Below, piece after piece: positions 1 to 64,000 of a stretch of DNA of 64,000 bases; positions within the stretch are counted from its first letter, which is position 1; every line of letters starts with the position of its first letter. The DNA lies in IMG/VR virus record IMGVR_UViG_3300027759_000075, positions 10,333-74,332 of that record; one strand, given 5' to 3'. A model generated the notes under the pieces. The model had not been told where the DNA came from. It saw only the letters and a program-made list of their open reading frames with translations, and made no database searches. The translations under genes and the position numbers were made by a program. The DNA is from a virus.

Positions 1-1
1 G

Positions 2-529
2 TTAGTTACCTGACATTTTTTTCAAATAATTACCTAATTCCTCATAGCCGCCATGTGCTGCAGAATTTTTTGACCCGGCTGGATAGTGGTTCCACTCACC
101 ATAACGATCAACATTGATCTTTCCCTTGGTAGGATGAGTTAGTTCTGCACCGTAGGTGCTTTTGCGGTGGTCTAGGCCATGTTGCTTGGCCAGAGAGGAG
201 AGCTCCGACTCTTCGTTAACTCGGCCTGCTAACTTATTGTATTCTTGCCGTAAGTTAATACCTAAGTCGTCCATAACTTCAGTAGTTGGAGGATTTTGGA
301 TTAGGTTGTGCAGTAACCACCATTCTTTAAGTCCTAATTCCATACTTTGATAGAATGCTTTTGCTGTTTTTTGTAGGTCTATAATATCATCTTCGCTATA
401 ACCGTCTTGTCCGGCTAACTTAGAGAGATTATTAGCATAACGAGCAAAAATTTTTGCTATTTGCTGATTTGTCGATTCTTCGGCTTCTTTGATAAGTTCT
501 ATATATTTTCTGAAAAATTCTGTGCTCAT
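2..529 (-). CDS. Hypothetical protein, probable internal head protein
   Basis: 175 aa ORF with AAGGA SD and an upstream TAAATA motif; contains LIKE|AEE and VNE|ES, resembling T4 gp21-type cleavage sites. Confidence 0.5.
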   Translation of the reverse strand: MSTEFFRKYIELIKEAEESTNQQIAKIFARYANNLSKLAGQDGYSEDDIIDLQKTAKAFYQSMELGLKEWWLLHNLIQNPPTTEVMDDLGINLRQEYNKLAGRVNEESELSSLAKQHGLDHRKSTYGAELTHPTKGKINVDRYGEWNHYPAGSKNSAAHGGYEELGNYLKKMSGN

Positions 530-560
530 ACCAATTTCCTTTTTTGATGTATTATTTATG

Positions 561-1289
561 TCAGTAAGTCAAATGCGTTGTAGTCTTAAAAGGACGACCA
601 TAAGCCGCATATTCCAACTGCTTGAGAATTTTCTGTTTCATCTGACGCACTTTTATATGGTCATGATCCCAATCAAACGCAGTTAAAAATTTGCAGTAGC
701 TTGTACTCTTGTGGCGCTTGGCTCGCATGCTGTCCATGTACCGGCGTATTTCTACTGGATTATAGCCAAAGCGGTCCAACATGTCGCAGGCAATGTTAAA
801 ACTGAATGCGCCCATTTCATCTCTGTGACCATAGTATTCTTGGTCCTGGCGTTGCTTGTGATAGTGTGCTGTGCTTTCGTAGCCAGGAATCAATTTGAAA
901 TTTCTACTGCGATACTGGCGCATGTGAATCATTTCGTGCAGGATAGTATCAGCAAACAAACTACACAGTTTGGTCCAACGATATTCAGTCATTCCAATTT
1001 GTTCAGTGTCGGGGTGATAACTCAAGACTATTTCCATAAAACGAGTATAGCCTGCTTGGTCTCGGTCACTGTAGTAAGTGCCGCCCATGTAGACCAACTT
1101 GGGATTGTGTTTTGCGTCTCGTTGAACTCGAACTACTTTGACTGGTAGTTTAGATTTGATGTGCGAACTTAGTTTTTTTTGTAACAATCCAACTGGTATT
1201 TTTTGGCCAACAATATCACGTCCAGCACTGTACAACATACTGTACAAGTTATTGCGATCTAGCTGACTCCAGTTAAAATCTTGACGCAT
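561..1289 (-). CDS. HExxH zinc-metallopeptidase-like protein
   Basis: ILHEMIHMRQ motif with a downstream Glu (RDEMGAF); GGAG SD and TAAATA upstream. Confidence 0.55.
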   Translation of the reverse strand: MRQDFNWSQLDRNNLYSMLYSAGRDIVGQKIPVGLLQKKLSSHIKSKLPVKVVRVQRDAKHNPKLVYMGGTYYSDRDQAGYTRFMEIVLSYHPDTEQIGMTEYRWTKLCSLFADTILHEMIHMRQYRSRNFKLIPGYESTAHYHKQRQDQEYYGHRDEMGAFSFNIACDMLDRFGYNPVEIRRYMDSMRAKRHKSTSYCKFLTAFDWDHDHIKVRQMKQKILKQLEYAAYGRPFKTTTHLTY

Positions 1290-1341
1290 TTTGCTCTCCG
1301 ATTGGACTAGGTATTTAGTGCAAAATACCTAAAAATTAGTC

Positions 1342-1371
1342 AAAAAAAAGCTCCGGTTGACGGAGCTTTTT
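1342..1371. terminator. Rho-independent terminator after the phasin-like gene
   Basis: AAAAAAAAGCTCCG-GTTGA-CGGAGCTTTTT inverted repeat with A/T tails on both sides. Confidence 0.85.
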
Positions 1372-1386
1372 ATGCGTTACAACCGA

Positions 1387-1653
1387 TTACTTAGCTACTT
1401 TATCTTTGGCTACTTTAGCAAAAGACTTGGTAAACTCTTCAGTCTGAGTTTTAACAATAGCTGTAATAGACTCAAATGCTGCCAATTGAGCACGAACAAA
1501 ATCAGTAGTGTCGGCTGTTAATGCAACCAAAGTCTTGCTGAGTTCTTTTGGTTCTACATAGCACAAGATAGCCTGTGTGTTCTTTTCAGCTTGATCAATG
1601 AACTTGACTGGGTTTAACGCTTCTTTGAATGTTTCAAAATTAAATTGTTGCAT
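1387..1653 (-). CDS. Phasin-like small amphipathic helical protein (88 aa)
   Basis: ATG at 1653 with AAGGAG SD; Ala/Lys/Thr/Glu-rich all-helical pattern (FVRAQLAAFESITAIVKTQTEEFTKSFAK) like PHA-granule phasins; family call unverified. Confidence 0.45.
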   Translation of the reverse strand: MQQFNFETFKEALNPVKFIDQAEKNTQAILCYVEPKELSKTLVALTADTTDFVRAQLAAFESITAIVKTQTEEFTKSFAKVAKDKVAK

Positions 1654-1710
1654 GGTAAATCTCCTTGTTGGACAATTTGTAGGACCCTCACAAACCCAAC
1701 TATTTGGCAT

Positions 1711-1766
1711 TTGCTGTCCTGCAATATTATTTATCTATTATGTGCGGTTGCAACATTTTTTGCAAC
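1711..1766. promoter_or_regulatory. TGC-Nn-GCA inverted boxes around a TAAATA promoter (candidate PhaR-type operator)
   Basis: TTGCtgtcctGCAA (1711-1724), TGCggttGCA (1743-1752), GTTGCAA..TTGCAAC (1747-1766); TAAATA on - strand near 1730. Confidence 0.35.
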
Positions 1767-1785
1767 CTTTTTGGTAAAATTGAGG

Positions 1786-1853
1786 TAAATAAAGGTGTAG
1801 TTCGCGATACGGACATATCCAACTACTCTAACAGTTTATAAGGAACTATCAGC
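1786..1853 (+). promoter_or_regulatory. Late promoter plus two-hairpin leader of the endonuclease gene
   Basis: TAAATA 1786-1791; GTAGTT..GATA..TATC..AACTAC hairpin 1797-1826; AGTT-tataagg-AACT hairpin enclosing the SD. Confidence 0.5.
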
Positions 1854-2318
1854 ATGACTCATATTTATAAATCCACAAAGACACTACCATATGTTTATAT
1901 GTGTCAGGAAAAAAATAGCCCATATTTCTACATTGGATATCGTTGGGCTAACTATAACCCATCAACAGAAGATTTTGGTAAAAAATATTTTACCTCAAAT
2001 AAGTATGTAAAGGAAAATTTTGATAATTTTGAACATACAATTATAGCTGAATTTTACACAAAAGAGGATGCGTATGCATTTGAATCACAGCTCATAAAAG
2101 AAACCAGATCCGATTATCAAATAAACTATCTAAAATCTAAAAAAATTATAGGCACTTTTTATCCAAGGCCTAAAATTAAAATTAACAGCGAAGAGAAAAT
2201 ATGTGCGTTACCAGGTTGCGGAAAGATTCATACTAATTGGCGCATGAAATGTTGCTGTAAATCACACCATTATGCTTACGCTGGCATGAAAGCGCATCAG
2301 ACTACTTCCGAAGTGTAG
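1854..2318 (+). CDS. GIY-YIG (Seg-like) free-standing homing endonuclease
   Basis: YVY...FYIGYR...YFTS...AFESQLI pattern; Cys/His-rich C-terminus; AT-rich and opposite in orientation to its neighbours. Confidence 0.75.
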   Translation: MTHIYKSTKTLPYVYMCQEKNSPYFYIGYRWANYNPSTEDFGKKYFTSNKYVKENFDNFEHTIIAEFYTKEDAYAFESQLIKETRSDYQINYLKSKKIIGTFYPRPKIKINSEEKICALPGCGKIHTNWRMKCCCKSHHYAYAGMKAHQTTSEV

Positions 2319-3009
2319 CCAAACCTACAGATTTTAAAATACAAATATACATCCAACCAATATCAAATTCCCACCATTTGGTACTGAATCTAGGACTGGC
2401 ACCATCTGCGTGGTGATTATTATGAAGTTCTTCGCCGCCAATCCAAACAGCCAATGGCCATAGGTTGCGTGATGTATCTTTGGTATCTGTATTTCGATAT
2501 CCCCACCAATGACTAAGGCCGTTAATAACTCCAGCCGCCCACAGTGGAATCCATAGCATCTGTACACCCCAAACTAGCCATCCCCATAGACCAAATAAAC
2601 ACAGATCTATAATTAACATAAGCAGAATACCTAACGTATTATATTTTTTGTATAAATGACGCTCAATCCAATCGTTAGGAGTGCCTGTGCTTAATTGTGA
2701 GATCATTATGCGATCTTTGGCCGCTTGTTTGTAAAGAAATACACCGCCAAACAGCACACGCCAAATTCCATAGATTTGTGGACTATGTGGATCACCGGGT
2801 TGATCTGACTTTTGATGGTGTTTTCTGTGTACTGCGACCCATTCTTCGGTGACCATTGCTGTGGTCAGATACAACCAGGCTCGCATGGCATGTTCTACCA
2901 CCGGGTGGAATGTAACTCCTCTGTGTGCTTGACTACGGTGTAGGTAAAGGGTAACACAGGCTATGGTGATTTGAACCATCACCAAGGTTGATAAGATTAT
3001 ATACATCAT
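2302..3009 (-). CDS. desA: Membrane fatty-acid (delta-9-type) desaturase
   Basis: Three His boxes HRSQAH, HRKHH and HNNHH; GEELHNNHH and WWEFDIGW motifs; hydrophobic segments. Confidence 0.9.
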   Translation of the reverse strand: MMYIILSTLVMVQITIACVTLYLHRSQAHRGVTFHPVVEHAMRAWLYLTTAMVTEEWVAVHRKHHQKSDQPGDPHSPQIYGIWRVLFGGVFLYKQAAKDRIMISQLSTGTPNDWIERHLYKKYNTLGILLMLIIDLCLFGLWGWLVWGVQMLWIPLWAAGVINGLSHWWGYRNTDTKDTSRNLWPLAVWIGGEELHNNHHADGASPRFSTKWWEFDIGWMYICILKSVGLATLRK

Positions 3010-3013
3010 TTAC

Positions 3014-3571
3014 TTATCCGTACATCTCTTGGTATAAAAACTGGCTATTTTGTAAAAATGTATGGTAAACATTGCGTTGTTTGATGCCGACCTCGGAAGC
3101 AACGGTAGCCCAGCTTGGAGGATCTAAGTGCATGTTTACTTCACTGTCGCCCAAGATACTACGTGGCAATAGGCCATGTTTTTGGCACAAATGTTGTATG
3201 GGTTTGTTCCAGCCAAGACAATGCATGAACAACTCACTGTAGTTACGGTTGCGGGCCCAAACTATGGCTTCTTCTAACATGGCATTGCCAATACCCTGGT
3301 TGCGATGATCCGCATGAACAATTATACCAAACTCCACTGTGGTCGTGTTAATTTTGGCAATGTGAACAGTTCCTAGCCAACCAGCACAATTTTTTGCCAC
3401 TAAAATTTCGTGTTGGGTTGGCTCGGCTTCTATACGTTCTATCAAGCGTTCTATTAGGCCCGTACCGCTGGCCACACCAAAATACAGTTGTTGAGTGTCA
3501 ACGTCCTGGGCGTTTAGCCAATCTCCGTATCGATAACGATCCGTTTTAGCTAGGAATTCTGTGGTGAACAT
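3014..3571 (-). CDS. GNAT-family N-acetyltransferase
   Basis: Acetyl-CoA motif A (VHADHRNQGIG) and N..IQHLCQKHG motif B. Confidence 0.85.
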   Translation of the reverse strand: MFTTEFLAKTDRYRYGDWLNAQDVDTQQLYFGVASGTGLIERLIERIEAEPTQHEILVAKNCAGWLGTVHIAKINTTTVEFGIIVHADHRNQGIGNAMLEEAIVWARNRNYSELFMHCLGWNKPIQHLCQKHGLLPRSILGDSEVNMHLDPPSWATVASEVGIKQRNVYHTFLQNSQFLYQEMYG

Positions 3572-3575
3572 ACTA

Positions 3576-3689
3576 CTACTTATATGCGGCCTTGGCTTCG
3601 TTAAACTTGCCGTTACGGGCCAGGTGTGCAGAGTGGCTGGCTTGTTTAATGTCTTGGATTGCAGACCAAATAAATTTTAAAATTTTCAT
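3576..3689 (-). CDS. Micro-protein, 37 aa (MKILKFIWSAIQDIKQASHSAHLARNGKFNEAKAAYK)
   Basis: Read by hand; GGAG SD; packs tightly between neighbours; amphipathic N-terminal helix. Confidence 0.6.
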   Translation of the reverse strand: MKILKFIWSAIQDIKQASHSAHLARNGKFNEAKAAYK

Positions 3690-3693
3690 GACG

Positions 3694-3804
3694 TTAACTC
3701 CAGTAAATGTGTTTGCTGTTACCTAAAATCCGCGTTGCTTTTGCTTGGGCAGATATTTCCATTGCTTCAATAAATTTGTTTAATGCCTGATGAATTATTT
3801 TCAT
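3694..3804 (-). CDS. Micro-protein, 36 aa (MKIIHQALNKFIEAMEISAQAKATRILGNSKHIYWS)
   Basis: Read by hand; ATGA overlap with the upstream stop; GGAG SD. Confidence 0.6.
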   Translation of the reverse strand: MKIIHQALNKFIEAMEISAQAKATRILGNSKHIYWS

Positions 3805-3965
3805 AGTGTTCTCCCACAGATGCCACGATTCAGGTACCGCTGTGCCAAACGCTCTGCTTCGGCCACTGACTGTGGATTTTTGCCGGTAATATAAGCATCC
3901 AGTCCGGTGCTTACACTGTCTTTGATGCTGAAAAACTTTTTGAGTTTTTGTAATAGTTTTGACAT
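3801..3965 (-). CDS. Small protein, 54 aa, DUF3563-like
   Basis: ATG at 3965 with AAGGAG SD; LDAYI....QSVAEAERL..RY pattern. Confidence 0.55.
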   Translation of the reverse strand: MSKLLQKLKKFFSIKDSVSTGLDAYITGKNPQSVAEAERLAQRYLNRGICGRTL

Positions 3966-3976
3966 TGTGTGTCTCC

Positions 3977-4048
3977 TTAAATGGTAAAGATCATGAGAAT
4001 AAAAATTATAAAAAATACAATTGTTGCGTGTTTTTCTTGTTTTGACAT
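3977..4048 (-). CDS. 23-aa membrane micro-peptide (MSKQEKHATIVFFIIFILMIFTI)
   Basis: AGGA SD; first ORF after the TAAATA promoter (4079-4084) and the CTCAGT/ACTGAG hairpin; its stop overlaps the next SD. Confidence 0.5.
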   Translation of the reverse strand: MSKQEKHATIVFFIIFILMIFTI

Positions 4049-4156
4049 AGTTTATTCCTCTCAGTGTTTCTACTGAGATATTTACCTGGCAACGCAATAG
4101 ATAATATTAAAGTTTAATGATCAAAAATTACTAAATATTCAACAAGGAGAATTATT

Positions 4157-4348
4157 ATGTTAGAATTTTTTAAGAAACTTTTTGGCTCCGTGCCAGCAGA
4201 AACACCGGCACCTTACAAGGTAGAAGCACCTGTGATCAAGGTTGATGAGTTTCCGTTTCCAGAAGCTAAAGCGGTAAAGAAACCTTCGGTTAAAAAACCA
4301 GCTGTAAAAGCCAAAGCACCTCGTAAACCACGAGCTCCCAAGGCTTAA
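4157..4348 (+). CDS. Small Lys/Pro/Ala-rich (histone-H1-like tail) protein
   Basis: TAAATA plus AAGGAG SD; amphipathic start MLEFFKKLFG; tail AVKKPSVKKPAVKAKAPRKPRAPKA. Confidence 0.7.
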   Translation: MLEFFKKLFGSVPAETPAPYKVEAPVIKVDEFPFPEAKAVKKPSVKKPAVKAKAPRKPRAPKA

Positions 4349-4647
4349 TGTTGTACAAAGTATCGTATCAACCCAACAACATCAATAACAACCAGGAACA
4401 CGGAGTTGGCCATTAGGCCAAAACTCCTTCTGGTATAACAGGCCCAGGCACTGGCACAACAGCCTACAATAAAAATTGTATAAAGCGGTACCACCGGAAT
4501 CGCAGGTACTGTGGCCGCAAATATCACAGCCGACGTCACACTGCATGCCCAGGCAAATACTTCAGCACAGAATCTAACACGATTGGATTTCCAATCTTGT
4601 CGAATATAATTCCAAAAATTGCCTGCACCAACAAAAATAAAATCCAT
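4345..4647 (-). CDS. Small multi-pass membrane protein
   Basis: 100 aa with three hydrophobic segments. Confidence 0.6.
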   Translation of the reverse strand: MDFIFVGAGNFWNYIRQDWKSNRVRFCAEVFAWACSVTSAVIFAATVPAIPVVPLYTIFIVGCCASAWACYTRRSFGLMANSVFLVVIDVVGLIRYFVQH

Positions 4648-4880
4648 TATTCACAATTCCAAGTTAATTTAAAAATAATTGCATCTCTAGGGTCTTCAAA
4701 TCTAAACGCAAATCCTTCAGTTGATTGCCACCCATGCACATGATATCTACCTGTGCTCACATGATTGTTGCACCAATCGTACAATGCTTGAGGATAAGGC
4801 CTGTGGTTTTGTAATATATAATCCCAACTGACCACACACTCGGTCCAATCAGGCGGCGGCCACGCTTGAAAGTTTATCAT
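4647..4880 (-). CDS. Hypothetical phage protein
   Basis: 77 aa, translationally coupled; C-terminal FRFEDPRDAIIFKLTW motif. Confidence 0.55.
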   Translation of the reverse strand: MINFQAWPPPDWTECVVSWDYILQNHRPYPQALYDWCNNHVSTGRYHVHGWQSTEGFAFRFEDPRDAIIFKLTWNCE

Positions 4881-5910
4881 CTACCAGTCCTAGTTCCACA
4901 GCACGATTGTAGACCTGCTCGCTGGCTAGGTTTTTACCTTTGGATTCACATTGTATATCAAACTGGTTCCAGAAAGTCAAGGCCCAATCAGTGGTTGCTT
5001 GATTCCAGTAAAAGTCTGAATGCGCCCTTAGTTTTTGTTTCTTATGTCCTGCTTCAAGTAACACTGCACGGTCAGGGGCTTGGGTTACATCATGTCCTGT
5101 AAGAACATCTTCCCGACTGCAAGAGTAATGAAGAGCAGGCCTAACACCGCGCCAACTATCAACAACTCTTTTACAACGGTCATCTCCGGCGTTGATATAC
5201 TCGCCCTCGCGGATCCAGTGATGATGAATGTCCAAGACAATAGGAACAATATCAGAAATGCTAATGCAATCATTTAACCCCCATGAGTTTTCTTCGTTTT
5301 CAATTGTAATACAACTGCGGGCCTCGGGTGAGAGCCTGCCGTAGGTGTCTCGTAAACCTTCGGGACCGCGTTTACCCGAGATGTGTACGTTGATTTTAAA
5401 ATCCTGAAAGGATTTCCCAAAGCCCATCCATCTGGCCATATCCGCATGATATTCAAACTCCTGTATTGATCTTTCTACAATGCCCGGGTTCTCACTAGCC
5501 AACACACAAAACTGTCCTGGATGAAAACTTAACCTAACATCTAAACGCCTAGCAGTTTCGCCAATAGGAGCAAAAATCTTCTCCAGGTGATTCTGCACAT
5601 CAGTCTGTTTCCACCAGTTAATCCATGATGGTTCAGTATAGCCCTGCAACATCTCACTACCTAAGCGAACCATTCTGCGATTAGCGGGCAACGTGGCCAC
5701 ACGTTCAATCATCTTGACAGCTGCCGAGGTATTGTGATTCATAATGTCCCACTGTCGCTGTTCAGCTTCAGCTGGATGCTCACGCAACCAACGCATGGTA
5801 GTTGACCGCCCGTTAAGGTCTCGATCCACTGCATTGACTTTCATGCCGCCACATTCGGACGGATCATTTAGCCATTTGCAACAGAACCCAATACGCTTTA
5901 GTGTAGTCAT
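4849..5910 (-). CDS. uvsE: UV-damage endonuclease
   Basis: RIGFCCK, RLSFHPGQF, NVHISG, TIENEE, LDIHHH, HSDFY and ESKGKN motifs of the UvsE TIM-barrel family. Confidence 0.92.
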   Translation of the reverse strand: MTTLKRIGFCCKWLNDPSECGGMKVNAVDRDLNGRSTTMRWLREHPAEAEQRQWDIMNHNTSAAVKMIERVATLPANRRMVRLGSEMLQGYTEPSWINWWKQTDVQNHLEKIFAPIGETARRLDVRLSFHPGQFCVLASENPGIVERSIQEFEYHADMARWMGFGKSFQDFKINVHISGKRGPEGLRDTYGRLSPEARSCITIENEENSWGLNDCISISDIVPIVLDIHHHWIREGEYINAGDDRCKRVVDSWRGVRPALHYSCSREDVLTGHDVTQAPDRAVLLEAGHKKQKLRAHSDFYWNQATTDWALTFWNQFDIQCESKGKNLASEQVYNRAVELGLVDDKLSSVAAA

Positions 5911-5916
5911 ACAAGT

Positions 5917-5945
5917 ATTATATGACAAAATGAAATTAATGTCAA
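5917..5945 (-). promoter_or_regulatory. Sigma70 promoter, probably giving a leaderless uvsE mRNA
   Basis: TTGACA-17-TATAAT with the ATG only 6 nt after the -10 box. Confidence 0.75.
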
Positions 5946-6499
5946 TCAGGTGCTAGAGACAAAACGGCCTGCAGAGTATCAGTAGATATATTGTCTAAAT
6001 TAACCAAATTTGGATCCAACTCACCTGTATGATCCACGATGACCCACTGTATCTGATCATAATCCTTAACAGCTTGATGTATGTGATTACGATGATGGTG
6101 TGCTTTGTGTGATAGTAACCGATCTGGATTTGGCTGTAATTCGGTCAGGTCAAATCCAAATAGCAGGACAATATCACTAGTAGTGGCGGCCAAGTGTACG
6201 GCCACGATTTCTTCTTGGCGATCAACATCGTGTACAAATGCCCCTTCATATAGTCGAACATCGTCGGGTCTGTTTAGGCTTGTGTATACCGAGTTAGGTA
6301 TATAAAAATTACAGTTGTGTTGAAAGTTACGTTTGGTTAATTCATCTGCTTTACTTTGATCATGACAAATCACATTGTCAGTTTGCCATGCTCGCCATGT
6401 ACGCCAGCTTCCCCAAAAGGCACCAAGACGTTTAAGTTCAGCAATATCTACAGCGGGATCTGCTGTTGCTGAATCTGCTAGTACCCAACTAATGTTCAT
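5942..6499 (-). CDS. Hypothetical protein
   Basis: ATG 6499 overlaps the upstream stop; contains IVLLFGFDL. Confidence 0.6.
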   Translation of the reverse strand: MNISWVLADSATADPAVDIAELKRLGAFWGSWRTWRAWQTDNVICHDQSKADELTKRNFQHNCNFYIPNSVYTSLNRPDDVRLYEGAFVHDVDRQEEIVAVHLAATTSDIVLLFGFDLTELQPNPDRLLSHKAHHHRNHIHQAVKDYDQIQWVIVDHTGELDPNLVNLDNISTDTLQAVLSLAPD

Positions 6500-7545
6500 T
6501 CGGCACTCTTGAGTGTTTGCCATCGATAAGCGCCTAAACATACCCATGCAAACACACGGTCAGCACCATGATTGGCGTTGAACACTATATCACCTTTATT
6601 TCCCGACCATCCTGGAACTTGTGTAGCATGACTGATTTTGTGTAGGCCTACTTGTAATTTTTTCACAGTAGTTAATCCATCAGTGTTGATTTCAATCTGT
6701 GGTTCACGATTAACTCCAATAGTAACACTTTGTTCTCTATTGGTGCCAAAGTAGGCCTGATTTAGTTTATGCTTACCAATCACTATGCTAACTTCTTCGT
6801 CCCACACGCCAAGAGCTTTTTCTGGTGCCTCTGTGTTTACTCCCAGACGTTTGTTTAATACTGTAAGAGTATTGTTGTTAAACTTGGCTTCTCCACTAAC
6901 TGATAGATTTTTTAATGTGCCCACTGATTGTAAACTAGATTCTGTGACTGTACGAGTTAATTGATTTCCAGCAATAATTGTTTGTCCATTGACTGTAACC
7001 TGATCAAAATCAATACCATGTTCTTGTATTTGTGTGACCACTTGGTCAACTAAATTGTTATTCCATGATTCAGTTAATTGATCTAAAGTTTTTTGACTGA
7101 TGTCGGCTGCCAGAGCTGTCCAAGACAAATTATCAGTATTAATACTTCCTGTGACCACAAGATTTTGTACTCGCAGTGAATCTACCGCTTCAATACTATT
7201 AGCGGTTAAACAATTTTCTACTACCACACCATCTTCTAATACAATTAACTCGCACTTTGTAGCTTGGTCAACAATGCCTGTGCTAGTAAAGTTTTTTAAT
7301 ATTGAGTCAGTAAACAACGCCATACGTGCATCAACTTGATTTTTAATTGCAGGCCCAATATCAATTGCACTCAACCTAGCAACAGTTTCTTGAGCCACAG
7401 TCTGATTGATCATACGTTCAACACGTTGGGTCCATACTGGATCGGCACATATTTGATCGACTAATTTGTTTATATTGATTTCAACTGCCTGTTCGACTAG
7501 TTGCTGAACTAAATTTGGATCAACTGTTATTCCAATATCAGCCAT
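6496..7545 (-). CDS. Hypothetical protein, possibly virion or fibre-associated
   Basis: Helical N-terminus; SSLQSVGTLKNLSV repeat-like segment; C-terminal GDIVFN..WVC...W typical of phage fibres. Confidence 0.45.
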   Translation of the reverse strand: MADIGITVDPNLVQQLVEQAVEININKLVDQICADPVWTQRVERMINQTVAQETVARLSAIDIGPAIKNQVDARMALFTDSILKNFTSTGIVDQATKCELIVLEDGVVVENCLTANSIEAVDSLRVQNLVVTGSINTDNLSWTALAADISQKTLDQLTESWNNNLVDQVVTQIQEHGIDFDQVTVNGQTIIAGNQLTRTVTESSLQSVGTLKNLSVSGEAKFNNNTLTVLNKRLGVNTEAPEKALGVWDEEVSIVIGKHKLNQAYFGTNREQSVTIGVNREPQIEINTDGLTTVKKLQVGLHKISHATQVPGWSGNKGDIVFNANHGADRVFAWVCLGAYRWQTLKSAE

Positions 7546-8467
7546 GTTTTCTCCTAGTATCTAAAGTTACACAATGAAAACCGCCACCTAGTGTACGACT
7601 ATGACTTAAGGTTAGTGGAATACTATCAATTCCTTTGGACTTTAGTATTGTAATTAGCTGAGTTTGTGCGGCATCTATAATAACTGTTTCTGGGTCCAAT
7701 ACTAACATATTCATAGCTATCCATTTGCTTGCATACGGATATTGATAAAAGTCTTGTGCTACAATTTGATCTTCAGTTACCCAAATCTTTTCCCAATCTT
7801 TTAGTGCCGTAGGACAGTTTTTTTCTGTAACTCTGCTGGCATTGAGCATTACTAGTCCTTCACGTAAGGGAGTGATAGTTGAATCAATATGCACACCGGC
7901 ATAAAAATTACAAAGTTCAATTGTGATCTTAGGAAATTTACTGCATAGCCATTCGTGTGCCGCACGGTTACCGCTTGCTGATTCTAAGAATAACCAAGTA
8001 TCCCCCAAGCGACATATATTGGCCGCATCCAACGTCATATCTTGATCTCTAGGCATAGTGAATACCTCGCGAGCTTCTTCTATTAGTCTGGTATAGTTTT
8101 TACTTTCCTGATTGCGGCAAGGATACATCATATTACAATCAACAACAATGTCGCCGGCAATTAACATACGATCTCTAGGACAATAGTTATACATTCCTTG
8201 TTCCGCTACAAAATCCATTGGTTTGGGTCTGTAAACTGCGGCACCATAACGCAATAATGTTTCTGCCAGATTATCTAATTCGCAATTAGCTTTATCGATA
8301 ATAAATTGTGGCACTGGTCCGCTAGGTGCTGGAGTTTCAGTCCATAAACTGTTGCGAGCTTCTTCAGCAAACACAGGATCTGTCATAGGCCAGTTGGCAT
8401 TGGTAGCAGTACCTACAATAATAGCTTCTAAAGGATCCCACTCATTGCAACTATTAATCATCGACAT
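7538..8467 (-). CDS. Amidinotransferase (glycine/inosamine-phosphate amidinotransferase family)
   Basis: NEWDPLEAIIVG, YCPRD, DAAN, HIDST and GGGFHCVTLD: Asp-His-Cys triad of pentein amidinotransferases. Confidence 0.88.
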   Translation of the reverse strand: MSMINSCNEWDPLEAIIVGTATNANWPMTDPVFAEEARNSLWTETPAPSGPVPQFIIDKANCELDNLAETLLRYGAAVYRPKPMDFVAEQGMYNYCPRDRMLIAGDIVVDCNMMYPCRNQESKNYTRLIEEAREVFTMPRDQDMTLDAANICRLGDTWLFLESASGNRAAHEWLCSKFPKITIELCNFYAGVHIDSTITPLREGLVMLNASRVTEKNCPTALKDWEKIWVTEDQIVAQDFYQYPYASKWIAMNMLVLDPETVIIDAAQTQLITILKSKGIDSIPLTLSHSRTLGGGFHCVTLDTRRKHG

Positions 8468-8978
8468 GTCCGGTTATTTGTAGTGTGTATCTTGGTGTCA
8501 ATCCTAAATTGGCTGCCATGTGTGGAGTGTCATAGGCCCATTCAACTGTGGCACCGGCTTTCCAATCAGTATAGGGTCTACTTAAACTTTCAAAATAATG
8601 TCCAGGTTGCCAGTCTTCTAAAAATACTATAGCACGACGGATAGTGTGTTCTTGGCCTTTGAGATCAAATAAGTCAATGTATTTTAAATATAAATCACCG
8701 TGTGTAGGCAACACTGTTCCGGTGTTCATTCTATAATAACTGGTGCCAACGTCTTTCCACCCTTGACCAGTAAAAATGTCTAGGAAACGTTGATTCCAGC
8801 TGGGTTGTGGACTGCGCATGTCGCACATGTCTCCAGTGAATCGATTGGCATACCCTTGAGTTAACCATTGCTGAGCTAGTGCAATATCATTAAATGATTC
8901 ATTGATATAGTTTAATGTTTTGTACTCGTTATTCCAAAAAGGATACAGTTGATATCGGTGTATCATGTGCTGGGTCAT
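8454..8978 (-). CDS. 2OG-Fe(II) oxygenase-like (DSBH) protein
   Basis: LPTHGD (HxD), PHMAAN (distal His) and RYTLQITG (2OG-binding Arg). Confidence 0.65.
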   Translation of the reverse strand: MTQHMIHRYQLYPFWNNEYKTLNYINESFNDIALAQQWLTQGYANRFTGDMCDMRSPQPSWNQRFLDIFTGQGWKDVGTSYYRMNTGTVLPTHGDLYLKYIDLFDLKGQEHTIRRAIVFLEDWQPGHYFESLSRPYTDWKAGATVEWAYDTPHMAANLGLTPRYTLQITGHVDD

Positions 8979-9019
8979 ATTTTATTGATGCCTATGTTTT
9001 TATAATTAAATAACTTCAT

Positions 9020-10420
9020 ATGAATATTCCATTAGATCGATTGTATCAGTTTATCAATAATCTAGCCAATGAAATTTACGGAGATCGTGTAATAATTTAT
9101 CGTTTTTGGCCCAACGGCTCAAAAAATATCCAGGATTTAAATCATCTAGATGGTGAGTTGCCCAACAACTGGTATGATGAAAATATTACACCAGCCATAT
9201 GGTGTAATGATCAAGAACCACTGGATCATGAATTTTATGAAAAGAACCTCAGGCAACCTGGGTTATCAAGTAAATTTTTTGACCTGTTAAAATCATTAAA
9301 TGTATATGTGCCCCCTAAAAATTTAAATTATAACAAAAATATATTTGAAAAAGGTTTATTAATACACAGCGAAAAACTATCCAGTAACTTGAAAAAATAT
9401 AAACTAGATAATAATCTAATTCCAGTGTATTACTGGAGTCATGCTATAATTGCTCGAGACTGGTTTAGATACGCAGAACATGTTGAACAAAAAAAGAATG
9501 TCAAAAAAGCCTTCTTAATCTATAATCGTGCATGGGCTGGCACTAGAGAATATAGATTAAAATTTGCTGAACTGCTAATCGAATCAGGCTTAGAGAATTA
9601 TTGCCAAATCAGTATCAACCCAATTGAGCCTCAATTGGGCATACACTACAAAATGCACAAATTTAAAAATCCAAACTGGCAACCTCATATTGTATTAGAA
9701 AATTTCTTTTCAATCAACACTGCACCCAGTCATTACAGTGCCGATTTTGACACAGTAGACTATAACTTTACTGATATCGAAGTGGTACTTGAAACGCTGT
9801 TTGACGATAAGCGATTACATCTGACTGAAAAAAGTCTACGACCTATTGCTTGTGGACAACCTTTTATTCTTGCAAGCACATCAGGCAGTTTAGAATATTT
9901 GCGCAGTTACGGATTTAAAACATTTGGACATATCTGGGATGAACAGTATGATTTAGAGCAAGATTCAGAAACACGGTTGATACAAATTGCGGATCTTATG
10001 AAGTCGATTGCCAACTGGAGTCCCAAGATTCGAGAACAAAAAATGGCACAAGCTCAAGCTATTGTTGAATACAATCGTAAATACTTTTTTAGTAAAGAAT
10101 TTTTTGATTTTGTAATTGATGAATTAAAAACAAATTTAAAATTAGCATTTGACGAGTTTGAGCAGTCCAATAATTATAAAACCTGGATTGACCGTTGGGC
10201 CCAATTAATATCGTATCCAGAAATACAACATTTTTTGAATAGCAATCAAGACTCCGCACAACCAACAATGTCTCAGTTGACCCGTATACAAGCGTTAATA
10301 AAAAATAAATTAAAAGGCAATAATACTGAAACTATAGAAAACCCTAAACATAGAACAACCGAACGCCCTAGTGGTGCCCAGAATCCAAGTGACAGTTCTA
10401 TACATCCGATTAAAAAATAG
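9020..10420 (+). CDS. Hypothetical protein, GT10/glycosyltransferase-like C-terminal region
   Basis: VVLET...LTEKSLRPIACGQPFIL...YLRSYGFKTF...DEQYD; TAAATA directly upstream. Confidence 0.5.
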   Translation: MNIPLDRLYQFINNLANEIYGDRVIIYRFWPNGSKNIQDLNHLDGELPNNWYDENITPAIWCNDQEPLDHEFYEKNLRQPGLSSKFFDLLKSLNVYVPPKNLNYNKNIFEKGLLIHSEKLSSNLKKYKLDNNLIPVYYWSHAIIARDWFRYAEHVEQKKNVKKAFLIYNRAWAGTREYRLKFAELLIESGLENYCQISINPIEPQLGIHYKMHKFKNPNWQPHIVLENFFSINTAPSHYSADFDTVDYNFTDIEVVLETLFDDKRLHLTEKSLRPIACGQPFILASTSGSLEYLRSYGFKTFGHIWDEQYDLEQDSETRLIQIADLMKSIANWSPKIREQKMAQAQAIVEYNRKYFFSKEFFDFVIDELKTNLKLAFDEFEQSNNYKTWIDRWAQLISYPEIQHFLNSNQDSAQPTMSQLTRIQALIKNKLKGNNTETIENPKHRTTERPSGAQNPSDSSIHPIKK

Positions 10421-10510
10421 TACACTGTTGTTGAATAACAGAAAAAAACAAAAAAGTCTAACATCAATTATATATGTTTTATTTTACCAGTGGGTTGTGT
10501 ATTTTACTGT

Positions 10511-10711
10511 CTATTTGTTTGCGTGATACACTTGTCCTTTAATAACAACCATTCCGTCTTTGACTGCTTGTAGATACAGTTGCCCCCAGCGTTCGGCCAC
10601 ATTCGAGTCACCTATGTATGGGGAGATTGTTTTGCCAGTGTCGTCAGTCCAGTACCAAGTGACATTCATTGCATCGCCATAGTGTTGTAATTGTATATTG
10701 GCTTTGTCCAT
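10511..10711 (-). CDS. Hypothetical protein
   Basis: 66 aa, TAATG-coupled to the upstream ORF. Confidence 0.5.
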   Translation of the reverse strand: MDKANIQLQHYGDAMNVTWYWTDDTGKTISPYIGDSNVAERWGQLYLQAVKDGMVVIKGQVYHANK

Positions 10712-10896
10712 TATTTTAGTATTTTCTTGTTTAAAATCTTTACAGCTATATGATAAGCTTCTTCGTGATCCAATGCTTCAACTGTTTCAAAATCTGTTTG
10801 TCCATCTTGAGTTTGATAAACAACATTCCATAGTTTACCGTTAACATGTGTAACACTTGTAACAAAAAACAACTGCAACTGTAGGCCGGGTATCAC
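10711..10896 (-). CDS. Hypothetical protein
   Basis: 61 aa; GTGA overlap with the upstream micro-ORF. Confidence 0.5.
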   Translation of the reverse strand: MIPGLQLQLFFVTSVTHVNGKLWNVVYQTQDGQTDFETVEALDHEEAYHIAVKILNKKILK

Positions 10897-10979
10897 GTGA
10901 TCTTTGCCAAAGCTTCTAACATGGCAAGACCTAGTGATCCTATAAGGACCAGTGCAAATACTATCGGTGCTAAATTCAT
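10893..10979 (-). CDS. 28-aa membrane micro-peptide (MNLAPIVFALVLIGSLGLAMLEALAKIT)
   Basis: Read by hand; AAGGAG SD; single hydrophobic helix. Confidence 0.55.
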   Translation of the reverse strand: MNLAPIVFALVLIGSLGLAMLEALAKIT

Positions 10980-11005
10980 ATCATTCTCCTTTGGTAAAAT
11001 TTTTA

Positions 11006-11119
11006 TCAACGTGATTGTGTTGCTGTAACTCGTTGTGACTGACTTCGCATGACATCAGATTCCAGCACTATCATTGACAATAAAACAACTAATATGGCTA
11101 TAAAAAATAAAGGTTGCAT
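11006..11119 (-). CDS. 37-aa membrane micro-peptide (MQPLFFIAILVVLLSMIVLESD...)
   Basis: Read by hand; starts immediately after the upstream stop; hydrophobic N-terminus. Confidence 0.45.
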   Translation of the reverse strand: MQPLFFIAILVVLLSMIVLESDVMRSQSQRVTATQSR

Positions 11120-11120
11120 G

Positions 11121-11561
11121 TTATTTGTATAATTTAAAAAAGTAAGTGACCAAGGCCGCTGCAGTCATGCACCACCAAAACGCTTGAACTTGGCGTTGCC
11201 GGTCATAATCTACCAGCTTGTCTTCTTCTTCTTTTTCCTTTTGCAGTTTGGCCTTTAGGGCCTCTACTTCAATCCAGGCATTTTTTCCATGTTTGCGTAT
11301 GGTATCCTGTTTGACCTTTTCTATTTCTTTTTCGTGTGCCTTTTGTTGTTCGTATTTTTCTACAGCACGTACTTCTAACATAGCAGCACGCCTTTCCTCT
11401 GCCAGCTTGGCCTGAACTCGTGCTCGATGTTGTTGTTGTACTGCTGCTTCCATATCGGCTTGCTGTGAAGTCACAACTGACCCTAGTTCTTTACCTGCGG
11501 CTTGTGCTCCTTTTAGTGTGCTGGCCGCTGACTTTGCTCCGCTTACTGGATCCATAACCAT
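11121..11561 (-). CDS. Coiled-coil protein with C-terminal membrane anchor
   Basis: Glu/Lys/Gln/Ala-rich helix ending in FWWCMTAAALVTYFF. Confidence 0.6.
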   Translation of the reverse strand: MVMDPVSGAKSAASTLKGAQAAGKELGSVVTSQQADMEAAVQQQHRARVQAKLAEERRAAMLEVRAVEKYEQQKAHEKEIEKVKQDTIRKHGKNAWIEVEALKAKLQKEKEEEDKLVDYDRQRQVQAFWWCMTAAALVTYFFKLYK

Positions 11562-12079
11562 ATGGCCTCGGTCATTGATATAGAACCTAGGATACCAACC
11601 GCAATGCTGGCCCAGAACAGATTCATGTTGACTGCCAAGATACTAGCAGTTAATAGTACAATGGCTATTTGGAACAAGCTACCAGCATAGGTATACCAAG
11701 GACTACGATTTTTAGCATCAGCCCTGCTGACTTCCAAGTGTTTAGCTTTGGCCATTAATTCGCGTTTGCCTTCACCTGTAGCAGGATCAGATTCGTATCG
11801 ATCAATCCGGGCCTGTAGGTCTTGAGCCTTTTTCTTGTCGCCCGAACGCACAGCATCATCGTGTGCCATTTCAGCTAGAGTTTGTTTGATACTTTTGGCT
11901 TGATAAAATGCCCAGGTGTTGTTGGCATCTATGGTATTGTTAAGTATTCGACTGGAATTTGATCCGCCCATTAAGGTGTTGATAGCCAACAGGGCTGCAA
12001 GTACAGTAATTATCCATCCAGCACGGTCTTTGATGTGTGTTTCTCTTTCGCTCCTAGAGAGAGATTTTACTTCGGACAT
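11543..12079 (-). CDS. DUF4337-like membrane protein
   Basis: TM segment, NNTWAFYQAKSIK motif, coiled coil and two C-terminal TM segments. Confidence 0.7.
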   Translation of the reverse strand: MSEVKSLSRSERETHIKDRAGWIITVLAALLAINTLMGGSNSSRILNNTIDANNTWAFYQAKSIKQTLAEMAHDDAVRSGDKKKAQDLQARIDRYESDPATGEGKRELMAKAKHLEVSRADAKNRSPWYTYAGSLFQIAIVLLTASILAVNMNLFWASIAVGILGSISMTEAIWLWIQ

Positions 12080-12141
12080 ACTTACTCCTTATTGTTATTA
12101 TTATAACAGTATTTAATGAGGAGTTAGTAAGGAATTATATG

Positions 12142-12492
12142 CTAGGTTTTTGGTATTACAGGGGACCAACGGTCATCAAGGGTTAACGTCTTTAGACGGT
12201 TCACTCTGGAGCGAATGTCTTCATAAAAAGAGTCAACTTCGCCGCCCCATTTGCCTACTAATTGCTCTATAGCTTGTTCGCATTGATCCCAGTTGCGTTG
12301 ACCGTAACTTGCTATTAGGTCAGCATGTACAGCTTTGAGATTTTCTGTTTCTGACAATTCAGTAATGGGAATGTTTTCAACCACACAGCAAACTGTGTGT
12401 GTTGATCCATCTGGAATACTAAAAGTATCCAGGTCTAATACCACATATCGTTTCTCTATGTCTGCCGAATTCTCTTTAAAAATTATGTTCAT
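12142..12492 (-). CDS. Hypothetical protein
   Basis: 116 aa with AGGA SD; helical C-terminus (YGQRNWDQC...WGGEVDSFY). Confidence 0.6.
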   Translation of the reverse strand: MNIIFKENSADIEKRYVVLDLDTFSIPDGSTHTVCCVVENIPITELSETENLKAVHADLIASYGQRNWDQCEQAIEQLVGKWGGEVDSFYEDIRSRVNRLKTLTLDDRWSPVIPKT

Positions 12493-12517
12493 CTTGATCC
12501 TCTCTTAAATAGTTATC

Positions 12518-13309
12518 ATGACTTTTGCTTTTGATTTAATTTCTGACCTACATGTTGAAACCTGGGACAGCTTTGACTGGACTGGGCAAGCCACCAGCCC
12601 GTACTGTGTTGTTGCTGGGGATGTAGCACGTGATCGTCAACTACTGCTGGACGCATTAACCCATCTTGGCCAGTGTTACCCGGGTGGTGTTTTTTACGTT
12701 GATGGCAACGAAGAGCACAAAGATTATCTTGATGATCTAGGAGCCAGTTACCGAGATTTAGCCAAGGATATAGATGCTATAAAAAATGTAGTGTACCTGC
12801 AGGACAATGTGGTTATTGTAAATGGAGTAGCATTGTTAGGTACCAATGCTTGGTGGACTTATGACTTTGATCCGGAAGTAAATGTGGATACCAGCATACA
12901 ACACATACAAGATCATTTTGGCATCGATAGTTCAGCAGCCACAAACATCATGGGCGTGGCCTACAACGATGCGGCCTACATGATCAACAGTGTACACAAA
13001 CTACAAACTCACCAAGAAGTAGGGGTCATAGTCATAGTCAGCCACACAGTTCCAGCACCCTGGGTCATTAGACACGATCCAGAACTGGTAGGAACTTGGA
13101 GATTTAACGGCATGGGCAACAGTCATATCACACGAGCCATCAACGAAGATACCGAAAACAAAATTAAAACATGGTGCTTTGGGCACTATCATAGGCCCGT
13201 ACATCAACAACTGGATGGAATAGAGTACATATCTAACCCTCGTGGTCGTGGCAACACCGATTGGTGTCAACCAGCTTACTATCCAAAAAGAATAGAAATA
13301 AAAATTTAA
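12518..13309 (+). CDS. Calcineurin-like metallophosphoesterase
   Basis: SDLH, AGD, GNEE(H), SH and GHYH motifs. Confidence 0.85.
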   Translation: MTFAFDLISDLHVETWDSFDWTGQATSPYCVVAGDVARDRQLLLDALTHLGQCYPGGVFYVDGNEEHKDYLDDLGASYRDLAKDIDAIKNVVYLQDNVVIVNGVALLGTNAWWTYDFDPEVNVDTSIQHIQDHFGIDSSAATNIMGVAYNDAAYMINSVHKLQTHQEVGVIVIVSHTVPAPWVIRHDPELVGTWRFNGMGNSHITRAINEDTENKIKTWCFGHYHRPVHQQLDGIEYISNPRGRGNTDWCQPAYYPKRIEIKI

Positions 13310-13614
13310 ACCGTTTCGGGTTCTAGTTTGATTTGCAAGGGATAATCACGGCTACGAGCACATACCGTGACTTCGATACCTTTTTGTTCAGCAATCTCAT
13401 ATGGCAATACTGCTACCACAGCTGATCCAGAGTTATGAATATCTTGTGTAATCTCCATGGCCGTTTGTTCAGTATAGTTGAATGAATCTAACAAGGTTTC
13501 GATTACAAACTCCATAGGTGTGGTGTTATCGTTAAGATAGATAATCTTAAACATCGGTGGCTCTGAGAGACCTTGATTGATTTGTGTTTTTGTAACTGTG
13601 CCAGCTTGTGACAT
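13306..13614 (-). CDS. clpS: Clp protease adaptor ClpS
   Basis: PPMFKIIYLNDNTTPMEFV...IHNSG.AVV...YEIAEQK...YPL. Confidence 0.9.
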   Translation of the reverse strand: MSQAGTVTKTQINQGLSEPPMFKIIYLNDNTTPMEFVIETLLDSFNYTEQTAMEITQDIHNSGSAVVAVLPYEIAEQKGIEVTVCARSRDYPLQIKLEPETV

Positions 13615-13674
13615 GTTTGGTCCCTTTAATGTAGTGGAGAGCAACATGCCCTCCACTGTATTTACTATATTATA

Positions 13675-14121
13675 TTATTTCTTGTAGGTAATAGCAATAG
13701 TCTTTGGTAGAAGTGCTTCAGGAACACGACGCTCTAAGCTAACAGTGAGAATACCATCTTGACTTTGAGCATCAATAACTTCTACATAATCTGCCAAGGT
13801 AAATGTACGTATAAAACGACGAGCACTAATACCTTGATGCTCATACACTTGTCCTTCAGGCAACTCAGTGGACAGCTTTTCACCAGTGATGATTAATTGA
13901 CCTTCGTTAACATTAACTGTGACTTCACCCTGAGAAAAGCCAGCAACAGCTACTTGAATTTCGTAGGTGTTTTCGCCAGTCTTTACAATATTGTACGGTG
14001 GATAGTTAGTAGTTGTTGCGGCCGCTGTATCAATTTGATGAATCATACGATCAAATAAATGATCGATACCAACGGAATTACGATAGAATGGACTGAGGTC
14101 CAGAGTTGTGAGTCTTGTCAT
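13675..14121 (-). CDS. ibpA: Small heat-shock protein (Hsp20, IbpA-like)
   Basis: NYPPYNI, VAVAGF, HQGISARRF.RTFTLA, DGIL and the C-terminal IxI (TIAI). Confidence 0.93.
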   Translation of the reverse strand: MTRLTTLDLSPFYRNSVGIDHLFDRMIHQIDTAAATTTNYPPYNIVKTGENTYEIQVAVAGFSQGEVTVNVNEGQLIITGEKLSTELPEGQVYEHQGISARRFIRTFTLADYVEVIDAQSQDGILTVSLERRVPEALLPKTIAITYKK

Positions 14122-14127
14122 TGTTTT

Positions 14128-14218
14128 CTCCTTTAATTAAACGAAGTGACATATAGTGTGGACCCGACCATCGGCATCCACACTATTATTTATAACAGAT
14201 TTTTACATATCTGTCAAG
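14128..14218 (-). promoter_or_regulatory. hsp20 promoter and structured leader (ROSE-like RNA thermometer)
   Basis: TTGACA-17-TATAAATA composite promoter; hairpin 14153-14186; SD-occluding CUUCGUUUAAUUAAAGGAG with a bulged G. Confidence 0.6.
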
Positions 14219-15865
<1,647 letters not shown>

Positions 15866-16153
15866 TTATTCTACAATTGCCATTACGTCATCTTCTTTGA
15901 GGATGAGGTATTCTTCACTATCGACCTTGATTGTTTGTCCAGCGTGTTTGCTAAACAACACACGGTCACCAATTTTTACATCCATTGGTACTACTGTACC
16001 ATCTTCAGTAACACGGCCTCCACCAGCAGCTAATACTTCACCTTGGCTGGGTTTTTCTGTTGCTGCATCCGGAATAATAATTCCAGATTTAGTAGCAGTT
16101 TCGGCTTCCAATACTCGAATTACAATACGGTCCTTGATAGGTTTTAAATTCAT
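15866..16153 (-). CDS. groS: Co-chaperonin GroES
   Basis: [16 protein letters not shown] mobile loop, [19 protein letters not shown]. Confidence 0.97.
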
Positions 16154-16195
16154 TCTGACTCCTTTTAAATGTAAATGATATTACCACAACACTAA

Positions 16196-16224
16196 ATTAT
16201 AACACAGGCAATGAGTTGTGTCAA
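16196..16224 (-). promoter_or_regulatory. Consensus sigma70 promoter of groES-groEL
   Basis: TTGACA-17-TATAAT, an exact consensus. Confidence 0.8.
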
Positions 16225-16298
16225 CAACTATGTTGTTAATTAGATAGATTTTGGGAGTATGACGCTAGGTCACGTAGGTGTGCTTTGACATATGATTT

Positions 16299-16360
16299 CT
16301 CCTTAAAAATAAGCAAGTAATAATGTAGACCCCACCCGGGCATCTACAATTTTATTTATA
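16299..16360 (-). promoter_or_regulatory. Second copy of the heat-shock leader (late promoter, hairpin, ROSE-like SD hairpin)
   Basis: TATAAATA; UGUAGAUGCC..GGGUCUACA hairpin; CUUGCUUAUUUUUAAGGAG; followed by only an 8-codon ORF, MSKHTYVT. Confidence 0.6.
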
Positions 16361-16366
16361 ACACTT

Positions 16367-16591
16367 TTACCACCGTCTGTCAATAAGTTGGTATTCTATT
16401 TTGGAATTCCAAGTGGTGGCAAATACAGTATAGTATTGAGCATTATCAAACGCCAATCTATGAGTGTATTTTATTGTTTTTTGTGTGTAAGGAATATTGT
16501 AACGAGTTGCCCAATCAACAATGTCAAGTCGAACAAGATTTAAAACGTACCCGTAACTTTCGTCTTGGGGCAATTCAAATTCTATAAACAC
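16367..16591 (-). CDS. Hypothetical protein
   Basis: Probable GTG start just after the rpsU stop; 74 aa. Confidence 0.55.
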   Translation of the reverse strand: MFIEFELPQDESYGYVLNLVRLDIVDWATRYNIPYTQKTIKYTHRLAFDNAQYYTVFATTWNSKIEYQLIDRRW

Positions 16592-16592
16592 A

Positions 16593-16814
16593 CTAGTAAA
16601 GTTTTTTTGGAAGTTGTTGGTCGCGTAAGCGTTTGCGTAAGCGGGCTCTAGCAGAACCTTTTTTACGTTTGCGTTCAGTGGTAGGTTTTTCGTAGGTTTC
16701 TCTAGCACGTAGTTCGTCTAACAACCCATCTTCTTGTATTTTTTTCTTAAATTTACGGAGAGCCTGGTCAACTTTGCCATCGACAACTTTAACTCCTCGT
16801 TTGTACTCTCTCAT
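16593..16814 (-). CDS. rpsU: 30S ribosomal protein bS21
   Basis: [11 protein letters not shown]...[19 protein letters not shown]; 73 aa and basic. Confidence 0.92.
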
Positions 16815-18004
16815 GCATTTCCTTGTATCAGTGTCATAGGAGTATTTACCTGGGTTTTATTGATTGTAACCTGCAAAATATTGTTTTTTTGATAGCGAGG
16901 CAAATCAAACATGTGCGGTAACAATATGCGCTCTAGCTCGTTATGTAGGCCGCGGGCACCTGTTTTGGTTTTAAGTGTGCGTTCGGCTATAAGATCCAGG
17001 CTTTCTGCATCAAAATGTAATTCAACACCATCTTCTTCGAACAACCATTGATATTGTTCAACAAAATTGCCTTTTATCTGTGTAAGGATACTGACCAATT
17101 GGTCTTTATCAAGATCGTGTAGGGTTACATAACTACTAAAACGACCTACAAATTCAGGAATCATTCCATACTTGACTAAATCATCCGGGGTCACTGGTTC
17201 ATTATCAATGGCAGATGCAAGATGAGCTCCAAATCCTATAGCAGTTCCTCGAGCACGTCGTTGTATAATTGTGTTCATGCCAACAAAAGCGCCACCAGCG
17301 ATAAACAAAATATTGGTAGTATCAATTTCTACCGTTTCACTACTGTTGATTTTTTTATTTCCTTGAGCTGGTACACGACACTTGGTTCCTTCTATCAATT
17401 TAAGCAAGGCTTGTTGTACGCCTTCACCCGAAACATCTTTAGTAACTGTAGAACTTTCACTTTTTCTAGAAATTTTATCAATCTCATCTAGGAATATAAT
17501 ACCACGCTGACAACGTTCTACATCGCCATCAGCAGCAGTATATAGTCTTGTGATCATGCTTTCAACATCATCACCCACATAGCCAGCTTCAGTCAAGCAA
17601 GTGGCGTCGGCCACTACAAATGGCACATTTAAATATTGTGCCACAATTCGAGCCAACAAGGTCTTGCCTGTACCGGTTGGACCAAGCATAAGTATGTTGG
17701 CTTTTTGCACGTCAGTATCGGTTCGCTTGATACGTTTGTAATGATTGACTACTGCAACCCCCAGCACAATCTTGGCTTGATGTTGGCCAATTACATATTG
17801 ATCAAGATACTCTGTTATATCTTTAGGATCAGGAATAGTAACAGAGTTGTCCGTGGATTGCTTAACTGTTTTGCCATCTTTTAATAAATTACCGCACAAG
17901 TCCACACATTCATTACAAATGGCCACCTTATGACTTACAATTAATTTACCAACTCGATCTTTGTGTTTATCACAAAAACTACAATGGGCTAGTGCCTCTG
18001 ACAT
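16811..18004 (-). CDS. clpX: Clp protease ATPase ClpX
   Basis: C4 zinc finger (CSFC..ICNEC), [32 protein letters not shown] loop, TGARGL. Confidence 0.95.
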
Positions 18005-18006
18005 TT

Positions 18007-19686
18007 TTATGCTCCACTTAGTCGTTGTTCAATACTGGTTCTTTCGGCGTCGCTCAATAATTCAGGATCATACTCACCAGTACTAATCTTACTGATAAGA
18101 TGATCAATATATGCAGCATCATAGGCATGTTGGTCGCTTAGGGCTTTGTCTACTTCAATCCAAATGTTGCCATTAAATTTATACAACGCACTTGGCAATC
18201 GATCCACACGCAAAAACATATCGCCTTTGCCGGGATTGGCTGGAAATTGTGTACCAAATCCCTTGACTTCTCCTGAATGAGGAATGTTGTCAGCTATTAG
18301 TCCAAGTTGTGCCTGATAGTCAGGATGATAGTCTGGGGTGTTCCATGGCAAGTCAGTAATATGGCCAGCATCGTATAAAGATCTTTGTTTTTTAATTGTA
18401 TCTCCGGGATTAGCCGTCTTCCATGCTCGTTGTGCTTCTTTTTCTGCATCGGTGGTGCCATCTTCATGATCATCCGTCGTTTCTTCGTTCACTAATAGCG
18501 TGTCAATTATTTGTGGTTCAACAGGAGCATGCTCGGCTTCGGAATCTTTTTTGAATACACTTGTGGCACGGCTCCACATTGCGTCTAGACTGGATAATAC
18601 ATTTTTCTTTTTGTTTTCTTGAGGAACTAATTGCGCAATTTGTTCAATCTGCTCGTCGGTTATAGGACTATCGTCGGGTTCATACGTAGGAGCGGCGGGC
18701 TCAAAATATTCATTTTCTGCGGCTGTGTTGGATTGATTTTCAACCATAGGTTCAAGGTGATCCACAGCCGAGGTAGTAAAAGTGCTTGGCGTTTCGTGTT
18801 GTGTTTCTTGTTTTTTATCCCAAAAACGGGCACGTTCCTTGGCACGATCAAACCACGACTCTGTATCTGTGTCTTTGTCTTTATTGTCAGTGACTTTACC
18901 ATTCTTCTTGGTGGGTGCTAGTATATTAATACCACGTTCCCATTCAAAGGTCTTGGTGGCGGCCAATAACAGCGTAAGTGCCAGCGGGTCAAACACAATG
19001 ACAATTAAAATAATTACCCAGCGTACTGCTTTTTCCAACAAGTTGGCGTCGGGGTTGTCGCCGTAGATCAGTGCGGCAATGTATTTGATAGGACCCACTT
19101 CGGCTTCTACCTGACGTGCTTGGCTGGCAATAGGAGCTCGTTGCTCTTGTAGCCGGGTGATTTCTGTTTGTGCTTTTGAGATATCATTTTGCAAGGCTGT
19201 GCGTTCACGAGCTTGGCTACGACGGATTGCCACTGCCTTGTCTGCACCTTTTTCATCTGAACTACGACCCATAACTTGGTCTACAGCACTATCTATCTGT
19301 GTCAAGGCCGCACGGGCTGTTTTGATGTTATCTTTTTGTGTTTGAATCTTGTCGTCAAATATTTGAACTTGAGCTTGTATATCACCTGACGGAACTGCCT
19401 GGTCAAGGTGTGCTTTGCTTAAGAAACCAAACACACCCATACTGGTCAACACCATGAGAATAATCACTGCACTACATAGATAAAGTTTATATTGTAGTTC
19501 GGCCCGAGTCCAATACTTGTGAAGCCACAAGGTTGTTACTATCTTGCCAATCTCAAGACTGCTGCCGAGCACCACAATGGGCCAAAAAGCCGCGGCAAAG
19601 ATAGCTGTTAGACCAAGAATAGAATATACTGCCGCCGACATTGACAATATCAAGGCTGTAAATAAAGTTAGGTATCCGAACATCAT
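18007..19686 (-). CDS. Membrane protein with periplasmic coiled coil, acidic linker and globular C-terminal domain
   Basis: Several N-terminal TM segments, long heptad region, TM (IVFDPLA), C-terminal FPANPGKGDMFLR..LYKFNGNIW; TAAATA 7 nt before the ATG. Confidence 0.65.
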   Translation of the reverse strand: MMFGYLTLFTALILSMSAAVYSILGLTAIFAAAFWPIVVLGSSLEIGKIVTTLWLHKYWTRAELQYKLYLCSAVIILMVLTSMGVFGFLSKAHLDQAVPSGDIQAQVQIFDDKIQTQKDNIKTARAALTQIDSAVDQVMGRSSDEKGADKAVAIRRSQARERTALQNDISKAQTEITRLQEQRAPIASQARQVEAEVGPIKYIAALIYGDNPDANLLEKAVRWVIILIVIVFDPLALTLLLAATKTFEWERGINILAPTKKNGKVTDNKDKDTDTESWFDRAKERARFWDKKQETQHETPSTFTTSAVDHLEPMVENQSNTAAENEYFEPAAPTYEPDDSPITDEQIEQIAQLVPQENKKKNVLSSLDAMWSRATSVFKKDSEAEHAPVEPQIIDTLLVNEETTDDHEDGTTDAEKEAQRAWKTANPGDTIKKQRSLYDAGHITDLPWNTPDYHPDYQAQLGLIADNIPHSGEVKGFGTQFPANPGKGDMFLRVDRLPSALYKFNGNIWIEVDKALSDQHAYDAAYIDHLISKISTGEYDPELLSDAERTSIEQRLSGA

Positions 19687-19696
19687 AGAGTAATAT

Positions 19697-19921
19697 TTAT
19701 TTAGATTTTTGGTCGTTGATTGAGAGATTATAGTCTCGTTCAGCGTGTACAAGACGGTGTTCTAAACGATCAACACGACGTTGCAAATTAACTGTACGTA
19801 TCAATAATAAGACCAATGCCACTACTACTAAAGTAAAGGTTAGACCCCAACCGGCGATGATTCCATAGGTCCAATACCAAAGACTATCAACACCATCAGC
19901 TAATAGTTTGATAGGATTCAT
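19697..19921 (-). CDS. Small membrane protein with coiled-coil tail
   Basis: 74 aa; TM segment followed by LQRRVDRLEHRL. Confidence 0.6.
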   Translation of the reverse strand: MNPIKLLADGVDSLWYWTYGIIAGWGLTFTLVVVALVLLLIRTVNLQRRVDRLEHRLVHAERDYNLSINDQKSK

Positions 19922-20112
19922 TCGGGTTTACCACCCGTACAACTTCCTCCACTAAACCATTCTTCCTCGGCTTGAACACGATATACAGCTAGGTCGTATT
20001 CATCTTTTTTAACACGATACTGGTCTTCAGTCAGGGCATGCCACCCACAACAACGACCTGTTGGGCTACGACCACATCCGCACTGTCCTACTGTTTCTGG
20101 TTTGGCTTGCAT
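19918..20112 (-). CDS. CDGSH-like iron-sulfur/zinc-binding small protein
   Basis: CGCGRS....C.GWH resembles the C-x-C-x2-S-x4-C-D-G-S-H 3Cys-1His ligand set. Confidence 0.6.
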   Translation of the reverse strand: MQAKPETVGQCGCGRSPTGRCCGWHALTEDQYRVKKDEYDLAVYRVQAEEEWFSGGSCTGGKPE

Positions 20113-20786
20113 TAGTCTTTCCTTCCGCCAAACAACTGTAACAAGCTCAAGAACAGGTTGATGAAATCCAGGTACAAGCTAAGGGCACCTAGCACTTCTT
20201 CGCGGCCAGTGTCAGTATCTTGAGATACCAACTGACGAATTGTTTGTGTGTCGTATGCAGTTAGTCCCAGAAAGATAATGATAGCAACGGCACTGATAAC
20301 CATTTGCAATACTGTGCTACCAATAAAAATATTAACAATGCTGGCAATAACAATAGCAATTAGTCCTACAAACATAAAAGAACCAACACTAGTCAAATCC
20401 TTTTTAGTGAAGTAACCATACATGCTCATGGTTGCAAACAATACTGCACCGCCCATGAACGCTGTAAAGATACTGCCCATAGTAAACACAGCAAAGATTG
20501 TGGCAAAACTCAAGCCCATCAATGCGGCAAATGCCTGCAAGAACACTTGCAATTCAAACTTGCTGAACCGTTCTGCGGCAAACGACATTATTAAAATAGC
20601 TGCCAGTGGAGCAAAAATTACAACCCATTTTGTAACACCTGTAAAAAAGAACTGTAATAACTCGGGGCTGGTGCCTACAACGTAACTCACAATCATTGAT
20701 ACAACAACGGCAAGACTCATGTAACCATACACACGACCCATTGCTTCGTTAATACCTGCGGCACTGCGATAAACTGCTGTATTCAT
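20112..20786 (-). CDS. Bax inhibitor-1/YccA-family membrane protein
   Basis: About 7 TM segments; YGYFTKKDL, LTAYDTQ and GALSLYLDFINLF motifs. Confidence 0.92.
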   Translation of the reverse strand: MNTAVYRSAAGINEAMGRVYGYMSLAVVVSMIVSYVVGTSPELLQFFFTGVTKWVVIFAPLAAILIMSFAAERFSKFELQVFLQAFAALMGLSFATIFAVFTMGSIFTAFMGGAVLFATMSMYGYFTKKDLTSVGSFMFVGLIAIVIASIVNIFIGSTVLQMVISAVAIIIFLGLTAYDTQTIRQLVSQDTDTGREEVLGALSLYLDFINLFLSLLQLFGGRKD

Positions 20787-20796
20787 ACGTTTCTCC

Positions 20797-21969
20797 TTAA
20801 ATTAATATGGATGCTACAATCTTTTCCAAAGATTCAATAGGATCCCACGGCCGACAAAATTTTTCACGATTTGCACGACCTTCTTTAGTATCTGGATCAT
20901 AGTCAATCCAACTAAACTCTGTGCCATCACACTCAGGGCAATGATCATCGTAGTTGTCGTCTGTACGGCGATCTGACCCCATTCCTATCCAACCACACTC
21001 TTTATTGTCGCAAACAACATCTACTGGCTCTGGGGGTTGATTGACCCAACTACTTGTGTCCCAATTATAACCGCTCCAAGACTCTACACCCGACTGTGGT
21101 TTAAACTTGCCGTATTCCCACTCGCCAAACTCTTTACCATCCCAGTACAAACTACCATAGGTTGTGCCAAAGTTGCTCCATACTGCACTATAATAACCTG
21201 GAATTGTTGGTTTAACTTTTTTAAACTTAAATGTTTCAGACTTTTCCCAAGTGCTTGGACTGGTACCATATTCGGGATGGCCCCAATCTTTTTCTTTGGG
21301 CTCGTAGCGTTCCCAATTGCCCTCATCATCAATAAGTCTAACCATAGTAAAGTCAGAACTTTTGCCGTCGGTGCTACCACCCCAGTTGTCAAGATCTTCA
21401 CCGTCGTACTGTACACCGCTAACAATTTCTTCGCCGTCAACTTCTTCGTAGCACAAGGTTAGCTTGGTGATGTCAAATGGTGCTGTAAGTTCAAAGTCTG
21501 ATTCATAGAATGTGCCTTTTTCATTTGAACTACCAACAAATACAATCTCGCCCTTTTTGCGAGATCCTATAAAGCATTCATCTGTGCATGACCAGTCTGG
21601 ACTGTCGTCGCTAGATCCATCTAACGCATCTAATGACTTTTCAAACACAGTATTGCCGTTTTCATCTTCAATCTGTAGTGTGCCACTATCGCGGCTAACA
21701 CCATTGGTGTGTGTCATGTCATCACACTCATACCATGATCCAGGAGGAAATGGCAACATATCTTCGTCAAGATCCATTTCTTCTGCGGCATCACTGTTCC
21801 ACGCAATGTCACTCAAGTCAACTTGATGCTCCATACAGTAATCCCAAACTTCTTGGGTTGTTGTGCCCATGACTCGTTCACCACCGTAACCCCACATACT
21901 AATTTTGTATGTGCGTGGAGTAAATTTTAGTGTTTCAATTAACTGTTCTTTTTCTGCTTGTGTTGCCAT
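20797..21969 (-). CDS. Acidic, Trp-rich hypothetical protein with C-terminal zinc ribbon
   Basis: 390 aa; CDNKEC...CPEC. Confidence 0.6.
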   Translation of the reverse strand: MATQAEKEQLIETLKFTPRTYKISMWGYGGERVMGTTTQEVWDYCMEHQVDLSDIAWNSDAAEEMDLDEDMLPFPPGSWYECDDMTHTNGVSRDSGTLQIEDENGNTVFEKSLDALDGSSDDSPDWSCTDECFIGSRKKGEIVFVGSSNEKGTFYESDFELTAPFDITKLTLCYEEVDGEEIVSGVQYDGEDLDNWGGSTDGKSSDFTMVRLIDDEGNWERYEPKEKDWGHPEYGTSPSTWEKSETFKFKKVKPTIPGYYSAVWSNFGTTYGSLYWDGKEFGEWEYGKFKPQSGVESWSGYNWDTSSWVNQPPEPVDVVCDNKECGWIGMGSDRRTDDNYDDHCPECDGTEFSWIDYDPDTKEGRANREKFCRPWDPIESLEKIVASILI

Positions 21970-22085
21970 TATTCGCCTCTAAAATGTTCTACCCAAAAAT
22001 AAACAATAGTTGCTACCATTGCGGCTACACTCATTGTAACTAGGCCTTCGATTAACCAAGTCTGTTCCATAAACCAATCAATCAT
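21969..22085 (-). CDS. 38-aa membrane micro-protein
   Basis: Read by hand; ATGA overlap with the ligase stop and TAATG overlap with the next gene. Confidence 0.5.
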   Translation of the reverse strand: MIDWFMEQTWLIEGLVTMSVAAMVATIVYFWVEHFRGE

Positions 22086-23461
22086 AATTTTTCTCCAGGT
22101 TCAAATCCACGAAAACGAACAAAACGAGGGAATCTTAAACTGTAAGTTCCGTCTTGATTTTGTGTGACTGCGTCTGCTTCAACTTCAACCACATTGCCAA
22201 GTAGCTGATCTCTGGCACTCCAATATTCATCACGATTAGCATCGGAAAGGCCACTGCCCACATTAACATTAATACGACGATCATTATCGACTCCTTCACA
22301 TATTATAGCACCCAAGCGGCCGGCATTGCGACCTGTGCCTTGTTCAAATCCAACAATATTTAAGTCTACCGTGATTGTAGGTTTCCATTTCATCCAGTGA
22401 GTTGATCTACGACATTCATATGGAGCACCCATGTCTTTTATAACAATACCTTCAAACCCGGCCGCCACAGAATCTTCTGCATAGCGACGCATGACATCAT
22501 GACCTTCGGCTGTAGCTAGGTCTACAGTAATACCGTCCATGATACGAACACAATCTGTAGCATCAAATACTGCGCGATATTCTTCCAAGATAGCCAGGCG
22601 TTTATATTGTTGGGCATTCCAAAAACCACGCTCAAAGTCGGCTAACGGTACAACATCAAACACACTATAAGTCATGCCATCTGTTTTGACATCTGTTTTG
22701 CGTTGTGCCTGCTTCATTAATGCTTGAAAACTTTCACCAATGATCTCACCATCTAATACAAACCCATGTTGGCTAGACTGTAATAGTTTGGCAAATTTAT
22801 TTCTAATATCTTCTAATGACTCTACAATCTGTGGAAAGTTATCAAACGGTTTGCCGTTACGGCTGTAAAGATTTACGGTGGTTTTAGTTACCACAGCCAA
22901 CACACGCACACCATCCAACTTCTGTTCCAGGCGTTTAATACCAGTCATCTTGGCTGTATGCTTTTCACTGTCTGTGGCCAGTTGACAAGTAAACACTGGA
23001 ATTTTCCATTCAGTATTACCAAGAACTTTGTTTAGAGTCTTTTCACTAATGCCACAGCGTAGGTCTTTAATAATAACTCTACGAGCAAGGTTGTTCCACT
23101 CTACTGAATCGAATTGTTCGCTCATGAACTCAATAGCTGTCTTGGCATTGTGTCCGGTTAGACTGCGAGTGCGTAGACCTTCCAGCATGGCCCAAAACTT
23201 TGGCCAAGGATTAGACTTGTGCTCTAGCCCTATAGTTTCTGGAACTTTCTTTACTCCAAATACATAGTAGGGGTTGTAGGCCTGATAGCAGTTGAACAAA
23301 AAGCATTGAGCATTAGACGACCCTAACTTACTTGCCATTAGGGCCTTTTCAATGACGGATTCTTTGTGTAAACGGCTGTCGCTTGATTCCAGGTCTCTAA
23401 TCCAGTCTGCGGCCACTTTGATCTCATTAAATTGCTCGGAGGTGAAGTCTATCGAGTCCAT
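22082..23461 (-). CDS. ATP-dependent DNA ligase (T4 gp30-like)
   Basis: EQKLDGVR (motif I), SRNGK, LDGEI, VFDVV, EGIVIK, WMKWKP, SLRFPRF. Confidence 0.95.
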   Translation of the reverse strand: MDSIDFTSEQFNEIKVAADWIRDLESSDSRLHKESVIEKALMASKLGSSNAQCFLFNCYQAYNPYYVFGVKKVPETIGLEHKSNPWPKFWAMLEGLRTRSLTGHNAKTAIEFMSEQFDSVEWNNLARRVIIKDLRCGISEKTLNKVLGNTEWKIPVFTCQLATDSEKHTAKMTGIKRLEQKLDGVRVLAVVTKTTVNLYSRNGKPFDNFPQIVESLEDIRNKFAKLLQSSQHGFVLDGEIIGESFQALMKQAQRKTDVKTDGMTYSVFDVVPLADFERGFWNAQQYKRLAILEEYRAVFDATDCVRIMDGITVDLATAEGHDVMRRYAEDSVAAGFEGIVIKDMGAPYECRRSTHWMKWKPTITVDLNIVGFEQGTGRNAGRLGAIICEGVDNDRRINVNVGSGLSDANRDEYWSARDQLLGNVVEVEADAVTQNQDGTYSLRFPRFVRFRGFEPGEKL

Positions 23462-23473
23462 TTATTTAATCAG

Positions 23474-24205
23474 TTAGTTGGAGACTGAAACTTGTCCTAT
23501 TACGGCACCAGGCTTTTTCAATGCTTCATCTCGACGTGCCTTGTATTCAGCATTGTCTACTGGCATCAAATTAAAAGTAGATGTGCCACCACTGGGTTGC
23601 ACTACACTAATCTCAGTACCTTTTTGTGGAGCGACCGGAGTTACTTCTACAGGTTTCTTAGCACCAGTAACTTCATCTAACTCTTTGAACGCTTCTGGAG
23701 CACGGGCCTGTGCATCTTTAGTAGCCTTCAACACATTCTTGTCACCAAGTGGCAGTGTAACCAACACATAGGTACGAATACGATTGCCTTCTGACACATG
23801 TTTCATTTCTACAGTCTCTACACCAGTGATGTCAACGTCGGCACACATGCTACGGATGGCCAATTCACTTTGATCCACACCAACATCGCCTGAATCGGAT
23901 TTGAACATCTTGGTTTGCTGACGGATCTTACCGCCTGCGGCTGTACAAATCTTTGCATAGGCCATGGTCTTGGCTTTGATATCAGCAAATCCAAAGTCGC
24001 TACTTGTGGCTGTGCCGTTTTCAAAGATATAGCCAGGTGCCTTGGGCAACTTGCTCATCCACTCTGGTGCTTGGCTGATTGCTGAACTCATTTGTGCAGT
24101 TTTTACACTGTCTTGACCAGAATACATAGCACTGTAATTGGTGCCTTTTGTACCACATGCTGTTAAAATACCTGTTACTGCTAGTGCAATTGCTACTTTT
24201 TTCAT
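23474..24205 (-). CDS. Lipoprotein (LPP20-like)
   Basis: Lipobox LTAC after a signal peptide; APEW motif; own TTGACA-17-TATAAT promoter at 24240-24268. Confidence 0.7.
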   Translation of the reverse strand: MKKVAIALAVTGILTACGTKGTNYSAMYSGQDSVKTAQMSSAISQAPEWMSKLPKAPGYIFENGTATSSDFGFADIKAKTMAYAKICTAAGGKIRQQTKMFKSDSGDVGVDQSELAIRSMCADVDITGVETVEMKHVSEGNRIRTYVLVTLPLGDKNVLKATKDAQARAPEAFKELDEVTGAKKPVEVTPVAPQKGTEISVVQPSGGTSTFNLMPVDNAEYKARRDEALKKPGAVIGQVSVSN

Positions 24206-24254
24206 TTTATTCCCCTTAGGGTTCGGTTTCAATAATAACATTATACTACAATCC

Positions 24255-24821
24255 TTACCATTTGTCAACTACCTGCCATTCATTACCATTCACTTGACAA
24301 ATAATACCCTGGCGTTGTAGTAAATCACGACCAGGGTGTACTTCAGGTTCAATAAACCATCTGCATTGAGCAGTTCGGTAAGCAAAAGGCTTTGGAAAGT
24401 GTGGGTGCGGACGCACTTCGCTTTCACGAACCGTTTCACCACGCTTGACTGTACGCACCTTTATTTCGGGTTGCTCGTTACATACCATGTTTTGTTCTAC
24501 TGCTAGATTAGCACCACCAGCTCTACTTAGTATCTGAATACGTCCAGAATCCACTGCACTAGCACATAGGTCCTTTTCACTGATCGATTTTGGACCAATC
24601 TTTTCTCCCTCGGCCGTAATCCACTGCCCATTTACTTGTGCCCTAAACATTACAATACACTTGTTCTGTGTAAAGGAAATAGGAACAACCAATGGCTCTA
24701 CATCAGCCACCGCGGTAATCGATATTGCGGTTTGGTTGGTCACAGCCGATCTGACATAGCAGTCGGCATACGCCGTACTAGTCATAGTCAATGCAAGAAT
24801 TACAGTTGTTTTACGGAACAT
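24255..24821 (-). CDS. Secreted Cys-containing hypothetical protein
   Basis: Signal peptide ending AYA; six Cys. Confidence 0.6.
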   Translation of the reverse strand: MFRKTTVILALTMTSTAYADCYVRSAVTNQTAISITAVADVEPLVVPISFTQNKCIVMFRAQVNGQWITAEGEKIGPKSISEKDLCASAVDSGRIQILSRAGGANLAVEQNMVCNEQPEIKVRTVKRGETVRESEVRPHPHFPKPFAYRTAQCRWFIEPEVHPGRDLLQRQGIICQVNGNEWQVVDKW

Positions 24822-25069
24822 GATGATCTCAAGGACCAAAGAACATTTTTCATCTGACCATACATTCTACGATCTTCCAAGGTAGTAGGGCGATCTTTAT
24901 AATACTCATTGTAACTGTTTATTTCTTGAGTTAGATAATCAATTTGAGTACGGGCTTGGCTACAGCTGGCCACAAAGTTTTTCATGTCAGGAGGATAATA
25001 TTTCTTCTCTGGCTGACTTGCACATCCAACCAAAAACACAATGCTGAGAATAATTAAATGTTTAATCAT
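24800..25069 (-). CDS. Small lipoprotein
   Basis: Lipobox LVGC. Confidence 0.65.
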   Translation of the reverse strand: MIKHLIILSIVFLVGCASQPEKKYYPPDMKNFVASCSQARTQIDYLTQEINSYNEYYKDRPTTLEDRRMYGQMKNVLWSLRSSCSVKQL

Positions 25070-25220
25070 TTTGTTGGTGACGATATTCGCGCTTTAACCA
25101 AAATTTATACATACGAAAATATGTATCAGCATCACATGGAGTGTATCCTAACTCTATAGCTTCATCTTTGTGATCCATGTAGATTTTTTGCAACCAACGT
25201 CTAAAGGCAGATTGTTTCAT
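25062..25220 (-). CDS. 52-aa hypothetical protein (MKQSAFRRWLQKIYMDHKDE...)
   Basis: Read by hand; ATGA overlap; GGAG SD. Confidence 0.55.
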   Translation of the reverse strand: MKQSAFRRWLQKIYMDHKDEAIELGYTPCDADTYFRMYKFWLKREYRHQQND

Positions 25221-25405
25221 TTCTTCTCCATGATGTGTTTAATCACTGCAGAGGCTTCTGGAAAACCTTGTTTTTCTTTTGCGGTCACTGTTAATTCAAT
25301 CATTTGTCGTTGGGTTTCGTGTAGACCTGATACAAAGGTCATAATCTGATCTCGGGTCAGGACCTGACGAAGTGACGTAATTATGTCTTTTTTCTTAGAA
25401 TCCAT
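25217..25405 (-). CDS. Hypothetical early protein
   Basis: 62 aa; GAGGAG SD; coupled. Confidence 0.6.
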   Translation of the reverse strand: MDSKKKDIITSLRQVLTRDQIMTFVSGLHETQRQMIELTVTAKEKQGFPEASAVIKHIMEKK

Positions 25406-25557
25406 TACACTGTCTCCTCATTACAGTCACGGGCAAAGATACGGGCCACATCTTCCTGGGTCACATAGTCTTTGAAGTAGATGTAAGTCCCTTCTTGGCT
25501 ACGACCCAGGGCCTGCCATTCCATGATTTCGATTTCAATATCTTTATAAAAACCCAT
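25405..25557 (-). CDS. 50-aa hypothetical early protein (MGFYKDIEIEIMEWQALG...)
   Basis: Read by hand; TAATG overlaps at both ends; GGAG SD. Confidence 0.6.
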   Translation of the reverse strand: MGFYKDIEIEIMEWQALGRSQEGTYIYFKDYVTQEDVARIFARDCNEETV

Positions 25558-25877
25558 TATACCATCTCCCCATAGGCCTGTACATCACCATCAGCGGACC
25601 ACTCGGCATATTCTTTAGGGTCAACAGTATTGTCAAATTCTGCTTCGTCAACTACCCAACCCTGGCGACGTAGTTCTTCACGACCAACAAAGGTCTCTTT
25701 CATTGCATCCATAGTGTCGTGGATACGGGTAATCTGTGCTTCTAACCACTCACGGTTGTTCCAGTCTTCACTACTACCAAGGGTGCGTGGACGGAAACCA
25801 TAAAAGTCCTTGTGGAAGTCACTGAAGTAGCCTTGTAATTCTTCTACATTGTACTGGGCTAAATGGTTCTGTGTCAT
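25557..25877 (-). CDS. Hypothetical early protein
   Basis: SDFHKDFYGFRPR motif; first gene after an early promoter. Confidence 0.7.
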   Translation of the reverse strand: MTQNHLAQYNVEELQGYFSDFHKDFYGFRPRTLGSSEDWNNREWLEAQITRIHDTMDAMKETFVGREELRRQGWVVDEAEFDNTVDPKEYAEWSADGDVQAYGEMV

Positions 25878-25881
25878 ATCT

Positions 25882-25937
25882 GCTCCTTATTATTAACTAT
25901 ACAACTATTATAACAAATCGGGCATTTTTGGTCAACC
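25882..25937 (-). promoter_or_regulatory. Early promoter/RBS cassette, copy 1
   Basis: TTGACC-17-TATAAT plus AAGGAG; 53 of 56 nt identical to 55820-55875. Confidence 0.85.
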
Positions 25938-26209
25938 TAGCTGTTTACAGTAGCAAACGGGCTAAAATCTTCAGATTTAGACTGTTGTTTTTCCGCAACA
26001 AAGTCGTAAGCATATTCACCGGTGCTGAGTATTTTAGGAGTTACTTGAACACGGCCTACTCCATAGTTTTTACTCAACATATGGAAAACTTGGCGAGCTT
26101 CTTTTTCGTTTATACTACCCACAAATAAAGTGCCATTATAAAATTCAGCTAGATCATCTTGTTTAAGAGTGTCGGCTACTTGATTTAATACAATTGATTC
26201 AAATCCCAT
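25937..26209 (-). CDS. Hypothetical early protein
   Basis: AAGGAG SD; own early promoter. Confidence 0.65.
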   Translation of the reverse strand: MGFESIVLNQVADTLKQDDLAEFYNGTLFVGSINEKEARQVFHMLSKNYGVGRVQVTPKILSTGEYAYDFVAEKQQSKSEDFSPFATVNS

Positions 26210-26239
26210 CATCTGCTCCTTTATTTTCACTATACAAGT

Positions 26240-26268
26240 ATTATAGCAAATTGGGCATTTTGAGTCAA
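26240..26268 (-). promoter_or_regulatory. Early promoter, copy 2
   Basis: TTGACT-caaaatgcccaatttgc-TATAAT; spacer similar to copy 1. Confidence 0.8.
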
Positions 26269-26296
26269 CCGTTTGGGTGTGGCTTTTTTACAACAC

Positions 26297-27319
26297 CTAT
26301 TTGACTACTAAATTGGCGGCCTGTTGGGCTGTATAAGTAGAGGGGATTAAATTTGCTGTTGGAATAGGTGGGTTAGGAGTATCTGGAACAAAGGAACTAG
26401 TCTGTATGCCAGCATTACCTAGATATGCTAAGTTTTGCCCTTCTCTTAGTACTGCTACAACAGCCTGGCCCGTGAACGTGCTGATGATGGCAACCCCTTC
26501 CCAGAACTGTGCCATGCCACCTTGTTCGGTCTGTCGACCATAACTAGGCAAACTATTGATCAAACTGTAGACTGTGGGATTATTATTAGCAATAAGATTT
26601 CCAAAATCTATTTGGGCTGCTGATTGTAAATTTTGTTCTTGCACAATCTGTACGCCAAGAGAATTAAAATTTGAATTAAGAACGGCAACTTGTGCTGGAC
26701 TATTAGTGACAATATTTCCAATTTCGGGATATGTCACTGCAAATAATCCAGGCCCAGTAGCTGGAAGAACATTGCCGGTTCCATCATCGCCAGCACCGCC
26801 AGTAAATGCATTATCTGCCGCTGTAGCTACCACAGTAAGAACATTGCCCACATTAGCTATGTTTGCATAGTATGTTCCGGCAGCTGGTTGACCGCTAGGA
26901 ATTGTCACAGGGCCGTTGACTGGATTACCGTATACGCTACCGACTACACTATTCATGTTTTGATATATTGTGGTTAGATAGGTAGTGTTAGTATTTGCTA
27001 GGGTAGACACTGTATTAATAAAAATATCAGAAACTAGATATCCAGCGGCAATTCCTAAAACGTCACAAATGACAACTGAATTTCCATTAGAGGCGGCAAT
27101 ATTTGATAGATAGCTGGCCACATTAGCAGGAACTGCTTGTGTTAGTGCTGATATTTGGTCAAGATTATTAGTAGTTTGTAAATTAATAGTTGTATTAGCC
27201 AGCACTGGCAAAGTTATATTTTTAACGCCAGAGATTCGTTGAAGGCTGGTAGCCAACGCTTTAGCAGCCAAAGCCTGGTCTGGAGGAATAATTTGACTGA
27301 GTCTATCGTAGGTTATCAT
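26297..27319 (-). CDS. Probable baseplate/tail structural protein
   Basis: 340 aa rich in Asn/Thr/Ala/Gly; coupled downstream of the PAAR gene. Confidence 0.45.
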   Translation of the reverse strand: MITYDRLSQIIPPDQALAAKALATSLQRISGVKNITLPVLANTTINLQTTNNLDQISALTQAVPANVASYLSNIAASNGNSVVICDVLGIAAGYLVSDIFINTVSTLANTNTTYLTTIYQNMNSVVGSVYGNPVNGPVTIPSGQPAAGTYYANIANVGNVLTVVATAADNAFTGGAGDDGTGNVLPATGPGLFAVTYPEIGNIVTNSPAQVAVLNSNFNSLGVQIVQEQNLQSAAQIDFGNLIANNNPTVYSLINSLPSYGRQTEQGGMAQFWEGVAIISTFTGQAVVAVLREGQNLAYLGNAGIQTSSFVPDTPNPPIPTANLIPSTYTAQQAANLVVK

Positions 27320-28272
27320 ACTAGGCTACTTATTACGTAAGGTGGTAACTGTGTGGCCAATGCAGTATTAACCGACCCAACAGCATCAAGATATATTGCT
27401 CTAGGACCATTGGCCGTAGGTGCTGTTAGACTCTGATAACTGTTAGGAAATAATTTTAGTGGATTCAACAAGTCGGCCATAGTACTAATGCCCGTGGTAG
27501 TCACACCTAACACTGTTAAAACTTGATTTAAATTGTCTCCGGTAATTGTAGTCATTGCCTGATACATAAGTTTTTGTATACTGTCGGTCACTGACGTTGT
27601 TGGTCTGTTTATGTTCAGTACTATATCTGTTGATATACCAGCCGCAACAAACGCTTGTGATAAAATAGGAATAACTCCAGCCACGGAATACAATTGTTGT
27701 GTTAAGGCCAGCGGACTTCCAAAATTTCCAAGGTTGTTTAGATTGATTAATCTGCCTAAATTTTGTAGGTCAGTACCAAATGGGCCTGTAGCTAAATTTA
27801 CATTAGTAATCTCTCCAGTAGTCATACTATTCATCGAAGTGAATGTATCAGCAAGATAGGTTTGAGAATTTACTGCGCTATTAATGAATATGCTAGATTG
27901 TTCAGTATAAGACTGTGCTTGGTTGACTGCTTGTGCAAGTTTGCTAACATTATTACTACATATATCCACTGCGGCCTCTGCTAATACTGCTGTGGTCATT
28001 TGGGTGCCAAGACTACTGTATGCAGGAGGAATACTGTTGCTTAGTGCCGAACACGTATTAGCCGCCAAGGTTTCAACATTACTAATGACATTAGCTGATA
28101 ATATATTTCCAGTGGATCCCACACTGATTGTGCTTAACAACGGAGAAATTAACGATGTATTTTCGTAACTAGAAATTGCAGAAGTTAAGTTGGCACTAAT
28201 GCCAATGCCTTGATTTTGTAATAATCCTGCAGCAGCGTTAAGTTGTAATGCGGTTAAAGTTCCTGTGGCCAT
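27316..28272 (-). CDS. Probable baseplate/tail structural protein
   Basis: 318 aa rich in Ser/Thr/Asn/Leu; directly after PAAR. Confidence 0.45.
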   Translation of the reverse strand: MATGTLTALQLNAAAGLLQNQGIGISANLTSAISSYENTSLISPLLSTISVGSTGNILSANVISNVETLAANTCSALSNSIPPAYSSLGTQMTTAVLAEAAVDICSNNVSKLAQAVNQAQSYTEQSSIFINSAVNSQTYLADTFTSMNSMTTGEITNVNLATGPFGTDLQNLGRLINLNNLGNFGSPLALTQQLYSVAGVIPILSQAFVAAGISTDIVLNINRPTTSVTDSIQKLMYQAMTTITGDNLNQVLTVLGVTTTGISTMADLLNPLKLFPNSYQSLTAPTANGPRAIYLDAVGSVNTALATQLPPYVISSLV

Positions 28273-28274
28273 GA

Positions 28275-28565
28275 TTACCCTACTATTACGTTGGGGCTGC
28301 CGCTTGCTCTAGGATGTCCACATGTGTCAACATCATCGGTAAAAATCAACGGAACACCATTAACCAATACAGTAGAATTGCTGGCTTGAGTCTTTGCATT
28401 ACAATGTGTTGGTGGGCAACCCTTACGGCCACAACAAGGATGTGGACTTACAGAGACTCCACGGATAGCTACAGCACGACCGTTGACCAATACTGTGTCA
28501 TCTCCATTGAGAATTACGCCGCCGGCAGTATTTCGATCTCCTACACGCTGTATTGACTTGCCCAT
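28275..28565 (-). CDS. PAAR-domain spike-tip protein (gp5.4-like)
   Basis: QRVGD, TVLVNGRAVA, TVLVNGVP, D.CGH and GSPNVIVG, with His/Cys metal ligands. Confidence 0.88.
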   Translation of the reverse strand: MGKSIQRVGDRNTAGGVILNGDDTVLVNGRAVAIRGVSVSPHPCCGRKGCPPTHCNAKTQASNSTVLVNGVPLIFTDDVDTCGHPRASGSPNVIVG

Positions 28566-28566
28566 C

Positions 28567-28869
28567 TTAGCCCATTAAAATTTTACTATTACGTACCGGC
28601 TTAATACCAGTGGTTGCTTCCAAGTAACTATCGCACACTTCTTCACGGCTAGGTGCAATAATTGATACCTGTTGTTTATTTATAGAGACCGTTTTGTCAG
28701 GATCTGCTGTAAATAAACTATTCATCATGTTAATACCCTGCGGACCCGGAATTACTGTCAATGGTTTTGCCACTGTGTATGCGGTGTCGTTTTCTGCGAT
28801 AATTTTTGCTACAATTTCGTCGCCGTTGGCAATTTTAAATGTATAAACTTGATCTAATTCTACTTTCAT
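28567..28869 (-). CDS. Hypothetical protein (Sm-like small beta protein)
   Basis: FKIANGDEIVAK...KPL...Y..ATTGI pattern common in T4-like phages. Confidence 0.55.
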   Translation of the reverse strand: MKVELDQVYTFKIANGDEIVAKIIAENDTAYTVAKPLTVIPGPQGINMMNSLFTADPDKTVSINKQQVSIIAPSREEVCDSYLEATTGIKPVRNSKILMG

Positions 28870-28870
28870 G

Positions 28871-29095
28871 TTATCCTTGTAAATGTTTTCTTAATTCTGT
28901 AAATCCACCAATATACGCTTTGTCTAAAAAGATTTGTGGTAAAGTGCGGGCTGTAGGTACGGCTTCTAACAACTGCTCTCGAGTCCAATCTTTACTTACG
29001 TTACGTTCTTCAAATTCAATACCACGTGATTCCAATAATGCTTTTGCCTGAACACAAAAAGGACAGGCGTCCTTGCTCCATACTATCGCTTGCAT
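28871..29095 (-). CDS. Glutaredoxin
   Basis: CPFC active site, TLPQIF, IGGF; next to nrdB. Confidence 0.93.
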   Translation of the reverse strand: MQAIVWSKDACPFCVQAKALLESRGIEFEERNVSKDWTREQLLEAVPTARTLPQIFLDKAYIGGFTELRKHLQG

Positions 29096-29114
29096 AATCT
29101 TCTCCTTATTATTA

Positions 29115-30215
29115 TTATAAACTAGGCAACTGGTCGTAGTCAAGTGTGTCCGACATGACTCCTATTACATAGTTAGTTGACTCTGACTCTTGTAGTGCAG
29201 TTTGTTTATTACTTGTATTCACGTGTTTGTTAAACCACGGAATAGGTGTTGTCTTAGGAGCAGGAGTTTGATACTTGATACCTACTTCTTTGAGTGCGCC
29301 CACTGCTGTATAGTCAACAAAGTCTTTGAGAATGTTGGCGTTGAGTCCAATAACCGGCCCTTTGTTAAACAAATAGTCAGCCCATTGTTTTTCTTCACGG
29401 ATAACATCCTGATACAGTGCATATACTTCAGCTTCACACTCAGCACGAGCTTCAGCAAAGCGTGGATCTTCTTTGCATACTTGATTAATCATCCAAGCAG
29501 TCCAGTCCTTGTGTAAAATTTCATCTTGTAGGATCAGACTGATAATGTTGCCGTTGCCAATAAAGATACGGTTTTCTACCATGGCCAAACTGGTAGCAAA
29601 ACTTACCATGAAACGGAATGCTTCAAGAGCATAGCTGGCATGTAAGGCCATCCAGATGGCACGGATGTGTTCTTTTTCTGTTACAGCTTCGCCCAGTTCT
29701 TTACGACAGTTGACCAAGTGCAAGGCTTCGTAGTAGTTGCCTACACTGCTAGCCATGTCAACAATTTCTTTAGTGTCATGAATTGTGTTAAACGCATCCT
29801 TAGGAACATTGTAGATATTACGGATAATATGACTGTAACTGCGACTGTGAATGTTGGTTTCCATAAACGACCATACCATCACCAGTGCTTCGAGTTCAGG
29901 AATGGAACATACAGGACCAAACACTTGTACTGGACCACGGCCTTGCAAACTATCTAGTGCGGTTTGACGCAACAAGTTGCTGGTAAAGATATGACGAACT
30001 GTGTCACTTGCCTCTTTAAAGTCATTAGCATCTTTGGTTAACGATACTTCTTCGGGTACCCAAAAGAACCCTCTTTGTTCCTGCTCAAACTTACCAAGTT
30101 TTTGATATTTAATTTCTTCAAACCTTTGTATTGTGACAGGTCCAGCAGGATCAAGGAACATTTTCCTGCGTGTATAATCTGTTTTTGTTGATAAATCATA
30201 TTGCGCTCGTGACAT
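29115..30215 (-). CDS. nrdB: Class Ia ribonucleotide reductase beta subunit
   Basis: FWVPEE, LDSLQG, ETNIHSRSY, LEAFRFMVSF, DEILH, QESE..NY. Confidence 0.95.
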   Translation of the reverse strand: MSRAQYDLSTKTDYTRRKMFLDPAGPVTIQRFEEIKYQKLGKFEQEQRGFFWVPEEVSLTKDANDFKEASDTVRHIFTSNLLRQTALDSLQGRGPVQVFGPVCSIPELEALVMVWSFMETNIHSRSYSHIIRNIYNVPKDAFNTIHDTKEIVDMASSVGNYYEALHLVNCRKELGEAVTEKEHIRAIWMALHASYALEAFRFMVSFATSLAMVENRIFIGNGNIISLILQDEILHKDWTAWMINQVCKEDPRFAEARAECEAEVYALYQDVIREEKQWADYLFNKGPVIGLNANILKDFVDYTAVGALKEVGIKYQTPAPKTTPIPWFNKHVNTSNKQTALQESESTNYVIGVMSDTLDYDQLPSL

Positions 30216-30768
30216 ATTTTTCCTTACAGTTGTCAAAGTGCCAACGACTCATTGATAAGAACCCGCCTTCTTTTTTACAATGCGGACATACCCTATTAGC
30301 TCGCGGCTTTAATTTCATTGATGCTCTAGTTTTGTTTTTTGATTCTTCTTTGTGTTTAGCAGGTCCATTACCGCCATTGGCCCGTTGCGCTTTACTTATG
30401 TTTGCTCTGTGTTCAGCACTTTTTGGCTTACGCATTTTTGCTTTTGTTTCTTCTGACTTAGGTACACCTTTAGCTAATTCAGATGCTTTTTTTCTTAGCC
30501 AGCCAAATAGTTTGTTATTCATCCTGGCTTCTGTGTTATGTATAGTCATAATCATTGCGGCATTAGCTAAGTGAACATTAGTAGGATGTATTTTAACAAG
30601 GAGTTGGTGAGCAAGATAATGTTCTTCAGGATAAAGACTTACAATATTTTCTTTAGCATCGGTGCCACCAAGACAACGAGGAACTATGTGATGTTTTTCA
30701 ACATAGCCTTCGCTTATCCTGCATAATGCACGATTTATTAAATTATTATAAATTTCTTGATATTTCAC
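30196..30768 (-). CDS. HNH homing endonuclease with NUMOD3-like repeats
   Basis: EKHHIVPRCLGGTD..ENI..L..EEHYLAH; SEETKAKM, SAEHRANIS; CPHC; inserted between nrdA and nrdB. Confidence 0.88.
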   Translation of the reverse strand: MKYQEIYNNLINRALCRISEGYVEKHHIVPRCLGGTDAKENIVSLYPEEHYLAHQLLVKIHPTNVHLANAAMIMTIHNTEARMNNKLFGWLRKKASELAKGVPKSEETKAKMRKPKSAEHRANISKAQRANGGNGPAKHKEESKNKTRASMKLKPRANRVCPHCKKEGGFLSMSRWHFDNCKEKYVTSAI

Positions 30769-33086
30769 TAAAGTTTACAACCTTCGCAATCGGCTTCTTC
30801 ATCAAAGTCAACAACTTCTAACTTTGTTTCTGGTTCATCTTGACCTTTACTACCGGTCTTGTTAATTAAACTATAATAAAATGTTTTCAGGCCCCAACGG
30901 TGTGCCTGCATCAAGTTCTTGGCAATCAGGGTAGTTGGTACTTTGCGGTCGGCAAAGTGTGCTGGATTATAAAAAGTGTTGGTACTGATACTTTGATCAA
31001 CATAAGCAGCAATAACTGCCGCGGTCTTGATATAACCGTCACAGTCTTTCTGTTCCCACATGAGTTGATACTTGTTTTTTAACTTGTTGTACTCTGGAGC
31101 AACTTGAATTAAACTTCCTGCTTTGCTTTCTTTAACCGTGATCAAGCTCATTGGCATTTCAATACCGTTGGTTGAGTTAATAACAACTGAACTGGATTCA
31201 ACCGGAGCCACGGCCATTAGGGTAGCATTACGCACACCGTGAACTTTCATTAGCTCACGTAATTTTTCCCAGTCTAATTCTGGTTTAAAATTAGCCAACT
31301 CATTGACTGCTCTAGCACGACGCTCCCATGGAAACTCTCCCTGGCCATAACGTGTTAATCCGCTATGACTGCACGGACCACGTTCCTTGGCTAATTCTAC
31401 AGTGGCTTCTGTCAAGTAGTAGGCTTGGTGTTCCATCCATGATTTAACTTCTTGTAGAGCATCCTTTTCACCATACAATAGGCTACGCTTGGCGTGCCAG
31501 TAGGCCAAGTTAGTAATACCAATACCCAAAGGCTGGATCTCTTGGTTACTTAACTGTGACTGAATGGAAAGAAAATCTTGGTAGTCCAGAATATTACACA
31601 AGCTACGCTGGAGTATACGACAAGCACGCCGCATGTCTTCTGGATTACGGAAAGCTCCCCAATTGATGGAACCCAACGTACAAAGAGCGATACGGCCATC
31701 GCTGTCATCCAGACGTTTAAAGGATTTAGTAGGAAGAAGTATTTCACAACAAAGGTTACTCTGGTAAATGGTATGGAATTCAGGATCAAATGGACCTTGA
31801 TTCTGAACATTGTCAATGAACACAAGATAGATACGTCCTGTGTCAGTGCGCTCTTTTAATATGCCACCTTTGAATACATCCTCGGCGGCCATAGTTTTAG
31901 TTCTTAAATCCTTACGCTTTTCATACTTGACATATAATTCTTCAAACTGTTCTGTATTCTTGTAAAAAGCTTCATACAAGTCTGGTACTTCATTAGGATC
32001 AAAGAATGTGATTGATTCTTTGTTTTTGAATCTACGCCAAAAGAAACTGTTGAGCACTACACCATAGTCCATAAAGCGAACTCGGGTTTCTTCAGTGCCT
32101 TGATTATTTTTAAGCACGATTAGATCGTCAAATTGATAATGCCAGATAGGATAAAATACCGTGGCACTTGCGTTACGAATACCACCTTGACTACAACTAC
32201 GCAAATCACCAAACCACTTTTTTAGGAATGGTATCATGCCTGTATGCATGACTTCTCCGCCGCGAATAGGAGCACCCAGGGGACGTAGGCGACCAATTTC
32301 TAATCCTATGCCGGCACGTTTGGCCGCATACTTGGCCATCATCTCCCCACTAGCAAATATGCTATCCAGGTTGTCGTCACTGCGGATAAGCACACAACTA
32401 GAAAACTGTTTAGTTGGAGTGCCAAGGCCAGCCAGGACAGGTGTAGCAAGAGTAAACAAACCATCTGACGCACAGTTGTAATACTCTTTGATGTAACGCA
32501 TACGTGCCGATCCAGGTTCTTCTTTATGAAAGACCGTAGCGGCCGCGACCATATACCTAATTTGTGGAGTCTCGTAGATCTCCTTTGTAGCGCGATTGCG
32601 TACAAGATACTTCTCAATAAGTTGTTCAATAGCTGCATAACTGTATTCCTCATCTTTGTCATGGTCAAGCATGTCGTTCATGCGGTTCCAATCTTCTTGG
32701 GTATACCACTCAAGAAGTTCAGATGTGTATAAGCCTGTGTCTACGTTTTTCTTTACAATTTCATATAGATGCGGAACATCATATGTTCCATACACATCTT
32801 TACGCAACATACTCAGGCGTTGTTTACCTGCTACATATTGATAATTGGTGTGACCTACATCTGGATTTGATTCTATATCAATTAAGTCCACAATAGCTCG
32901 CAATGTAATACCATCAATTTCTGTCGTGGTAATGCCATCGTAGAAATGCAATTGTGCTTTGATCTCAATCATACTTTGACTTACGTCAGCAATGCCTTGA
33001 CAGACTTTGGCAACCTGTGCCTGCCACTTTTCAATATGCAGTGGCTCTTTTTGTCCGCTTCTTTTAACTACTGTAATCTGCGTCAT
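30768..33086 (-). CDS. nrdA: Class Ia ribonucleotide reductase alpha subunit
   Basis: ATP cone (VVKRSG), QFSSCVL, SQGGIR, SNLCCEI, APVESSS, KTFYY, C-terminal CEGCKL. Confidence 0.96.
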   Translation of the reverse strand: MTQITVVKRSGQKEPLHIEKWQAQVAKVCQGIADVSQSMIEIKAQLHFYDGITTTEIDGITLRAIVDLIDIESNPDVGHTNYQYVAGKQRLSMLRKDVYGTYDVPHLYEIVKKNVDTGLYTSELLEWYTQEDWNRMNDMLDHDKDEEYSYAAIEQLIEKYLVRNRATKEIYETPQIRYMVAAATVFHKEEPGSARMRYIKEYYNCASDGLFTLATPVLAGLGTPTKQFSSCVLIRSDDNLDSIFASGEMMAKYAAKRAGIGLEIGRLRPLGAPIRGGEVMHTGMIPFLKKWFGDLRSCSQGGIRNASATVFYPIWHYQFDDLIVLKNNQGTEETRVRFMDYGVVLNSFFWRRFKNKESITFFDPNEVPDLYEAFYKNTEQFEELYVKYEKRKDLRTKTMAAEDVFKGGILKERTDTGRIYLVFIDNVQNQGPFDPEFHTIYQSNLCCEILLPTKSFKRLDDSDGRIALCTLGSINWGAFRNPEDMRRACRILQRSLCNILDYQDFLSIQSQLSNQEIQPLGIGITNLAYWHAKRSLLYGEKDALQEVKSWMEHQAYYLTEATVELAKERGPCSHSGLTRYGQGEFPWERRARAVNELANFKPELDWEKLRELMKVHGVRNATLMAVAPVESSSVVINSTNGIEMPMSLITVKESKAGSLIQVAPEYNKLKNKYQLMWEQKDCDGYIKTAAVIAAYVDQSISTNTFYNPAHFADRKVPTTLIAKNLMQAHRWGLKTFYYSLINKTGSKGQDEPETKLEVVDFDEEADCEGCKL

Positions 33087-33120
33087 TAATACTCTCTATT
33101 CTTAATTGTACTGTTTACTG

Positions 33121-33537
33121 CTAGATAATTTGGTCCAGCTGGTATTGCCTTTTGATTTTTACTTTAGTGAAGGTATTTACGACCTGTTCAGCTTGCCAAT
33201 TAAGTATATATTTTTCTTTTGCAACCTGTACTAAATTACTGCCATCTTCAGTCAAAACCAAGGTTGTAGGCGCCATATCCGCACGATCCAGCATACTGAT
33301 AGTATACACTATTCCAAGCCCTCTTGCAAGATCGCAATAGACATCATCGCTCAAAAGTTGCCAGGGATCGGGCCAGGCGGATTGATCATCCCAATGTAGG
33401 TAATATGGTCGCCATGGGGCCGTAAACCACCAGGCATTGATGTCTTCAAGTGCTGATTCTATGGATAGATTTTGAACTTGATCTCGTAGCTGGTTCCAGC
33501 TTTCCAGCCGGGCAGAAAATGTAGAGGGCCAGATCAA
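33121..33537 (-). CDS. Hypothetical protein (possible transglutaminase-like fold)
   Basis: WPDPWQLL....YCDLARGLG..YT. Confidence 0.5.
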   Translation of the reverse strand: MIWPSTFSARLESWNQLRDQVQNLSIESALEDINAWWFTAPWRPYYLHWDDQSAWPDPWQLLSDDVYCDLARGLGIVYTISMLDRADMAPTTLVLTEDGSNLVQVAKEKYILNWQAEQVVNTFTKVKIKRQYQLDQII

Positions 33538-35126
33538 GCTAGGTATGTGATACTATAGGTCATTGTGGCATTGGTGCCAGCGTTGTCAGCAGTGTAAGTT
33601 AGACTAACTATGTCGCCTGCTTGATCAACTGTTAAGGTAACACCAGTGTTGTTGTTTTCTACATAGTCGTCGCTGGAGGTGATTCCTAGACTAGAATCTC
33701 CAACGTCGGTGGCTACCATGATAGTACCGGTACGATATACAGGACCTCTCACAATAGTGTAGTTGACACTGAATGCTCGAATTGTTGTAGCATTGAGTTC
33801 AAACACAGTACCTGTGTCATTGTCGGTTAGCGTGGCCGAGTCGCCACTTTCACGTGTGTATGTGCCCATGGCCAACTGACCACCGTTGGTGGTGGCTATG
33901 CTGACAGTGTTGTTGAGATCAATTCTAGGATAGGTTGTGGCAAATGTATCAGTGCGTTCAAACAGATCGCTGATACTGACGTTGTTGTTGCTTTGTATGC
34001 TGATAATGCTGGTAGCAGGCGTGCCTGTGCTGCCTGTAAAGTGGTTGCCCACATCATAAAAAATGTTATGACCACTGGCATTGATTGCCAACACAAGATT
34101 GCTGCCAAATACAATACCCTCGGCATAGATATCGTCAAACAGGTTGCCTACAATTCTTGTGCCAGTTGGACCACCATTGGTCACTGCCGCGGTTCCTAGC
34201 ACAACACCTCTGTATAAAGTATTAAACTGACTGGTAGAAACGGTAACTGCTTTAGTTTGCTGGTTAGTGTTGATGCCCCATACTAGTCCAGAGAACACAC
34301 AACCATCAAAGGTAATTTGTTCACAAACAAGACTGCTGGTGCTGGCAAAACTTACACCAATACTTCCGTTAGCATCAGAGTCTAAGTCTGCAGTAGTTGA
34401 TACTCCACGAAATCCTACATTTTGAAAACGACAATTAGTAGCGTCTTGAACTAGGAACACACTGCCTGTAGGATCAGAGTGTGTGAATCCCATGTTGGTA
34501 ATGGTAATATATTGAGGTGTTATTGCGCCAGCATCACCAATGTTTACTCCTATGTTTTGTAAACTATCCGCCGTGCGTGATACATAATCGTCAACACCAG
34601 AATCCATAACAATTAAAGAATTGTCTCCACCTTCACCTACTAATGTGGCATAAGGAGGAATCTTAATAGCACTGGTCACACGATATACACCAGCTGGAAA
34701 AAACAAACTGCGGCGTATTTGTGGATTTACTTCTCTGCAATACAGTTGATACAAGGCACGATTGATGGCCGCAGTATCATCTGTAACTCCATCACCTGTT
34801 GCACCAAAGTCCAACACACTGGCAAACTGATCCAACCATGATTGCAAACTTAAGGTTATTGGATCGCCAGCAGTGGGTCCTGTTTGTACAGTATACCCAG
34901 CGGCTTGACCTTTGTAGGTGTAAGTGTTAGTGAAGTTTAAAATGTCACTGAATTCTGTTAAGATTTCAGTGTTGCCAATAACCGGGGCGCCATCTTGTAG
35001 TGTACCATTACCAATCCATAACTGGCGGGTGTCTGTTGACCAGCCCAATTCTGCACCAGCTAACTGTGGTAAATTTTCTGCTAACCCTTTGCGGTTAGTA
35101 ATTTGAGAGATCTGTACAATGGCCAA
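33534..35126 (-). CDS. Tail fibre/tailspike with beta-helix (pectate-lyase-3-like) domain
   Basis: N-terminal L..AELGWSTDTRQLWIGNG anchor; VLDFGATGDGVTDDTAAINRAL..FFPAGVY; beta-helix-like repeats. Confidence 0.8.
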   Translation of the reverse strand: MAIVQISQITNRKGLAENLPQLAGAELGWSTDTRQLWIGNGTLQDGAPVIGNTEILTEFSDILNFTNTYTYKGQAAGYTVQTGPTAGDPITLSLQSWLDQFASVLDFGATGDGVTDDTAAINRALYQLYCREVNPQIRRSLFFPAGVYRVTSAIKIPPYATLVGEGGDNSLIVMDSGVDDYVSRTADSLQNIGVNIGDAGAITPQYITITNMGFTHSDPTGSVFLVQDATNCRFQNVGFRGVSTTADLDSDANGSIGVSFASTSSLVCEQITFDGCVFSGLVWGINTNQQTKAVTVSTSQFNTLYRGVVLGTAAVTNGGPTGTRIVGNLFDDIYAEGIVFGSNLVLAINASGHNIFYDVGNHFTGSTGTPATSIISIQSNNNVSISDLFERTDTFATTYPRIDLNNTVSIATTNGGQLAMGTYTRESGDSATLTDNDTGTVFELNATTIRAFSVNYTIVRGPVYRTGTIMVATDVGDSSLGITSSDDYVENNNTGVTLTVDQAGDIVSLTYTADNAGTNATMTYSITYLA

Positions 35127-35163
35127 TTTAGTCTTCCTTGAATTCTATCCAGTATTTAGCTGG

Positions 35164-35877
35164 TTAGGCCAGTAGGTAGTACTGCTCTAATCTGCGCCAC
35201 CAAGCATCAGACCAGTAGCTAAAATCCTCAGGTTTTAGTATGAATTCTTGATAAACCGGACGGGCCAATGGGTTCCCCATGTCGTCTACTGGCGGCTTTA
35301 CTGCCATTAGCACTACACCCTTGCGTATGTTGGTTCCATACACTTCATTGTGTGCCAGTGCATAGGCTGTAAGCTGTAAGTAATAGTCTTCAATCCACTC
35401 CGCTTTTTTAGGTTTGTTAGTCTGTTTAAAGTCCAGGATACTTTCGTCTTGTTGATGAATGCCTACACAGTCTGTTGTGCCTGCATACAGCTTGGGAAAA
35501 TACAAAGGAATTTCTACACCCCAAAATTCATTAACATTTACCAGTCCGTCTTCAATCACAGTCTGTGCCATGGCATGACTGGCCCAGCCAAACGGATTTG
35601 TTCCACGGTCCTTTAGTTCACCTTCTTTTACATAATGCTCTAGATAGGTGTGCATTCTGGTGCCGCGGTTGGCAGCTTCTGTGGTAATTTGTTGTGCTTT
35701 GGCATGCCCTACATTTTTACGCCACTGTTCTAGTGCGGCTTTAGTTTCAGCGGGTTTGGTCTTGTCTAGGATAGTGGTTACACTAGGTACTCGGCTACCA
35801 TCTGGGGTAGAATACAAGCGTCGGCCTTCATCTGTGGTACGACTTAGTTCATGATAGATAAATTTTGGATTATACAT
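35164..35877 (-). CDS. PD-(D/E)XK exonuclease (Cas4/MGME1-like superfamily)
   Basis: PSVTTIL, RGTRMH, E..L, YAGTTD, ILDFKQ, QLTAYA. Confidence 0.88.
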   Translation of the reverse strand: MYNPKFIYHELSRTTDEGRRLYSTPDGSRVPSVTTILDKTKPAETKAALEQWRKNVGHAKAQQITTEAANRGTRMHTYLEHYVKEGELKDRGTNPFGWASHAMAQTVIEDGLVNVNEFWGVEIPLYFPKLYAGTTDCVGIHQQDESILDFKQTNKPKKAEWIEDYYLQLTAYALAHNEVYGTNIRKGVVLMAVKPPVDDMGNPLARPVYQEFILKPEDFSYWSDAWWRRLEQYYLLA

Positions 35878-35883
35878 CAAGTT

Positions 35884-35912
35884 AGTATAACAGAATTATT
35901 GGACAGAGTCAA
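35884..35912 (-). promoter_or_regulatory. Sigma70 promoter, probably giving a leaderless exonuclease mRNA
   Basis: TTGACT-17-TATACT with the ATG 6 nt downstream. Confidence 0.65.
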
Positions 35913-35913
35913 G

Positions 35914-36498
35914 TTAAACAAGTTCATATCTTGCTGTACCTCTATTAAAAATAACAAGACCCTGTTTGACTAATTCAAATATAATAGATTCAGATTCGGC
36001 ATGTAATTTATTATGTTCTGCTACTGTAGTTAAAAATAAATTTTCAAGTTTATTATTTCTTTTATTACCGTCTATATGATGTACTATTTCCCCTTTTTCT
36101 ATTCGACGTTGTAAATAGGTTTCCATTACAAATATATGTTCTCGAATACATCTATATCCGCCCGGGCGATAAGGATAATCTTTACCAATATATACTTCTG
36201 GATAGCCTTCTTTACCTGAGATTACTGTTCCAATTCTATTTGTAAATTTATTTTTAATTTTTGCTTGATATCCTGCAGATCCCGCTAATTTTGCTACACC
36301 TATTTTAGAAATACAATTTTTACAGTAGGATTTAGATTCTGGGTCATATATTTTGCCATTTTTTGCTTTAGTAAATTCAGCAAAACAATGATCACATTTC
36401 CAGCGTATTATTTTTTTGGTTCTGGTATATTCTGAAAGTTTACCAAATTTGCTTTTCTTTGTGTAATTATTTGTTTCTGTTAATTCTTCTATAAACAT
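35914..36498 (-). CDS. HNH homing endonuclease
   Basis: EH..VME..L.R...GEIVHHIDGNKRNNKLENL...EHNKLH; N-terminal CxxC pairs; very AT-rich. Confidence 0.85.
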   Translation of the reverse strand: MFIEELTETNNYTKKSKFGKLSEYTRTKKIIRWKCDHCFAEFTKAKNGKIYDPESKSYCKNCISKIGVAKLAGSAGYQAKIKNKFTNRIGTVISGKEGYPEVYIGKDYPYRPGGYRCIREHIFVMETYLQRRIEKGEIVHHIDGNKRNNKLENLFLTTVAEHNKLHAESESIIFELVKQGLVIFNRGTARYELV

Positions 36499-36565
36499 AA
36501 TTTCTCCTATATTTTATTTATCCACAAGAGGATATTTTATAGGATTTTTATTATCTAATGGATTG

Positions 36566-36886
36566 TTAAATGCGGAAGCTAGTACCGCAACCACAGCGGT
36601 CTTTTTCCAAGGGATTTATAAATTCAAAGCCTTCGTTTAGACCCTGGCGTACATAGTCTACTTCTAATCCTTCAAGATATGCAGAACTTTTAGGATCAAC
36701 TACAACCACAAATCCATCTTGCTCAAAGGCAATATCCTCTGAATTTACAGTATCAATATATTCCAACACATAAGCAAGTCCAGAACATCCGGTAGTTCTT
36801 ACACCCAGACGAATACCCATGCCCCGACCACGTTTGTTTAAATTGGCCACAATTTTTTTAGCGGCTATTTCAGTCACTGATATCAT
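36566..36886 (-). CDS. iscA: Fe-S cluster A-type carrier IscA
   Basis: GVRTTGCSGLAY, GLNEGFEF.NP, CGCG.SF. Confidence 0.95.
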   Translation of the reverse strand: MISVTEIAAKKIVANLNKRGRGMGIRLGVRTTGCSGLAYVLEYIDTVNSEDIAFEQDGFVVVVDPKSSAYLEGLEVDYVRQGLNEGFEFINPLEKDRCGCGTSFRI

Positions 36887-37257
36887 TAGTGTTTGCTTTT
36901 GTAATCTGCTACTGCAGCCTTAATAGCGTCTTCCGCAAGGATACTACAATGGATCTTAACTGGCGGGAGTGCAAGTTCCTCTGCAATTTGAGAGTTCTTA
37001 ATTGCTCCGGCCTCGTCCAGCGTTTTGCCCTTGACCCATTCTGTGACAAGTGAGCTCGAAGCGATCGCCGACCCACAACCATAAGTTTTGAATTTTGCAT
37101 CTGTTATAATTCCATCTTCAACTCGGATCTGTAATTTCATCACGTCACCGCAAGCGGGGGCTCCCACCATGCCAGTGCCAACAGTATCATCTATTTCTAA
37201 TTTTCCAACGTTGCGTGGATTTTCGTAGTGATCAATTACTTTTTCTGAATAGGCCAT
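36886..37257 (-). CDS. iscU: Fe-S scaffold IscU
   Basis: DHYENPRNVG, GAPACGDVM, FKTYGCGSAIAS, LPPVKIHCS; promoter TTGTAA-17-TATAAT at 37275-37303. Confidence 0.97.
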   Translation of the reverse strand: MAYSEKVIDHYENPRNVGKLEIDDTVGTGMVGAPACGDVMKLQIRVEDGIITDAKFKTYGCGSAIASSSLVTEWVKGKTLDEAGAIKNSQIAEELALPPVKIHCSILAEDAIKAAVADYKSKH

Positions 37258-37312
37258 TGTATACTCCTTTGTGTATTATAACATGTTACCAAATTATTTA
37301 CAACCGTTTTGA

Positions 37313-37648
37313 TTAAGAACGACGCTTCATTGCCGCTTTGGCATTAGAATCTACTACCGCACGGGCTTGGTCCACGCTCATGCCAGTAGCAACCTCTGTG
37401 TCACCTTTGAATCGAACCACATTAGAATTTGGTTCCAATGGCTCTAGTATGTTGCTCAGTGGTTCTTGACTGATTAGGTCGCCTAAATTGTCTGCGGTAA
37501 CATTCACTCCTAAACTCTTGGCTAGATCAATAAAAGCTGTTTGACTGATTTGTTTTTTGGCCGTTTCGTCTTGACTGCGTCCAAGCAAAAACTGGCTTAA
37601 TGCAGCCAGTCGTTGTGTGTTAGGGTCTGCAACTTCGCGGATTAACAT
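37313..37648 (-). CDS. Hypothetical protein, probable head-associated
   Basis: Starts MLIRE; coupled to the upstream gene. Confidence 0.5.
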   Translation of the reverse strand: MLIREVADPNTQRLAALSQFLLGRSQDETAKKQISQTAFIDLAKSLGVNVTADNLGDLISQEPLSNILEPLEPNSNVVRFKGDTEVATGMSVDQARAVVDSNAKAAMKRRS

Positions 37649-38496
37649 TATCTACGTTCACGTCCTAGACCAGCGGGTTCAATATTGGCATCCATTTCTG
37701 CATCAATATCTTCTTCACCGTTGACGGTTGGAATTTCAGCATCAATAGCAACTTCCTCTTGACCTGGCACAGGTGGTGCAGGTTCTTCACCTGGAACAGT
37801 AGGAGCTTGCCCAGTTACTACGCCCAATGCCTGCTCCAGTTGAGTCTTGGCGCCTTGCAAATTTTGTAACAGTCCAGCCAATGCAGCTGTAGCGTCTGTG
37901 TTAAACTGCATGGCTTGATCAACCCCAACTTCGTTCTTGATCTGGTCAACCAAGGCTGGTAAATCTTTAAACTGCATGGCACTGATTTGTTCACTCATTT
38001 TTTGCACTTGGTCAACCATGTCTTGACTGGCCAACACAACTTGAGCCTGCTGAACTTCGCTAGCTTCGCGCAATCGACGAGCAATTTTGCTTTCTGCCAT
38101 GGCCATCATTGTAGGATCGTTCATTTGTTTTTGCAATTGGGCAATTTCTTCTTGTTTGGCTCGGATAGTGTCTTGTATTTGCTTTTTCTTTTGTTGAACC
38201 TGGGCGGCCATCAAGGCTTGTTGTTGTTGAGGATTAGCAGCGGGTTGACCTGCAACAGCTTGAGTGGCTAGAGCCTGCTCTAACATTACCAATTTAAGAT
38301 ATGCTGGGTTACGTTCACTTTGATGGAACTCAGGAGTGCGACGGTGTTCGCTGATCAATGAGCGTACACGGTTTAATAGGCCTTGAGCTTGGCGGCGAGA
38401 AATAGTATCAAATTTGATACTGGTTCCAAAATAGCTTTCAAAAACCTTAGCGGCTTGTTTTGTTGGGTTGGCTACGGCCAGTTCTTGCAGTTTCAT
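37648..38496 (-). CDS. Probable prohead core/scaffold-like protein
   Basis: Starts MKLQE; Gln/Ala coiled coil; LRE|ASE site; acidic Pro-rich tail ending LGRERR; TAAATA upstream. Confidence 0.45.
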   Translation of the reverse strand: MKLQELAVANPTKQAAKVFESYFGTSIKFDTISRRQAQGLLNRVRSLISEHRRTPEFHQSERNPAYLKLVMLEQALATQAVAGQPAANPQQQQALMAAQVQQKKKQIQDTIRAKQEEIAQLQKQMNDPTMMAMAESKIARRLREASEVQQAQVVLASQDMVDQVQKMSEQISAMQFKDLPALVDQIKNEVGVDQAMQFNTDATAALAGLLQNLQGAKTQLEQALGVVTGQAPTVPGEEPAPPVPGQEEVAIDAEIPTVNGEEDIDAEMDANIEPAGLGRERR

Positions 38497-38944
38497 TATC
38501 GAATCCCTTTTGTTGAATATATTTAGCCCATTCTACACATTTGGTTAGTTGATTTTCTAGTTGTTTTTTGTGTATGATCTTGCTTTCTAGCTTGGTTAAA
38601 ATAGTTTCACGTAACGCTGGGCTTTGACTACGGTCACCTACAGCAGCTCTAGCATTGATATCCTGTGTCAATGCATTTAATTTGTTGTCTACTGTTAGCA
38701 GTTCACGTGCTGTATTGTAGGCACGGTTTTTGTCGGCTATACACCAACTGAGTGCAGTTTTAGTACTGTGGAATGTGCCCACTTCTGTGGCTGAACAAAA
38801 TACTTGGTATCCAGGACGCAACGGAACAATGCGATATCGTCCAAATGCTTCGTATTCGCCTGCATCGGTTTGCCAGATCAAATTAGGAGTAATATTCTTA
38901 AATTCCTGGCGAAACAGGCGTTCAAATTCTTGGTCTGGCTTCAT
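38447..38944 (-). CDS. Hypothetical protein
   Basis: 165 aa; ATGA-coupled. Confidence 0.55.
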   Translation of the reverse strand: MKPDQEFERLFRQEFKNITPNLIWQTDAGEYEAFGRYRIVPLRPGYQVFCSATEVGTFHSTKTALSWCIADKNRAYNTARELLTVDNKLNALTQDINARAAVGDRSQSPALRETILTKLESKIIHKKQLENQLTKCVEWAKYIQQKGFDNETARTGRSQPNKTSR

Positions 38945-39204
38945 TTAAGAACGTAGTGAGATATAAGATAAATTACCGAAGCTGCTAAAAATCCAATGAT
39001 TCCAACACCCCACCCAATTAATCTATCTGTGTTTTTTTCACTTAACTTACTTACACTGGATTTAACTTCTTGTACCATAGTGCAAAGATGTGCAATGCTT
39101 TCGCTCATGGCGGACATTTTATCTTCTAGTGCATTATAGCGTTCAGCACACAGTTCCACATGCGCTTCTAGGCTTTTCTTTTCAATATCCGTAGCTTCAA
39201 TCAT
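38941..39204 (-). CDS. Small coiled-coil protein with C-terminal TM (holin/XhlA-like architecture)
   Basis: LEAHVELCAERY coiled coil followed by LIGWGVGIIGFLAASVIYLI. Confidence 0.5.
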   Translation of the reverse strand: MIEATDIEKKSLEAHVELCAERYNALEDKMSAMSESIAHLCTMVQEVKSSVSKLSEKNTDRLIGWGVGIIGFLAASVIYLISHYVLK

Positions 39205-39248
39205 AGTATTTTCTCTATTTTTGTGGATCGGCTCTTGTGCAGATCCTA

Positions 39249-39677
39249 TTAATTATTTATGGAAATAGGTGCAAACCAAATGTTTTGTTTGGGTCCGTCG
39301 GTGACTAAAATAGATTCAATATCTGGAGTGTTATTGAGTTCACGCAACATAGGAACTCCGTTGGCATCTGCTCTTAGCACTTGTGTAGGGTCGTTGTTGG
39401 GGCCATAAATGCCATCGGTTTCTGTTTCAAATTCAAACATCCATCGAGTACCAGTTTGATCCGGTATTGGGTCGGTAAGAGCAAATAATTGTGTGCGAAG
39501 GCCCAGGATTTGTGTAAGTGTTTCCCAATTGCGTTGTTGATTACGACTGCGATTCCAAGATTCAGTATCTTGTATCAATTGTCCAGCACGATCCCGGAAT
39601 GGCATATGAGCTGATTTAAAATGACCAGTTATGCCGGTCACGGTAATATCAAATTGAGTTTGACAGGCAAACTTCAT
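39249..39677 (-). CDS. Hypothetical protein
   Basis: T.FDIT.TG..G and RNQQRNWET..Q.L.LR motifs. Confidence 0.6.
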   Translation of the reverse strand: MKFACQTQFDITVTGITGHFKSAHMPFRDRAGQLIQDTESWNRSRNQQRNWETLTQILGLRTQLFALTDPIPDQTGTRWMFEFETETDGIYGPNNDPTQVLRADANGVPMLRELNNTPDIESILVTDGPKQNIWFAPISINN

Positions 39678-39928
39678 TTGGAGTTCCTACCGAGTTCATA
39701 TAGGATTTCAACCTGTTCACACAAGTGGTCGAGTTCTGGATCGTCTCGTCGAGCTTGTAAAATTTCTACCCAACGTTTTGAATTTTCTAAATCTTTAAGT
39801 TCTTGTTGCAAGGCCGGATCTTGACTGTACAATTCTCGGTTGGTATTACCGGGTTGCCGGGCATATACTGTACGTCCACCATCAGGACTTTCAAATATTG
39901 TTACTTCGGTAATTTTATTAACCATCAT
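39674..39928 (-). CDS. Hypothetical protein
   Basis: IFESPDGGRTVYAR motif. Confidence 0.6.
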   Translation of the reverse strand: MMVNKITEVTIFESPDGGRTVYARQPGNTNRELYSQDPALQQELKDLENSKRWVEILQARRDDPELDHLCEQVEILYELGRNSK

Positions 39929-39960
39929 ACCAGTATTTAAGTTATTATATTAAAGTCAAC

Positions 39961-39984
39961 AAAAAACCCACCGAAGTGGGTTTT
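39961..39984 (-). terminator. Rho-independent terminator with cUUCGg tetraloop
   Basis: AACCCAC-TTCG-GTGGGTT followed by a T run on the - strand. Confidence 0.9.
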
Positions 39985-40004
39985 GAGCATCAATAAAAAA
40001 TTGA

Positions 40005-40394
40005 TTAGGTTGACAACTTGAAACCAACATTGGTTGAGCTGTTGATTTGATTAACACCAACAACACCAGCTGTGTTAGCTGCAGCTGTTGCAACTGTGGT
40101 GTTAGCAAATGCGCCAGTAGGATAGAGACCAACGCTGAGGGCTGTGCCATCAACTTGATACATCGCAACTGTGGTTGTTTGCTGAAGAGCTTGCAACACG
40201 TTAGCCACGAAACCGTTAACTTCACCTTGTGTGTTCATTGTGTTAGCAGCAACGAAACGGAAAAAGTCTAGTTTAGGACCTTGTGGTTGAACTGAATTAC
40301 CAGCTAGGCTGGTACTTTGTGGCAATGGACCATTCAATGTGTCTAATGCAAATACTGGTTGTGATCCACCAGAAACTACGGTAATATAAGCCAT
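40005..40394 (-). CDS. Probable abundant small virion protein
   Basis: Own TAAATA promoter, AAGGAG SD and strong terminator; Ala/Thr/Val/Asn-rich with few charged residues. Confidence 0.55.
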   Translation of the reverse strand: MAYITVVSGGSQPVFALDTLNGPLPQSTSLAGNSVQPQGPKLDFFRFVAANTMNTQGEVNGFVANVLQALQQTTTVAMYQVDGTALSVGLYPTGAFANTTVATAAANTAGVVGVNQINSSTNVGFKLST

Positions 40395-40463
40395 TTTAAA
40401 TCTCCTTAATATATGGACACTGAGGTCCTGCTAATATTTACCTTTTGGGACAAAAAAGTAGAG

Positions 40464-42377
40464 TTAGGCTGGTTGTTTTGAGTTGTTTATTTCGCGATTG
40501 GCCGCTGTAAATCCACCGGCTAAGCGGTTAACAGCCTTGGCCATGCCGGCTCCTGTGGCCATTACCCAGCCTTCTTGACCCGGATGTTGTAGATCCAATT
40601 GATTTAAAATATCCATCTTGATATCGTGTAGCAAGACCCAGGCTGTAAATGCCGCGGCCATGCCATCTAAATTGCTACGTGGGCTTTGGATATATTCTAC
40701 AATGTTGTTGAACTTTTTAGGGGTAACGTGTTGTTGGAGCCATGGTCCAAACTGCGCCAATAAATTATCAAACCCAGTGCCTACTCTACTATTAATATAG
40801 TCTATACATAATCGAGGCAAATCAGTGATTTGTAATGCACGAAGATCTGTAGGATCAAACAGCTGATCAATTGCAGCACCTTGACTGTTGTACACATCTT
40901 TAACTTGCTGTACTAGCTGACGATTTGGTCGTACATTTTCTTTGGCATACACCGGCTCTAATAGCAGTAGTCCAGGAACCTGTTTAAAATCAACACGGCC
41001 AATAGGCTCTTTAGGAGAACCAGGTTCTGCATACCGTGTGTGCATGGCAATACCAACTTTGCTATTGGTAATACGTTGACCTACATCGCTTGCCACTGGA
41101 ATTTTATATTCTACAGTGTTGGGTGTAAACACAAAATTACCGGCTTGTTCAGGAGGACGCTGTGTGTACAACAGGTCGCCTTGCACATATCCTTTAAAAT
41201 CTTTAGGAACAGCAGATTCTAACATGGGCCATAATTGAACATACAAAGGCAACAGTGTTTCAACGCGAGTAGCTGGTCGGCCTTGTGCTTCAGCATCACG
41301 ATCACGCTGTTCCAAATGTCTTGCCACTTGTCGTGGACTTGTAAACAGACCATTATATCCTCGAGCTGTAAATCCTGATACATCAGTAAGAACAAATGTT
41401 CCCTCTGGATCACGACCAAATACTAGAGCAGGTTTGCCATCCCACTTGACTGTGGTGGTTTTGCCTGTGTCAGCTGAGGTATGTTTGACAATGTCTAGAG
41501 CTTTTTTAATACCTGCACTGCCGCTACGGAACACAAGATCTTCTAAGTGTTCGATGCCTTTGGCACGGCCGCCTTGAACCTCGGCTTCAACAATGACCTG
41601 CATGCCTTGATTCACAATACGATCACGTAGTTTGGCTAAGAAGTTTACATCACTAACCGGTTGATATAGTTCTGCACTTTCAAGGAATGGCAGGCCTTCG
41701 CGTTCCATGTGTTGTTTAAAGTCTGCTAATTTAGCGTCACGGTTGGGATCTGTGCTAAGTGCTTGTAGAATTGTTTCTACACTGGCCAAGTCTTGACGTG
41801 TAGCTGTTTTATTCAATAATAATTTGGCTACAGCATCTGGATTGTCAGTAATAATTTTGTTGGTGGCACGATCAGCAATTCCAGCAATTTGATTCAATTT
41901 GTAACCCATGCTTTTGGCAACTGAATTCATTAGCACATTGCGCTCACGACCTTTGTACTTTGAATCTGTGGGCATGGCACCAAGTACAAATTTGCTCCAA
42001 GGTATGTTGTTTAAAAACATAAAGTCTGTTTGCACATACCCTAGGTCTGGACGACCGTTGATAGGTGTTTTAAAATGTACGCCAGCGCCGGTTTGTTTGA
42101 CCCAGTCTTCGGGTTTTTGTTTTTGGCTGGTTGCCCAGCGTGTTAATTGTGCTATTAATTGTTCTTTGGTTAATTGTTTGGCGTCAACAGCAATATCCAA
42201 ATCGCCTGAGGTGTCTTTAATGCCGGTTGATCCCAGGGTGTTGTTTTGTAGGTCAAGTCCTGGCAACATTTGCTCAAGCCATGCTAGGGTTGTTTTTACG
42301 TCAGTCTGATTAATGCGTTGGGTTAACGCACGGCCGTTGCCGTCTTTGAACACATTACCGCCTTCAAGTATGTTCAT
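40464..42377 (-). CDS. Two-domain protein: Pol-beta-type nucleotidyltransferase plus KxDG ligase-like domain
   Basis: LGSTG..SGDLDIAVD...QTDFMF in the N-terminal half; TVKWDG, VQGDLLY and QEGWVM..K in the C-terminal half. Confidence 0.6.
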   Translation of the reverse strand: MNILEGGNVFKDGNGRALTQRINQTDVKTTLAWLEQMLPGLDLQNNTLGSTGIKDTSGDLDIAVDAKQLTKEQLIAQLTRWATSQKQKPEDWVKQTGAGVHFKTPINGRPDLGYVQTDFMFLNNIPWSKFVLGAMPTDSKYKGRERNVLMNSVAKSMGYKLNQIAGIADRATNKIITDNPDAVAKLLLNKTATRQDLASVETILQALSTDPNRDAKLADFKQHMEREGLPFLESAELYQPVSDVNFLAKLRDRIVNQGMQVIVEAEVQGGRAKGIEHLEDLVFRSGSAGIKKALDIVKHTSADTGKTTTVKWDGKPALVFGRDPEGTFVLTDVSGFTARGYNGLFTSPRQVARHLEQRDRDAEAQGRPATRVETLLPLYVQLWPMLESAVPKDFKGYVQGDLLYTQRPPEQAGNFVFTPNTVEYKIPVASDVGQRITNSKVGIAMHTRYAEPGSPKEPIGRVDFKQVPGLLLLEPVYAKENVRPNRQLVQQVKDVYNSQGAAIDQLFDPTDLRALQITDLPRLCIDYINSRVGTGFDNLLAQFGPWLQQHVTPKKFNNIVEYIQSPRSNLDGMAAAFTAWVLLHDIKMDILNQLDLQHPGQEGWVMATGAGMAKAVNRLAGGFTAANREINNSKQPA

Positions 42378-43564
42378 TAGAGACCCTGAAAACCCATTAG
42401 TAGTAACAATCCATCCGCCGCAGGGTTGCCTGTTGATTTTACTTGTTTAGTGCCAGTTAGTTTTGCCGCTGTTGCGCCAAGTGCCGGTAGGCCTTTAGCA
42501 ATTGCTGGATCCAGTTGTTGTTTTAATGTTTGTGCCATTCCTTCTGCATCTTGAGTGCTGCCCTGAGTACCACCCGGTGCAATAGTTGACTGACCGGTGG
42601 CATTGCCGTTGCCTGCGCCCGGAGCTGATGTTTGTGCCAATCCTGCCTGTTGAACCAATTGTTTAAATAATTCTTTTTCGTTGGTCGGTGCAACAGCAGG
42701 TGCAGGTGCTGCTGGTGTTGCAGGTGCGGGGGTTGCCGGTGGTTTAGCAGTTGCTGGTGTTGCAGGTGTAGGTTGACCAGCAACCGGTGCTGGTGCGTTT
42801 CTTTGCGCCGATCTTGCTGCCAATCCGCCAACAGGTCGTGCTGTGGGTTTTACAGTAGGGATTGCTTCTTCAAGATCCGATGTCATTCCTTGTATTCCAC
42901 CTTTTGGTTTACCATATGCCTTTATTGTATTTTTTCCTTTAGGACTGTTGGCAACACTGGCAGGCATCTGTCCAGGTTTTGCTGGTGCAGTGGCAGAAGG
43001 AACTCTACCAAATGTTGCCGCAGGTTTCTGTCCTTGCACTTGTTGTTGTAGAGCTGTTGCTTGTTGCAATGGTGTTTGTTGTGGCTGATTAGGATTGCCT
43101 GATTTAGCTACATTAGTTTTACTAATTGGGGCCGTGGCCGCGCCGGCACTTGCGGTATTAGTTTGTGTTGCAGGCGGTTGTTGTGCAGGTGCCCCACTAT
43201 TGCTTATTTGTTTGACCAGACTGACAATTTTATCTTTGTTAATAACATTTGGCAAATACATACCACCAAGTAAATTTTTGTTTACAAATGCTAATAATGC
43301 TTGTTCAAGTTGCCCGTTTGCACGGGCATTTGGATTGGTTCTTAGCAACTGTCTTTCATATTTTTTCCATATAGGATAGGCCTTATTAAACAGCTCACCA
43401 GTTTTACGATCTGCAGATGCATCTTGATAAGCACCTTTAAAATTTGAAACAGCACCGCCTACTTTTTGAGCGGCTCCCTTGGCTTTGTTTGCAATCCATT
43501 CAGAAGGAAGTGTAACTTCTTCTAGTTCAAATTGTTTCTTTTTTGTTAGTTCATGAATTTGCAT
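42377..43564 (-). CDS. Pro/Ala/Gln-rich low-complexity protein, probable internal head protein
   Basis: Starts MQIHE; LEE sites; PATPAPATPAAP repeats. Confidence 0.5.
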   Translation of the reverse strand: MQIHELTKKKQFELEEVTLPSEWIANKAKGAAQKVGGAVSNFKGAYQDASADRKTGELFNKAYPIWKKYERQLLRTNPNARANGQLEQALLAFVNKNLLGGMYLPNVINKDKIVSLVKQISNSGAPAQQPPATQTNTASAGAATAPISKTNVAKSGNPNQPQQTPLQQATALQQQVQGQKPAATFGRVPSATAPAKPGQMPASVANSPKGKNTIKAYGKPKGGIQGMTSDLEEAIPTVKPTARPVGGLAARSAQRNAPAPVAGQPTPATPATAKPPATPAPATPAAPAPAVAPTNEKELFKQLVQQAGLAQTSAPGAGNGNATGQSTIAPGGTQGSTQDAEGMAQTLKQQLDPAIAKGLPALGATAAKLTGTKQVKSTGNPAADGLLLLMGFQGL

Positions 43565-43799
43565 CTGTGCGTCTCACTGTGCGTGTAAATTTGCCTGGGT
43601 CACGCTGATTAATAGCGTTGAGTAATTTTCTCTGTAGATTCTGAGCATCTTCTACACTGTAACTGGAGTCAATCTGCTCTAGCAAGCGTATAGCACTAGA
43701 TATAATGTTGGTGGCGCGGTTTTCAATAACATGGCGTTGATCACGCTCAACATACATTGAGTCTAATTCTTCCAATAAACTACGTGTTTTCTTTTGCAT
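43551..43799 (-). CDS. Hypothetical protein
   Basis: 82 aa (MQKKTRSLLEEL...); TAAATA upstream. Confidence 0.6.
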   Translation of the reverse strand: MQKKTRSLLEELDSMYVERDQRHVIENRATNIISSAIRLLEQIDSSYSVEDAQNLQRKLLNAINQRDPGKFTRTVRRTDANS

Positions 43800-43819
43800 T
43801 TTAGTCCAGGACCTTTTTA

Positions 43820-44383
43820 TTATTTATTCGGTTTTAAATGGTTTGCCCGGATCTCTATCAATGGAATTATGCAAGGATGGGCCATAACCCATGCAATAGT
43901 ATCAGCAATGTGGGTTAACTCTAACCATGTTTCATGCCCCGGAGCATTATCGTTTAATCCGCCAGCAATAATGTGTGTGGTCTTAATATTGTTTAATCCA
44001 TTTAACTGCAAACTACGGTCTTTTAACGCTCTTTTTTGAATTGAATAGGTGCCATATAGTTTGTCTTTGGCTTTATTATCGTTTATACCTATGTACTCTG
44101 CTGTGCTTCCGATATTAATAATGTGACCATAGATTCCAAGTTTAGCCCACTCCTCGTGTGTTGTCTCTAATAAAGCTAGTTGACCGTTACCACAGATAAA
44201 AGAACTATTAATAAATATGGTGTAGTGAGCAATTTGTTGTCTAAAATGTTGTTCGCTACCTGGATCCCAAAATCTTAAATCATACCCTGTAGCTCGACTA
44301 GCAAACTCCGCAGAAGGAAAACGTTGTTTTACTGCGCTAGCCACTGTCGAATGATATGGATTTCCAGAACATAATATATTCAT
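43820..44383 (-). CDS. Short-chain dehydrogenase/reductase-like protein (divergent)
   Basis: FINSS, HIINIGS and YSIQK (YxxxK); degenerate glycine motif. Confidence 0.65.
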   Translation of the reverse strand: MNILCSGNPYHSTVASAVKQRFPSAEFASRATGYDLRFWDPGSEQHFRQQIAHYTIFINSSFICGNGQLALLETTHEEWAKLGIYGHIINIGSTAEYIGINDNKAKDKLYGTYSIQKRALKDRSLQLNGLNNIKTTHIIAGGLNDNAPGHETWLELTHIADTIAWVMAHPCIIPLIEIRANHLKPNK

Positions 44384-45516
44384 AGTAGTTGACTCCATTC
44401 TGGAAACACACTTTTATAATCAATTTGACGAATTTGGTCAATTTTTTGAATAAGCTCCCAGAACGCCAAGTGTGGAGTATTGTCGATTTCAATCCCGTCT
44501 AACAACTTGTGCAATTGCGGATAGTTTGAGAATCTGTCAGATAAAATTTTCTTTGCAGTAGAATTTAAGTGCACAATATTAAAATCTCCAATAGCACGTT
44601 GAAAAATTAAATTTACAGGATCTCCATATCGATTAGTTAAAAAATTAGATTGGTACCAATCTACTAATTCTGTTAGATAATATAAATTTAAATAACTCCA
44701 AGTACAATTTATGTTAAACATATGATTATGAGGCATATTTTCTTGATACCATAATAAATTATTAGTTACCGATTTCCAATCTGCACCAGTTCGTTGATAA
44801 TTAAATCTATCGCCTACGTCATCGATGCTAAAATATAATTCAATTAACTGACATTCTCCCCACAAATTTAATAATTCTTGTGTGGCTTGTTGTGTACCAT
44901 TGGTATTATAAAATACACGAACATTGTCAAGGCCTTTAACTTTTTTTATTTCTTTAAGTAAATTAATATGGTTATTGCTCATCAGCGGCTCGCCGCCACC
45001 ATGAAAGTGCAAAGTTTTTATATTTTTAAGTAATTTTGAATCAAATGTTTCAAGTTGATTAAATTTTTCATATTTGAATTGATCGATTGTCTTAAGGGGG
45101 TAAAGTTTTTGATAGTCAGATACCCACGCTGTACTGTTGTGTGGGCCACATATAACACATTTTAAATTGCAAAGATTTCCTACGCTGTAATCTAAACCTT
45201 GTGGTGCATTTAAATCAATGTCGGTATCATAATGATAGTTTTCATATAAATTTTGGCTGGCTAAGCGACGACTTACTAATCCGTTTTCTTCAGCTTTGTA
45301 ACAACTAGAACATCCGGGAATAGGAGTATCTGTTTCTACACATCGTTTTAATTCTGCACGTTCTGGGCCATTCCAGATGCTATCTAAATCAAATACCTCA
45401 GACGTTTTAATATATCCTTTAAAGAAACTGCATGGATTATAACCTAATTGACCGTTGTAGGACCATATGGCAAGATTTTTATATATTTCATAACAGAAAT
45501 ATTTCTTGTCTTTCAT
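44380..45516 (-). CDS. Radical SAM protein with N-terminal auxiliary-cluster (Twitch/SPASM-like) Cys
   Basis: CNLKCVIC, GGEPL, YNTNGT, FSID; extra Cys in the N-terminal region. Confidence 0.88.
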   Translation of the reverse strand: MKDKKYFCYEIYKNLAIWSYNGQLGYNPCSFFKGYIKTSEVFDLDSIWNGPERAELKRCVETDTPIPGCSSCYKAEENGLVSRRLASQNLYENYHYDTDIDLNAPQGLDYSVGNLCNLKCVICGPHNSTAWVSDYQKLYPLKTIDQFKYEKFNQLETFDSKLLKNIKTLHFHGGGEPLMSNNHINLLKEIKKVKGLDNVRVFYNTNGTQQATQELLNLWGECQLIELYFSIDDVGDRFNYQRTGADWKSVTNNLLWYQENMPHNHMFNINCTWSYLNLYYLTELVDWYQSNFLTNRYGDPVNLIFQRAIGDFNIVHLNSTAKKILSDRFSNYPQLHKLLDGIEIDNTPHLAFWELIQKIDQIRQIDYKSVFPEWSQLL

Positions 45517-46922
45517 GACTGTTTGATTTGGCCTAGCAATTGTTTTAACTTGGCACTTTGCACATCTGCTGTAATTTTTACATTGTCTTCGCGCTCAACT
45601 GGACTAGCAGGCTCTGTTCCGTTAATCATTGTGCTTTTTGCTTTGATACTATCTAGTAAATTGCCTTTGGCAAAGGAATTAACAGGGCCGGCTTCCTCGC
45701 CTGGGTCAGTGATGCGCATGGTTTCAATGTTATAATCTAAATCAATTTTCATGCCTACACCTGTACTACTACGACTCTTCATACATTGTATTTGATACTT
45801 GCCACGCTCACGCATGGCACGGCTTGTGAAGATACCAAACACGTTGTCAGCTGTATTGATCTTAGAGATACCACCTGAAATATGACTGTGATCAAATTCT
45901 ACTTCTTCTACAGCACTACGATTCAACTGCGACGCTGTGACAAACAACACATTGAGTTCTTTGGCCAAGTTGCGCAACTCTTCACTCACATATTTGTCTT
46001 TGACAAACAAGTCATTTGGGCTTACTTTGGCGCTGACCGGCATCAACAAATCCAAGTAATCGCACATGATAAAATCTACTCGAATGCCTGTCTGTACTTG
46101 AACTTCTTTTATGTAACTGCGAATGTCATTGATGTTGCTCTGCGCCGGCAATGCTTTAATACGATACTGCCCAGCTTTCTTACTTACAAGTTTAACTTTA
46201 AGTTCGGTTTGATCAATGTCTTTGCGGATTTCTTTTGTGCTCATCCCGGCCAACATGGCATCAGTTCTTAGGGCGCACAGTTCTTCACTCAGTTCTAAAC
46301 TGATATAAACACCACTGAGTCCGGCCTGTAACCAACTCAATGCTATGTTCATCATAACAAGCGATTTACCCGAACCAGATCCACCGGCAAAAATGTTAAG
46401 TTCGCCACGACTGAATCCACCATACAAGATCTTGTCCATTTGTGGCCATCCTGTTGACACTTGTCCGCCCGAATTAAAGTATTTGTTGATACGAGCCTGC
46501 GGGTCAGCAAAGTAGTCTGTGCCCATGTCCTTGGTCAAACTGATTTGAACTGCATCCTTGATTAGTTTTTCTACAGGATCATACTCGCCTTTTTCCAACA
46601 AGTCGGCTGATTTTAAGATTGCACGTTCTAGTTCTTGTCTGCGAGTAAATCCCTCAAACTCAGTCATAAACCATTCAAAGTGACCTTCGTTTAGGTCAGG
46701 AATGTGATTCAATACCACGCCGGTTGCAGCTCGAATTTGGTCTGTACCCGGTAATGTTTTATATTCATTGCTATGTGTGGCAATAAACTCTGCTACTGGT
46801 CGTAAACTACGATCAAAATTTTCTGGGTTATAGATGTTCTGCACACGCACATAGCTTTCGGCGTCTTGCAACATCATTTCTAAAAATAGTTTTTGGACAT
46901 CAAGCCCGTAGTCTTTTAACAA
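45513..46922 (-). CDS. DnaB-like replicative helicase (T4 gp41-like)
   Basis: GGSGSGKS, SLEL, DYLDL, TASQLNR, KSR. Confidence 0.93.
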   Translation of the reverse strand: MLKDYGLDVQKLFLEMMLQDAESYVRVQNIYNPENFDRSLRPVAEFIATHSNEYKTLPGTDQIRAATGVVLNHIPDLNEGHFEWFMTEFEGFTRRQELERAILKSADLLEKGEYDPVEKLIKDAVQISLTKDMGTDYFADPQARINKYFNSGGQVSTGWPQMDKILYGGFSRGELNIFAGGSGSGKSLVMMNIALSWLQAGLSGVYISLELSEELCALRTDAMLAGMSTKEIRKDIDQTELKVKLVSKKAGQYRIKALPAQSNINDIRSYIKEVQVQTGIRVDFIMCDYLDLLMPVSAKVSPNDLFVKDKYVSEELRNLAKELNVLFVTASQLNRSAVEEVEFDHSHISGGISKINTADNVFGIFTSRAMRERGKYQIQCMKSRSSTGVGMKIDLDYNIETMRITDPGEEAGPVNSFAKGNLLDSIKAKSTMINGTEPASPVEREDNVKITADVQSAKLKQLLGQIKQS

Positions 46923-47871
46923 GTTGTTTCTTCCTTAGTTCTATTTTAATTTTGCTGGTTTCTTTGGCCTGCATAATAGTTATCAATGCGGCCAATCTAC
47001 CCAACTGAATTACTGCATCGTTTACATCTTTAATACCTGCGGGCCACTCAGGCATACTTACTGCCCACCCTAGTTCTACTGCACGATCCACTAACTTCAT
47101 ACCAGCGGCATCTTGATCTGGCACTACTATAGCTTCACGTCCTAGACTGCGTATTAATCTAACTTGTGCATCACTAATTTCTGCGTGTAATACTGCTAGG
47201 CCGTTGATGCTGAGTGCATCAAACACACCTTCTACTATAATTACTGTTTGCCAGTTGGACTTTTGCAAATCTGTGCCAAAAACATAACCCGGTTGTATGT
47301 CTTGAATGTACCTGGGCGTACGATCGTCTAAAAATCTTGTGGTGTGACCAACCACTTGATTATCATGTGTAAATGGAATTACTACTCCAGGACGTGGCAT
47401 GGTTTTATACAAAAATGGATAATCTAGCGGAATACATCTATTCCGCAGATACTCTTTGGCCTGCTCATTAAGTGTTTGTGTATCTGCTGGTAGATCTCTG
47501 TCTTCAAATTCAATATTTTGTAATTTATTAATAATCTCTTGGCGCTCTCCAAGTAAACCTTCTATACTCTTATGTTTAAGGCTTTCAAGATTTATGCGCT
47601 CGATTTCTTCTGTGGGTACGTTCAACCACTCTAATAGCTTACGAGCTTTGAATGTTAAATTTCTACCCAATACAAAACTAGCAGTATAGCCACAATTGAA
47701 ACACGAATAACTCCAGCCAGAATCTGATATTTTTAGACCGCCACGGCCTCTCTTATCTTGTGTGTCGCTACGATGTGTGCAACAAACAGCATTTCCAGAT
47801 AACCAGCCAGAAGATGTTTGCTTAATCTTTCGACCTTGCCTCCAGTAAGTTTCAACTGTCTGATTTATCAA
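46900..47871 (-). CDS. DNA primase (T4 gp61-like)
   Basis: Zn-binding CC...CFNC; TOPRIM VEGVFDA and PDQD; KDVND; probable TTG start overlapping the endonuclease end. Confidence 0.88.
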   Translation of the reverse strand: MINQTVETYWRQGRKIKQTSSGWLSGNAVCCTHRSDTQDKRGRGGLKISDSGWSYSCFNCGYTASFVLGRNLTFKARKLLEWLNVPTEEIERINLESLKHKSIEGLLGERQEIINKLQNIEFEDRDLPADTQTLNEQAKEYLRNRCIPLDYPFLYKTMPRPGVVIPFTHDNQVVGHTTRFLDDRTPRYIQDIQPGYVFGTDLQKSNWQTVIIVEGVFDALSINGLAVLHAEISDAQVRLIRSLGREAIVVPDQDAAGMKLVDRAVELGWAVSMPEWPAGIKDVNDAVIQLGRLAALITIMQAKETSKIKIELRKKQLVKRLRA

Positions 47872-48511
47872 TTCTTGTTACTATCCATTTGTTAATGTTT
47901 TTTGATGTTCGTATGTTTACTGTGTTAGTATAACACTTTCTATAGGCATTAAACAAGCCCCAATATGAGATTTTTAGCTCTGTTTGAAACTGTTCGGCAA
48001 ACCCTTTTAACCCAATATCTGTTTCCCAAACTCTGCCATCTGGTGATTCAATTCTATAGGATCCATTATGAGCATCACTTTTGCGTTTTTTGGTTTTTTC
48101 TGATTCAGGATTGTCTTTAAATCTTTTTAATTGCCCTTTGCTACAATTCAATGCCCTTTTTTGTTTCCAGTCGCTCGATGCATTGGCCCAAAATAGTTTA
48201 GCCGATTCTGAATCATGCCCCTCACCTCCGCCGGTAATATTATATCCAGTGTGTAATGTTTTATAATATTGTATCCAATACTTTTCTTTTGTATTTAGAT
48301 CTTGAGTTGTCCACTTATTGTTTTGCTCAATAATTTCAAATTTCATATTATCCCAACCGTATTTTCTAATTGCAATCAGAATGGGTCTTTTAATGTCAGG
48401 GTAATATTTGGCAGCCGATTGATACAATACTGCTTTTTGTTCCAGCGGTAATGTACACTTGCCAACATATTGTTTTCCAGATGGCGAGGTAATCAGATAG
48501 ATATATTTCAT
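47852..48511 (-). CDS. GIY-YIG homing endonuclease
   Basis: YIYLITSPSGKQYVG, AIRKYGWDN, EKYWI, GYNITGGG; NUMOD-like SEKTKKRKS. Confidence 0.88.
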   Translation of the reverse strand: MKYIYLITSPSGKQYVGKCTLPLEQKAVLYQSAAKYYPDIKRPILIAIRKYGWDNMKFEIIEQNNKWTTQDLNTKEKYWIQYYKTLHTGYNITGGGEGHDSESAKLFWANASSDWKQKRALNCSKGQLKRFKDNPESEKTKKRKSDAHNGSYRIESPDGRVWETDIGLKGFAEQFQTELKISYWGLFNAYRKCYTNTVNIRTSKNINKWIVTRIDKSDS

Positions 48512-48549
48512 ATACCTATTTATGCTAATCCACAATTAAAACAAATTAG

Positions 48550-49698
48550 TTATCGGTACAGTAGATCAACCACATAACCGGTACTGATCACTACTGCGGC
48601 GCCAGTCTGGGCAGGATTGTTTGGGTATGTACCTACTCCAAATCCGGCATTGGGTAGATACCAGTACCCACTTCCACCATTGGTCACAGTAATACCAGTG
48701 ACCACACCTCCTGACACTGCGGCCACTGCTGTGGCTCCGGCACCATCGCCAATGATGTTGATCTTGGGCGGTGCTAGATATCCTGATCCACCGTTGGTCA
48801 CTGTGATGCCGGTAACCACACCGTTGGTTGTTGTGGCAAAAGCTATAGCCGGAAAACTGGGTTGATCTGGTACAGCAAAAATGCTGTTGTTAAAACACAT
48901 GCGGATTAAGGGATACCAACCCACAATGTTCATGTAGATGGTGCCAGTCTTGTCCAAATAGGTAGTTGATTCGGTTACATTGTACCAAAGACTTTCATAG
49001 TTTTCGGCGGCCTGTGCTTTGATTGTTCCTGTGTAGCCATCCAAGGTCATTTGTACTGTAGTTACTGCATTAACTGGCTCAATAAAACTGCTGAAATATT
49101 CTGTGTTTGTAAAACTGTTCCAGTAGTTTCCGCCATTGGGATTACCGGCCCAGTAAGGATTACTAGGATTTTGGCTCCAGGCAGTGCCATCAACACTGGC
49201 CTGTGCTGTTAATTTAAGCGTGGGTATTGTGAGTGGAGCACTGGGCACATACTGTGGTAACACGCTGTCCACAATGTTTACAGGAGCACGGGCTCCAGCT
49301 TGAGCATTAGTAAACACTGCCTCGACTAGGCCGCCGGGTTGTGTACGTTGTATACTATAGGTGGCTGGTTGTGCTAGCACTTCCAACATTTCAGCTGTGG
49401 TCAATGTGACCTTGGCTCGGCCAGTAGTGGCACTCAAGGTAACCAGCTCCTTTTCAACTAGTATACGGTCGCCGGCAGTGTTGATTGCACGGAATAGGAA
49501 CGTACTACCTGTGATATTAACAGGTTTTTCTTGTTGATTAATGAATTCAAACAAAAGCACGTTATCTACGCCTTTGTTTATGGTTAGTTGTTTTGCGTAC
49601 ACAGGATCGTACCTATAAGTAAAAGTTTCCCCCGCACCTGTATCCATGAGTAACACTCGCGTGAGCTGTTGATAGATATAGACCTGGGTAGAGTACAT
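48550..49698 (-). CDS. Virion structural protein (baseplate/fibre-associated) with VTGITVTNGGSGY repeats
   Basis: KGVDNVLLFEFINQQEKPVNIT N-terminal domain; two GVVTGITVTNGGSGY repeats; TAAATA promoter. Confidence 0.6.
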   Translation of the reverse strand: MYSTQVYIYQQLTRVLLMDTGAGETFTYRYDPVYAKQLTINKGVDNVLLFEFINQQEKPVNITGSTFLFRAINTAGDRILVEKELVTLSATTGRAKVTLTTAEMLEVLAQPATYSIQRTQPGGLVEAVFTNAQAGARAPVNIVDSVLPQYVPSAPLTIPTLKLTAQASVDGTAWSQNPSNPYWAGNPNGGNYWNSFTNTEYFSSFIEPVNAVTTVQMTLDGYTGTIKAQAAENYESLWYNVTESTTYLDKTGTIYMNIVGWYPLIRMCFNNSIFAVPDQPSFPAIAFATTTNGVVTGITVTNGGSGYLAPPKINIIGDGAGATAVAAVSGGVVTGITVTNGGSGYWYLPNAGFGVGTYPNNPAQTGAAVVISTGYVVDLLYR

Positions 49699-49758
49699 AC
49701 AGAGTATTTAGCCGGTTTAGAATAGGGTCTCAGAATGGTTTGGTAAATATCCGTAGAT

Positions 49759-50136
49759 ATGAACAATGATTTCTTTGAAAAACTAGCGGAAAAATACCCA
49801 TTTATAACCTTGTGTGTTTATGCCACAACGGAATACGTGGGCATTATACAAAATCAGGACGATGCTATAACTACTATCTATGATTTTGGCGCCATACAAG
49901 ACTTGGAAATCAAGCAACAATTTTTAGAGTTGGCCAATGTTTGGTGGTGGGAAAGTAATCGCAGTGTACCTATTAACATATTCCTCAAGCACGATTGGGA
50001 TCAATTTAAACCTTACCTGCGTACTTTTATTAACAAAGATTTAGAAGTATTGCACGGCCCTGTTTGTAGTCTTAGCGACATGGGTCGCAAAAAGTCTAAG
50101 AGAAAATCAATTACACTTGTTCGACGGATTGACTAA
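49759..50136 (+). CDS. Hypothetical conserved phage protein
   Basis: YVGIIQN..YDF..WWWESNR..PINIFL; divergent TAAATA promoter. Confidence 0.65.
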   Translation: MNNDFFEKLAEKYPFITLCVYATTEYVGIIQNQDDAITTIYDFGAIQDLEIKQQFLELANVWWWESNRSVPINIFLKHDWDQFKPYLRTFINKDLEVLHGPVCSLSDMGRKKSKRKSITLVRRID

Positions 50137-50689
50137 GCAGATTCATATGTAACGACACCAAGGCTGCATAGCCGATAGCGTGAGCATGTTTGAACACAAA
50201 TCCGCGGCTGTCATCACCATCCCACACCGATTCAAACACTTTGTTCCAGGCCGTGTTTTGCAGATGCGCTTTGCCAGGTCTAATAATACTAATAAATGCT
50301 GCCATTCTTGGAATAGAATCTGGCTTCATTGTGGCAAGTAAATCTGTATAATTGCCCACGTGTACTAACTGCTTTGCCCACTCAGAATCTGTCCATAAAC
50401 GTGACCAGGCGGGTTCTTGACCCAACATTTGCTCATAGTGCTCTGGGTTTTTTATCAGTTGATAAACACTCATGTTTAACAAATCTATTTTAAAATACCC
50501 CAGTTGTTCAGCTTGTTCATAATCTATAGCCGCACAAGCATTAACAGGATCATATGGAATATCAGTAACGTACACACCACTGTTATGGCGACGTGCTTGG
50601 CCTTGATGCAGTTGTCTAGCCGGGATTGCTTGAATTAATTTTAACAGCTGATCTCTATCAGCTAAATCTAAGTCAATATCTGCGCTCAT
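50111..50689 (-). CDS. Minimal DNA polymerase III alpha (DnaE/family C) catalytic-core protein
   Basis: ADIDLD, RHNSGVYV, GYFKIDLL, IIRPG and FKHAHAIGY in the same order as in DnaE; only 192 aa. Confidence 0.8.
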   Translation of the reverse strand: MSADIDLDLADRDQLLKLIQAIPARQLHQGQARRHNSGVYVTDIPYDPVNACAAIDYEQAEQLGYFKIDLLNMSVYQLIKNPEHYEQMLGQEPAWSRLWTDSEWAKQLVHVGNYTDLLATMKPDSIPRMAAFISIIRPGKAHLQNTAWNKVFESVWDGDDSRGFVFKHAHAIGYAALVSLHMNLLSQSVEQV

Positions 50690-51363
50690 TACCAACCTGC
50701 CTTAGTTAGTATATCTCGAGCGTATTCTTGATCTGCTGGATAGTCTCGAAATTTCTTCATCCAAAAATCTGCATCAATGTAGGGCCATATCATAGAGACC
50801 TGCGTGGCGTCTAACTCTGCTAGGAATTTTTGTCCTGCGGCACTATTGTAGATAATCCATGGACTGATACGTCCTGCGGTCACAGCATAGACCATGGCAT
50901 TGGTGTTGCCATACCGTAAGCAATCTTCTGCAGGGTGACCGTGTTGTTCACTCCAGTCTATACCAAACTCCATGGCACGGGCTAGTGCATCATTTACATT
51001 TTCCACACGCAAATAGTCTGTAAGATATTCAGTGTAGACGCTATCCTTACACCAGTGATCGATTTTTTTATTTTGTTTCAGTACCCACTCAGTAAATCGC
51101 GCTGGATTGATAGCTCGAACGTCTACACAATAACGACCAAACTTTACAAAAGCACGATAGTAAGGGCTTTCGCAAAAGTCATCATAAGTTTTTAGTTTGG
51201 CGCTGCCTTGTGTAAGTTCGTAAAATTTTATGTAAGCGTGAAACCCTAGACGTACTCCGGCTTCGTCTTTTTGCTGACGACGACGACGAGGTTCACATGA
51301 ATGCACTGCCAGACTAGATTCTTTAATAAAATCTTTCTTACAATACTGGCAGGTATATTTCAT
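50689..51363 (-). CDS. Hypothetical protein with N-terminal zinc finger
   Basis: CQYCKK.F..E..L..H.C; G.ISPW motif; coupled to the mini-DnaE. Confidence 0.65.
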   Translation of the reverse strand: MKYTCQYCKKDFIKESSLAVHSCEPRRRRQQKDEAGVRLGFHAYIKFYELTQGSAKLKTYDDFCESPYYRAFVKFGRYCVDVRAINPARFTEWVLKQNKKIDHWCKDSVYTEYLTDYLRVENVNDALARAMEFGIDWSEQHGHPAEDCLRYGNTNAMVYAVTAGRISPWIIYNSAAGQKFLAELDATQVSMIWPYIDADFWMKKFRDYPADQEYARDILTKAGW

Positions 51364-51806
51364 TTTTTAACTTCTTGCCCTAGCTGTTTAAGGTAAGCAT
51401 CAATGTCTTTTTTGGTATTGATCTTGGCCATTAGTTCCACTTCGTCATCTTTTAAATGTGGGAACAATTCAACAATTTGTTTTCGAATACCACTGGCGCC
51501 GGCTTCTTTTTTCTTAGGAGCAATCCATTGATGTCGTTGTGTACCTAGGCCTGGGCTCACTGCTGTAGCACATAACCATTGCAGTTTAGGATGACGATTA
51601 ATTGCAAAAAAATGTTTGTTGACATAGTGATTACTACTTTGCAAATAATAATGTTGTAACTCTGCACTGCCTTGGATACTTGAGCCCCAGCGTATCATTA
51701 GGAAGTTGCTGAACTTCTTGCGCTCTTCGTCTGTAAGGCTGGAATAAAAATCTCGATCTTTGCGATCAAAGCACATCATTTCATTTTGTATTGACAGTTT
51801 ATCCAC
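51360..51806 (-). CDS. Clamp-loader small subunit (T4 gp62-like)
   Basis: EERKKFSNFLMIRWGS, HPKLQW, HQWIAPKK; size and context fit. Confidence 0.6.
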   Translation of the reverse strand: MDKLSIQNEMMCFDRKDRDFYSSLTDEERKKFSNFLMIRWGSSIQGSAELQHYYLQSSNHYVNKHFFAINRHPKLQWLCATAVSPGLGTQRHQWIAPKKKEAGASGIRKQIVELFPHLKDDEVELMAKINTKKDIDAYLKQLGQEVKK

Positions 51807-52306
51807 TACCAAGCCTGATTGTAATTTACCACTTCACAGTTGCGACTAATGTCCTTGACAAAATAAACACAGTCAGGCTTTTCACCAATGCCTAATGGTA
51901 CACACAACATTTGACCGTTTTTTAATTTAGGAGCATACCATGTTACTTCTTGATATACATCAATAATCTCAATATCTAGAAAACTAGGACGGAAACTGCT
52001 AAGAGGGTTGAATTGAAATGCTTTAAATCCGCGATCATTAATACTGGTTAATGGCAATACTTCCAGGTCTCCTAGATCAGGTTCACCTATGAGTATTTGC
52101 CAGTCCACAGGCATACGCACTCTATGTTCGCCAACACGTAAAACTAGTGCGGGTGCTGTGAAACTTTCTAAAAAGATTAAGGGAATGTAATGATAGTCTG
52201 GGTCTTTAGGATCGCTATTATCAAATATGGCAAACCGCATGTCATCCACTTCCTCTGGTAGATGATCCAAATCAAATGGTGTGTTATCTAATGTAAGTAT
52301 ACGCAT
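51806..52306 (-). CDS. Hypothetical conserved protein
   Basis: 166 aa; PLIFLESF.AP and WYAPKLK; TATAAT 6 nt before the ATG. Confidence 0.65.
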   Translation of the reverse strand: MRILTLDNTPFDLDHLPEEVDDMRFAIFDNSDPKDPDYHYIPLIFLESFTAPALVLRVGEHRVRMPVDWQILIGEPDLGDLEVLPLTSINDRGFKAFQFNPLSSFRPSFLDIEIIDVYQEVTWYAPKLKNGQMLCVPLGIGEKPDCVYFVKDISRNCEVVNYNQAW

Positions 52307-52343
52307 GAATTTATTATAACATAGTTTGTAGTAGATGCAACCT

Positions 52344-53804
52344 TTATTTCCATTCTAGTTTTTCTTGAGTGAATGGATAATTAGCTTCTCGATAAAAAAC
52401 TTTGCGTTTGGTTAGATGTCTTTTCGCAAATTTGCAGGTGCTGGTTACGTCCCAGATTTGCACATGATCTTTATCTTCAGCTTTTCGTATTCCGCGGCCG
52501 ATCGACTGGATGACCCGGACAAAACTCTTGCCAGGTTCGACAAGAACAAGATTAAAAATCCTAGGCAAATTAATACCCACAGCAGCAACACCATAGGTAG
52601 CCACAATGATTTTTCCAGTACTAGTTGCCACTTCGTCATATTCATCTTGTCGATCCTTTGCTTTTGTAGCTCCACTAACAAACACTGCCTGATCGCCTAA
52701 CAAGTCCACTAAGGCATGACCGCCTGCTACACGATCTACTAACACCAGAGTATTACCTGTGGCATTAACCTGTGCTATCAGGTGTGCTATGGTTTTAAGT
52801 CTGTCTGGCTCTTCTAGTAGGAACTTTAGTTCACTTTGATAGTTAGAGAACTCTGCATGATCAACTAACTGTACCACATTCACGTGGCATTGCGCTAGTA
52901 CACCACGATCCTGTAACTCACTGGCACTGAGCTGATTAATTACCGGACCAAGACTACACTTTAAGGCTTGAAATTCAAAGGGTTCTTTAGGTATGGTTCC
53001 TGTGAGTCCCCAACGCAATGGTATACGACTCATTACACCTGTAAGCAAACTTTTTAATGCATCAGCTTTGGCCATATGCACTTCGTCAACAATAACGCAC
53101 ACAACATCTTCAAGAAACTCGCCAATAGTAACATCACCTACAGAGTTTTTTGTATTCTTCAATAACACATTCAAACTTTGCCATGTACATATAGTATGCT
53201 GGCGGCCCCATTCCTTACGATCGCCAAAGTAAACACCAACATCCTGTTGCATGTTGATATAGTCTTTTTCTGTTTGTGTTACTAGACTCTTGTTGGGCAC
53301 AATAACAATGGTGCGACCATATGGTGCCACTGCATTACTGAGTGAGGCTGTGATTACAGTCTTGCCTGCGCCAGTGGCGATCTCCTGGATACATTGTGGG
53401 TTCTCAAGGAAGTTGTTGATGATCTCAACTTGATAGTCGCGCAACTCCATTGGTTTACCTTCTAATGGATGTCCTTTTCCCCACACAATATGACTGAATG
53501 TTTTTTCTGTCACTTTCTCAAAAGTAAATGTCGTAGAATAATCTCGTTGGTCATCTAAGTCAATGTCATAGTTAAACTTTTCAAGTATAGGAATAATCTC
53601 CGGTAGCAAGTTTACATAAGTGCTACCACCCAGTTGGAAGTAACTTACCTTGCCGTCCCATCGTCCAAGTCTAACAGCGGGCAAGTAACGGGCGCCCGGA
53701 ACATCATACTTAAACGCATTAACTAAAGCGCGGCGAGCATCAAGTTCAAGTCCTTCAATTTTGATGTTTACTTCGTCTCGAATTATAATAGTGGCTGTTT
53801 TCAT
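52344..53804 (-). CDS. uvsW: SF2 DNA helicase UvsW
   Basis: LRDYQ, ATGAGKT, DEVH, GLTGT, QSIGRGIR. Confidence 0.9.
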   Translation of the reverse strand: MKTATIIIRDEVNIKIEGLELDARRALVNAFKYDVPGARYLPAVRLGRWDGKVSYFQLGGSTYVNLLPEIIPILEKFNYDIDLDDQRDYSTTFTFEKVTEKTFSHIVWGKGHPLEGKPMELRDYQVEIINNFLENPQCIQEIATGAGKTVITASLSNAVAPYGRTIVIVPNKSLVTQTEKDYINMQQDVGVYFGDRKEWGRQHTICTWQSLNVLLKNTKNSVGDVTIGEFLEDVVCVIVDEVHMAKADALKSLLTGVMSRIPLRWGLTGTIPKEPFEFQALKCSLGPVINQLSASELQDRGVLAQCHVNVVQLVDHAEFSNYQSELKFLLEEPDRLKTIAHLIAQVNATGNTLVLVDRVAGGHALVDLLGDQAVFVSGATKAKDRQDEYDEVATSTGKIIVATYGVAAVGINLPRIFNLVLVEPGKSFVRVIQSIGRGIRKAEDKDHVQIWDVTSTCKFAKRHLTKRKVFYREANYPFTQEKLEWK

Positions 53805-54667
53805 TGTAAGGTAACTTGTGTAATGTGCTGATTTTGCTTAATTGCTTCTATTAACTGATCTCTAGGTTGGGTTTCAATGAGTTCTGCTACAGGAAAACGC
53901 AAAGGTAACAGTCTAGGATCTTGAAATGCTGTAAACCCTTGATCAAAGAAAAAATCTCTATGTAGATTAAAATGTTTCTGCATTCTAATTAATTTGTCAG
54001 AAATATAGTCGACTGTTTCCTCATGCATGCGAACATTGAAGTCTGCTGAATAATGATTAAAAGGTTTAAATGCATCATCACTTATGTAGTTATCACGATC
54101 TTGTGTAAGGTCCTCAAGGGTTTTGCCTATCTCAGAATAGTTCAAACATACGCTACCAAATTTGGGATTTAAAGTTCCATATTCATGCATAACTTCTACA
54201 GGTAACGTGTTGATCTTTGGCATGCCAAACCAAGTGCAAACAAATCTAGGACGATTGCCACGTGCGGCGCTTTCGCATCTGTGGACACTGACATTTAAAT
54301 TGGCTAGATGTTGTCTTGTCTCTTGAGGTATGGGGCCATATTTTGGATGTACTGGATGTTGGTCTAACAGGCCATGCCATTGTTCAAAAATATTGTGTAG
54401 ATAATTTAATGTGTCTTGATCGTTGACCGTAGATAAGTCCCGAGTGATTAACGGTTGCCAACTATTAATTCCTTGGATACATTCTTTTATTTTTACCAAG
54501 GCAATACGTTGGTCTTCGTCTTGGGTGTTAAACCCATAAAATCTTTTAGGGTCATCTAACGGCCACTGCTCTCGTTTACTCATACGTTCGAGCCATAATT
54601 GAGCAATTGAATTATCCAATACTTGAAATTGCAATTTTAAATCCAATAGATTAATGGTTAAGATCAT
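53801..54667 (-). CDS. Hypothetical protein
   Basis: 288 aa; LNYLH..FE and LN..VH.CE helices with possible metal ligands; TTGATC-17-TATACT 5 nt before the ATG. Confidence 0.6.
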   Translation of the reverse strand: MILTINLLDLKLQFQVLDNSIAQLWLERMSKREQWPLDDPKRFYGFNTQDEDQRIALVKIKECIQGINSWQPLITRDLSTVNDQDTLNYLHNIFEQWHGLLDQHPVHPKYGPIPQETRQHLANLNVSVHRCESAARGNRPRFVCTWFGMPKINTLPVEVMHEYGTLNPKFGSVCLNYSEIGKTLEDLTQDRDNYISDDAFKPFNHYSADFNVRMHEETVDYISDKLIRMQKHFNLHRDFFFDQGFTAFQDPRLLPLRFPVAELIETQPRDQLIEAIKQNQHITQVTLQ

Positions 54668-54699
54668 AACTTAGTATAACATACTTAAAACAAAAGATC

Positions 54700-54751
54700 A
54701 AAAAAACAGGCACCAAAGTGCCTGTTGAAAATGGGTAGTTAAAAACTACCC
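54700..54751 (-). terminator. Tandem hairpins/terminator after the AAA ATPase gene
   Basis: GGGTAGTT/AACTACCC hairpin followed by AACAGGCAC/GTGCCTGTT with a T tail. Confidence 0.75.
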
Positions 54752-54764
54752 AGGAGCTACCATA

Positions 54765-55814
54765 CTAACTGTTCTTCATACAAGTGCTAGCGGCCAAAGC
54801 CTTCCAGTTATCACCCGATACTTTAGTCAAGTCTGCAATCTTAAGTGCCATACGCAAGCTCATTTCACGTAAACGACTTTGATTAGCGTCCATAAAGCCA
54901 ATGATCTCGTCCCCTTGCTCTTGAGTAAAATCGTAGTCTGCAAATAACTCACCCTTTAGGTAAATCTGTTTGATACGCAAGAAACGATCACGCATAGTGT
55001 TAAGGGTAAGATCTAGGAAGTGACAACGACTTTGTAATGCTTCCAAATGGTCTTGTAACTTCTTGCTCTTGAGGTTTTGGAACTGTAGATTGGTAATAAA
55101 AATACACGATCCTTTGAAGTCAAACATGTCTGGAACGCCTTCGCGGCGCAACATAGCACTATCACTATTCCAGTAGATTCTACGCTTCTTACCTGAGTCC
55201 AATGCGGCCTTGAGAATGTTCAAGCTCAAGTCATCTTGAAACACTGAGTCACAATCGTCAAACACCAAGACATTGTTTTTGTCTGAATGTTTATACAGGG
55301 TGCAATACAGACCAATTGGAGTCATTGCACCTTTAATAACTTCATACTTGACACGACGGCCTGACAATTTGTCAAACAACCCTGAATGTTCTAGTTGTTT
55401 TTCTACACCATAACTTTTACCTACACCGGGAGGGCCAACTACAATCATTGCACGGACATCGCCGGCAATTGTGGCCTTGGTCATTTGGTCAAGAATGTCA
55501 AAGCGTTCGCCAATACGAGCAATAACTTCTTCGTCAGTTTCAACCGGCGCTTTAGCATGAACATGAACTTGGGCGTGAGCAATGGGTGCTACAAATTCAC
55601 CTGCTGACACTGATTCGGCAGTAAATTCAATATCTTCAATTGTGTTTACATTAACACGAACTACATCTGGTAAGTCTGGGCCAAAAAAGCCATCTGATTT
55701 TACAGTCACGTAGCCTCCTTTGGCTCCTGTTTGGTAACCCTTCACCAAATTAAAGGTCACATTGTTTACGGGTTGATTACGGTATATTCCGTTTTTAATA
55801 ATTACTGTACTCAA
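54765..55814 (-). CDS. P-loop AAA+-type ATPase
   Basis: GPPGVGKS Walker A, LVFDDCD Walker B, IFITN sensor, ALQSRC Arg finger; TTG start after AAGGAG. Confidence 0.85.
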   Translation of the reverse strand: MSTVIIKNGIYRNQPVNNVTFNLVKGYQTGAKGGYVTVKSDGFFGPDLPDVVRVNVNTIEDIEFTAESVSAGEFVAPIAHAQVHVHAKAPVETDEEVIARIGERFDILDQMTKATIAGDVRAMIVVGPPGVGKSYGVEKQLEHSGLFDKLSGRRVKYEVIKGAMTPIGLYCTLYKHSDKNNVLVFDDCDSVFQDDLSLNILKAALDSGKKRRIYWNSDSAMLRREGVPDMFDFKGSCIFITNLQFQNLKSKKLQDHLEALQSRCHFLDLTLNTMRDRFLRIKQIYLKGELFADYDFTQEQGDEIIGFMDANQSRLREMSLRMALKIADLTKVSGDNWKALAASTCMKNS

Positions 55815-55819
55815 GGTTA

Positions 55820-55875
55820 GCTCCTTTTTATTAACTATACAACTATTATAACAAATTGGGTATTTTTGGTCAACC
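55820..55875 (-). promoter_or_regulatory. Early promoter/RBS cassette, copy 3
   Basis: TTGACC-17-TATAAT plus AAGGAG; near-identical to 25882-25937. Confidence 0.85.
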
Positions 55876-55877
55876 AC

Positions 55878-56003
55878 TTACTTGCGGTATATTTCACGGG
55901 CTATGTCAGCACCATTTTTGTACCCTTGATAACGACCCAAACAATAGCCCATGAATACACCGTATGCTAGTGCCATTAAGATTAGGATTGTGTTTGATTC
56001 CAT
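55878..56003 (-). CDS. 41-aa early membrane micro-protein
   Basis: Read by hand (MESNTILILMALAYGVFMGYCLGRYQGYKNG...); AAGGAG SD. Confidence 0.6.
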   Translation of the reverse strand: MESNTILILMALAYGVFMGYCLGRYQGYKNGADIAREIYRK

Positions 56004-56034
56004 TTAAAACTCCTTTATTAATTGTTATAATACT

Positions 56035-56063
56035 ATTATAGCAAAAAGGTCTTTAATGGTCAA
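56035..56063 (-). promoter_or_regulatory. Early promoter, copy 4
   Basis: TTGACC-17-TATAAT. Confidence 0.8.
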
Positions 56064-56067
56064 TCGT

Positions 56068-56095
56068 AAAAAAAGCCCTAGAACTAGGGCTTTTT
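56068..56095. terminator. Rho-independent terminator
   Basis: AAAAAAAGCCCTAG-AA-CTAGGGCTTTTT inverted repeat. Confidence 0.85.
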
Positions 56096-56116
56096 ATTAT
56101 GTTAGTGTGTACTAAC

Positions 56117-56779
56117 TTATTCTAGTCCGGCAATTGCAGTAAGATCGCATTCCATTAAGCCAGATCCTTCTGCTGGAAATTCTACCATCCAACCCCAAGT
56201 ACCAGGAGGAGTGTCGCCACGAGTCTTTGCTACTCCATTAACTACAACATTACTTCTAGGTTCGTTAGGTCCGTTTAGATTTATAAACGTGTCTGGACCA
56301 GAACTTACTATTGTAGTTAAATTATGGGCTTCTAAAACAGCGGTTTGTTCTGCCGGTGTACCGTTCTCTAATATTGCAATTTCAGCGCCGCTTAATGGAG
56401 GGACGGCTTTTGCAGTATAAATTGCAATTTTTTCAGCTGTTGTACTTGCAGGATCTGTTAACACACCAATTTCACTTTCGGTGTATACTGGATTAAGTAA
56501 AGGCATGTAATTTGACATAATTTGTTCAAAAAATGTAGATACTCCTACTGGATTATCTAGTGAAATTGACATGGGTTGTGTACCTGCAAAATTTATAGGT
56601 ACTTCAAAGGTAAACAATACCACTTGGTCTGCTGGCGCTCTACTAACATCACTGGTATATAATGTTGGAATATTTCCAGTATAAACTACATTTCCATTTA
56701 AGGTTGCTGTAATTACAATAGGTTCTGTTCCAGTTGGAGCATATCCGTTGCCTAAAAATTGTATTGTTCTATTTGCCAT
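56117..56779 (-). CDS. Probable virion structural protein
   Basis: TAAATA promoter, AGGAG SD, own terminator; Thr/Pro/Gly-rich beta pattern. Confidence 0.5.
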   Translation of the reverse strand: MANRTIQFLGNGYAPTGTEPIVITATLNGNVVYTGNIPTLYTSDVSRAPADQVVLFTFEVPINFAGTQPMSISLDNPVGVSTFFEQIMSNYMPLLNPVYTESEIGVLTDPASTTAEKIAIYTAKAVPPLSGAEIAILENGTPAEQTAVLEAHNLTTIVSSGPDTFINLNGPNEPRSNVVVNGVAKTRGDTPPGTWGWMVEFPAEGSGLMECDLTAIAGLE

Positions 56780-56806
56780 TGTTTAAATCTCCTGTGCAGT
56801 TATTTA

Positions 56807-57535
56807 TCATCGCCAGTGAGCAACCACGGTTTGATCCATAATTTGATCAGGTTTAGGATTGCCGTGAAATACCATAATGCTGGTGCTGTCCGAGACGTGT
56901 GTACCAGTGCCTGGCGTTTGATGACGTCGTTTACGGAAATTGTAGCCGCCGTCGAGGCATTGCCAGCGCCAACTTTGCACACGATTTGTATCAAAAAATC
57001 TACGTTGATTTTCAGGAATTTCGGCTGAAATGTAATCTTGGTCGCCTGGGTATTTTCGCATAGTTGTGGCTAGGTCCTGGTGAACAAATGTAGTCCATAT
57101 GTTTTGATAATGCTGAGTGTCCCACCACATAACACTGGAGTTTATACCTGTATGATTAGGGCGCCATAGATACTTAAAATCACGTATGGCCCAAAAATAC
57201 GTAGTGGGTTGTTGCCAAATCCAATCGATGTTGCTTACTATTACAGTATCCAAATCAAAGTACAACAACGGCCCGGCATGATGCACGGGATTAAAAAGTT
57301 GCATTTTATACCACCAAGATTTTTTTGGACTAGCAATAGACCACGGTTCAAGTATATGTTTGATCATGTGCTTAGGTACCGGTCTGTCGGCTTCGGTGTA
57401 GACGTGTAATCTAATGCCTGGAATGATGTTCCGGCTCAGCATGTTGTACAATCGTTCTACGTAGTTCCACGAGTATGCTGTGCCGTGTATAACACAGGCA
57501 CAGTTTATAGGGCCTTGCATAATCTCTTGAGCCAT
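56807..57535 (-). CDS. GT-A fold glycosyltransferase (GT8-like)
   Basis: WWYKMQLF, LYFDLDTVI (DxD), NSSVM, GDQDYI, FHGNPKP. Confidence 0.75.
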   Translation of the reverse strand: MAQEIMQGPINCACVIHGTAYSWNYVERLYNMLSRNIIPGIRLHVYTEADRPVPKHMIKHILEPWSIASPKKSWWYKMQLFNPVHHAGPLLYFDLDTVIVSNIDWIWQQPTTYFWAIRDFKYLWRPNHTGINSSVMWWDTQHYQNIWTTFVHQDLATTMRKYPGDQDYISAEIPENQRRFFDTNRVQSWRWQCLDGGYNFRKRRHQTPGTGTHVSDSTSIMVFHGNPKPDQIMDQTVVAHWR

Positions 57536-58341
57536 AGGCCTTGGGTAATTTCTTCTAGGGTGTATTCTGTGTGGCAGATCTCTACTAACCATTGATCTCT
57601 ATCGCAATCATATGGCTTTTCTATATCTGTTATTTGTACACCAACTGGGTGCGCTAAACTACTTGAATCAACTATGGGCCTGGTGCCGGCCAACGCGGCC
57701 TGTATTCCAGGACCTGAATTGTAGTTAACCAAAGCATGACAATCAAATGCTAAATTATAACTGTCATAGGTGCTTTTTATTTTTTTAGGTTGTTCTATAG
57801 TTACACTGTGAAATCGTGTATGATCCAATGGGCTTCTAGGATGTGGGCGAATCACAATTGGTCTATCTGTTACAGCTCGAATGTTATCCACTTGGGTTGA
57901 AATCCAATCTTCCATACTAACTAGTCCTGCAACTTGTTGACTTTTTTTATGTTGTGCAGCAATTACAATTTGCGGATTGCGACTGAGATTCAACGCTAGA
58001 CTTATACCTAACTTTTTGGGACGGTCCATATCCAAGTTTTCAGTGTGCCCATAGTAACCCAACCGGTTGATATGATTAACAGCAATTTTCCAAGTTTTGC
58101 CACGATACAGTGCGCCCACATCTACTATAATAACTGACTTATTTTGTGCTCGATAATGTTTGTAAACTTGCTTGTTTGCGGTCATTCGGCCTGACCATAG
58201 CACTGACCATATTATAGCCGCATCGCAATCTTGCCCGTTTTCAACAGGTATATGCCCACTAGATCGCAGGCCATCCAGCATGGCCTGCACGACAGGAACA
58301 CTGTTTAAAGCACATTGATTTGGAAAGTAGGCCACACGCAT
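57505..58341 (-). CDS. Capsule-biosynthesis-like (GT-B) glycosyltransferase-like protein
   Basis: IVIRPHPR and VNYNSGPGIQAALAG motifs. Confidence 0.6.
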   Translation of the reverse strand: MRVAYFPNQCALNSVPVVQAMLDGLRSSGHIPVENGQDCDAAIIWSVLWSGRMTANKQVYKHYRAQNKSVIIVDVGALYRGKTWKIAVNHINRLGYYGHTENLDMDRPKKLGISLALNLSRNPQIVIAAQHKKSQQVAGLVSMEDWISTQVDNIRAVTDRPIVIRPHPRSPLDHTRFHSVTIEQPKKIKSTYDSYNLAFDCHALVNYNSGPGIQAALAGTRPIVDSSSLAHPVGVQITDIEKPYDCDRDQWLVEICHTEYTLEEITQGLWLKRLCKAL

Positions 58342-58344
58342 AAG

Positions 58345-58360
58345 GTTAAATATATTTAAC
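58345..58360. promoter_or_regulatory. Palindromic bidirectional late promoter
   Basis: Perfect 16-bp palindrome GTTAAATATATTTAAC giving TAAATA on both strands within a 20-bp divergent gap. Confidence 0.7.
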
Positions 58361-58361
58361 T

Positions 58362-59159
58362 ATGATGCTACCACCACTACACGGAAACCTAGACCAGAAT
58401 CAATTTTTTATATATGCAGCCGCCGATGCTGTTTATTTTGATAGATTTGGGCCTGCATTGGCCAACAGCGTGGTTAGAAACACTGATCACGGAGTGCATT
58501 TTCATTTATATGATCCTACGCCAGCTCAATTAGAATATTGTAAAAATACCGATCGAATTAGTGTAACTTGGGAAACTACTGCACCAGGGCAATTTGACTC
58601 AGCCTTTGCGTTTTGGGGTGGGACTGATTTACCGGAGCCATACCACAGTAGAAAAAACAAAATGTTAGGCCTAAAACAATTCACAGATAATGCCAATTTG
58701 TCAGCCTGGATCAAAAAAACCTATTATGCTTGTATGAGATTTGTGCGCTTGCCCGAAATAGTTACTACCCCTAGGCGATTTTTAGAGATTGATATAGATG
58801 GACTAGTGCGTGGTACATTTGAAACCCAATTTGCAGACGATGGTGAAAAGGATTTTTATCTATATCAAAAAGAAAAAGGTGGACATTTGGCTGGTGCTAT
58901 CTTGTACACTGACAAACCAGAGTGTTTGCAGTTTGCACAAAAATTAGCGGCAGTCATAAAAGAACAAATTGAGCAAGATAACATTTATTGGTTCCTAGAT
59001 CAACACAGCCTAGATCGTGTCATAGTTGATTATAAAAAAGGATTATTGCCCATATCATATGTAGATTGGCGTATGCAACCCACCAGCAGTATATGGAGTG
59101 CTAAAGGCAAACGCAAAGATCTAGAAATATTTAAAAAAGAACTAAGAAAATATCAATGA
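58362..59159 (+). CDS. GT-A fold glycosyltransferase-like protein
   Basis: AAD..YF, RF, EIDIDGLVR (DxD), WFLDQ, KGKRK. Confidence 0.6.
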   Translation: MMLPPLHGNLDQNQFFIYAAADAVYFDRFGPALANSVVRNTDHGVHFHLYDPTPAQLEYCKNTDRISVTWETTAPGQFDSAFAFWGGTDLPEPYHSRKNKMLGLKQFTDNANLSAWIKKTYYACMRFVRLPEIVTTPRRFLEIDIDGLVRGTFETQFADDGEKDFYLYQKEKGGHLAGAILYTDKPECLQFAQKLAAVIKEQIEQDNIYWFLDQHSLDRVIVDYKKGLLPISYVDWRMQPTSSIWSAKGKRKDLEIFKKELRKYQ

Positions 59160-59860
59160 AAACCATATTAATAACCGGCCATGAAGGATTCATAGGCCGG
59201 AACACAGTAAAATTATTAAAACACAAATATGAATTTGTATTATATCCAGGAGATATACGAGAATTTGCATTTGATGGACATTGCGATCTTGTACTACATC
59301 TAGCAGCTTTGGCAGGTGTACGGGCCAGTTGGCAAGATCCTGAGGCATACTGGGCCACTAATGTAATGGCCAGTCAACTTATTTTTAACTGGGCAACTGA
59401 AAATAATAAAAAAGTGTTTTATGCTAGTTCATCATCAATTTACGAATGGTGGCTAAATCCCTACGCTACCACTAAAAAATCCATGGAACAATTATCACCA
59501 ACAAACAGTACAGGCATGAGATTCCACACCGTGTGGGGTAGTGATAGTCGACCTGACATGTTTTATGACATGATGCTCAAAGGAAAAATACAATATCTAA
59601 CCACCCATGAAAGAGATTGGACCCACGTAGAAGATGTAGTTAGTGCTATCGATCTGTTAATTAATTTAGATCAAACTCCGCGATATCTTGATATAGGCAC
59701 AGGAACTGTTACACGAGTTGATCAATTTGCGCAAAGTCGAGGTTTTGGTCATTTACCTATCAAAGAAACCACAGGAGAAAGATTACATACCCAGGCCGAC
59801 ATTGGCTTTTTACAATCTCATGGGTGGATGCCTACTAAAAATATCATGCGCGATGGCTAA
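59156..59860 (+). CDS. NAD-dependent nucleotide-sugar epimerase/dehydratase
   Basis: ITGHEGFIG, HLAALAGV, ASSSSIY, YATTK, RDWTHVED. Confidence 0.9.
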   Translation: MKTILITGHEGFIGRNTVKLLKHKYEFVLYPGDIREFAFDGHCDLVLHLAALAGVRASWQDPEAYWATNVMASQLIFNWATENNKKVFYASSSSIYEWWLNPYATTKKSMEQLSPTNSTGMRFHTVWGSDSRPDMFYDMMLKGKIQYLTTHERDWTHVEDVVSAIDLLINLDQTPRYLDIGTGTVTRVDQFAQSRGFGHLPIKETTGERLHTQADIGFLQSHGWMPTKNIMRDG

Positions 59861-60635
59861 AAATTTAATTTATCAAGTAGCTGTAGGTAAACCTAATCCC
59901 TTATACGAAATCTGCATTGCCAGCGTGGCCTCTTATTGTCAACGTTGGGGTATTGAGCATCGCGTACAACATGAGCCTATTCTTCGTATACGACCATTGC
60001 ATAGTTTTCGCAGTGAAGGTGCAGTAGAACGACTGGGCTATCTGCCTATATTTGAAAAAGAAAATGCGTTTGATTTTTTGGATCAATATGATGCTGTGTG
60101 TATTGTTGATAGCGATATCTACATCATGCCCACGGCGCCCGATATATTTGATCAACTAGGAGATGCGGTGTTTGGCGCTGTAGCCGAGCGTGACATGCCA
60201 TTGACTGAACAACACAAGAAAAAGATTCGTAAATATAGTGAAGGACAATATGGTCCACTAAGATCAGAAGCAGATTTTCGTTGGAATAATCTTGGTGCTG
60301 AATTTTACAATATGGGTCTGATGTTGTGCAAGAATCAGTTACAATCATATTTAAACGCACAAAATTCAGAACAATTTATACGCAGACCAGAGTTTGAAAG
60401 ATTTGTAAATGGCGAAGGAAATTGGCGGTGGAGCACTGACCAAACTCTGCTAAACTATTGGATTAAACATGATAATGTGCCTACTAAAAATTTAGATTGG
60501 CGTTGGAATGCCTTGTACCGTGGCATAGAAGATCAATATTTGTCAGACGCTTACTTTGTACATTTCTTTCTAGCGACACACATTCCTGCAGACAAAAGTA
60601 TCAATCAAATCATTACAGAAATCCACAATTTATGA
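59853..60635 (+). CDS. GT-A glycosyltransferase (GT8/GT34-like)
   Basis: IVDSDI (DxD), YNMGLM, TDQTLLN, WNAL, FVHFF. Confidence 0.75.
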   Translation: MAKNLIYQVAVGKPNPLYEICIASVASYCQRWGIEHRVQHEPILRIRPLHSFRSEGAVERLGYLPIFEKENAFDFLDQYDAVCIVDSDIYIMPTAPDIFDQLGDAVFGAVAERDMPLTEQHKKKIRKYSEGQYGPLRSEADFRWNNLGAEFYNMGLMLCKNQLQSYLNAQNSEQFIRRPEFERFVNGEGNWRWSTDQTLLNYWIKHDNVPTKNLDWRWNALYRGIEDQYLSDAYFVHFFLATHIPADKSINQIITEIHNL

Positions 60636-61324
60636 AAGCTCGTGTTATTACCATCATCGGCCACGAGTATTCAGAACATATGGCACAACGTTGTATCAGC
60701 AGTGCTGCAACTCATGGTCTCGAGGTAGAACTTTTTCCTGCTGTTACAGCAAAAAATGTGCAGGAAATAATGCAACAGGAAAATCTACGCTGGTCGTGGG
60801 CCGATAATAATACCAAAGAAACTGTGTGTGTCTACACCAGTCTGCAACAATTTCCATATCGTGCTAAAAATGTGCTGACTAAAATGGCTTGTAGCATGAG
60901 TCACTATTTACTGTGGAAAGAGTGTGCAATCGGCAATGACCCTATGTTGATTCTTGAACATGATGCTGTGTTTGTGCGACCACTACCCAGTATTGAATTC
61001 AACGGTGCGATACAAATCAATGATCCTTGCGGTGGTGGATATCGTGGAAAAGAGCACAGTAATATTATGACCCAGCGAGGTACCGAAGGTGTACACCCGC
61101 TCACACGTAAACGTGAACACGACAGTCGAATCCCCGACGGCTTTTCGGGTAATAGTGCTTACATAGTCAAGCCCTGGGCCGCTGAAAAATTTATTAGGGC
61201 TTACAAGAAATATGGAGTATGGCCCAATGATGCCACTATATGCCTACAACTGTTTCCGTGGTTAGAAGAATATTATCCTTTCATCACAATAGTTAAGCAA
61301 AGTCAGAGCACTAGCACTGCATAA
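60632..61324 (+). CDS. GT25-family glycosyltransferase
   Basis: ACSMSHYLLWKEC, LILEHDA, AYIVKP.AA. Confidence 0.8.
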   Translation: MKARVITIIGHEYSEHMAQRCISSAATHGLEVELFPAVTAKNVQEIMQQENLRWSWADNNTKETVCVYTSLQQFPYRAKNVLTKMACSMSHYLLWKECAIGNDPMLILEHDAVFVRPLPSIEFNGAIQINDPCGGGYRGKEHSNIMTQRGTEGVHPLTRKREHDSRIPDGFSGNSAYIVKPWAAEKFIRAYKKYGVWPNDATICLQLFPWLEEYYPFITIVKQSQSTSTA

Positions 61325-61339
61325 ATATAGGCTAATATT

Positions 61340-61921
61340 ATGAAAATATATCAATACCAGACACACGACGAGTATGTAGCGGCTCAAATCGAAGCTAATG
61401 TAAGAAAAATTAATAATATTTGGGTCGATCGAGCAACTATTAAACAAATAAATCAGCGTCAGCCTACTGCAAAAAATATACTGTGCCACGGCACTAGAAA
61501 TGCTGCTGAACAAAAATTCTTTAAAGAATTTTATCCCAACGCTACAATTATTGGTACAGAAATATCTCATACTGCCACCAAGTTTCCAATGACTGTACAA
61601 TGGGATTTTCATAATGAAAATCGTGAATGGGTTGGGCTGTTTGACATTGTATATTCCAACGCAATTGATCATAGCTACAATCCAACACAAGTGTTAACAA
61701 CTTGGCGAAATCAACTTGATGTCAATGGAATATTGTATATTGAACATGCTTATACTGAAATTGACAATTATAGCAGGGCCAGTGATCCGTTAGAAATACA
61801 CGATGAGGAAATTAGATATCTAGTTGATGCATTAGATATGACGATTGATGACACTTTTGAGACCACTGGTATCAAAGGTCGGTGCCCTAGTAGAGTGTAC
61901 ATTATAAAGAAAAAGGATTAA
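61340..61921 (+). CDS. Class I SAM-dependent methyltransferase-like protein
   Basis: ILCHGTRNAAE, GTEIS, DFH, FDIVYSNAIDHS. Confidence 0.7.
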   Translation: MKIYQYQTHDEYVAAQIEANVRKINNIWVDRATIKQINQRQPTAKNILCHGTRNAAEQKFFKEFYPNATIIGTEISHTATKFPMTVQWDFHNENREWVGLFDIVYSNAIDHSYNPTQVLTTWRNQLDVNGILYIEHAYTEIDNYSRASDPLEIHDEEIRYLVDALDMTIDDTFETTGIKGRCPSRVYIIKKKD

Positions 61922-61922
61922 A

Positions 61923-62444
61923 ATGTTACCAACAAAAGTTAACAAAAAAGTAATAAGAGAATTAAGAGAAGTTGCTGCATCTACGCCACCTGGTGCTTTT
62001 GTAGAGATAGGTGTGTATCAAGGAGGCACCGCTTGGCATTTTTGCGAGATTGCTCAACAACAAAATAGAGAAGTGTTCTTGTACGACACTTTTGAAGGTA
62101 TTCCTTTTCAAGATGAGATTGACCATCATAAAGTTGGAGATTTTAGTGATACTGATTATGAAACGGTCAAATCTGCGTTGCCATATGCTACTGTAGTCAA
62201 AGGAATATTTCCAAACAGTGCTGTTACTATGCAAAATATTGCTTTTGCACATATTGACTGCGACCAATATCGTGCAATTAAAGATAGTGTAGCTTATTTG
62301 TTGCCGCTTATGGTACCAGGTGGTATTATTTGGTTTGATGATGTAGTACCTTGGATTCCAGGAACTATGATAGCCATTAAAGAAATGTTTGGTGATGACT
62401 ACATCCAAAGCAGAACAAGAAAAGTCTATGTTATAAAGAAATAA
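61923..62444 (+). CDS. TylF/MycF-family sugar O-methyltransferase
   Basis: VEIGVYQGG, YDTFEG.P, KGIFP, AHIDCDQY, PGGIIWFDD. Confidence 0.85.
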   Translation: MLPTKVNKKVIRELREVAASTPPGAFVEIGVYQGGTAWHFCEIAQQQNREVFLYDTFEGIPFQDEIDHHKVGDFSDTDYETVKSALPYATVVKGIFPNSAVTMQNIAFAHIDCDQYRAIKDSVAYLLPLMVPGGIIWFDDVVPWIPGTMIAIKEMFGDDYIQSRTRKVYVIKK

Positions 62445-62445
62445 T

Positions 62446-63000
62446 ATGTTAATTCCAAATTTTAATCAATGTAATAGTTTACTCGAGTTTTATAATTACG
62501 CCTGCGAGTGTTTTGTTAAAGAATACGGGCCAGAATTTATCTTGTATTACCAGCATATACAACGTCTAATAACTGAATGCGACAGTTATAAAGAGCTTGG
62601 AGTGTTGTCGGGTGTGAGTGCTGCAGCCGCTTGGGTAGGAAATACAAATTTAAAATATATTGAATTAGTTGACGTTAACTTTGATACTATAGCTCCTCAT
62701 CGTCATTTGTTTGAACAAGAATGTGAGGACCGTTTAGTGTTCAATCATAACAGTAGTATTGATGCCAATGTTCCGGTGTCAACAGTAGACATGCTTATGG
62801 TTGATAGTATACACACCTATAAGCATGTCTGTGCTGAAATTAAACTGCATGCACCAAAAGTAAACAAATATATTGTATTTCATGATGCCCGATATCCTCC
62901 TATTAAAAAAGCAATTGATGAATTTGTAGCTAGAGGCGATTGGGAATATGTAGTGTATGATGATCGTAGTTTTGGTTACGCTATTATTAAAAGAAAATAA
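62446..63000 (+). CDS. Methyltransferase (Methyltransf_24-like)
   Basis: ELGV..GVS, DMLMVDSIHTY, IVFHD. Confidence 0.75.
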   Translation: MLIPNFNQCNSLLEFYNYACECFVKEYGPEFILYYQHIQRLITECDSYKELGVLSGVSAAAAWVGNTNLKYIELVDVNFDTIAPHRHLFEQECEDRLVFNHNSSIDANVPVSTVDMLMVDSIHTYKHVCAEIKLHAPKVNKYIVFHDARYPPIKKAIDEFVARGDWEYVVYDDRSFGYAIIKRK

Positions 63001-63003
63001 TTA

Positions 63004-63777
63004 ATGAAAAATGTTGTTATGCGTTTCTGGAGTACAAGAATTCCAGATCTTCAATATAGTTGCCCTGGATTTGGAGACATAGTTCATAGTTGTCTTTTGA
63101 CTTACCTTTACGGGCAGGCGCACGGTGAGGCCGCAACCTTACATATTGCAAGTCATCAGTATAATCGAGACAAACCTACTACCTGGAACGAAGTAATTAA
63201 ATTATTTCCAAAAGACACTGTATTTTTAAAACCTTATAAAACTTCTACAATGACTGATCAAGCGTTCCTTGATCTTGTGTTGGCCGATCATCCCAATGCT
63301 GAATTACATTACTATCAAAAATATCCGGGCAAACTACAAAAACCGTTACATCCATTTTTTTGGGTCGACGATTACTTGATTGCTGAAAATTTTCCTTGTC
63401 TTGATTCAGACGATGTAAGTAATTCTATTTGTTTACCTGAAAGTTTTGCTACTATGCAAATAGATGCAACAAGTATTCAACGGCGTCCTACACAAGAGCA
63501 AGTGGATCAACTGTATAAAAAATTTGCCGATCTAGGATGTGAAATAGTCGTTGTAGGGGGCGACGCTGTTGATCCGGCTTTACGTAGAGCAACCGGCGCT
63601 GGATATGCAATGAGTCGGGCCAAATATCACATTGGAGTTGACAGCGGATATTTACATCTAGCTCAACTTTACTTTCAGCCCAAAAATATCTATCTTTATA
63701 CCAATCGCAACGAAAATGCGTGGGAACACCATCTTAAGATGGCTCGAGACAATGGATGCCGTATCAATGAGTATTGA
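63004..63777 (+). CDS. GT9/heptosyltransferase-like protein
   Basis: GFGDIV and HIGVDSGYLHLA motifs. Confidence 0.65.
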   Translation: MKNVVMRFWSTRIPDLQYSCPGFGDIVHSCLLTYLYGQAHGEAATLHIASHQYNRDKPTTWNEVIKLFPKDTVFLKPYKTSTMTDQAFLDLVLADHPNAELHYYQKYPGKLQKPLHPFFWVDDYLIAENFPCLDSDDVSNSICLPESFATMQIDATSIQRRPTQEQVDQLYKKFADLGCEIVVVGGDAVDPALRRATGAGYAMSRAKYHIGVDSGYLHLAQLYFQPKNIYLYTNRNENAWEHHLKMARDNGCRINEY

Positions 63778-64000
63778 AACAATCTCTCACAACAATCAAC
63801 TGTATCCCTTACTTCAAAGTCAAGGTTTTGCGGCACAATATGCTTGGCCATTCGCTAAAAAAATATGCGCAGGACATGGACTCGATATCGGTTGCAACAG
63901 ACCCGAGTGGGCTTTTCCCGGGGCTCAAATGATTGATTTGAATTTTGATGACAACTACGATGCTTATAATCTTCCGCTTGATGAATTTGATTATATTTTT
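63767..64000 (+). CDS. SAM-dependent methyltransferase (partial, runs off the window)
   Basis: MSIETISHNN...GLDIGCN...FDYIF; open to the end of the window. Confidence 0.65.
   Translation, partial: MSIETISHNNQLYPLLQSQGFAAQYAWPFAKKICAGHGLDIGCNRPEWAFPGAQMIDLNFDDNYDAYNLPLDEFDYIF

What the first reader, a model, noticed from the sequence alone, without database searches (positions are those of the whole stretch)
1342..4348. Candidate phage module for taking over host PHA granules or storage lipids
Seen: one TAAATA promoter (4079-4084) leads a tightly coupled run of a 23-aa TM peptide, a 54-aa DUF3563-like protein, 36-aa and 37-aa amphipathic peptides, a GNAT and a desaturase. Past an inserted endonuclease comes a phasin-like helical protein with its own promoter and terminator. 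A 63-aa protein with an amphipathic head and a KKP/AKAP tail is transcribed divergently. Established: phasins coat polyhydroxyalkanoate granules, and PhaF/PhaM use Lys/Pro/Ala tails to tether granules to DNA. Inference: the phage remodels or mobilises the host carbon store, or tethers granules to phage DNA, to fuel a large burst. Three of the micro-ORFs are missing from the ORF track.
Basis: partly seen in the sequence, partly recalled or inferred. Interest (0 to 1): 0.85.

Follow-up and report, generated by a model that had tools for sequence, protein, structure and literature searches.

The report
Phage lipid-desaturase cassette, phasin link unproven
A giant lake phage carries a conserved, jointly regulated gene cluster whose one clearly assignable enzyme is a membrane-lipid desaturase copied from proteobacteria; none of its small proteins passes a test for being a PHA-granule protein, so the carbon-store reading rests only on regulatory hints.

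Summary
All the ORFs, the TAAATA box, the tight coupling, the inserted GIY-YIG gene and the terminator are real. The window is a fragment of a giant T4-like freshwater phage. Related phages keep the order p63 | p54-p37-GNAT-desaturase, then the 88-aa gene.

The desaturase is the catalytic core of a proteobacterial DesA-type enzyme (61% identity, His boxes intact, C-terminal domain missing).

The 88-aa "phasin-like" protein is a helical hairpin from a phage-only family. It fails Pfam, NCBIfam and profile-profile tests against Phasin_2. The 54-aa protein is not detectably DUF3563. p36 is unique to this phage, and p23 recurs in one relative. A complete 344-kb relative has no phaC, phaZ, phaR or phasin gene.

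p54-p37 is a translationally coupled micro-protein pair. It heads a variable slot of enzymes (desaturase, GNAT, lipase-like hydrolase, cupin).

Both promoters carry a TGC-N3/4-GCA palindrome that is rare at other TAAATA sites. The likely host lineage (GroEL 81% identical) stores PHB and has PhaR, whose operators share this core, but the commonest phage box has different spacing.

Verdict: a lipid-remodelling accessory cassette, possibly gated by host state. PHA-granule takeover is unproven. The scan noted this module earlier on related phages.

The parts
1346..1372 (-). Intrinsic terminator of the 88-aa gene (GCUCCG stem, U8 tail)
   Evidence: -15 kcal/mol, z -3.0, 0 of 200 shuffles fold as well
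1387..1653 (-).
   Evidence: About 818 clusters at 90% identity and 113 representatives at 50%, none with a Pfam domain. The AF2 model is a helical hairpin, pLDDT 76. No phasin membership.
1690..1714 (-). Covarying hairpin in the 5' leader of the 88-aa gene
   Evidence: 10-bp stem in 12 phages, none of its pairs broken; 8 of the 15 predicted pairs in the leader show compensatory changes
1728..1765 (-). Promoter region of the 88-aa gene: TTGCAA (1760-1765), 17-nt spacer holding the palindrome TGCAACCGCA (1743-1752), CATAAT (1737-1742), TAAATA (1728-1733)
   Evidence: a box is present in 12 of 14 type A relatives at this promoter
1854..2318 (+). GIY-YIG homing endonuclease inserted between the desaturase and the 88-aa gene
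   Evidence: Pfam GIY-YIG 26.6 bits and PHROG 314; absent at this spot in relatives
2302..3009 (-). DesA-type membrane acyl-lipid desaturase, catalytic core only (235 aa)
   Evidence: NF049918 392 bits over positions 9-241 of 385. Pfam FA_desaturase 55 bits. 61% identity to a bacterial 402-aa DesA. His boxes HRSQAH, HRKHH and HNNHH present.
3014..3571 (-). GNAT acetyltransferase, substrate unknown
   Evidence: Pfam Acetyltransf_1 46 bits; conserved in type A relatives
3576..3689 (-). p37 micro-protein, widely conserved
   Evidence: 35 variants in the loci; 1052 clusters in metagenomes; follows p54 in 34 of 38 p54-seeded loci
3694..3804 (-). p36 micro-ORF, found only in this window; status uncertain
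   Evidence: no homologue in any relative; not significantly like p37
3801..3965 (-). p54 micro-protein, first conserved gene of the operon
   Evidence: family present in both phage architectures; DUF3563 not detected; hhalign probability 17%
3977..4048 (-). p23 hydrophobic micro-ORF in the leader
   Evidence: one positional look-alike of 23 aa in L018; absent from most relatives
4059..4078 (-). Conserved leader hairpin (CUCAGUAGAAACACUGAG) directly after the promoter
   Evidence: -8.5 kcal/mol, z -3.4; conserved in type A and type B phages
4079..4096 (-). Operon promoter: TAAATA (4079-4084) with an imperfect palindrome TGCGTTGCC (4088-4096) just upstream
   Evidence: At this promoter class, 38 strict and 12 relaxed boxes in 83 unique sequences, against about 2% at other TAAATA sites.
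4132..4137 (+). TAAATA box 20 nt upstream of the p63 start
4157..4348 (+). p63: conserved N-terminal motif (MLxFxKKxFG ... PYKVE) followed by a variable Lys/Pro/Ala-rich disordered tail
   Evidence: 14 variants in type A relatives; virus-only clusters and Atlas model pLDDT 0.29; no Pfam hit

Best explanation
This is a conserved accessory cassette of a clade of giant T4-like freshwater phages, and its assignable chemistry acts on membrane lipids.

The enzyme: a DesA-type oxygen-dependent acyl-lipid desaturase. It was taken from proteobacteria and trimmed to its catalytic core. It is co-transcribed with a GNAT behind two translationally coupled micro-proteins, p54 and p37.

Proposed action (inferred): during infection the desaturase puts cis double bonds into host phospholipid acyl chains. 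This keeps the membrane fluid for phage assembly and lysis, as was shown for cyanophage desaturases.

The slot: in relatives, the p54-p37 pair heads a variable slot of cargo genes that includes lipid-active enzymes (desaturase, GNAT, lipase-like hydrolase, cupin).

The 88-aa protein: a separately transcribed, probably abundant helical hairpin protein. Its role is unknown; a surface-active partner is a guess.

Co-regulation: both units share a palindromic operator in the spacer of a sigma70-like promoter that sits just upstream of the late TAAATA box. They are therefore probably switched together by one DNA-binding protein, possibly a host regulator that reports physiological state.

Shown here: gene identities, conserved linkage and the shared operator. 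Inferred: desaturase activity, the timing of expression, and the roles of the small proteins.
For: - Desaturase identity: NF049918 392 bits, Pfam FA_desaturase 55 bits, 61% identity to a bacterial DesA, all His boxes present, aligned to solved acyl-CoA desaturases.
- 503 relatives of the desaturase in viral contigs.
- Synteny p63 | p54-p37-GNAT-desaturase-88aa in about 14 distinct type A phages. A second arrangement has the desaturase convergent with p54-p37 (plus the 88-aa family or a hydrolase) in more than 50 loci.
- A lipase-like alpha/beta hydrolase occupies the same slot in relatives.
- Precedent: cyanophage desaturases are Delta9 lipid desaturases (PMC5776448).
- Shared operator: a strict box at 46% of p54 promoters and 53% of 88-aa promoters, against about 2% at other TAAATA sites in the same loci. 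Its distance to TAAATA is fixed at 11-12 nt.
- RNA-library contigs match 3765-4055 and 3105-3331 exactly.
- The candidate host lineage has its own 408-aa DesA, 55-56% identical, so the phage copy adds to an activity the host already has.
Against: - Half of the p54-p37 loci lack the desaturase (19 of 38 have it). The small proteins therefore do not depend on it, and adjacency may partly reflect a shared insertion hot spot.
- No function is assignable to p54, p37, the 88-aa protein, p63 or the GNAT substrate.
- The phage enzyme lacks the roughly 150-aa C-terminal domain of cellular DesA and scores just under the NCBIfam cut-off (392 against 400).
- Activity is untested.
- The RNA evidence comes from contigs in RNA libraries and does not exclude carried-over DNA.
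Confidence: 0.55

Rival explanations
1. PHA-granule takeover. The 88-aa protein is a functional phasin analogue that coats host PHB granules. p63 tethers granules or membranes to DNA through its basic tail. Host PhaR gates the cassette, so it is expressed when the host holds PHB, which the phage then mobilises.
For: - Phage GroEL is 81% identical to that of two 1.7-1.9 Mb Pseudomonadota genomes. These encode PhaR and 3-4 phasins.
- Their phaP and phaR promoters, and those of other Burkholderiales, carry TGC-N3-GCA boxes. This matches the published PhaR palindrome YTKNTGCRNYGCANMAR (PMC12849132).
- Phage promoters of both units carry TGC-N3/4-GCA, in some relatives with a TGT flank.
- The nearest named Atlas clusters to the 88-aa protein are Phasin_2, PHB_acc and PHA_synth_III_E, at scores of 0.82-0.85, which the tool rates as leads only.
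- Sub-threshold phasin hits exist for some family members.
- PhaP structure 5ip0 aligns at Z 6.7.
Against: - No phasin profile hit for the window protein.
- hhalign probability against Phasin_2 is 1-4%, even with a 118-sequence family profile.
- The sub-threshold hits fall on different parts of the phasin profile in different members.
- The 5ip0 match is tied with hundreds of generic helical hairpins: 505 chains score Z>=5.
- No PhaC_N, Esterase_PHB, Phasin_2 or PHB_acc_N in the five phage genomes searched, one of them 100% complete.
- 34 of 38 operon boxes have N4 spacing, whereas every box seen at the sampled bacterial phaP/phaR promoters is N3. This window's own boxes are N4 (88-aa gene) and a mismatched N3 (operon).
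- p63 has no phasin domain and is predicted to be disordered.
Confidence: 0.13
2. A hot spot of unrelated accessory genes. p54-p37 and the 88-aa gene are conserved phage genes with a function unrelated to lipids (for example regulation, anti-defence or virion assembly). They sit next to a variable region where morons such as the desaturase, GNAT, hydrolase, cupin and homing endonucleases come and go. The shared palindrome is then part of a phage-specific promoter class.
For: - Only 19 of 38 p54-seeded loci have the desaturase and only 9 have the 88-aa family.
- The slot content varies.
- Homing endonucleases have inserted at several points of the locus.
- The small proteins have no detectable relatives outside phages.
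Against: - The desaturase stays next to p54-p37 in two different gene orders and orientations.
- The cargo in the slot repeatedly includes lipid-active enzymes.
- The operator box is specific to these two promoter classes, at about 50% against 2%.
Confidence: 0.25

Closest known systems
Cyanophage-encoded lipid desaturases (vFADs; Roitman et al. 2017, PMC5776448)
   Same: A phage-borne membrane fatty-acid desaturase carried as an auxiliary metabolic gene. It is widespread in aquatic viral metagenomes and is proposed to adjust host membrane fluidity.
   Different: This enzyme is of the proteobacterial DesA type, not the cyanobacterial type. It sits in giant freshwater T4-like phages with a probable Burkholderiales host. 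It has no match in the isolate-phage collection. It travels with conserved micro-proteins, a GNAT and an operator-bearing promoter.
Bacterial DesA-family desaturase (NCBIfam NF049918; Pseudomonas aeruginosa DesA is the phospholipid Delta9-desaturase of this type, stated from my own knowledge)
   Same: 55-62% identity over the whole catalytic core, with the same His boxes.
   Different: The phage protein has 235 aa against about 400. It lacks about 20 N-terminal residues and the roughly 150-aa C-terminal helical domain. None of the phage small proteins replaces that domain.
PhaR-phaP repression circuit of PHB-storing Burkholderiales (Ralstonia eutropha, PMC12849132)
   Same: Palindromic TGC...GCA boxes overlapping promoter elements of a small helical-protein gene. 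The candidate host lineage has this circuit.
   Different: The commonest phage box has a 4-nt spacer, the bacterial boxes sampled a 3-nt spacer. The box lies in the -35/-10 spacer, not upstream of -35 or at the transcription start site. The regulated protein is not a detectable phasin. No binding was tested.
PhaF / PhaM granule-to-nucleoid tethers (from my own knowledge)
   Same: p63 has a Lys/Pro/Ala-rich basic tail.
   Different: p63 is 63 aa, has no phasin or PhaM domain, is predicted to be disordered, and belongs to virus-only clusters.

Membership tests
DesA-family / FA_desaturase (PF00487, NF049918) | Profile match above the curated cut-off | tested here: met
   Pfam 55.3 bits against a cut-off of 29.7. 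The NCBIfam equivalog scores 392.1 against 400, just below, because only positions 9-241 of 385 are present.
DesA-family / FA_desaturase (PF00487, NF049918) | Three His boxes (HxxxxH, HxxHH, HxxHH) plus NxxxH | tested here: met
   HRSQAH, HRKHH, NGLSH and HNNHH are present and align to acyl-CoA desaturase structures 4zyo and 4ymk.
DesA-family / FA_desaturase (PF00487, NF049918) | Full-length architecture with the C-terminal helical domain | tested here: not met
   235 aa against 390-410 aa in 70 of 80 bacterial loci.
Phasin_2 (PF09361 / TIGR01841) | Profile match above the curated cut-off | tested here: not met
   No hit at E<=1 for the window protein and none in the contig at E<=10. The best family members reach 15 bits against a cut-off of 24.9-30.2, on inconsistent profile regions.
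Phasin_2 (PF09361 / TIGR01841) | Profile-profile similarity to a phasin alignment | tested here: not met
   hhalign probability 0.9%, 1.4% and 4.3% with profiles of 11, 15 and 118 sequences.
Phasin_2 (PF09361 / TIGR01841) | Phasin-like fold | tested here: inconclusive
   PhaP 5ip0 aligns at Z 6.7, rmsd 2.9 over 75 residues, at rank 21 among 505 chains with Z>=5. Foldseek found nothing at E<=0.001.
Phasin_2 (PF09361 / TIGR01841) | Binding to PHA granules | not testable with these tools
   Needs localisation or binding assays.
DUF3563 (PF12086) | Profile match | tested here: not met
   No hit at E<=10 for 7 family members or in 5 phage records. Bona fide members were found in Burkholderiales controls.
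DUF3563 (PF12086) | Profile-profile similarity | tested here: inconclusive
   hhalign probability 17% over 29 columns in the expected register, the (D/E)AYL...LE motif.
GNAT (PF00583) | Profile match above the cut-off | tested here: met
   46 bits against 20.7.
GIY-YIG homing endonuclease (PF01541) | Profile match, and presence/absence polymorphism among relatives | tested here: met
   26.6 bits against 22.6; absent at this site in all relatives.
PhaR operator | Palindrome with TGC-N3-GCA core (YTKNTGCRNYGCANMAR) | tested here: inconclusive
   Window: N4 at the 88-aa promoter, and N3 with one core mismatch at the operon promoter. Relatives: N3 in 6 of 9 strict 88-aa boxes but N4 in 34 of 38 operon boxes. 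Every box at the sampled bacterial phaP/phaR promoters is N3.
PhaF/PhaM-type tether | Phasin or PhaM granule-binding domain joined to a basic repeat tail | tested here: not met
   Only the tail is present; no Pfam domain; predicted disordered.

The most novel reading that the evidence does not exclude
A giant phage reads its host's PHB carbon-store status through the host repressor PhaR. Operators at two phage promoters are freed when PhaR is drawn onto granules. The phage then deploys a non-homologous phasin analogue (the 88-aa protein) together with lipid-modifying enzymes, to exploit or adapt to carbon-loaded, nutrient-limited cells.
Probability: 0.15. Interest if true: 0.85.

Novelty: new variant of a known kind. 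Interest (0 to 1): 0.5.

Why it matters
Phage-borne desaturases were previously shown for marine cyanophages. This finding adds a very abundant DesA-type version in giant freshwater phages: 503 viral contigs carry a relative.

It also shows that the desaturase travels with two micro-proteins that have more than a thousand metagenomic variants and no annotation, and with an operator that marks a small phage regulon.

That gives concrete, testable candidates for three things: small-protein partners of a membrane desaturase, a regulated accessory cassette in T4-like phages, and possibly phage sensing of host physiological state. It also removes an attractive but unsupported phasin annotation.

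Tried and rejected
- **Split-gene idea.** I asked whether the 88-aa protein or p54 derives from the missing C-terminal domain of DesA. hhalign probability was 0.2%. Rejected.
- **Insect-allergen (Bla g 1-type) lipid-binding repeat.** Three long repeat proteins surfaced in the representative search. Each domain scored only 11-16 bits. hhalign gave 65% with the narrow profile but 3.8% with the wide one. Rejected as an artefact of summing over repeats.
- **Small proteins next to bacterial desA.** No p37, p54 or 88-aa homologues lie near desA in 79 bacterial loci. The only hit, L090, is a short phage-like contig binned into a Bacteroidetes MAG.
- **Isolate phage collection.** No match for the DNA, the desaturase or the 88-aa protein.
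- **Foldseek and PDB sequence searches** with the 88-aa family found nothing informative.
- **p36 as a diverged copy of p37.** Not supported; probability 2%.
- **Sigma54 or MotA-box readings of the palindrome.** Rejected on spacing, by inspection.
- **Host desA promoters** carry no TGC-N3-GCA box.
- **RNA runs.** Only short contigs were found. Parts of the stretch without cover carry no weight.
- **Technical failures.** A p37 alignment could not be used to scan viral contigs because it has no conserved stretch. One search failed because the query was too short.


Full report
**Context.** The window is part of a 74-kb IMG/VR viral contig that CheckV rates 22% complete. Relatives reach 317-356 kb, and one is a complete 344-kb genome with terminal repeats. 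Neighbouring genes include UvdE, ribonucleotide reductase and GroEL. Near-identical DNA occurs in several freshwater metagenomes from different studies. No isolate phage in the collection matches.

**Observation.** Every ORF in the finding exists at the stated coordinates.
- The minus-strand run p23, p54, p36, p37, GNAT, desaturase is tightly packed. There is one ATGA overlap and three 4-nt gaps, and the p23 stop lies inside the p54 Shine-Dalgarno sequence.
- TAAATA lies at 4079-4084 (minus strand). Further TAAATA boxes precede the 88-aa gene (1728-1733), p63 (4132-4137) and the GIY-YIG gene.
- The motif is strongly enriched in non-coding DNA: 22 of 51 sites lie in the 5% of the window that is non-coding.
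- The terminator after the 88-aa gene is real.

**Gene identities.**
- Desaturase (2302-3009): it matches NCBIfam "DesA family fatty acid desaturase" at 392 bits, but only over positions 9-241 of 385. It is 61% identical to a 402-aa bacterial DesA across its whole length. It keeps all the His boxes that align to solved acyl-CoA desaturases.
- Cellular relatives are 55-62% identical and belong to Legionellales, Alcaligenaceae and Burkholderiaceae. Nearly all are 390-410 aa. The phage enzyme is therefore a trimmed catalytic core.
- 3014-3571 is a GNAT with no assignable substrate.
- 1854-2318 is a GIY-YIG homing endonuclease that relatives lack at this site.

**Synteny.** The desaturase has 503 relatives in viral contigs. 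Two architectures recur.
- Type A, including this window: p63 divergent, then (p54) p37, GNAT, desaturase, then the 88-aa gene. The flanks hold a 100-aa membrane protein, UvdE and g242.
- Type B: the desaturase is convergent with an operon p54, p37, then either a member of the 88-aa family or a lipase-like alpha/beta hydrolase.

Searching from the other side, I seeded on p54. Of 38 loci with enough flank, 34 have p37, 19 have the desaturase and 9 have the 88-aa family. One desaturase-free locus has a cupin and the hydrolase in the slot. So p54-p37 is a near-obligate, translationally coupled pair at the head of a variable enzyme slot, and the desaturase is a frequent but not obligatory occupant. 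p37 alone has 1052 clusters at 90% identity in metagenomes, all unannotated. p36 occurs only in this window. p23 has one positional look-alike, in L018.

**The "phasin-like" protein.** The 88-aa family is abundant: about 818 clusters at 90% identity and 113 representatives at 50%.
- The near-length homologues retrieved are short proteins and none carries a Pfam domain; the Atlas places the family in virus-only clusters.
- AlphaFold gives a helical hairpin with pLDDT 76.
- No phasin profile matches the window protein.
- I built a Phasin_2 alignment from phasins found in five proteobacterial genomes. Against it, hhalign gives 0.9-4.3% probability, even with a 118-sequence family profile.
- A few family members give 15-bit sub-threshold phasin hits, but on different parts of the profile.
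- PhaP (5ip0) aligns structurally at Z 6.7, tied with hundreds of generic hairpins.
- The protein-language-model atlas places Phasin_2, PHB_acc and PHA_synth_III_E clusters nearest among named clusters, at scores of 0.82-0.85. The tool itself rates such scores as leads only.

My reading: the protein has the composition and shape of a surface-active helical protein, but it is not a demonstrable phasin.

**DUF3563 and p63.** No DUF3563 hit was found for the p54 family. Against true DUF3563 proteins fetched from Burkholderiales, hhalign gives 17% in the expected register, which is a motif-level resemblance only. p63 has a conserved N-terminal motif and a variable basic tail. It is virus-only and predicted to be disordered. 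It shares only its tail composition with PhaF/PhaM.

**PHA genes.** PhaC_N, Esterase_PHB, Phasin_2 and PHB_acc_N are not found in five phage records, including the complete genome.

**Regulation.** This part followed a lead from earlier scan notes on related phages.
- Both units carry a TGC-N3/4-GCA palindrome 11-12 nt upstream of TAAATA. It lies inside the 17-nt spacer of a sigma70-like promoter.
- A strict box is present at 38 of 83 p54 promoters and 9 of 17 88-aa promoters. At other TAAATA sites in the same loci it is present at about 2%.
- In this window, 1 of 51 TAAATA sites has a strict box. The complete 344-kb genome has 5.
- The operon transcript begins with a conserved hairpin.
- The 88-aa leader has a 10-bp hairpin with compensatory changes and no broken pairs in 12 phages.

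The two units therefore form one small regulon.

**Host and PhaR.**
- Phage GroEL is 81% identical to GroEL of two 1.7-1.9 Mb Pseudomonadota genomes and 77% identical to that of Pandoraea.
- Those two genomes encode PhaR, 3-4 phasins and their own 408-aa DesA.
- Their phaP and phaR promoters, and those of other Burkholderiales, carry TGC-N3-GCA boxes. This fits the published R. eutropha PhaR palindrome (PMC12849132).
- Such boxes occur at 0.5 per kb in background bacterial DNA.
- This makes PhaR control conceivable. Against it, 34 of 38 operon boxes have a 4-nt spacer, and this window's two boxes are N4 and a mismatched N3.
- The phages encode no PhaR of their own.

**Expression.** Lake metatranscriptome libraries contain contigs identical to 3765-4055 (p54 and p23) and 3105-3331 (GNAT), and a diverged contig over the 88-aa gene. 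This is a weak hint of transcription.

**Conclusion.** The module is real, conserved and co-regulated. Its demonstrable content is a DesA-type lipid desaturase with a GNAT, behind a widespread micro-protein pair. This makes it a new variant of the phage desaturase auxiliary gene known from cyanophages (PMC5776448). The PHA-granule reading fails its protein-level tests and survives only as a regulatory hypothesis of modest probability. The scan had already noted the same module and the PhaR-like boxes on related phage DNA.

Noticed in passing
L091:3941-5149 and other bacterial desA loci (L091-L169): The roughly 150-aa C-terminal domain of cellular DesA proteins, which the phage enzyme lacks, matches Pfam DDE_Tnp_ISL3 (transposase) at E 1.5e-7. 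The match covers a conserved W..W-C..A..SG...L..F motif.
   Followed up: partly
window 1690-1714 (minus strand) and the 88-aa leaders of 11 relatives: A 10-bp hairpin in the 5' UTR of the 88-aa gene shows compensatory base changes and no broken pairs. It may be a translational operator or a stabiliser.
   Followed up: partly
L050:7126-7701, L205:5765-6340: A 191-aa alpha/beta hydrolase with a GHSLGG elbow is weakly similar to Burkholderia/Pseudomonas family I.2 lipases. In type B phages it occupies the slot after p54-p37, sometimes preceded by a cupin.
   Followed up: partly
window 1854-2318; L086 and L015 p63/operon spacers; L018 and L009 desaturase/88-aa spacers: Homing-endonuclease-type insertions or enlarged spacers occur at several different junctions of this locus in different phages, which suggests an insertion hot spot.
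   Followed up: no
L090 (2.7-kb contig of a 'Bacteroidetes' MAG): This contig carries p54, p37 and the 235-aa phage-type desaturase (66% identity). It is probably phage DNA mis-binned into a bacterial MAG.
   Followed up: partly
window 14219-15856: The phage GroEL is 81% identical to GroEL of two small (1.7-1.9 Mb) Pseudomonadota genomes. This points to a streamlined freshwater host, probably Burkholderiales.
   Followed up: partly
L205:6842-7054: A 70-aa protein with a signal-peptide-like head and a Lys/Pro/Ala-rich tail lies at the end of the type B slot. Basic K/P/A tails recur in small proteins of these phages.
   Followed up: no
window 4345-4647: A 100-aa multi-pass membrane protein is always adjacent and convergent to p63 in type A relatives (41-88% identity). 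No family could be assigned.
   Followed up: no

Follow-up and report, generated by a model that had tools for sequence, protein, structure and literature searches.

In bacterial LigD, a polymerase and a ligase make up a single repair polypeptide whose domains vary in order. In ASFV, Pol X and a ligase form a pair in base-excision repair, and the repair enzymes of this virus have reportedly been found in virions. In a review of phage DNA polymerases from 2022, ASFV is listed as the sole viral case of a family X enzyme. The closest known enzyme to the protein described here is PgVPolX from Phaeocystis globosa virus 16T: it carries an N-terminal PolX and a C-terminal ligase, and has been shown biochemically to carry out base-excision repair, filling the gap, removing the dRP and sealing the nick (PMC5537341). 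Delivery of enzymes by the virion has a precedent in phage T4, where a short N-terminal leader ending in (L/I)-x-E brings the internal proteins and Alt into the prohead and is then removed, the enzymes being injected with the DNA (PMC9026906).

The DNA analysed here (the window) is a 64,000-nt stretch from the record of a giant uncultured phage, a record that is itself a 74-kb, 22% fragment. An uninterrupted 637-codon ORF occupies positions 40464-42377 of the minus strand, its ATG overlapping the stop codon of the upstream gene (TAATG). The 637-aa product (P0001) is divided as follows.

37313..43799 (-): conserved block, all in one orientation, that surrounds the gene and encodes small and low-complexity proteins
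40464..42377 (-): whole ORF P0001, 637 aa, open frame
42363..42377 (-): leader MNILE (M-x-h-x-E), with a predicted prohead-protease cut after E5 that would expose an N-terminal GGN
41688..42362 (-): predicted mini-PolX domain (residues 6-230), with Pol-beta palm and thumb followed by a short helical extension
42195..42233 (-): GS...DxD metal-binding motif (G49-S50 ... D59-L-D61), near-invariant in homologues
42024..42026 (-): putative third catalytic carboxylate, D118, in the VQTDFMF strand; 23/23 in the A1 alignment
41586..41687 (-): linker (231-264) that contains the conserved peptide FLAKLRDRIVNQGM as well as a predicted cut between IVE264 and A; E264 in 21/24
40467..41585 (-): nucleotidyltransferase domain of ligase type (residues 265-637), matching Pfam DUF6267 at E 7e-30
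41436..41447 (-): motif I, KWDG, residues 311-314; K311, the predicted AMP-accepting lysine, at a strand end in the model
41169..41183 (-): motif III-like QGDLL, residues 399-403; D401 invariant in the alignment
40587..40922 (-): 112-residue insert (486-597) that separates motif IIIa from motif IV and is helical throughout in the model
40563..40574 (-): motif IV, EGWV, residues 602-605; E602, G603 and V605 invariant in the alignment
40524..40538 (-): motif V-like KAVNR, residues 614-618; K614, V616 and R618 invariant, K-x-V-x-R instead of K-x-K

Every motif listed in the original prediction lies where it had been placed and is invariant, or nearly so, in homologues whose identity to the window protein is mostly 31-50% in our alignments. 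Near-invariance at this level of identity indicates that the motifs are not due to chance. In the N-terminal half, the motifs LGSTG (48-52), GDLDIAVD (58-65) and QTDF (116-119) contain most of the residues that vary little or not at all among 23 homologues (G49, G52, S57, G58, D59, D61 and D118). The corresponding set in the C-terminal half comprises K311, D313, G314, G321, R322, D401, F417, P419, N420, E602, G603, K614 and R618, the three motif I residues K311, D313 and G314 each being found in 23/24 sequences. Relatives are numerous: at least 3958 cluster representatives were retrieved by a word-indexed search and 1559 from a 50%-identity library, and the DUF6267 half occurs in 320 cultured-phage records, mostly of cyanomyophages.

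An AF2 model of the N-terminal domain (pLDDT 91.5) was compared with known structures. Foldseek matched it to Pol beta, Pol lambda, Pol mu and Tth PolX (E about 1e-4, probability 1.0), and the nine best VIA matches were family X polymerases without exception. VIA alignments with Pol beta, Pol lambda, Pol mu, TdT, Tth PolX and ASFV Pol X span 157-176 residues at Z 8.0-10.3; the match to Pol beta (Z 10.3, rmsd 3.1 A, 164 residues) covers palm plus thumb (139-335), and 157/176 residues align with ASFV Pol X (5hr9; Z 8.9). In contrast, Pol-beta-type transferases outside the PolX group align over some 90 palm residues only, with Z no higher than 7.2: CCA-adding enzymes and TUTases score between 5 and 7, and CD-NTases, OAS, AbiEii/MenT-type and antibiotic NTases at most 6. 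In the model, a PolX-type thumb directly follows the palm, and the metal-binding residues fall on the expected helix-loop-strand elements. Since the thumb match is specific to PolX and the other NTases match in the palm only, the DNA-polymerase reading is favoured over other Pol-beta transferases. Motifs and fold matches thus agree with the membership of the Pol-beta superfamily originally proposed, and the model points to residues 6-230 being a minimal family-X-type DNA polymerase. The palm begins at residue 6, and the 8-kDa dRP-lyase and fingers (HhH) domains are absent; this marks a "minimal" subtype rather than exclusion from family X, ASFV Pol X likewise being without both. In the window's own record, neither Pfam PF14792 (DNA_pol_B_palm) nor PF14791 (DNA_pol_B_thumb) matched at E <= 1, and PolX palm and thumb scans of all 23 N-domain homologues gave single hits at noise level only (0.08 and 0.22). 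A sub-threshold thumb match (E 0.024) lies within the homologue from a complete relative. The ESM Atlas returned viral hypothetical clusters only, with weak leads to NTP_transf_2 and DNA_pol_B_palm that are consistent with the assignment, not evidence for it.

The C-terminal domain had been taken for a KxDG ligase-type fold lacking an OB domain, and the data are in keeping with this view. Motifs I, Ia (FGR322), III, IIIa (F417TPN), IV and V follow one another in canonical order, with D in place of E in motif III; these assignments are based on order and secondary structure, not on residue-level superposition. Only about 20 residues remain beyond motif V, so that there is no OB domain. The twelve best VIA matches of the AF2 model (pLDDT 88) are all RNA or DNA ligases (Z 5.9-7.0, rmsd 4-5 A, 160-204 residues), Z 6-7 being too low for such a match to establish the fold unaided. 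The highest scores are those of NgrRnl (Z 7.0), REL1 (6.7), Trl1 (6.6) and Rnl2 (6.5), with DNA ligases within 1 Z unit. Foldseek also retrieved ligases almost exclusively, the adenylyltransferase domain of Trl1 coming first (best E 7.6e-3). The modelled 112-residue helical insert is unusual for ligases. Altogether, the per-domain structure prediction and fold search called for in the original prediction leads from the N domain to family X polymerases and from the C domain to ligases at Z 6-7, and suggests that residues 265-637 are a divergent covalent nucleotidyltransferase of ligase type. In the Pfam search this domain matched DUF6267 only, and none of PF01068, PF09414 or PF01653. The separate DNA ligase noted at 22 kb is indeed present (22085-23461, DNA_ligase_A_M plus OB); hhalign produced no alignment between it and the C-domain profile. 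PDB searches with the single sequence and with both domain profiles returned no meaningful match; across PDB, Pfam and hhalign, sequence-level links to PolX or to any ligase family were empty or at noise level.

The two domains behave as modules. Of 151 proteins, the query and 150 representatives, 58 have the order N-C and 7 the order C-N, 38 consist of N alone and 47 of C alone; the pairing thus recurs in 65/151 proteins, in both orders. The linker peptide FLAKLRDRIVNQGM plus h-x-E also precedes some stand-alone C-domain proteins. Some relatives string the domains together with NMNAT-like, HIGH-type NTase, HAD or Amidoligase_2 domains. No NMNAT-like gene stands beside this copy in the window, and those of the complete relative are 45-115 kb away. 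Fusions within "polyvalent" proteins may mean co-delivery and not a shared pathway. In Agrobacterium phage Atu_ph07, the PolX-like gene is overlapped by a gene (gp66) weakly similar to Pfam RNA_ligase; hhalign of the C-domain profile against gp66 placed KWDG on KLDG, at a probability of 1% only.

The gene had been described as lying among putative head genes. As worded, this was rejected: the block that contains it (37313..43799) is flanked by primase/helicase on one side and IscU/IscA on the other, and the head protease of a complete 344-kb relative maps about 69 kb from the homologue. What stands is that two neighbours match PHROG "virion structural protein" families. Four proteins of the block, including the fusion, begin with M-x-h-x-E (Fisher p 0.0025), and the products of the block are probably virion-internal. 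A T4 late promoter sequence, TATAAATA, has four matches in the window, which is chance level, and none near the gene.

A peculiarity of the protein family is the recurrence of h-x-E at each domain border, at the end of leaders that resemble the T4 capsid-targeting sequence. The candidate cleavage sites anticipated at the N-terminus and between the domains (ILE5 before G, IVE264 before A) proved to be conserved family-wide: h-x-E precedes 79/81 GGN[VIAT][FW] motifs in relatives and 74/90 C-domain starts. An M-x-h-x-[ED] start is found in 52/140 representatives, as against 6/90 ORFs of the window. Double leaders occur (e.g. MRLxE...LxE before GGN), and leaderless relatives begin at the predicted cut points (M followed by GG). 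A gp21-type protease (Peptidase_S77) is encoded by the complete 344-kb relative, which has a homologue with 71% identity; none was found in the window's own record. The E-GGN motif is possibly conserved for structural or catalytic reasons instead of cleavage.

Virion packaging, the other part of the original proposal, gains support that is indirect but real. A stand-alone PolX-like homologue, gp65 of Atu_ph07 (32.16 kDa; E 2e-30 to the N-domain profile), which has no leader, was detected in virions by ESI-MS/MS with 10 peptides and 36.8% coverage (PMC6102473 Table S5), and mass spectrometry also places its neighbours gp53-gp69 in the virion (PMC6102473). PEG purification alone had been applied to the preparation, which yielded RecA-like, SSB and RNR peptides as well, and no ligase-like gp66 was detected in it (PMC6102473). 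On the opposite side, cyanophage DUF6267 proteins have no leader and are encoded within the replication module, which means that packaging does not extend to the entire family. In 60 sampled records, none of the cyanophage DUF6267 genes has a virion annotation, all being called "hypothetical protein". By analogy with T4, the window protein, with its leader, probably enters the prohead.

We thus favour, at a little short of even confidence, the reading that the gene encodes a two-enzyme polyprotein, a minimal PolX joined to a DUF6267 ligase-type enzyme, that is packaged in the prohead, cleaved, and serves in gap filling and nick sealing of DNA. The short leader of T4 capsid-targeting type would carry the protein into the prohead, where a gp21-type protease would cut after h-x-E at E5 and E264, and both freed enzymes would travel with the DNA. 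Residues 6-230, in which the three-aspartate centre (D59, D61, D118) is intact, would fill short gaps, and residues 265-637 would seal the resulting nick by way of K311. A role on DNA fits the synteny of the gene with primase and helicase, and the presence of DUF6267 in cyanophages without PF01068 and PF01653 ligases. The ORF, the conserved motifs, the two fold matches, the modular occurrence of the domains, the leader pattern and the virion detection of an N-domain homologue are observations; the polymerase and ligase activities, DNA as the substrate, the cleavage and the packaging of the window protein are inferred.

A rather unlikely alternative, though the one that fares best, is that the protein is an unpackaged intracellular accessory, filling and sealing gaps in lagging-strand maturation or repair, and that the h-x-E motifs are structural. 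In this phage group, and likewise in Atu_ph07 and cyanophages, the gene is kept beside primase and helicase, the cyanophage versions are leaderless, and E-GGN is retained even in internal copies. However, many relatives have M[RK]hxE[LF] leaders, which are absent exactly where the leaderless forms start; neighbours share the leader, two of them matching virion PHROGs; gp65 and its neighbours are in Atu_ph07 virions; and a canonical DNA ligase is already at the phage's disposal.

Somewhat less probable still is the RNA repair or tailing module initially suggested, in which the C domain would be an RNA ligase and the N domain would add 3' nucleotides (e.g. in tRNA CCA repair) against anticodon nucleases. 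It agrees with the lack of an OB domain, with RNA ligases heading the C-domain matches (if tied), with Trl1 as best Foldseek match, with the weak RNA_ligase similarity of gp66, and with the HAD/NT5C-type phosphatase domains of some relatives, which could heal ends. Against it, the N domain fits the palm plus thumb of PolX, and CCA-adding enzymes and TUTases the palm only; the protein is without a kinase or 2',3'-phosphoesterase partner; DNA ligases score about as high as RNA ligases; and in cyanophages S-PM2, Syn9 and S-WAM1, which have neither PF01068 nor PF01653 ligases, DUF6267 lies in the replication module between gp41 and primase. The data speak more strongly for the filling and sealing of DNA gaps than for RNA or tRNA repair. 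With an OB-less fold and RNA ligases atop a tied list, RNA is a possible substrate of the C domain.

We consider very improbable that the halves are effectors, that is, an AMPylase, a CD-NTase-like synthase or a minimal NTase merely co-packaged with an unrelated adenylyltransferase. Polyvalent virion proteins commonly carry Pol-beta NTases as effector domains (PMC5512222), and the domain strings with Amidoligase_2, HAD and HIGH-type NTase would suit such a role; yet the defence- and antibiotic-type NTases match in the palm only, the thumb is PolX-specific, and the N-C pairing recurs in both orders. The RNA/tRNA repair, tailing, cyclic-nucleotide and AMPylation functions first envisaged do not fit best with an N domain that matches the palm plus thumb of PolX. 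That the proteins are catalytically dead structural components of the head interior with retained enzyme-like folds, as their place in a block of small, fast-evolving, low-complexity proteins might suggest, is hardly credible given catalytic-type residues invariant across such divergent homologues and full-length conservation at 60-96% in hundreds of contigs.

The preferred reading, a packaged fill-and-seal polyprotein, can be extended, in a form we regard as doubtful, to a general picture in which large T4-related phages load a protease-matured DNA repair kit into the head (minimal PolX and a new ligase family, with NMNAT-like or HAD modules in some), inject it with the genome, and mend nicks, gaps and abasic sites caused by host defences or packaging before phage genes are expressed. 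This would make DUF6267 a new family of DNA ligases, possibly using NAD+, and the "missing" ligase of marine cyanomyophages, and the N-terminal Gly exposed by cleavage, or by loss of Met in leaderless forms, might be a lyase nucleophile. A full-text literature search returned no paper naming DUF6267. If the activities are real, phages have a minimal PolX, DUF6267 is a new family of ligases that might supply the one apparently missing in T4-like cyanophages, and virion-delivered DNA repair joins Alt, internal proteins and virion RNA polymerases as a new class of injected cargo.

Comparison with known systems places the protein as follows. The polymerase of LigD is of the archaeo-eukaryotic primase type, not PolX, and its ligase has an OB domain and matches the C domain at Z 5.1 only (1vs0, VIA). 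The OB-less RNA ligases (Naegleria NgrRnl/Rnl5, T4 Rnl2, T. brucei REL1, the ligase domain of fungal Trl1) give the best VIA matches to the predicted adenylyltransferase fold of the C domain, over 171-196 residues at Z 6.5-7.0, scores tied with those of DNA ligases; the phage domain differs in the 112-residue insert, D in motif III and K-x-V-x-R in motif V, and unlike them it has a polymerase partner. T4 cargo differs in that the leader here is as short as 5 residues and the cargo, whose packaging is predicted, would be of the DNA-repair type. ASFV Pol X (174 aa) is, like the N domain, a minimal palm-plus-thumb family X polymerase, with no detectable sequence similarity to it; polymerase and ligase are separate genes in ASFV and fused in the phage, and the ASFV ligase has the OB domain that the C domain lacks. 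As to PgVPolX, its abstract reports no leader, cleavage signals or virion packaging, whereas the phage protein has a predicted leader and cut sites. That enzyme, from a eukaryotic giant virus rather than a phage, is described there as having a Pol-beta-like core, where the phage protein has palm and thumb only, and a NAD+-dependent LigA-type ligase half, where the phage has DUF6267, for which sequence similarity to known ligase families is not detectable. Both are single polypeptides with the polymerase N-terminal and the ligase C-terminal (PMC5537341). In view of PgVPolX and of the ASFV Pol X/ligase pair, a fill-and-seal job is the most likely one for the window protein.

The gene at 40464-42377 (-) is a single unbroken ORF of 637 codons. 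Its ATG shares bases with the stop codon of the preceding gene (TAATG), and thus the two are probably coupled in translation. All motifs named in the original prediction lie where it placed them: LGSTG (residues 48-52), GDLDIAVD (58-65), QTDF (116-119) and KWDG (311-314), followed by QGDLL (399-403), EGWV (602-605) and KAVNR (614-618). With the 637-aa protein as query, Pfam returned DUF6267 as sole match (E 7e-30, best stretch residues 391-627), PHROGs returned an unnamed family, and a sequence search against solved structures found no relative. The window lies on a 74-kb piece of a large phage genome (completeness estimate 22%) and encodes ribonucleotide reductase, GroEL, ClpX and a UvsW-type helicase; the DnaB-type helicase, primase and IscU/IscA were named from their own sequences and relatives' annotation. 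The separate DNA ligase already noted at 22 kb is a canonical ATP-dependent enzyme with an OB domain (22085-23461). A complete relative, with a 344-kb genome and terminal repeats, carries a homologue 71% identical to the predicted PolX-ligase protein.

The family is large. A word-indexed search put the number of related cluster representatives at 3958 or more, many of them on contigs 250-340 kb long, and an exhaustive search found 1559 relatives in a 50%-identity library. Among 151 proteins (150 representatives and the query), the halves occur in N-C order in 58, in C-N order in 7, and singly in 38 (N) and 47 (C); judged by this distribution, they are independent modules. Homologues carrying one half alone were used to build separate profiles for the N half (A1) and the C half (A2). 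Across homologues mostly 31-50% identical, G49, G52, S57, G58, D59, D61 and D118 are invariant or nearly so in the N half, as are H277, D280, K311, D313, G314, G321, R322, D401, F417, P419, N420, H446, K587, E602, G603, K614 and R618 in the C half.

An AlphaFold2 model of the N domain, obtained with alignment A1, is confident (pLDDT 91.5). The PDB matches listed by Foldseek (ranks 1-50) are family X DNA polymerases only, including Pol beta, lambda, mu and Thermus PolX (E ~1e-4, probability 1.0, 180-200 columns). An independent VIA search has family X enzymes in all of its nine top places; Pol beta aligns over palm and thumb (139-335) with Z 10.3 and rmsd 3.1 A for 164 residues, and ASFV Pol X with Z 8.9 for 157 of its 176 residues. 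In contrast, TUTases, poly(A) polymerases, CD-NTases, OAS, MenT, CCA-adding enzymes and antibiotic NTases align over about 90 palm residues only (Z <= 7.2). Since these enzymes share just the palm, the domain is more than a generic Pol-beta-superfamily nucleotidyltransferase; the earlier assignment to that superfamily is upheld and narrowed. Like the minimal ASFV polymerase, the domain has the PolX-specific thumb and a two-subdomain layout, and the model makes a PolX-type fold very probable. At the sequence level there is no usable PolX signal: the Pfam palm and thumb models found nothing in the window and gave isolated noise-level matches among the 23 homologues, and the complete relative's homologue has one sub-threshold match on the predicted thumb (E 0.024).

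The C domain model is also confident (pLDDT 88). Foldseek gave no match below E 1e-3; the matches listed are mostly ligases, among them the Trl1 adenylyltransferase (E 7.6e-3), LigIV, archaeal DNA ligases, T4 Rnl1 and Rnl3-type enzymes. In a VIA search of 48,161 representative chains the twelve best are all ligases, with NgrRnl first (Z 7.0 over 183 residues), followed by REL1, Trl1, T4 Rnl2, and Sulfolobus, LigIV, LigIII and Prochlorococcus ligases. Each Z value is modest; the match list is one-sided and consistent with the motif order. KWDG (motif I) ends a strand in the model, and FGR322, QGD401LL, F417TPN, E602GWV and K614AVNR618 can be fitted to motifs Ia, III, IIIa, IV and V. Fold searches and conserved motif order thus favour the ligase-type domain originally proposed, a fold we consider likely, and K311 would sit in the nucleotide pocket. 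Unlike textbook ligases, the domain lacks an OB domain, as had been anticipated, carries an all-helical insert of 112 residues (486-597) that separates motif IIIa from motif IV, and has K-x-V-x-R as motif V. Because RNA and DNA ligases tie, the fold leaves the choice of substrate undecided.

Gene order around the locus is kept in relatives down to 62% identity:

Upstream part: primase, helicase, variable genes, 82-aa protein, low-complexity 'MQIHEL' protein of variable length, PolX-ligase gene
After the PolX-ligase gene: five small proteins, 282-aa protein, 111-aa protein, IscU, IscA

Three other features of the region are recorded here:

35914-36498 (-): probable mobile homing endonuclease of 194 aa, HNH-type motif HHIDGNKRNNKLENL; missing at the matching position in three relatives' contigs (L030, L051, L055)
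36566-37257 (-): IscA-like (106 aa, C-terminal CGCG motif) and IscU-like (123 aa) proteins, named by sequence alone; the pair is kept in all relatives examined
44380-45516 (-): probable radical SAM enzyme of 378 aa, CxxxCxxC motif CNLKCVICG; it fills a variable slot between helicase and virion-protein block, where relatives have other genes

Cyanophages S-WAM1, Syn9 and S-PM2 have DUF6267 as a gene of its own, with gp41 helicase/MazG on one side and the primase region on the other; directly behind it come one or two genes annotated 'cytidyltransferase' (Pfam CTP_transf_like). Several long relatives have this HIGH-type nucleotidyltransferase domain fused right behind DUF6267, and HAD/NT5C, DUF2608, DUF5661 or Amidoligase_2 domains occur in others. 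As an NMNAT-like partner recurs, we speculate that DUF6267 might use NAD+. Six-frame searches, with controls as expected, found no PF01068 (ATP-dependent) or PF01653 (NAD+-dependent) ligase domain in the three cyanophages; the complete relative has the PF01068 type alone. This agrees with the published remark that marine cyanophages lack, among other genes, gp30 (PMC2993671). DUF6267 is therefore the sole ligase-like gene seen in the three phages searched, an observation in favour of the fold acting on DNA. In S-PM2 (NC_006820.1 103025-104804) DUF6267 is split: profile positions 1-157 fall in S-PM2p141 and 156-376 in another frame, which is open for 437 aa and overlaps the beginning of the 'cytidyltransferase' gene S-PM2p142; the split reflects a frameshift, an error in sequencing or a DUF6267-NTase fusion that occurs naturally. 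The adjacent 'cytidyltransferases' of S-WAM1 (7173-8228, MRFRQFIIEA) and Syn9 (4236-5384, MKKFSAFLSEA) start with what look like capsid-targeting leaders; the DUF6267 proteins beside them have none.

Agrobacterium phage Atu_ph07 encodes a stand-alone PolX-like protein, AUZ94877.1, four genes downstream of a gp41-type helicase; it matches the N-domain profile (E 2e-30) and keeps the GS..DxD..D residues. The overlapping upstream gene has a weak Pfam RNA_ligase match (E 0.002) and the motifs KLDG, EGVVF and KTK. Computed masses for the gene run exactly match Table S5 of PMC6102473, which identifies AUZ94877.1 as gp65 (32.16 kDa). ESI-MS/MS found gp65 in virions (10 unique peptides, 36.8% coverage) together with gp53-gp64 and gp67-gp69, and did not detect the ligase-like gp66; the sample was PEG-purified and also held single peptides of RecA-like and RNR proteins (PMC6102473). 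The eleven consecutive virion proteins gp53-gp63 (MF403008.1 39484-50592), eight of them about 29-31 kDa and by appearance paralogous, start with M[RK]W.QL.E in 10 of 11 cases (the exception, gp63, starts MRLFQLLE), and none matches the PolX-like or DUF6267 profiles.

Candidate prohead-protease sites (hydrophobic-x-Glu, h-x-E) recur in the window's family. They stand directly before 79 of 81 GGN[VIAT][FW] motifs opening the N domain, terminal or internal alike, and within 14 residues ahead of the H-x-E-D motif at 74 of 90 C-domain starts. M-x-h-x-[ED] starts occur in 52/140 representatives. Many relatives have a longer leader with two such sites (e.g. MRLxE...LxE|GGN or M[RK]hxE[LF]...hxE(G/A)ARIxH), which we take to resemble the 10-residue T4 capsid-targeting sequence. 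Targeting and processing positions of the latter are given in PMC9026906. Leaderless relatives begin at the predicted cut (M|GG in Atu_ph07 gp65 and three representatives; MS..HLEHLED in cyanophages), as expected of a removable extension. In the window, 6 of 90 ORFs start with M-x-[LIVFM]-x-E, four of them within the 12-gene block 37313-43799 (Fisher p 0.0025). Block leaders are more conserved across orthologues than the bodies behind them, two proteins of the block have matches to PHROG families for 'virion structural protein', and the complete relative encodes a T4 gp21-type Peptidase_S77. Further features of the block are as follows:

38447-38944 (-): 165-aa ORF starting MKPDQEFERLF (MKQDQEFERMF in L055), presumably akin to the T4 internal-protein capsid-targeting sequence MKTYQEFIAE; could be a further head-cargo protein
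within 41586-41687 (-): linker peptide FLA[KR]LRDRIVNQGM (residues 246-259) just ahead of the inter-domain h-x-E, also close to the N-terminus in certain stand-alone DUF6267 proteins (P0184, P0164, P0128, P0231); may be a docking or targeting helix
42377-43564 (-): 395-aa Ala/Pro/Gln-rich low-complexity protein, its gene apparently coupled translationally (TAATG) to the PolX-ligase gene; in relatives (236-517 aa) the body is 32-37% identical or unalignable, but the leader MQIHE[LI]T stays, together with a second (V/T/L)(D/N)E|G site

To describe the gene as lying among head genes was too strong, but the packaging idea behind that wording draws support from the leaders, the relative's protease and the Atu_ph07 proteome, and we lean slightly towards it. 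A purely intracellular role in replication or repair would suit the gene's conserved linkage to primase and helicase, as well as the lack of leaders in the cyanophage forms; such a role leaves both the leaders and the Atu_ph07 proteome unexplained, and we think it rather unlikely.

In the scheme that we propose, the polyprotein would be synthesised alongside the other block proteins and carried into the prohead by its leader. Cuts after E5 and E264 would free a mini-PolX (starting GGN...) and the DUF6267 ligase, which together might act on DNA by filling short gaps and sealing nicks, be it in the genome while packaged or on entry, or at an early stage of infection. We give such a fill-and-seal function an even chance. 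RNA repair, for which the missing OB domain and the RNA ligases heading a tied fold list might speak, is unlikely: the N domain has a PolX thumb, a partner for end healing is missing, and in cyanophages DUF6267 sits in a replication context. Protein or nucleotide modification fits poorly and is very improbable, and dead structural proteins, likewise a poor fit, are scarcely credible.

A full-text literature search found no paper naming DUF6267, and in a 2022 review on phage DNA polymerases ASFV is the one virus credited with a family X enzyme. For DNA fill-and-seal by a putative phage PolX-ligase, the nearest characterised precedent is PgVPolX, a giant-virus fusion of PolX and ligase that in vitro fills gaps, carries out dRP/AP lysis and seals in an NAD+-dependent way (PMC5537341); second comes the pair of ASFV Pol X and ligase. 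The PolX-ligase architecture thus already has a characterised giant-virus analogue and is not a wholly new arrangement.

Follow-up and report, generated by a model that had tools for sequence, protein, structure and literature searches.

Organization of the locus

The window (64,000 nucleotides, positions 10,333 to 74,332 of the IMG/VR record IMGVR_UViG_3300027759_000075) contains a short minus-strand gene whose product resembles part of the bacterial family C replicase and is referred to below as the C-unit. The gene can be read to its stop at 50111 from an in-frame TTG at 50695 (194 aa) or from an ATG at 50689 (192 aa). The ATG is the likely start because 192 aa is the length of most close homologues; residue numbers below follow the 194-aa form. 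The reading frame is open from either start, and all five motifs lie on the minus strand. As the original prediction had it, they follow the order in which they occur in DnaE, and the start overlaps the stop codon of a zinc-finger gene in a TAATG (GGT TGG TAATG AGC GCA GAT). The genes and motifs are collected in Table 1.

Table 1. Genes of the replication module and motifs of the C-unit (window coordinates)
Feature	Position	Strand	Assignment and remarks
UvsW-type SF2 DNA helicase	52344..53804	-	Pfam ResIII, Helicase_C and a weak UvsW_N match; upstream end of the module
166-aa conserved neighbour	51806..52306	-	phrog_11279, E 1.4e-49
150-aa helical protein	51360..51812	-	phrog_11758 (annotated unknown function), E 4.5e-19
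224-aa protein with N-terminal C2HC/C2H2-like zinc finger	50689..51363	-	phrog_11058, E 7e-52; TAATG-coupled to the C-unit
C-unit of a split minimal DNA Pol III alpha-like protein	50111..50689	-	C-terminal unit, predicted to bind Mg2+ and template
DIDLD	50666..50680	-	first two catalytic carboxylates, D6 and D8 (194-aa numbering), equivalent to E. coli alpha D401/D403
HNSGV	50573..50587	-	palm beta-hairpin motif; H37 and G40 at least 90% conserved (81 homologues)
KIDLL	50477..50491	-	Lys and third catalytic Asp (K69, D71), equivalent to E. coli K553/D555
RPG finger motif	50273..50281	-	R139, P140, G141, equivalent to E. coli 639-641
FKHAHAIGY	50168..50194	-	counterpart of the DnaE finger motif FNKSHSAAY, E. 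coli 756-764
125-aa convergent ORF	49759..50136	+	phrog_11637, E 3.9e-34; overlaps the 3' end of the C-unit gene by 26 nt
DnaG-type primase	46900..47871	-	26-35% identity to syntenic primases of relatives
DnaB/gp41-type replicative helicase	45513..46922	-	36-49% identity to DnaB-like helicases of relatives; downstream end of the module

The C-unit gene is part of a module in which the order is UvsW, 166-aa protein, 150-aa protein, zinc-finger protein, C-unit, convergent ORF, primase and DnaB, and this module is deeply conserved. UvsW is 48-50% identical to UvsW of relatives. The zinc-finger protein, in which C5, C8, H21 and C23 are invariant, has syntenic homologues in PAC2, Phosso, Atu_ph07, 121Q and Vibrio phage 2.275.O, and the 166-aa protein, for which no relatives with a named family were found in the PDB or the Atlas, is syntenic in PAC2, Atu_ph07, 121Q and the Vibrio phage. 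Syntenic homologues of the 150-aa protein also occur in relatives, and the convergent ORF is kept in all relatives examined; its counterparts in five distant phages, likewise convergent and syntenic, are 35-49% identical.

It had been proposed that this is a T4-type replisome cluster with a gp62-like gene upstream of the zinc-finger gene. The first part of this description is correct as far as UvsW, the primase and the DnaB/gp41-type helicase are concerned, whereas no polymerase, clamp or clamp loader is found in the scanned genes. The gp62-like assignment is not supported: the 150-aa protein has no detectable similarity to gp62, and against clamp-loader families it gave only phrog_11758 and weak sub-threshold Pfam matches. 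The 288-aa ORF at 53801-54667 shows no similarity to the 'DNA polymerase exonuclease subunit' encoded at the syntenic place in 121Q. The sole PHROG match of the gene at 40464-42377 is phrog_455 (annotated unknown function).

The sequencing runs that contain this DNA are all DNA runs, labelled as freshwater, lake-water or unspecified metagenomes, with no RNA runs among those listed. No cultured phage was matched in a megablast search with 10 kb.

Likeness of the C-unit to bacterial DnaE and PolC

The C-unit matches phrog_11778 ('DNA polymerase') with an E-value of 2.5e-51 (residues 5-189 against 7-193 of the 197 profile positions). Its relatives include 96 phage records, all of them from jumbo phages and some labelled 'DNA polymerase III alpha' or 'DnaE-like'. 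Identity to the members from PA5oct, Phosso, Atu_ph07 and 121Q is 34-41%, and 41% is the maximum to cultured members. In metagenomes, the family forms 5825 clusters at 90% identity and 355 at 50%.

A single-sequence phmmer search of the PDB with the C-unit was empty, so a profile was needed; in Pfam, the only match was DNA_pol3_finger, below threshold (E 0.24), and no DnaE model reached threshold. However, a profile of 81 diverse homologues matched Pol III alpha chains only in the PDB (E 7e-6 to 9e-5). The AlphaFold (AF2) model of the C-unit (pLDDT 95.8) agrees with this result. When it was compared with PolC/DnaE structures in VIA-align, Z-scores of 9.9/9.6/8.5 were obtained over 186-190 of 194 residues, against 4.0 for the best unrelated fold, and the top 15 Foldseek matches were all C-family polymerases. 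The resemblance of the C-unit to DnaE is thus far beyond chance.

The aligned span corresponds to E. coli alpha residues ~397-781, the alignment stopping near 781. DIDLD is invariant across the 81 homologues and aligns with MPDFDVDF (399-406) of 2hnh; K69 and D71 of KIDLL, the aligned counterpart of DnaE KFDFL, are likewise invariant. In the RPG motif, P140 shows no variation and conservation of R139 is at least 90%; in FKHAHAIGY, K169, H172 and A177 reach at least 90%, and FKxxH aligns with E. coli 756-760. In DnaE structures, RPG and FKxxH take part in template and dNTP handling. HNSGV is presumably the HAGGV-type motif that comes after the thumb in DnaE, a thumb that is missing in the C-unit.

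Compared with DnaE and PolC (PDB 2hnh, 3e0d, 5lew and 3f2b), the C-unit has a palm of the same Pol-beta type, with all three carboxylates and the Lys-x-Asp strand. Its finger motifs are likewise RPG and an FNKSH-type one, and its elements follow one another as in those enzymes. The C-unit differs in lacking the PHP domain, the thumb, most of the fingers, and the beta-clamp-binding, OB and tau-binding domains. The ~120 residues 419-538 of E. coli alpha are represented by only ~33, and residues 642-738 by ~10. A 192-aa protein falls well short of the full DnaE/PolC domain set, which occupies ~900 aa or more. The GS triphosphate-binding motif is also absent from the polypeptide, as the chain begins 5 residues before DxD. 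In the phage system, the palm itself is split over two polypeptides.

The N-unit and natural fusions

The missing half of the palm exists in related phages as a separate protein of ~170 aa, the N-unit, which matches Pfam DNA_pol3_alpha (PF07733) and carries a GVGRGSS triphosphate loop, with GRGS aligned to E. coli R362-G363-S364. All 79 N-units retrieved end in EF[LI][RK], which is exactly the point, just before DxD, where the C-unit begins. A profile of six N-units gave no match in the PDB at E <=0.01, although Pfam and the profile of the fused-form alignment described below did reach DnaE.

Searches with PF07733 found one N-unit each in Phosso and PAC2, and the N-unit is also present in four relatives of the studied phage (G001-G004). 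The N-unit and C-unit genes are ~100 kb apart in complete relatives. Both units occur together with a family B polymerase (PolB) of ~890 aa in five near-complete relatives (99-100%; G001, G005, G007, G008 and G009), and G001, which is 100% complete, has both N-unit and C-unit. Among 10 long contigs picked for having the N-unit, eight also have the C-unit, including all four that are at least 90% complete. In cultured phages, the genus counts of the two units match.

On the source contig (74 kb, ~22% complete), the N-unit was not found with PF07733, phrog_405, tblastn with the PAC2 N-unit or a degenerate GVGRGS DNA pattern, and a search of this contig for PolB also found none. The presence of both in this phage is therefore inferred from relatives whose C-units are 82-87% identical. 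As stated in the original prediction, T4-like phages normally have a family B polymerase, and this holds here, since the relatives keep the ~890-aa PolB besides the split Pol III alpha; it is present in all complete relatives tested. No family A polymerase was detected in the four complete relatives tested, and PF02811 gave no PHP domain match at E <=1 in the source contig and four complete relatives, with a control for this search positive in 14/14 genomes.

Three divergent proteins of 375-376 aa join N-unit and C-unit in one chain, and in the fused protein the Pfam match spans the N/C junction. They surfaced only in an exhaustive search of representatives; a word-based search for longer forms of the C-unit found none. 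For modelling, an alignment of 46 N-units, 8 C-units and the 3 fused forms (A6) was used instead of one with many C-units (A2), in which MAFFT misplaced the N-units; in the alignment used, the last ~9 N-unit residues are slightly misplaced. The resulting model of one fused form (pLDDT 87, with low confidence over the first ~70 residues) has a DnaE-like palm and fingers, the palm being complete and of the Pol-beta type. It reaches a Z-score of 22.2 against the ternary complex of Taq DnaE and of 21.0 against PolC, while the next folds reach at most 4.1; the C-unit alone scores 9-10 to DnaE, as opposed to 22 for the fused form. The fused forms may be a single-chain minimal family C polymerase core and are a candidate for testing.

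Selection on the C-unit

The suggested comparison of dN/dS across homologues revealed strongly purifying selection, at about 0.04 (median 0.035), a value that is approximate because dS is saturated in 54 of the 80 comparisons. The 80 relatives have no stops, and the family is uniform in length. The prediction had also made retention of the catalytic Asp residues a point on which it could fail; D6 and D8 are invariant in the 81 homologues, as are D71, K69 and P140.

Relation to described systems

The C-unit belongs to a system that has already been published and is not a discovery. Iyer, Anantharaman, Krishnan, Burroughs and Aravind (2021, Viruses 13:63, PMC7824862) described a minimal Pol III alpha that is split in two in group 2.2 jumbo phages; in the sections of that paper concerned with this enzyme, they treat the C-terminal unit as the Mg2+- and template-binding one and suggest that the split enzyme is a model for the ancestral form of the bacterial replicase. 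The C-unit agrees with that system in family, length, motifs and split point, and its near-complete relatives agree in the distant N-unit and the accompanying family B polymerase. The gene occupies the same replication module as in PA5oct-like, Rak2-like, Atu_ph07, Phosso and Vibrio jumbo phages. Nothing essential differs in the present phage, which represents an uncultured freshwater lineage and whose contig is too short to show the N-unit; the phage type that carries the two-piece enzyme is the group 2.2 (Rak2/PA5oct/Atu_ph07-type) jumbo phages. What the present analysis adds to that account, as given in these sections, is the rare fused 375-aa forms and the deep conservation of the replication module. 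The literature searched contained no biochemical or genetic test of activity, heterodimer formation or role.

A probable two-piece enzyme and its alternatives

The most probable reading (roughly 85%) is that the C-unit is the C-terminal unit of a two-piece minimal Pol III alpha-like enzyme, with the N-unit supplied in trans and the whole auxiliary to PolB. In such an enzyme, the C-unit would provide the metal-binding D6, D8 and D71, the Lys (K69) that precedes the last of these, and a reduced finger region with RPG and FKxxH. The N-unit would provide the other half of the Pol-beta-type palm, i.e., a helix and the GRGS loop holding the triphosphate of the incoming nucleotide. No intein is involved, since the N-unit terminates directly behind EFLR and ~5 residues are all that precede DxD in the C-unit; with no room for intein fragments, the two units would have to associate non-covalently, and one active site would thereby be rebuilt. 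The cyanobacterial split DnaE (Caspi et al. 2003, cited in PMC3919608) is likewise a family C polymerase encoded by two distant genes. However, its halves carry intein fragments and are spliced to full-length DnaE, whereas the phage product would be a minimal core.

Such an enzyme would probably perform templated DNA synthesis in support of the family B replicase, e.g., primer extension, synthesis of one strand or repair, and its fixed place beside the primase and the helicase favours a role associated with the fork. Processive replication is unlikely, as the thumb and the clamp-binding, OB and proofreading domains are all missing. A bolder version, in which the two-piece enzyme is dedicated to the fork rather than a back-up, appears rather unlikely. 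It would work with the primase and helicase, extend primers and then hand them off to PolB, much as B. subtilis DnaE serves PolC, and the zinc-finger, 166-aa, 150-aa and convergent 125-aa proteins would be DNA-binding or accessory subunits that stand in for the lost thumb and clamp-binding domains.

The idea of a natural split or minimal family C core completed in trans has thus survived from the original prediction, while the donors that it named, the products of 50689-51363 and 51806-52306, have not. That these adjacent genes supply the missing DnaE domains is very improbable: translational coupling, a gene order kept in five distant jumbo phages and a zinc finger that could bind DNA would be in keeping with it, but none of the neighbouring proteins has a DnaE, PHP, OB or clamp-binding match in Pfam or PHROGs, for the two named ones nothing DnaE-like appeared in the PDB profile search or the ESM Atlas, and in relatives the palm partner is encoded elsewhere. 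That the neighbours may serve as accessory subunits is a separate claim. The chance that the 192-aa C-unit is a self-sufficient polymerase acting alone is smaller again. It does unite three carboxylates and finger motifs in one confidently folded chain; however, the palm half with the GS triphosphate-binding motif is absent from it and exists as a co-occurring protein that ends at the split point and is joined to the C-unit in the rare natural fusions, and the gain in Z-score to DnaE from 9-10 to 22 upon fusion argues in the same direction.

More room has to be left for a repurposed nucleotidyltransferase, i.e., an enzyme for template-independent tailing, a polymerase for lesion bypass or repair, or an enzyme that makes a nucleotide signal, although this too is doubtful, and as regards exact role it overlaps with the two-piece Pol III reading. 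Loss of the thumb, clamp-binding, OB and PHP domains and the constant presence of a full PolB would suit such a function. So would the fact that the nearest folds after the C-family polymerases are generic Pol-beta nucleotidyltransferases (ANT(2''), Cid1 and CCA-adding enzymes), which have the same class of core fold and the same active-site logic, GS...DxD...D. Yet these enzymes lack DnaE-type fingers and score at most 4.1 against the fused form, compared with 22 for DnaE/PolC, the DnaE-specific RPG and FKxxH motifs are conserved, and the module in which the gene keeps its place also contains primase, DnaB and UvsW. A length of about one-sixth of DnaE, finally, might raise the suspicion that the gene is what is left of a host dnaE in decay after its capture. 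This explanation is refuted by the selection and conservation data: dN/dS is about 0.04, the catalytic residues are invariant in a frame free of stops, the length is uniform, the protein is modelled with high confidence as a compact fold, and the family is as large as the cluster counts given above indicate.

Implications

If active, the two-piece enzyme, with ~360 aa over its two chains compared with more than 1000 aa in bacteria, would be the smallest family C polymerase core known, and it would reveal what catalysis requires of DnaE. It would also explain why strong selection maintains a second, unrelated polymerase in giant phages that own a PolB. Given its abundance in metagenomes, the C-unit family is a widespread, uncharacterised component of phage replication.

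Identification of a Family C Polymerase Core

The source of the window is a giant phage, represented in IMG/VR by a viral contig of 74,332 bp, 64 kb of which is covered here; the runs holding at least half of the window's sampled words are labelled freshwater metagenome. All five motifs of the original prediction (DIDLD at 50666-50680, HNSGV at 50573-50587, KIDLL at 50477-50491, RPG at 50273-50281, and FKHAHAIGY at 50168-50194) occur in one ORF, the C-unit, i.e., the Mg2+- and template-binding half of a split minimal DNA polymerase III (Pol III) alpha. Its ATG is the likely start, judging from related sequences, because most close homologues are 192 aa long. This ATG shares one base with the stop codon of the upstream gene encoding a 224-aa protein (TAATG).

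Pfam places the C-unit in no recognised family (DNA_pol3_finger appears at just E 0.24). Among PHROGs, it matches phrog_11778 ('DNA polymerase') over its full length (E 2.5e-51) and, weakly, phrog_405 (DnaE family). An exhaustive search delineated a family that forms 355 clusters when grouped at 50% identity. When 81 diverse full-length members are aligned, D6, D8, K69, D71, and P140 (194-aa numbering) are invariant, and D10, H37, G40, R139, K142, K169, and H172 show conservation of 90% or more. The only PDB entries matched by the alignment profile at E < 0.1 are Pol III alpha chains (E. coli, Thermus aquaticus, and M. tuberculosis; E 7e-6 to 9e-5), with DxD corresponding to E. coli D401/D403, KxD to K553/D555, RPG to 639-641, and FKxxH to 756-760. 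When the AlphaFold model (pLDDT 95.8, pTM 0.88) was searched with Foldseek, family C polymerases accounted for 15/15 of the top 15 PDB matches. The VIA-align scores of the model are Z 9.9 for PolC 3f2b (190 residues aligned at rmsd 3.5 Å), Z 9.6 for Taq DnaE 3e0d, and Z 8.5 for E. coli 2hnh (186 residues aligned between positions 397 and 781); the top unrelated fold reaches Z 4.0. E. coli residues 419-538, thumb included, are represented by ~33 residues, residues 642-738 by ~10, and the region past ~781 has no counterpart. Given this motif alignment, fold match, and shortening, the description of a 'collapsed' DnaE is accurate.

The gene is not a relic. Its 80 environmental relatives contain no stops, the motif residues are invariant across them, and the Nei-Gojobori dN/dS, taken from the 26 comparisons with unsaturated dS, has a median of 0.035 and ranges from 0.024 to 0.090, i.e., selection is purifying, and the relaxed selection or Asp loss considered earlier was not seen.

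In tblastn, the C-unit retrieved 96 phage records at 34-41% identity, jumbo phages without exception, including PA5oct-like and Rak2-like phages (121Q, PBECO4), Atu_ph07, Phosso, XacN1, and a Vibrio phage; several of these records label the homologue 'DNA polymerase III alpha' or 'DnaE-like'. The window gene is the C-terminal unit of the split system described by Iyer et al. (2021, PMC7824862). The feature adds a new member, from an uncultured phage, to a system that has been in print since 2021 and already carries annotation in PHROGs and some GenBank records.

The Partner Half and Its Natural Fusions

A PF07733 search of the complete Phosso and PAC2 genomes gave a single small ORF per genome, of 177 aa in Phosso (E 8e-13) and 169 aa in PAC2 (E 4e-10), at a large distance from the C-unit. 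These two ORFs, examples of the partner termed the N-unit, end in ...WGVGRGSSVASYVL...EFL[KN]-stop, which is the GS-loop region of DnaE as far as the residues that immediately precede DxD; the GRGS matches E. coli R362-G363-S364 in the alignment. Since 79/79 N-units retrieved terminate in EF[LI][RK], the split point is fixed.

Neither an N-unit nor PolB was found on the window's contig, a fragment ~22% complete (CheckV). Close IMG/VR relatives carry C-units 82-87% identical to that of the window. One of them, G001, is a 344-kb genome with terminal repeats, in which the C-unit is located around 152 kb, the N-unit at 257 kb, and a PolB ORF of 889 aa at 291 kb; all three are present in G002 and G003, and G004 (43% complete) has both halves and no match to PolB. 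Another ten long contigs were selected for an N-unit and then checked for a C-unit, which occurs in one copy in eight, including 4/4 with at least 90% completeness; the two lacking it are 66-76% complete. The genes lie ~96-105 kb apart, a separation nearly constant in the near-complete G001, G005, G007, G008, and G009, and gene order seems stable across this freshwater clade. In cultured phages, N-unit and C-unit counts per genus coincide (Escherichia 34/34, Pseudomonas 11/11, Erwinia 8/8, Xanthomonas 4/4, and Yersinia 4/4). The polymerase and PHP search suggested earlier revealed PolB in 5/5 near-complete relatives, and neither a PHP domain nor a family A polymerase in the four complete relatives searched.

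Some metagenomic proteins carry both halves in one chain. In P0176 (375 aa), the exhaustive search identified residues 190-373 as C-unit; the first half is N-unit, the junction reads ...EFIKDNKEGIYNIADFDID..., and a Pfam DNA_pol3_alpha match (residues 97-207) spans it. P0271 and P0272 (376 aa, 78-81% identical) are further fused forms from other assemblies. Such forms are rare (3 clusters vs. thousands of split forms). Folded on an alignment of 46 N-units, 8 C-units, and 3 fused forms, P0176 yielded a model (pLDDT 87.3, pTM 0.84; residues ~80-375 mostly > 90) matching the Taq DnaE ternary complex (Z 22.2, rmsd 3.0 Å, 290 aligned), M. tuberculosis DnaE1 (Z 22.1), PolC (Z 21.0), and E. coli alpha (Z 15.9, residues 75-375 against 271-773); other folds, all generic Pol-beta nucleotidyltransferases, have Z of at most 4.1. 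N-unit residues 1-~90 (e.g., in L095:1204-1713; 1-70 in P0176) precede the PF07733-matching region; the first ~70-90 residues are poorly conserved, with pLDDT 47-70 in the fused model. In a quick, unfinished, and unrooted maximum-likelihood tree, the fused forms compose a single tip clade (support 100) within a clade (support 95) whose other members are separate C-units of 206-222 aa, and this nesting suggests that fusion is secondary. The fused forms support the idea that the two halves would function together.

The Replication Module

The gene order UvsW, 166-aa protein, 150-aa protein, 224-aa zinc-finger protein, C-unit, convergent 125-aa ORF, virion-like protein, primase, and DnaB is shared, with identities of 22-50%, by PAC2, Atu_ph07, 121Q, and Vibrio phage 2.275.O, and in part by Phosso. 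PAC2, Phosso, Atu_ph07, 121Q, and a Vibrio jumbo phage also have the 125-aa ORF converging on the C-unit. The position of the GIY-YIG gene is vacant in the five reference phages compared, and this gene looks like a mobile insertion into the module. The 382-aa protein also lies within the module, where relatives carry a 'virion structural protein'; a GVVTGITVTNGGSGY-type repeat occurs twice in its C-terminal part.

Features of the window around the C-unit and further upstream
Feature	Position	Strand	Remarks
Ribonucleotide reductase, class Ia, small and large subunits	29115-33086	-	phrog_86, phrog_84
238-aa exonuclease	35164-35880	-	phrog_298
GIY-YIG homing endonuclease	47852-48535	-	between virion-like gene and primase
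382-aa protein	48550-49698	-	weak PHROG matches: baseplate-wedge, virion structural proteins
Convergent 125-aa ORF	49759-50136	+	phrog_11637; overlaps C-unit 3' end by 26 nt
C-unit	50695 (TTG) or 50689 (ATG) to 50111	-	
288-aa ORF	53801-54667	-	directly upstream of uvsW
370-aa P-loop/AAA protein	54765-55877	-	phrog_1250, unknown function; upstream of UvsW block

The original prediction, whose observation held and whose interpretation was partly right in proposing a split polymerase, had also looked to the neighbours for the missing DnaE domains. The four small conserved neighbours fall into PHROGs labelled unknown function; one of them is the 150-aa protein (51360-51812), whose 'gp62-like' label is unsupported. 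For the 224-aa and 166-aa proteins, PDB profile searches found no relatives except one C2H2-type finger, and the ESM Atlas none with a named family; by these searches, then, the neighbours are not the donors of the missing DnaE domains. Fixed linkage and translational coupling make them candidate accessory factors.

Further upstream, the 288-aa ORF has no Pfam or PHROG match and no similarity to the 121Q 'DNA polymerase exonuclease subunit' at the equivalent position (BLASTP E 2.8). The 370-aa protein has a faint DnaC-like loader match and no BLAST match in the 121Q or Vibrio-phage loci compared, where the same neighbourhood contains a RecA-type or P-loop gene. The ribonucleotide reductase and exonuclease genes lie upstream of the module; the exonuclease is a possible trans proofreader.

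Mechanism and Possible Role

The N-unit stop comes right after EFLR, and ~5 C-unit residues precede DxD, a layout that contains no intein. Unlike the intein-type split DnaE of cyanobacteria (PMC3919608), the phage halves would have to associate non-covalently, since neither the N-unit end nor the C-unit start has room for an intein. The grounds for a split polymerase are homology and fold, the conserved catalytic set, the co-occurring N-unit, fusions, and purifying selection, together with PolB coexistence and PHP domain absence. The N-unit and C-unit probably form a heterodimer rebuilding one Pol-beta-type active site, in which the GRGS loop would hold the dNTP triphosphate and D6/D8/D71 would coordinate a pair of metal ions; template and dNTP would be handled by the shortened finger.

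Iyer et al. (PMC7824862) proposed one-strand synthesis or repair for the split Pol III alpha. A fork-associated, primer-extension-type role, although speculative, is attractive because of the constant place beside primase and helicase; the loss of the thumb and clamp-binding domain argues against processive replication. Concrete experimental handles on the split mini Pol III come from its fused forms and from the conserved module.
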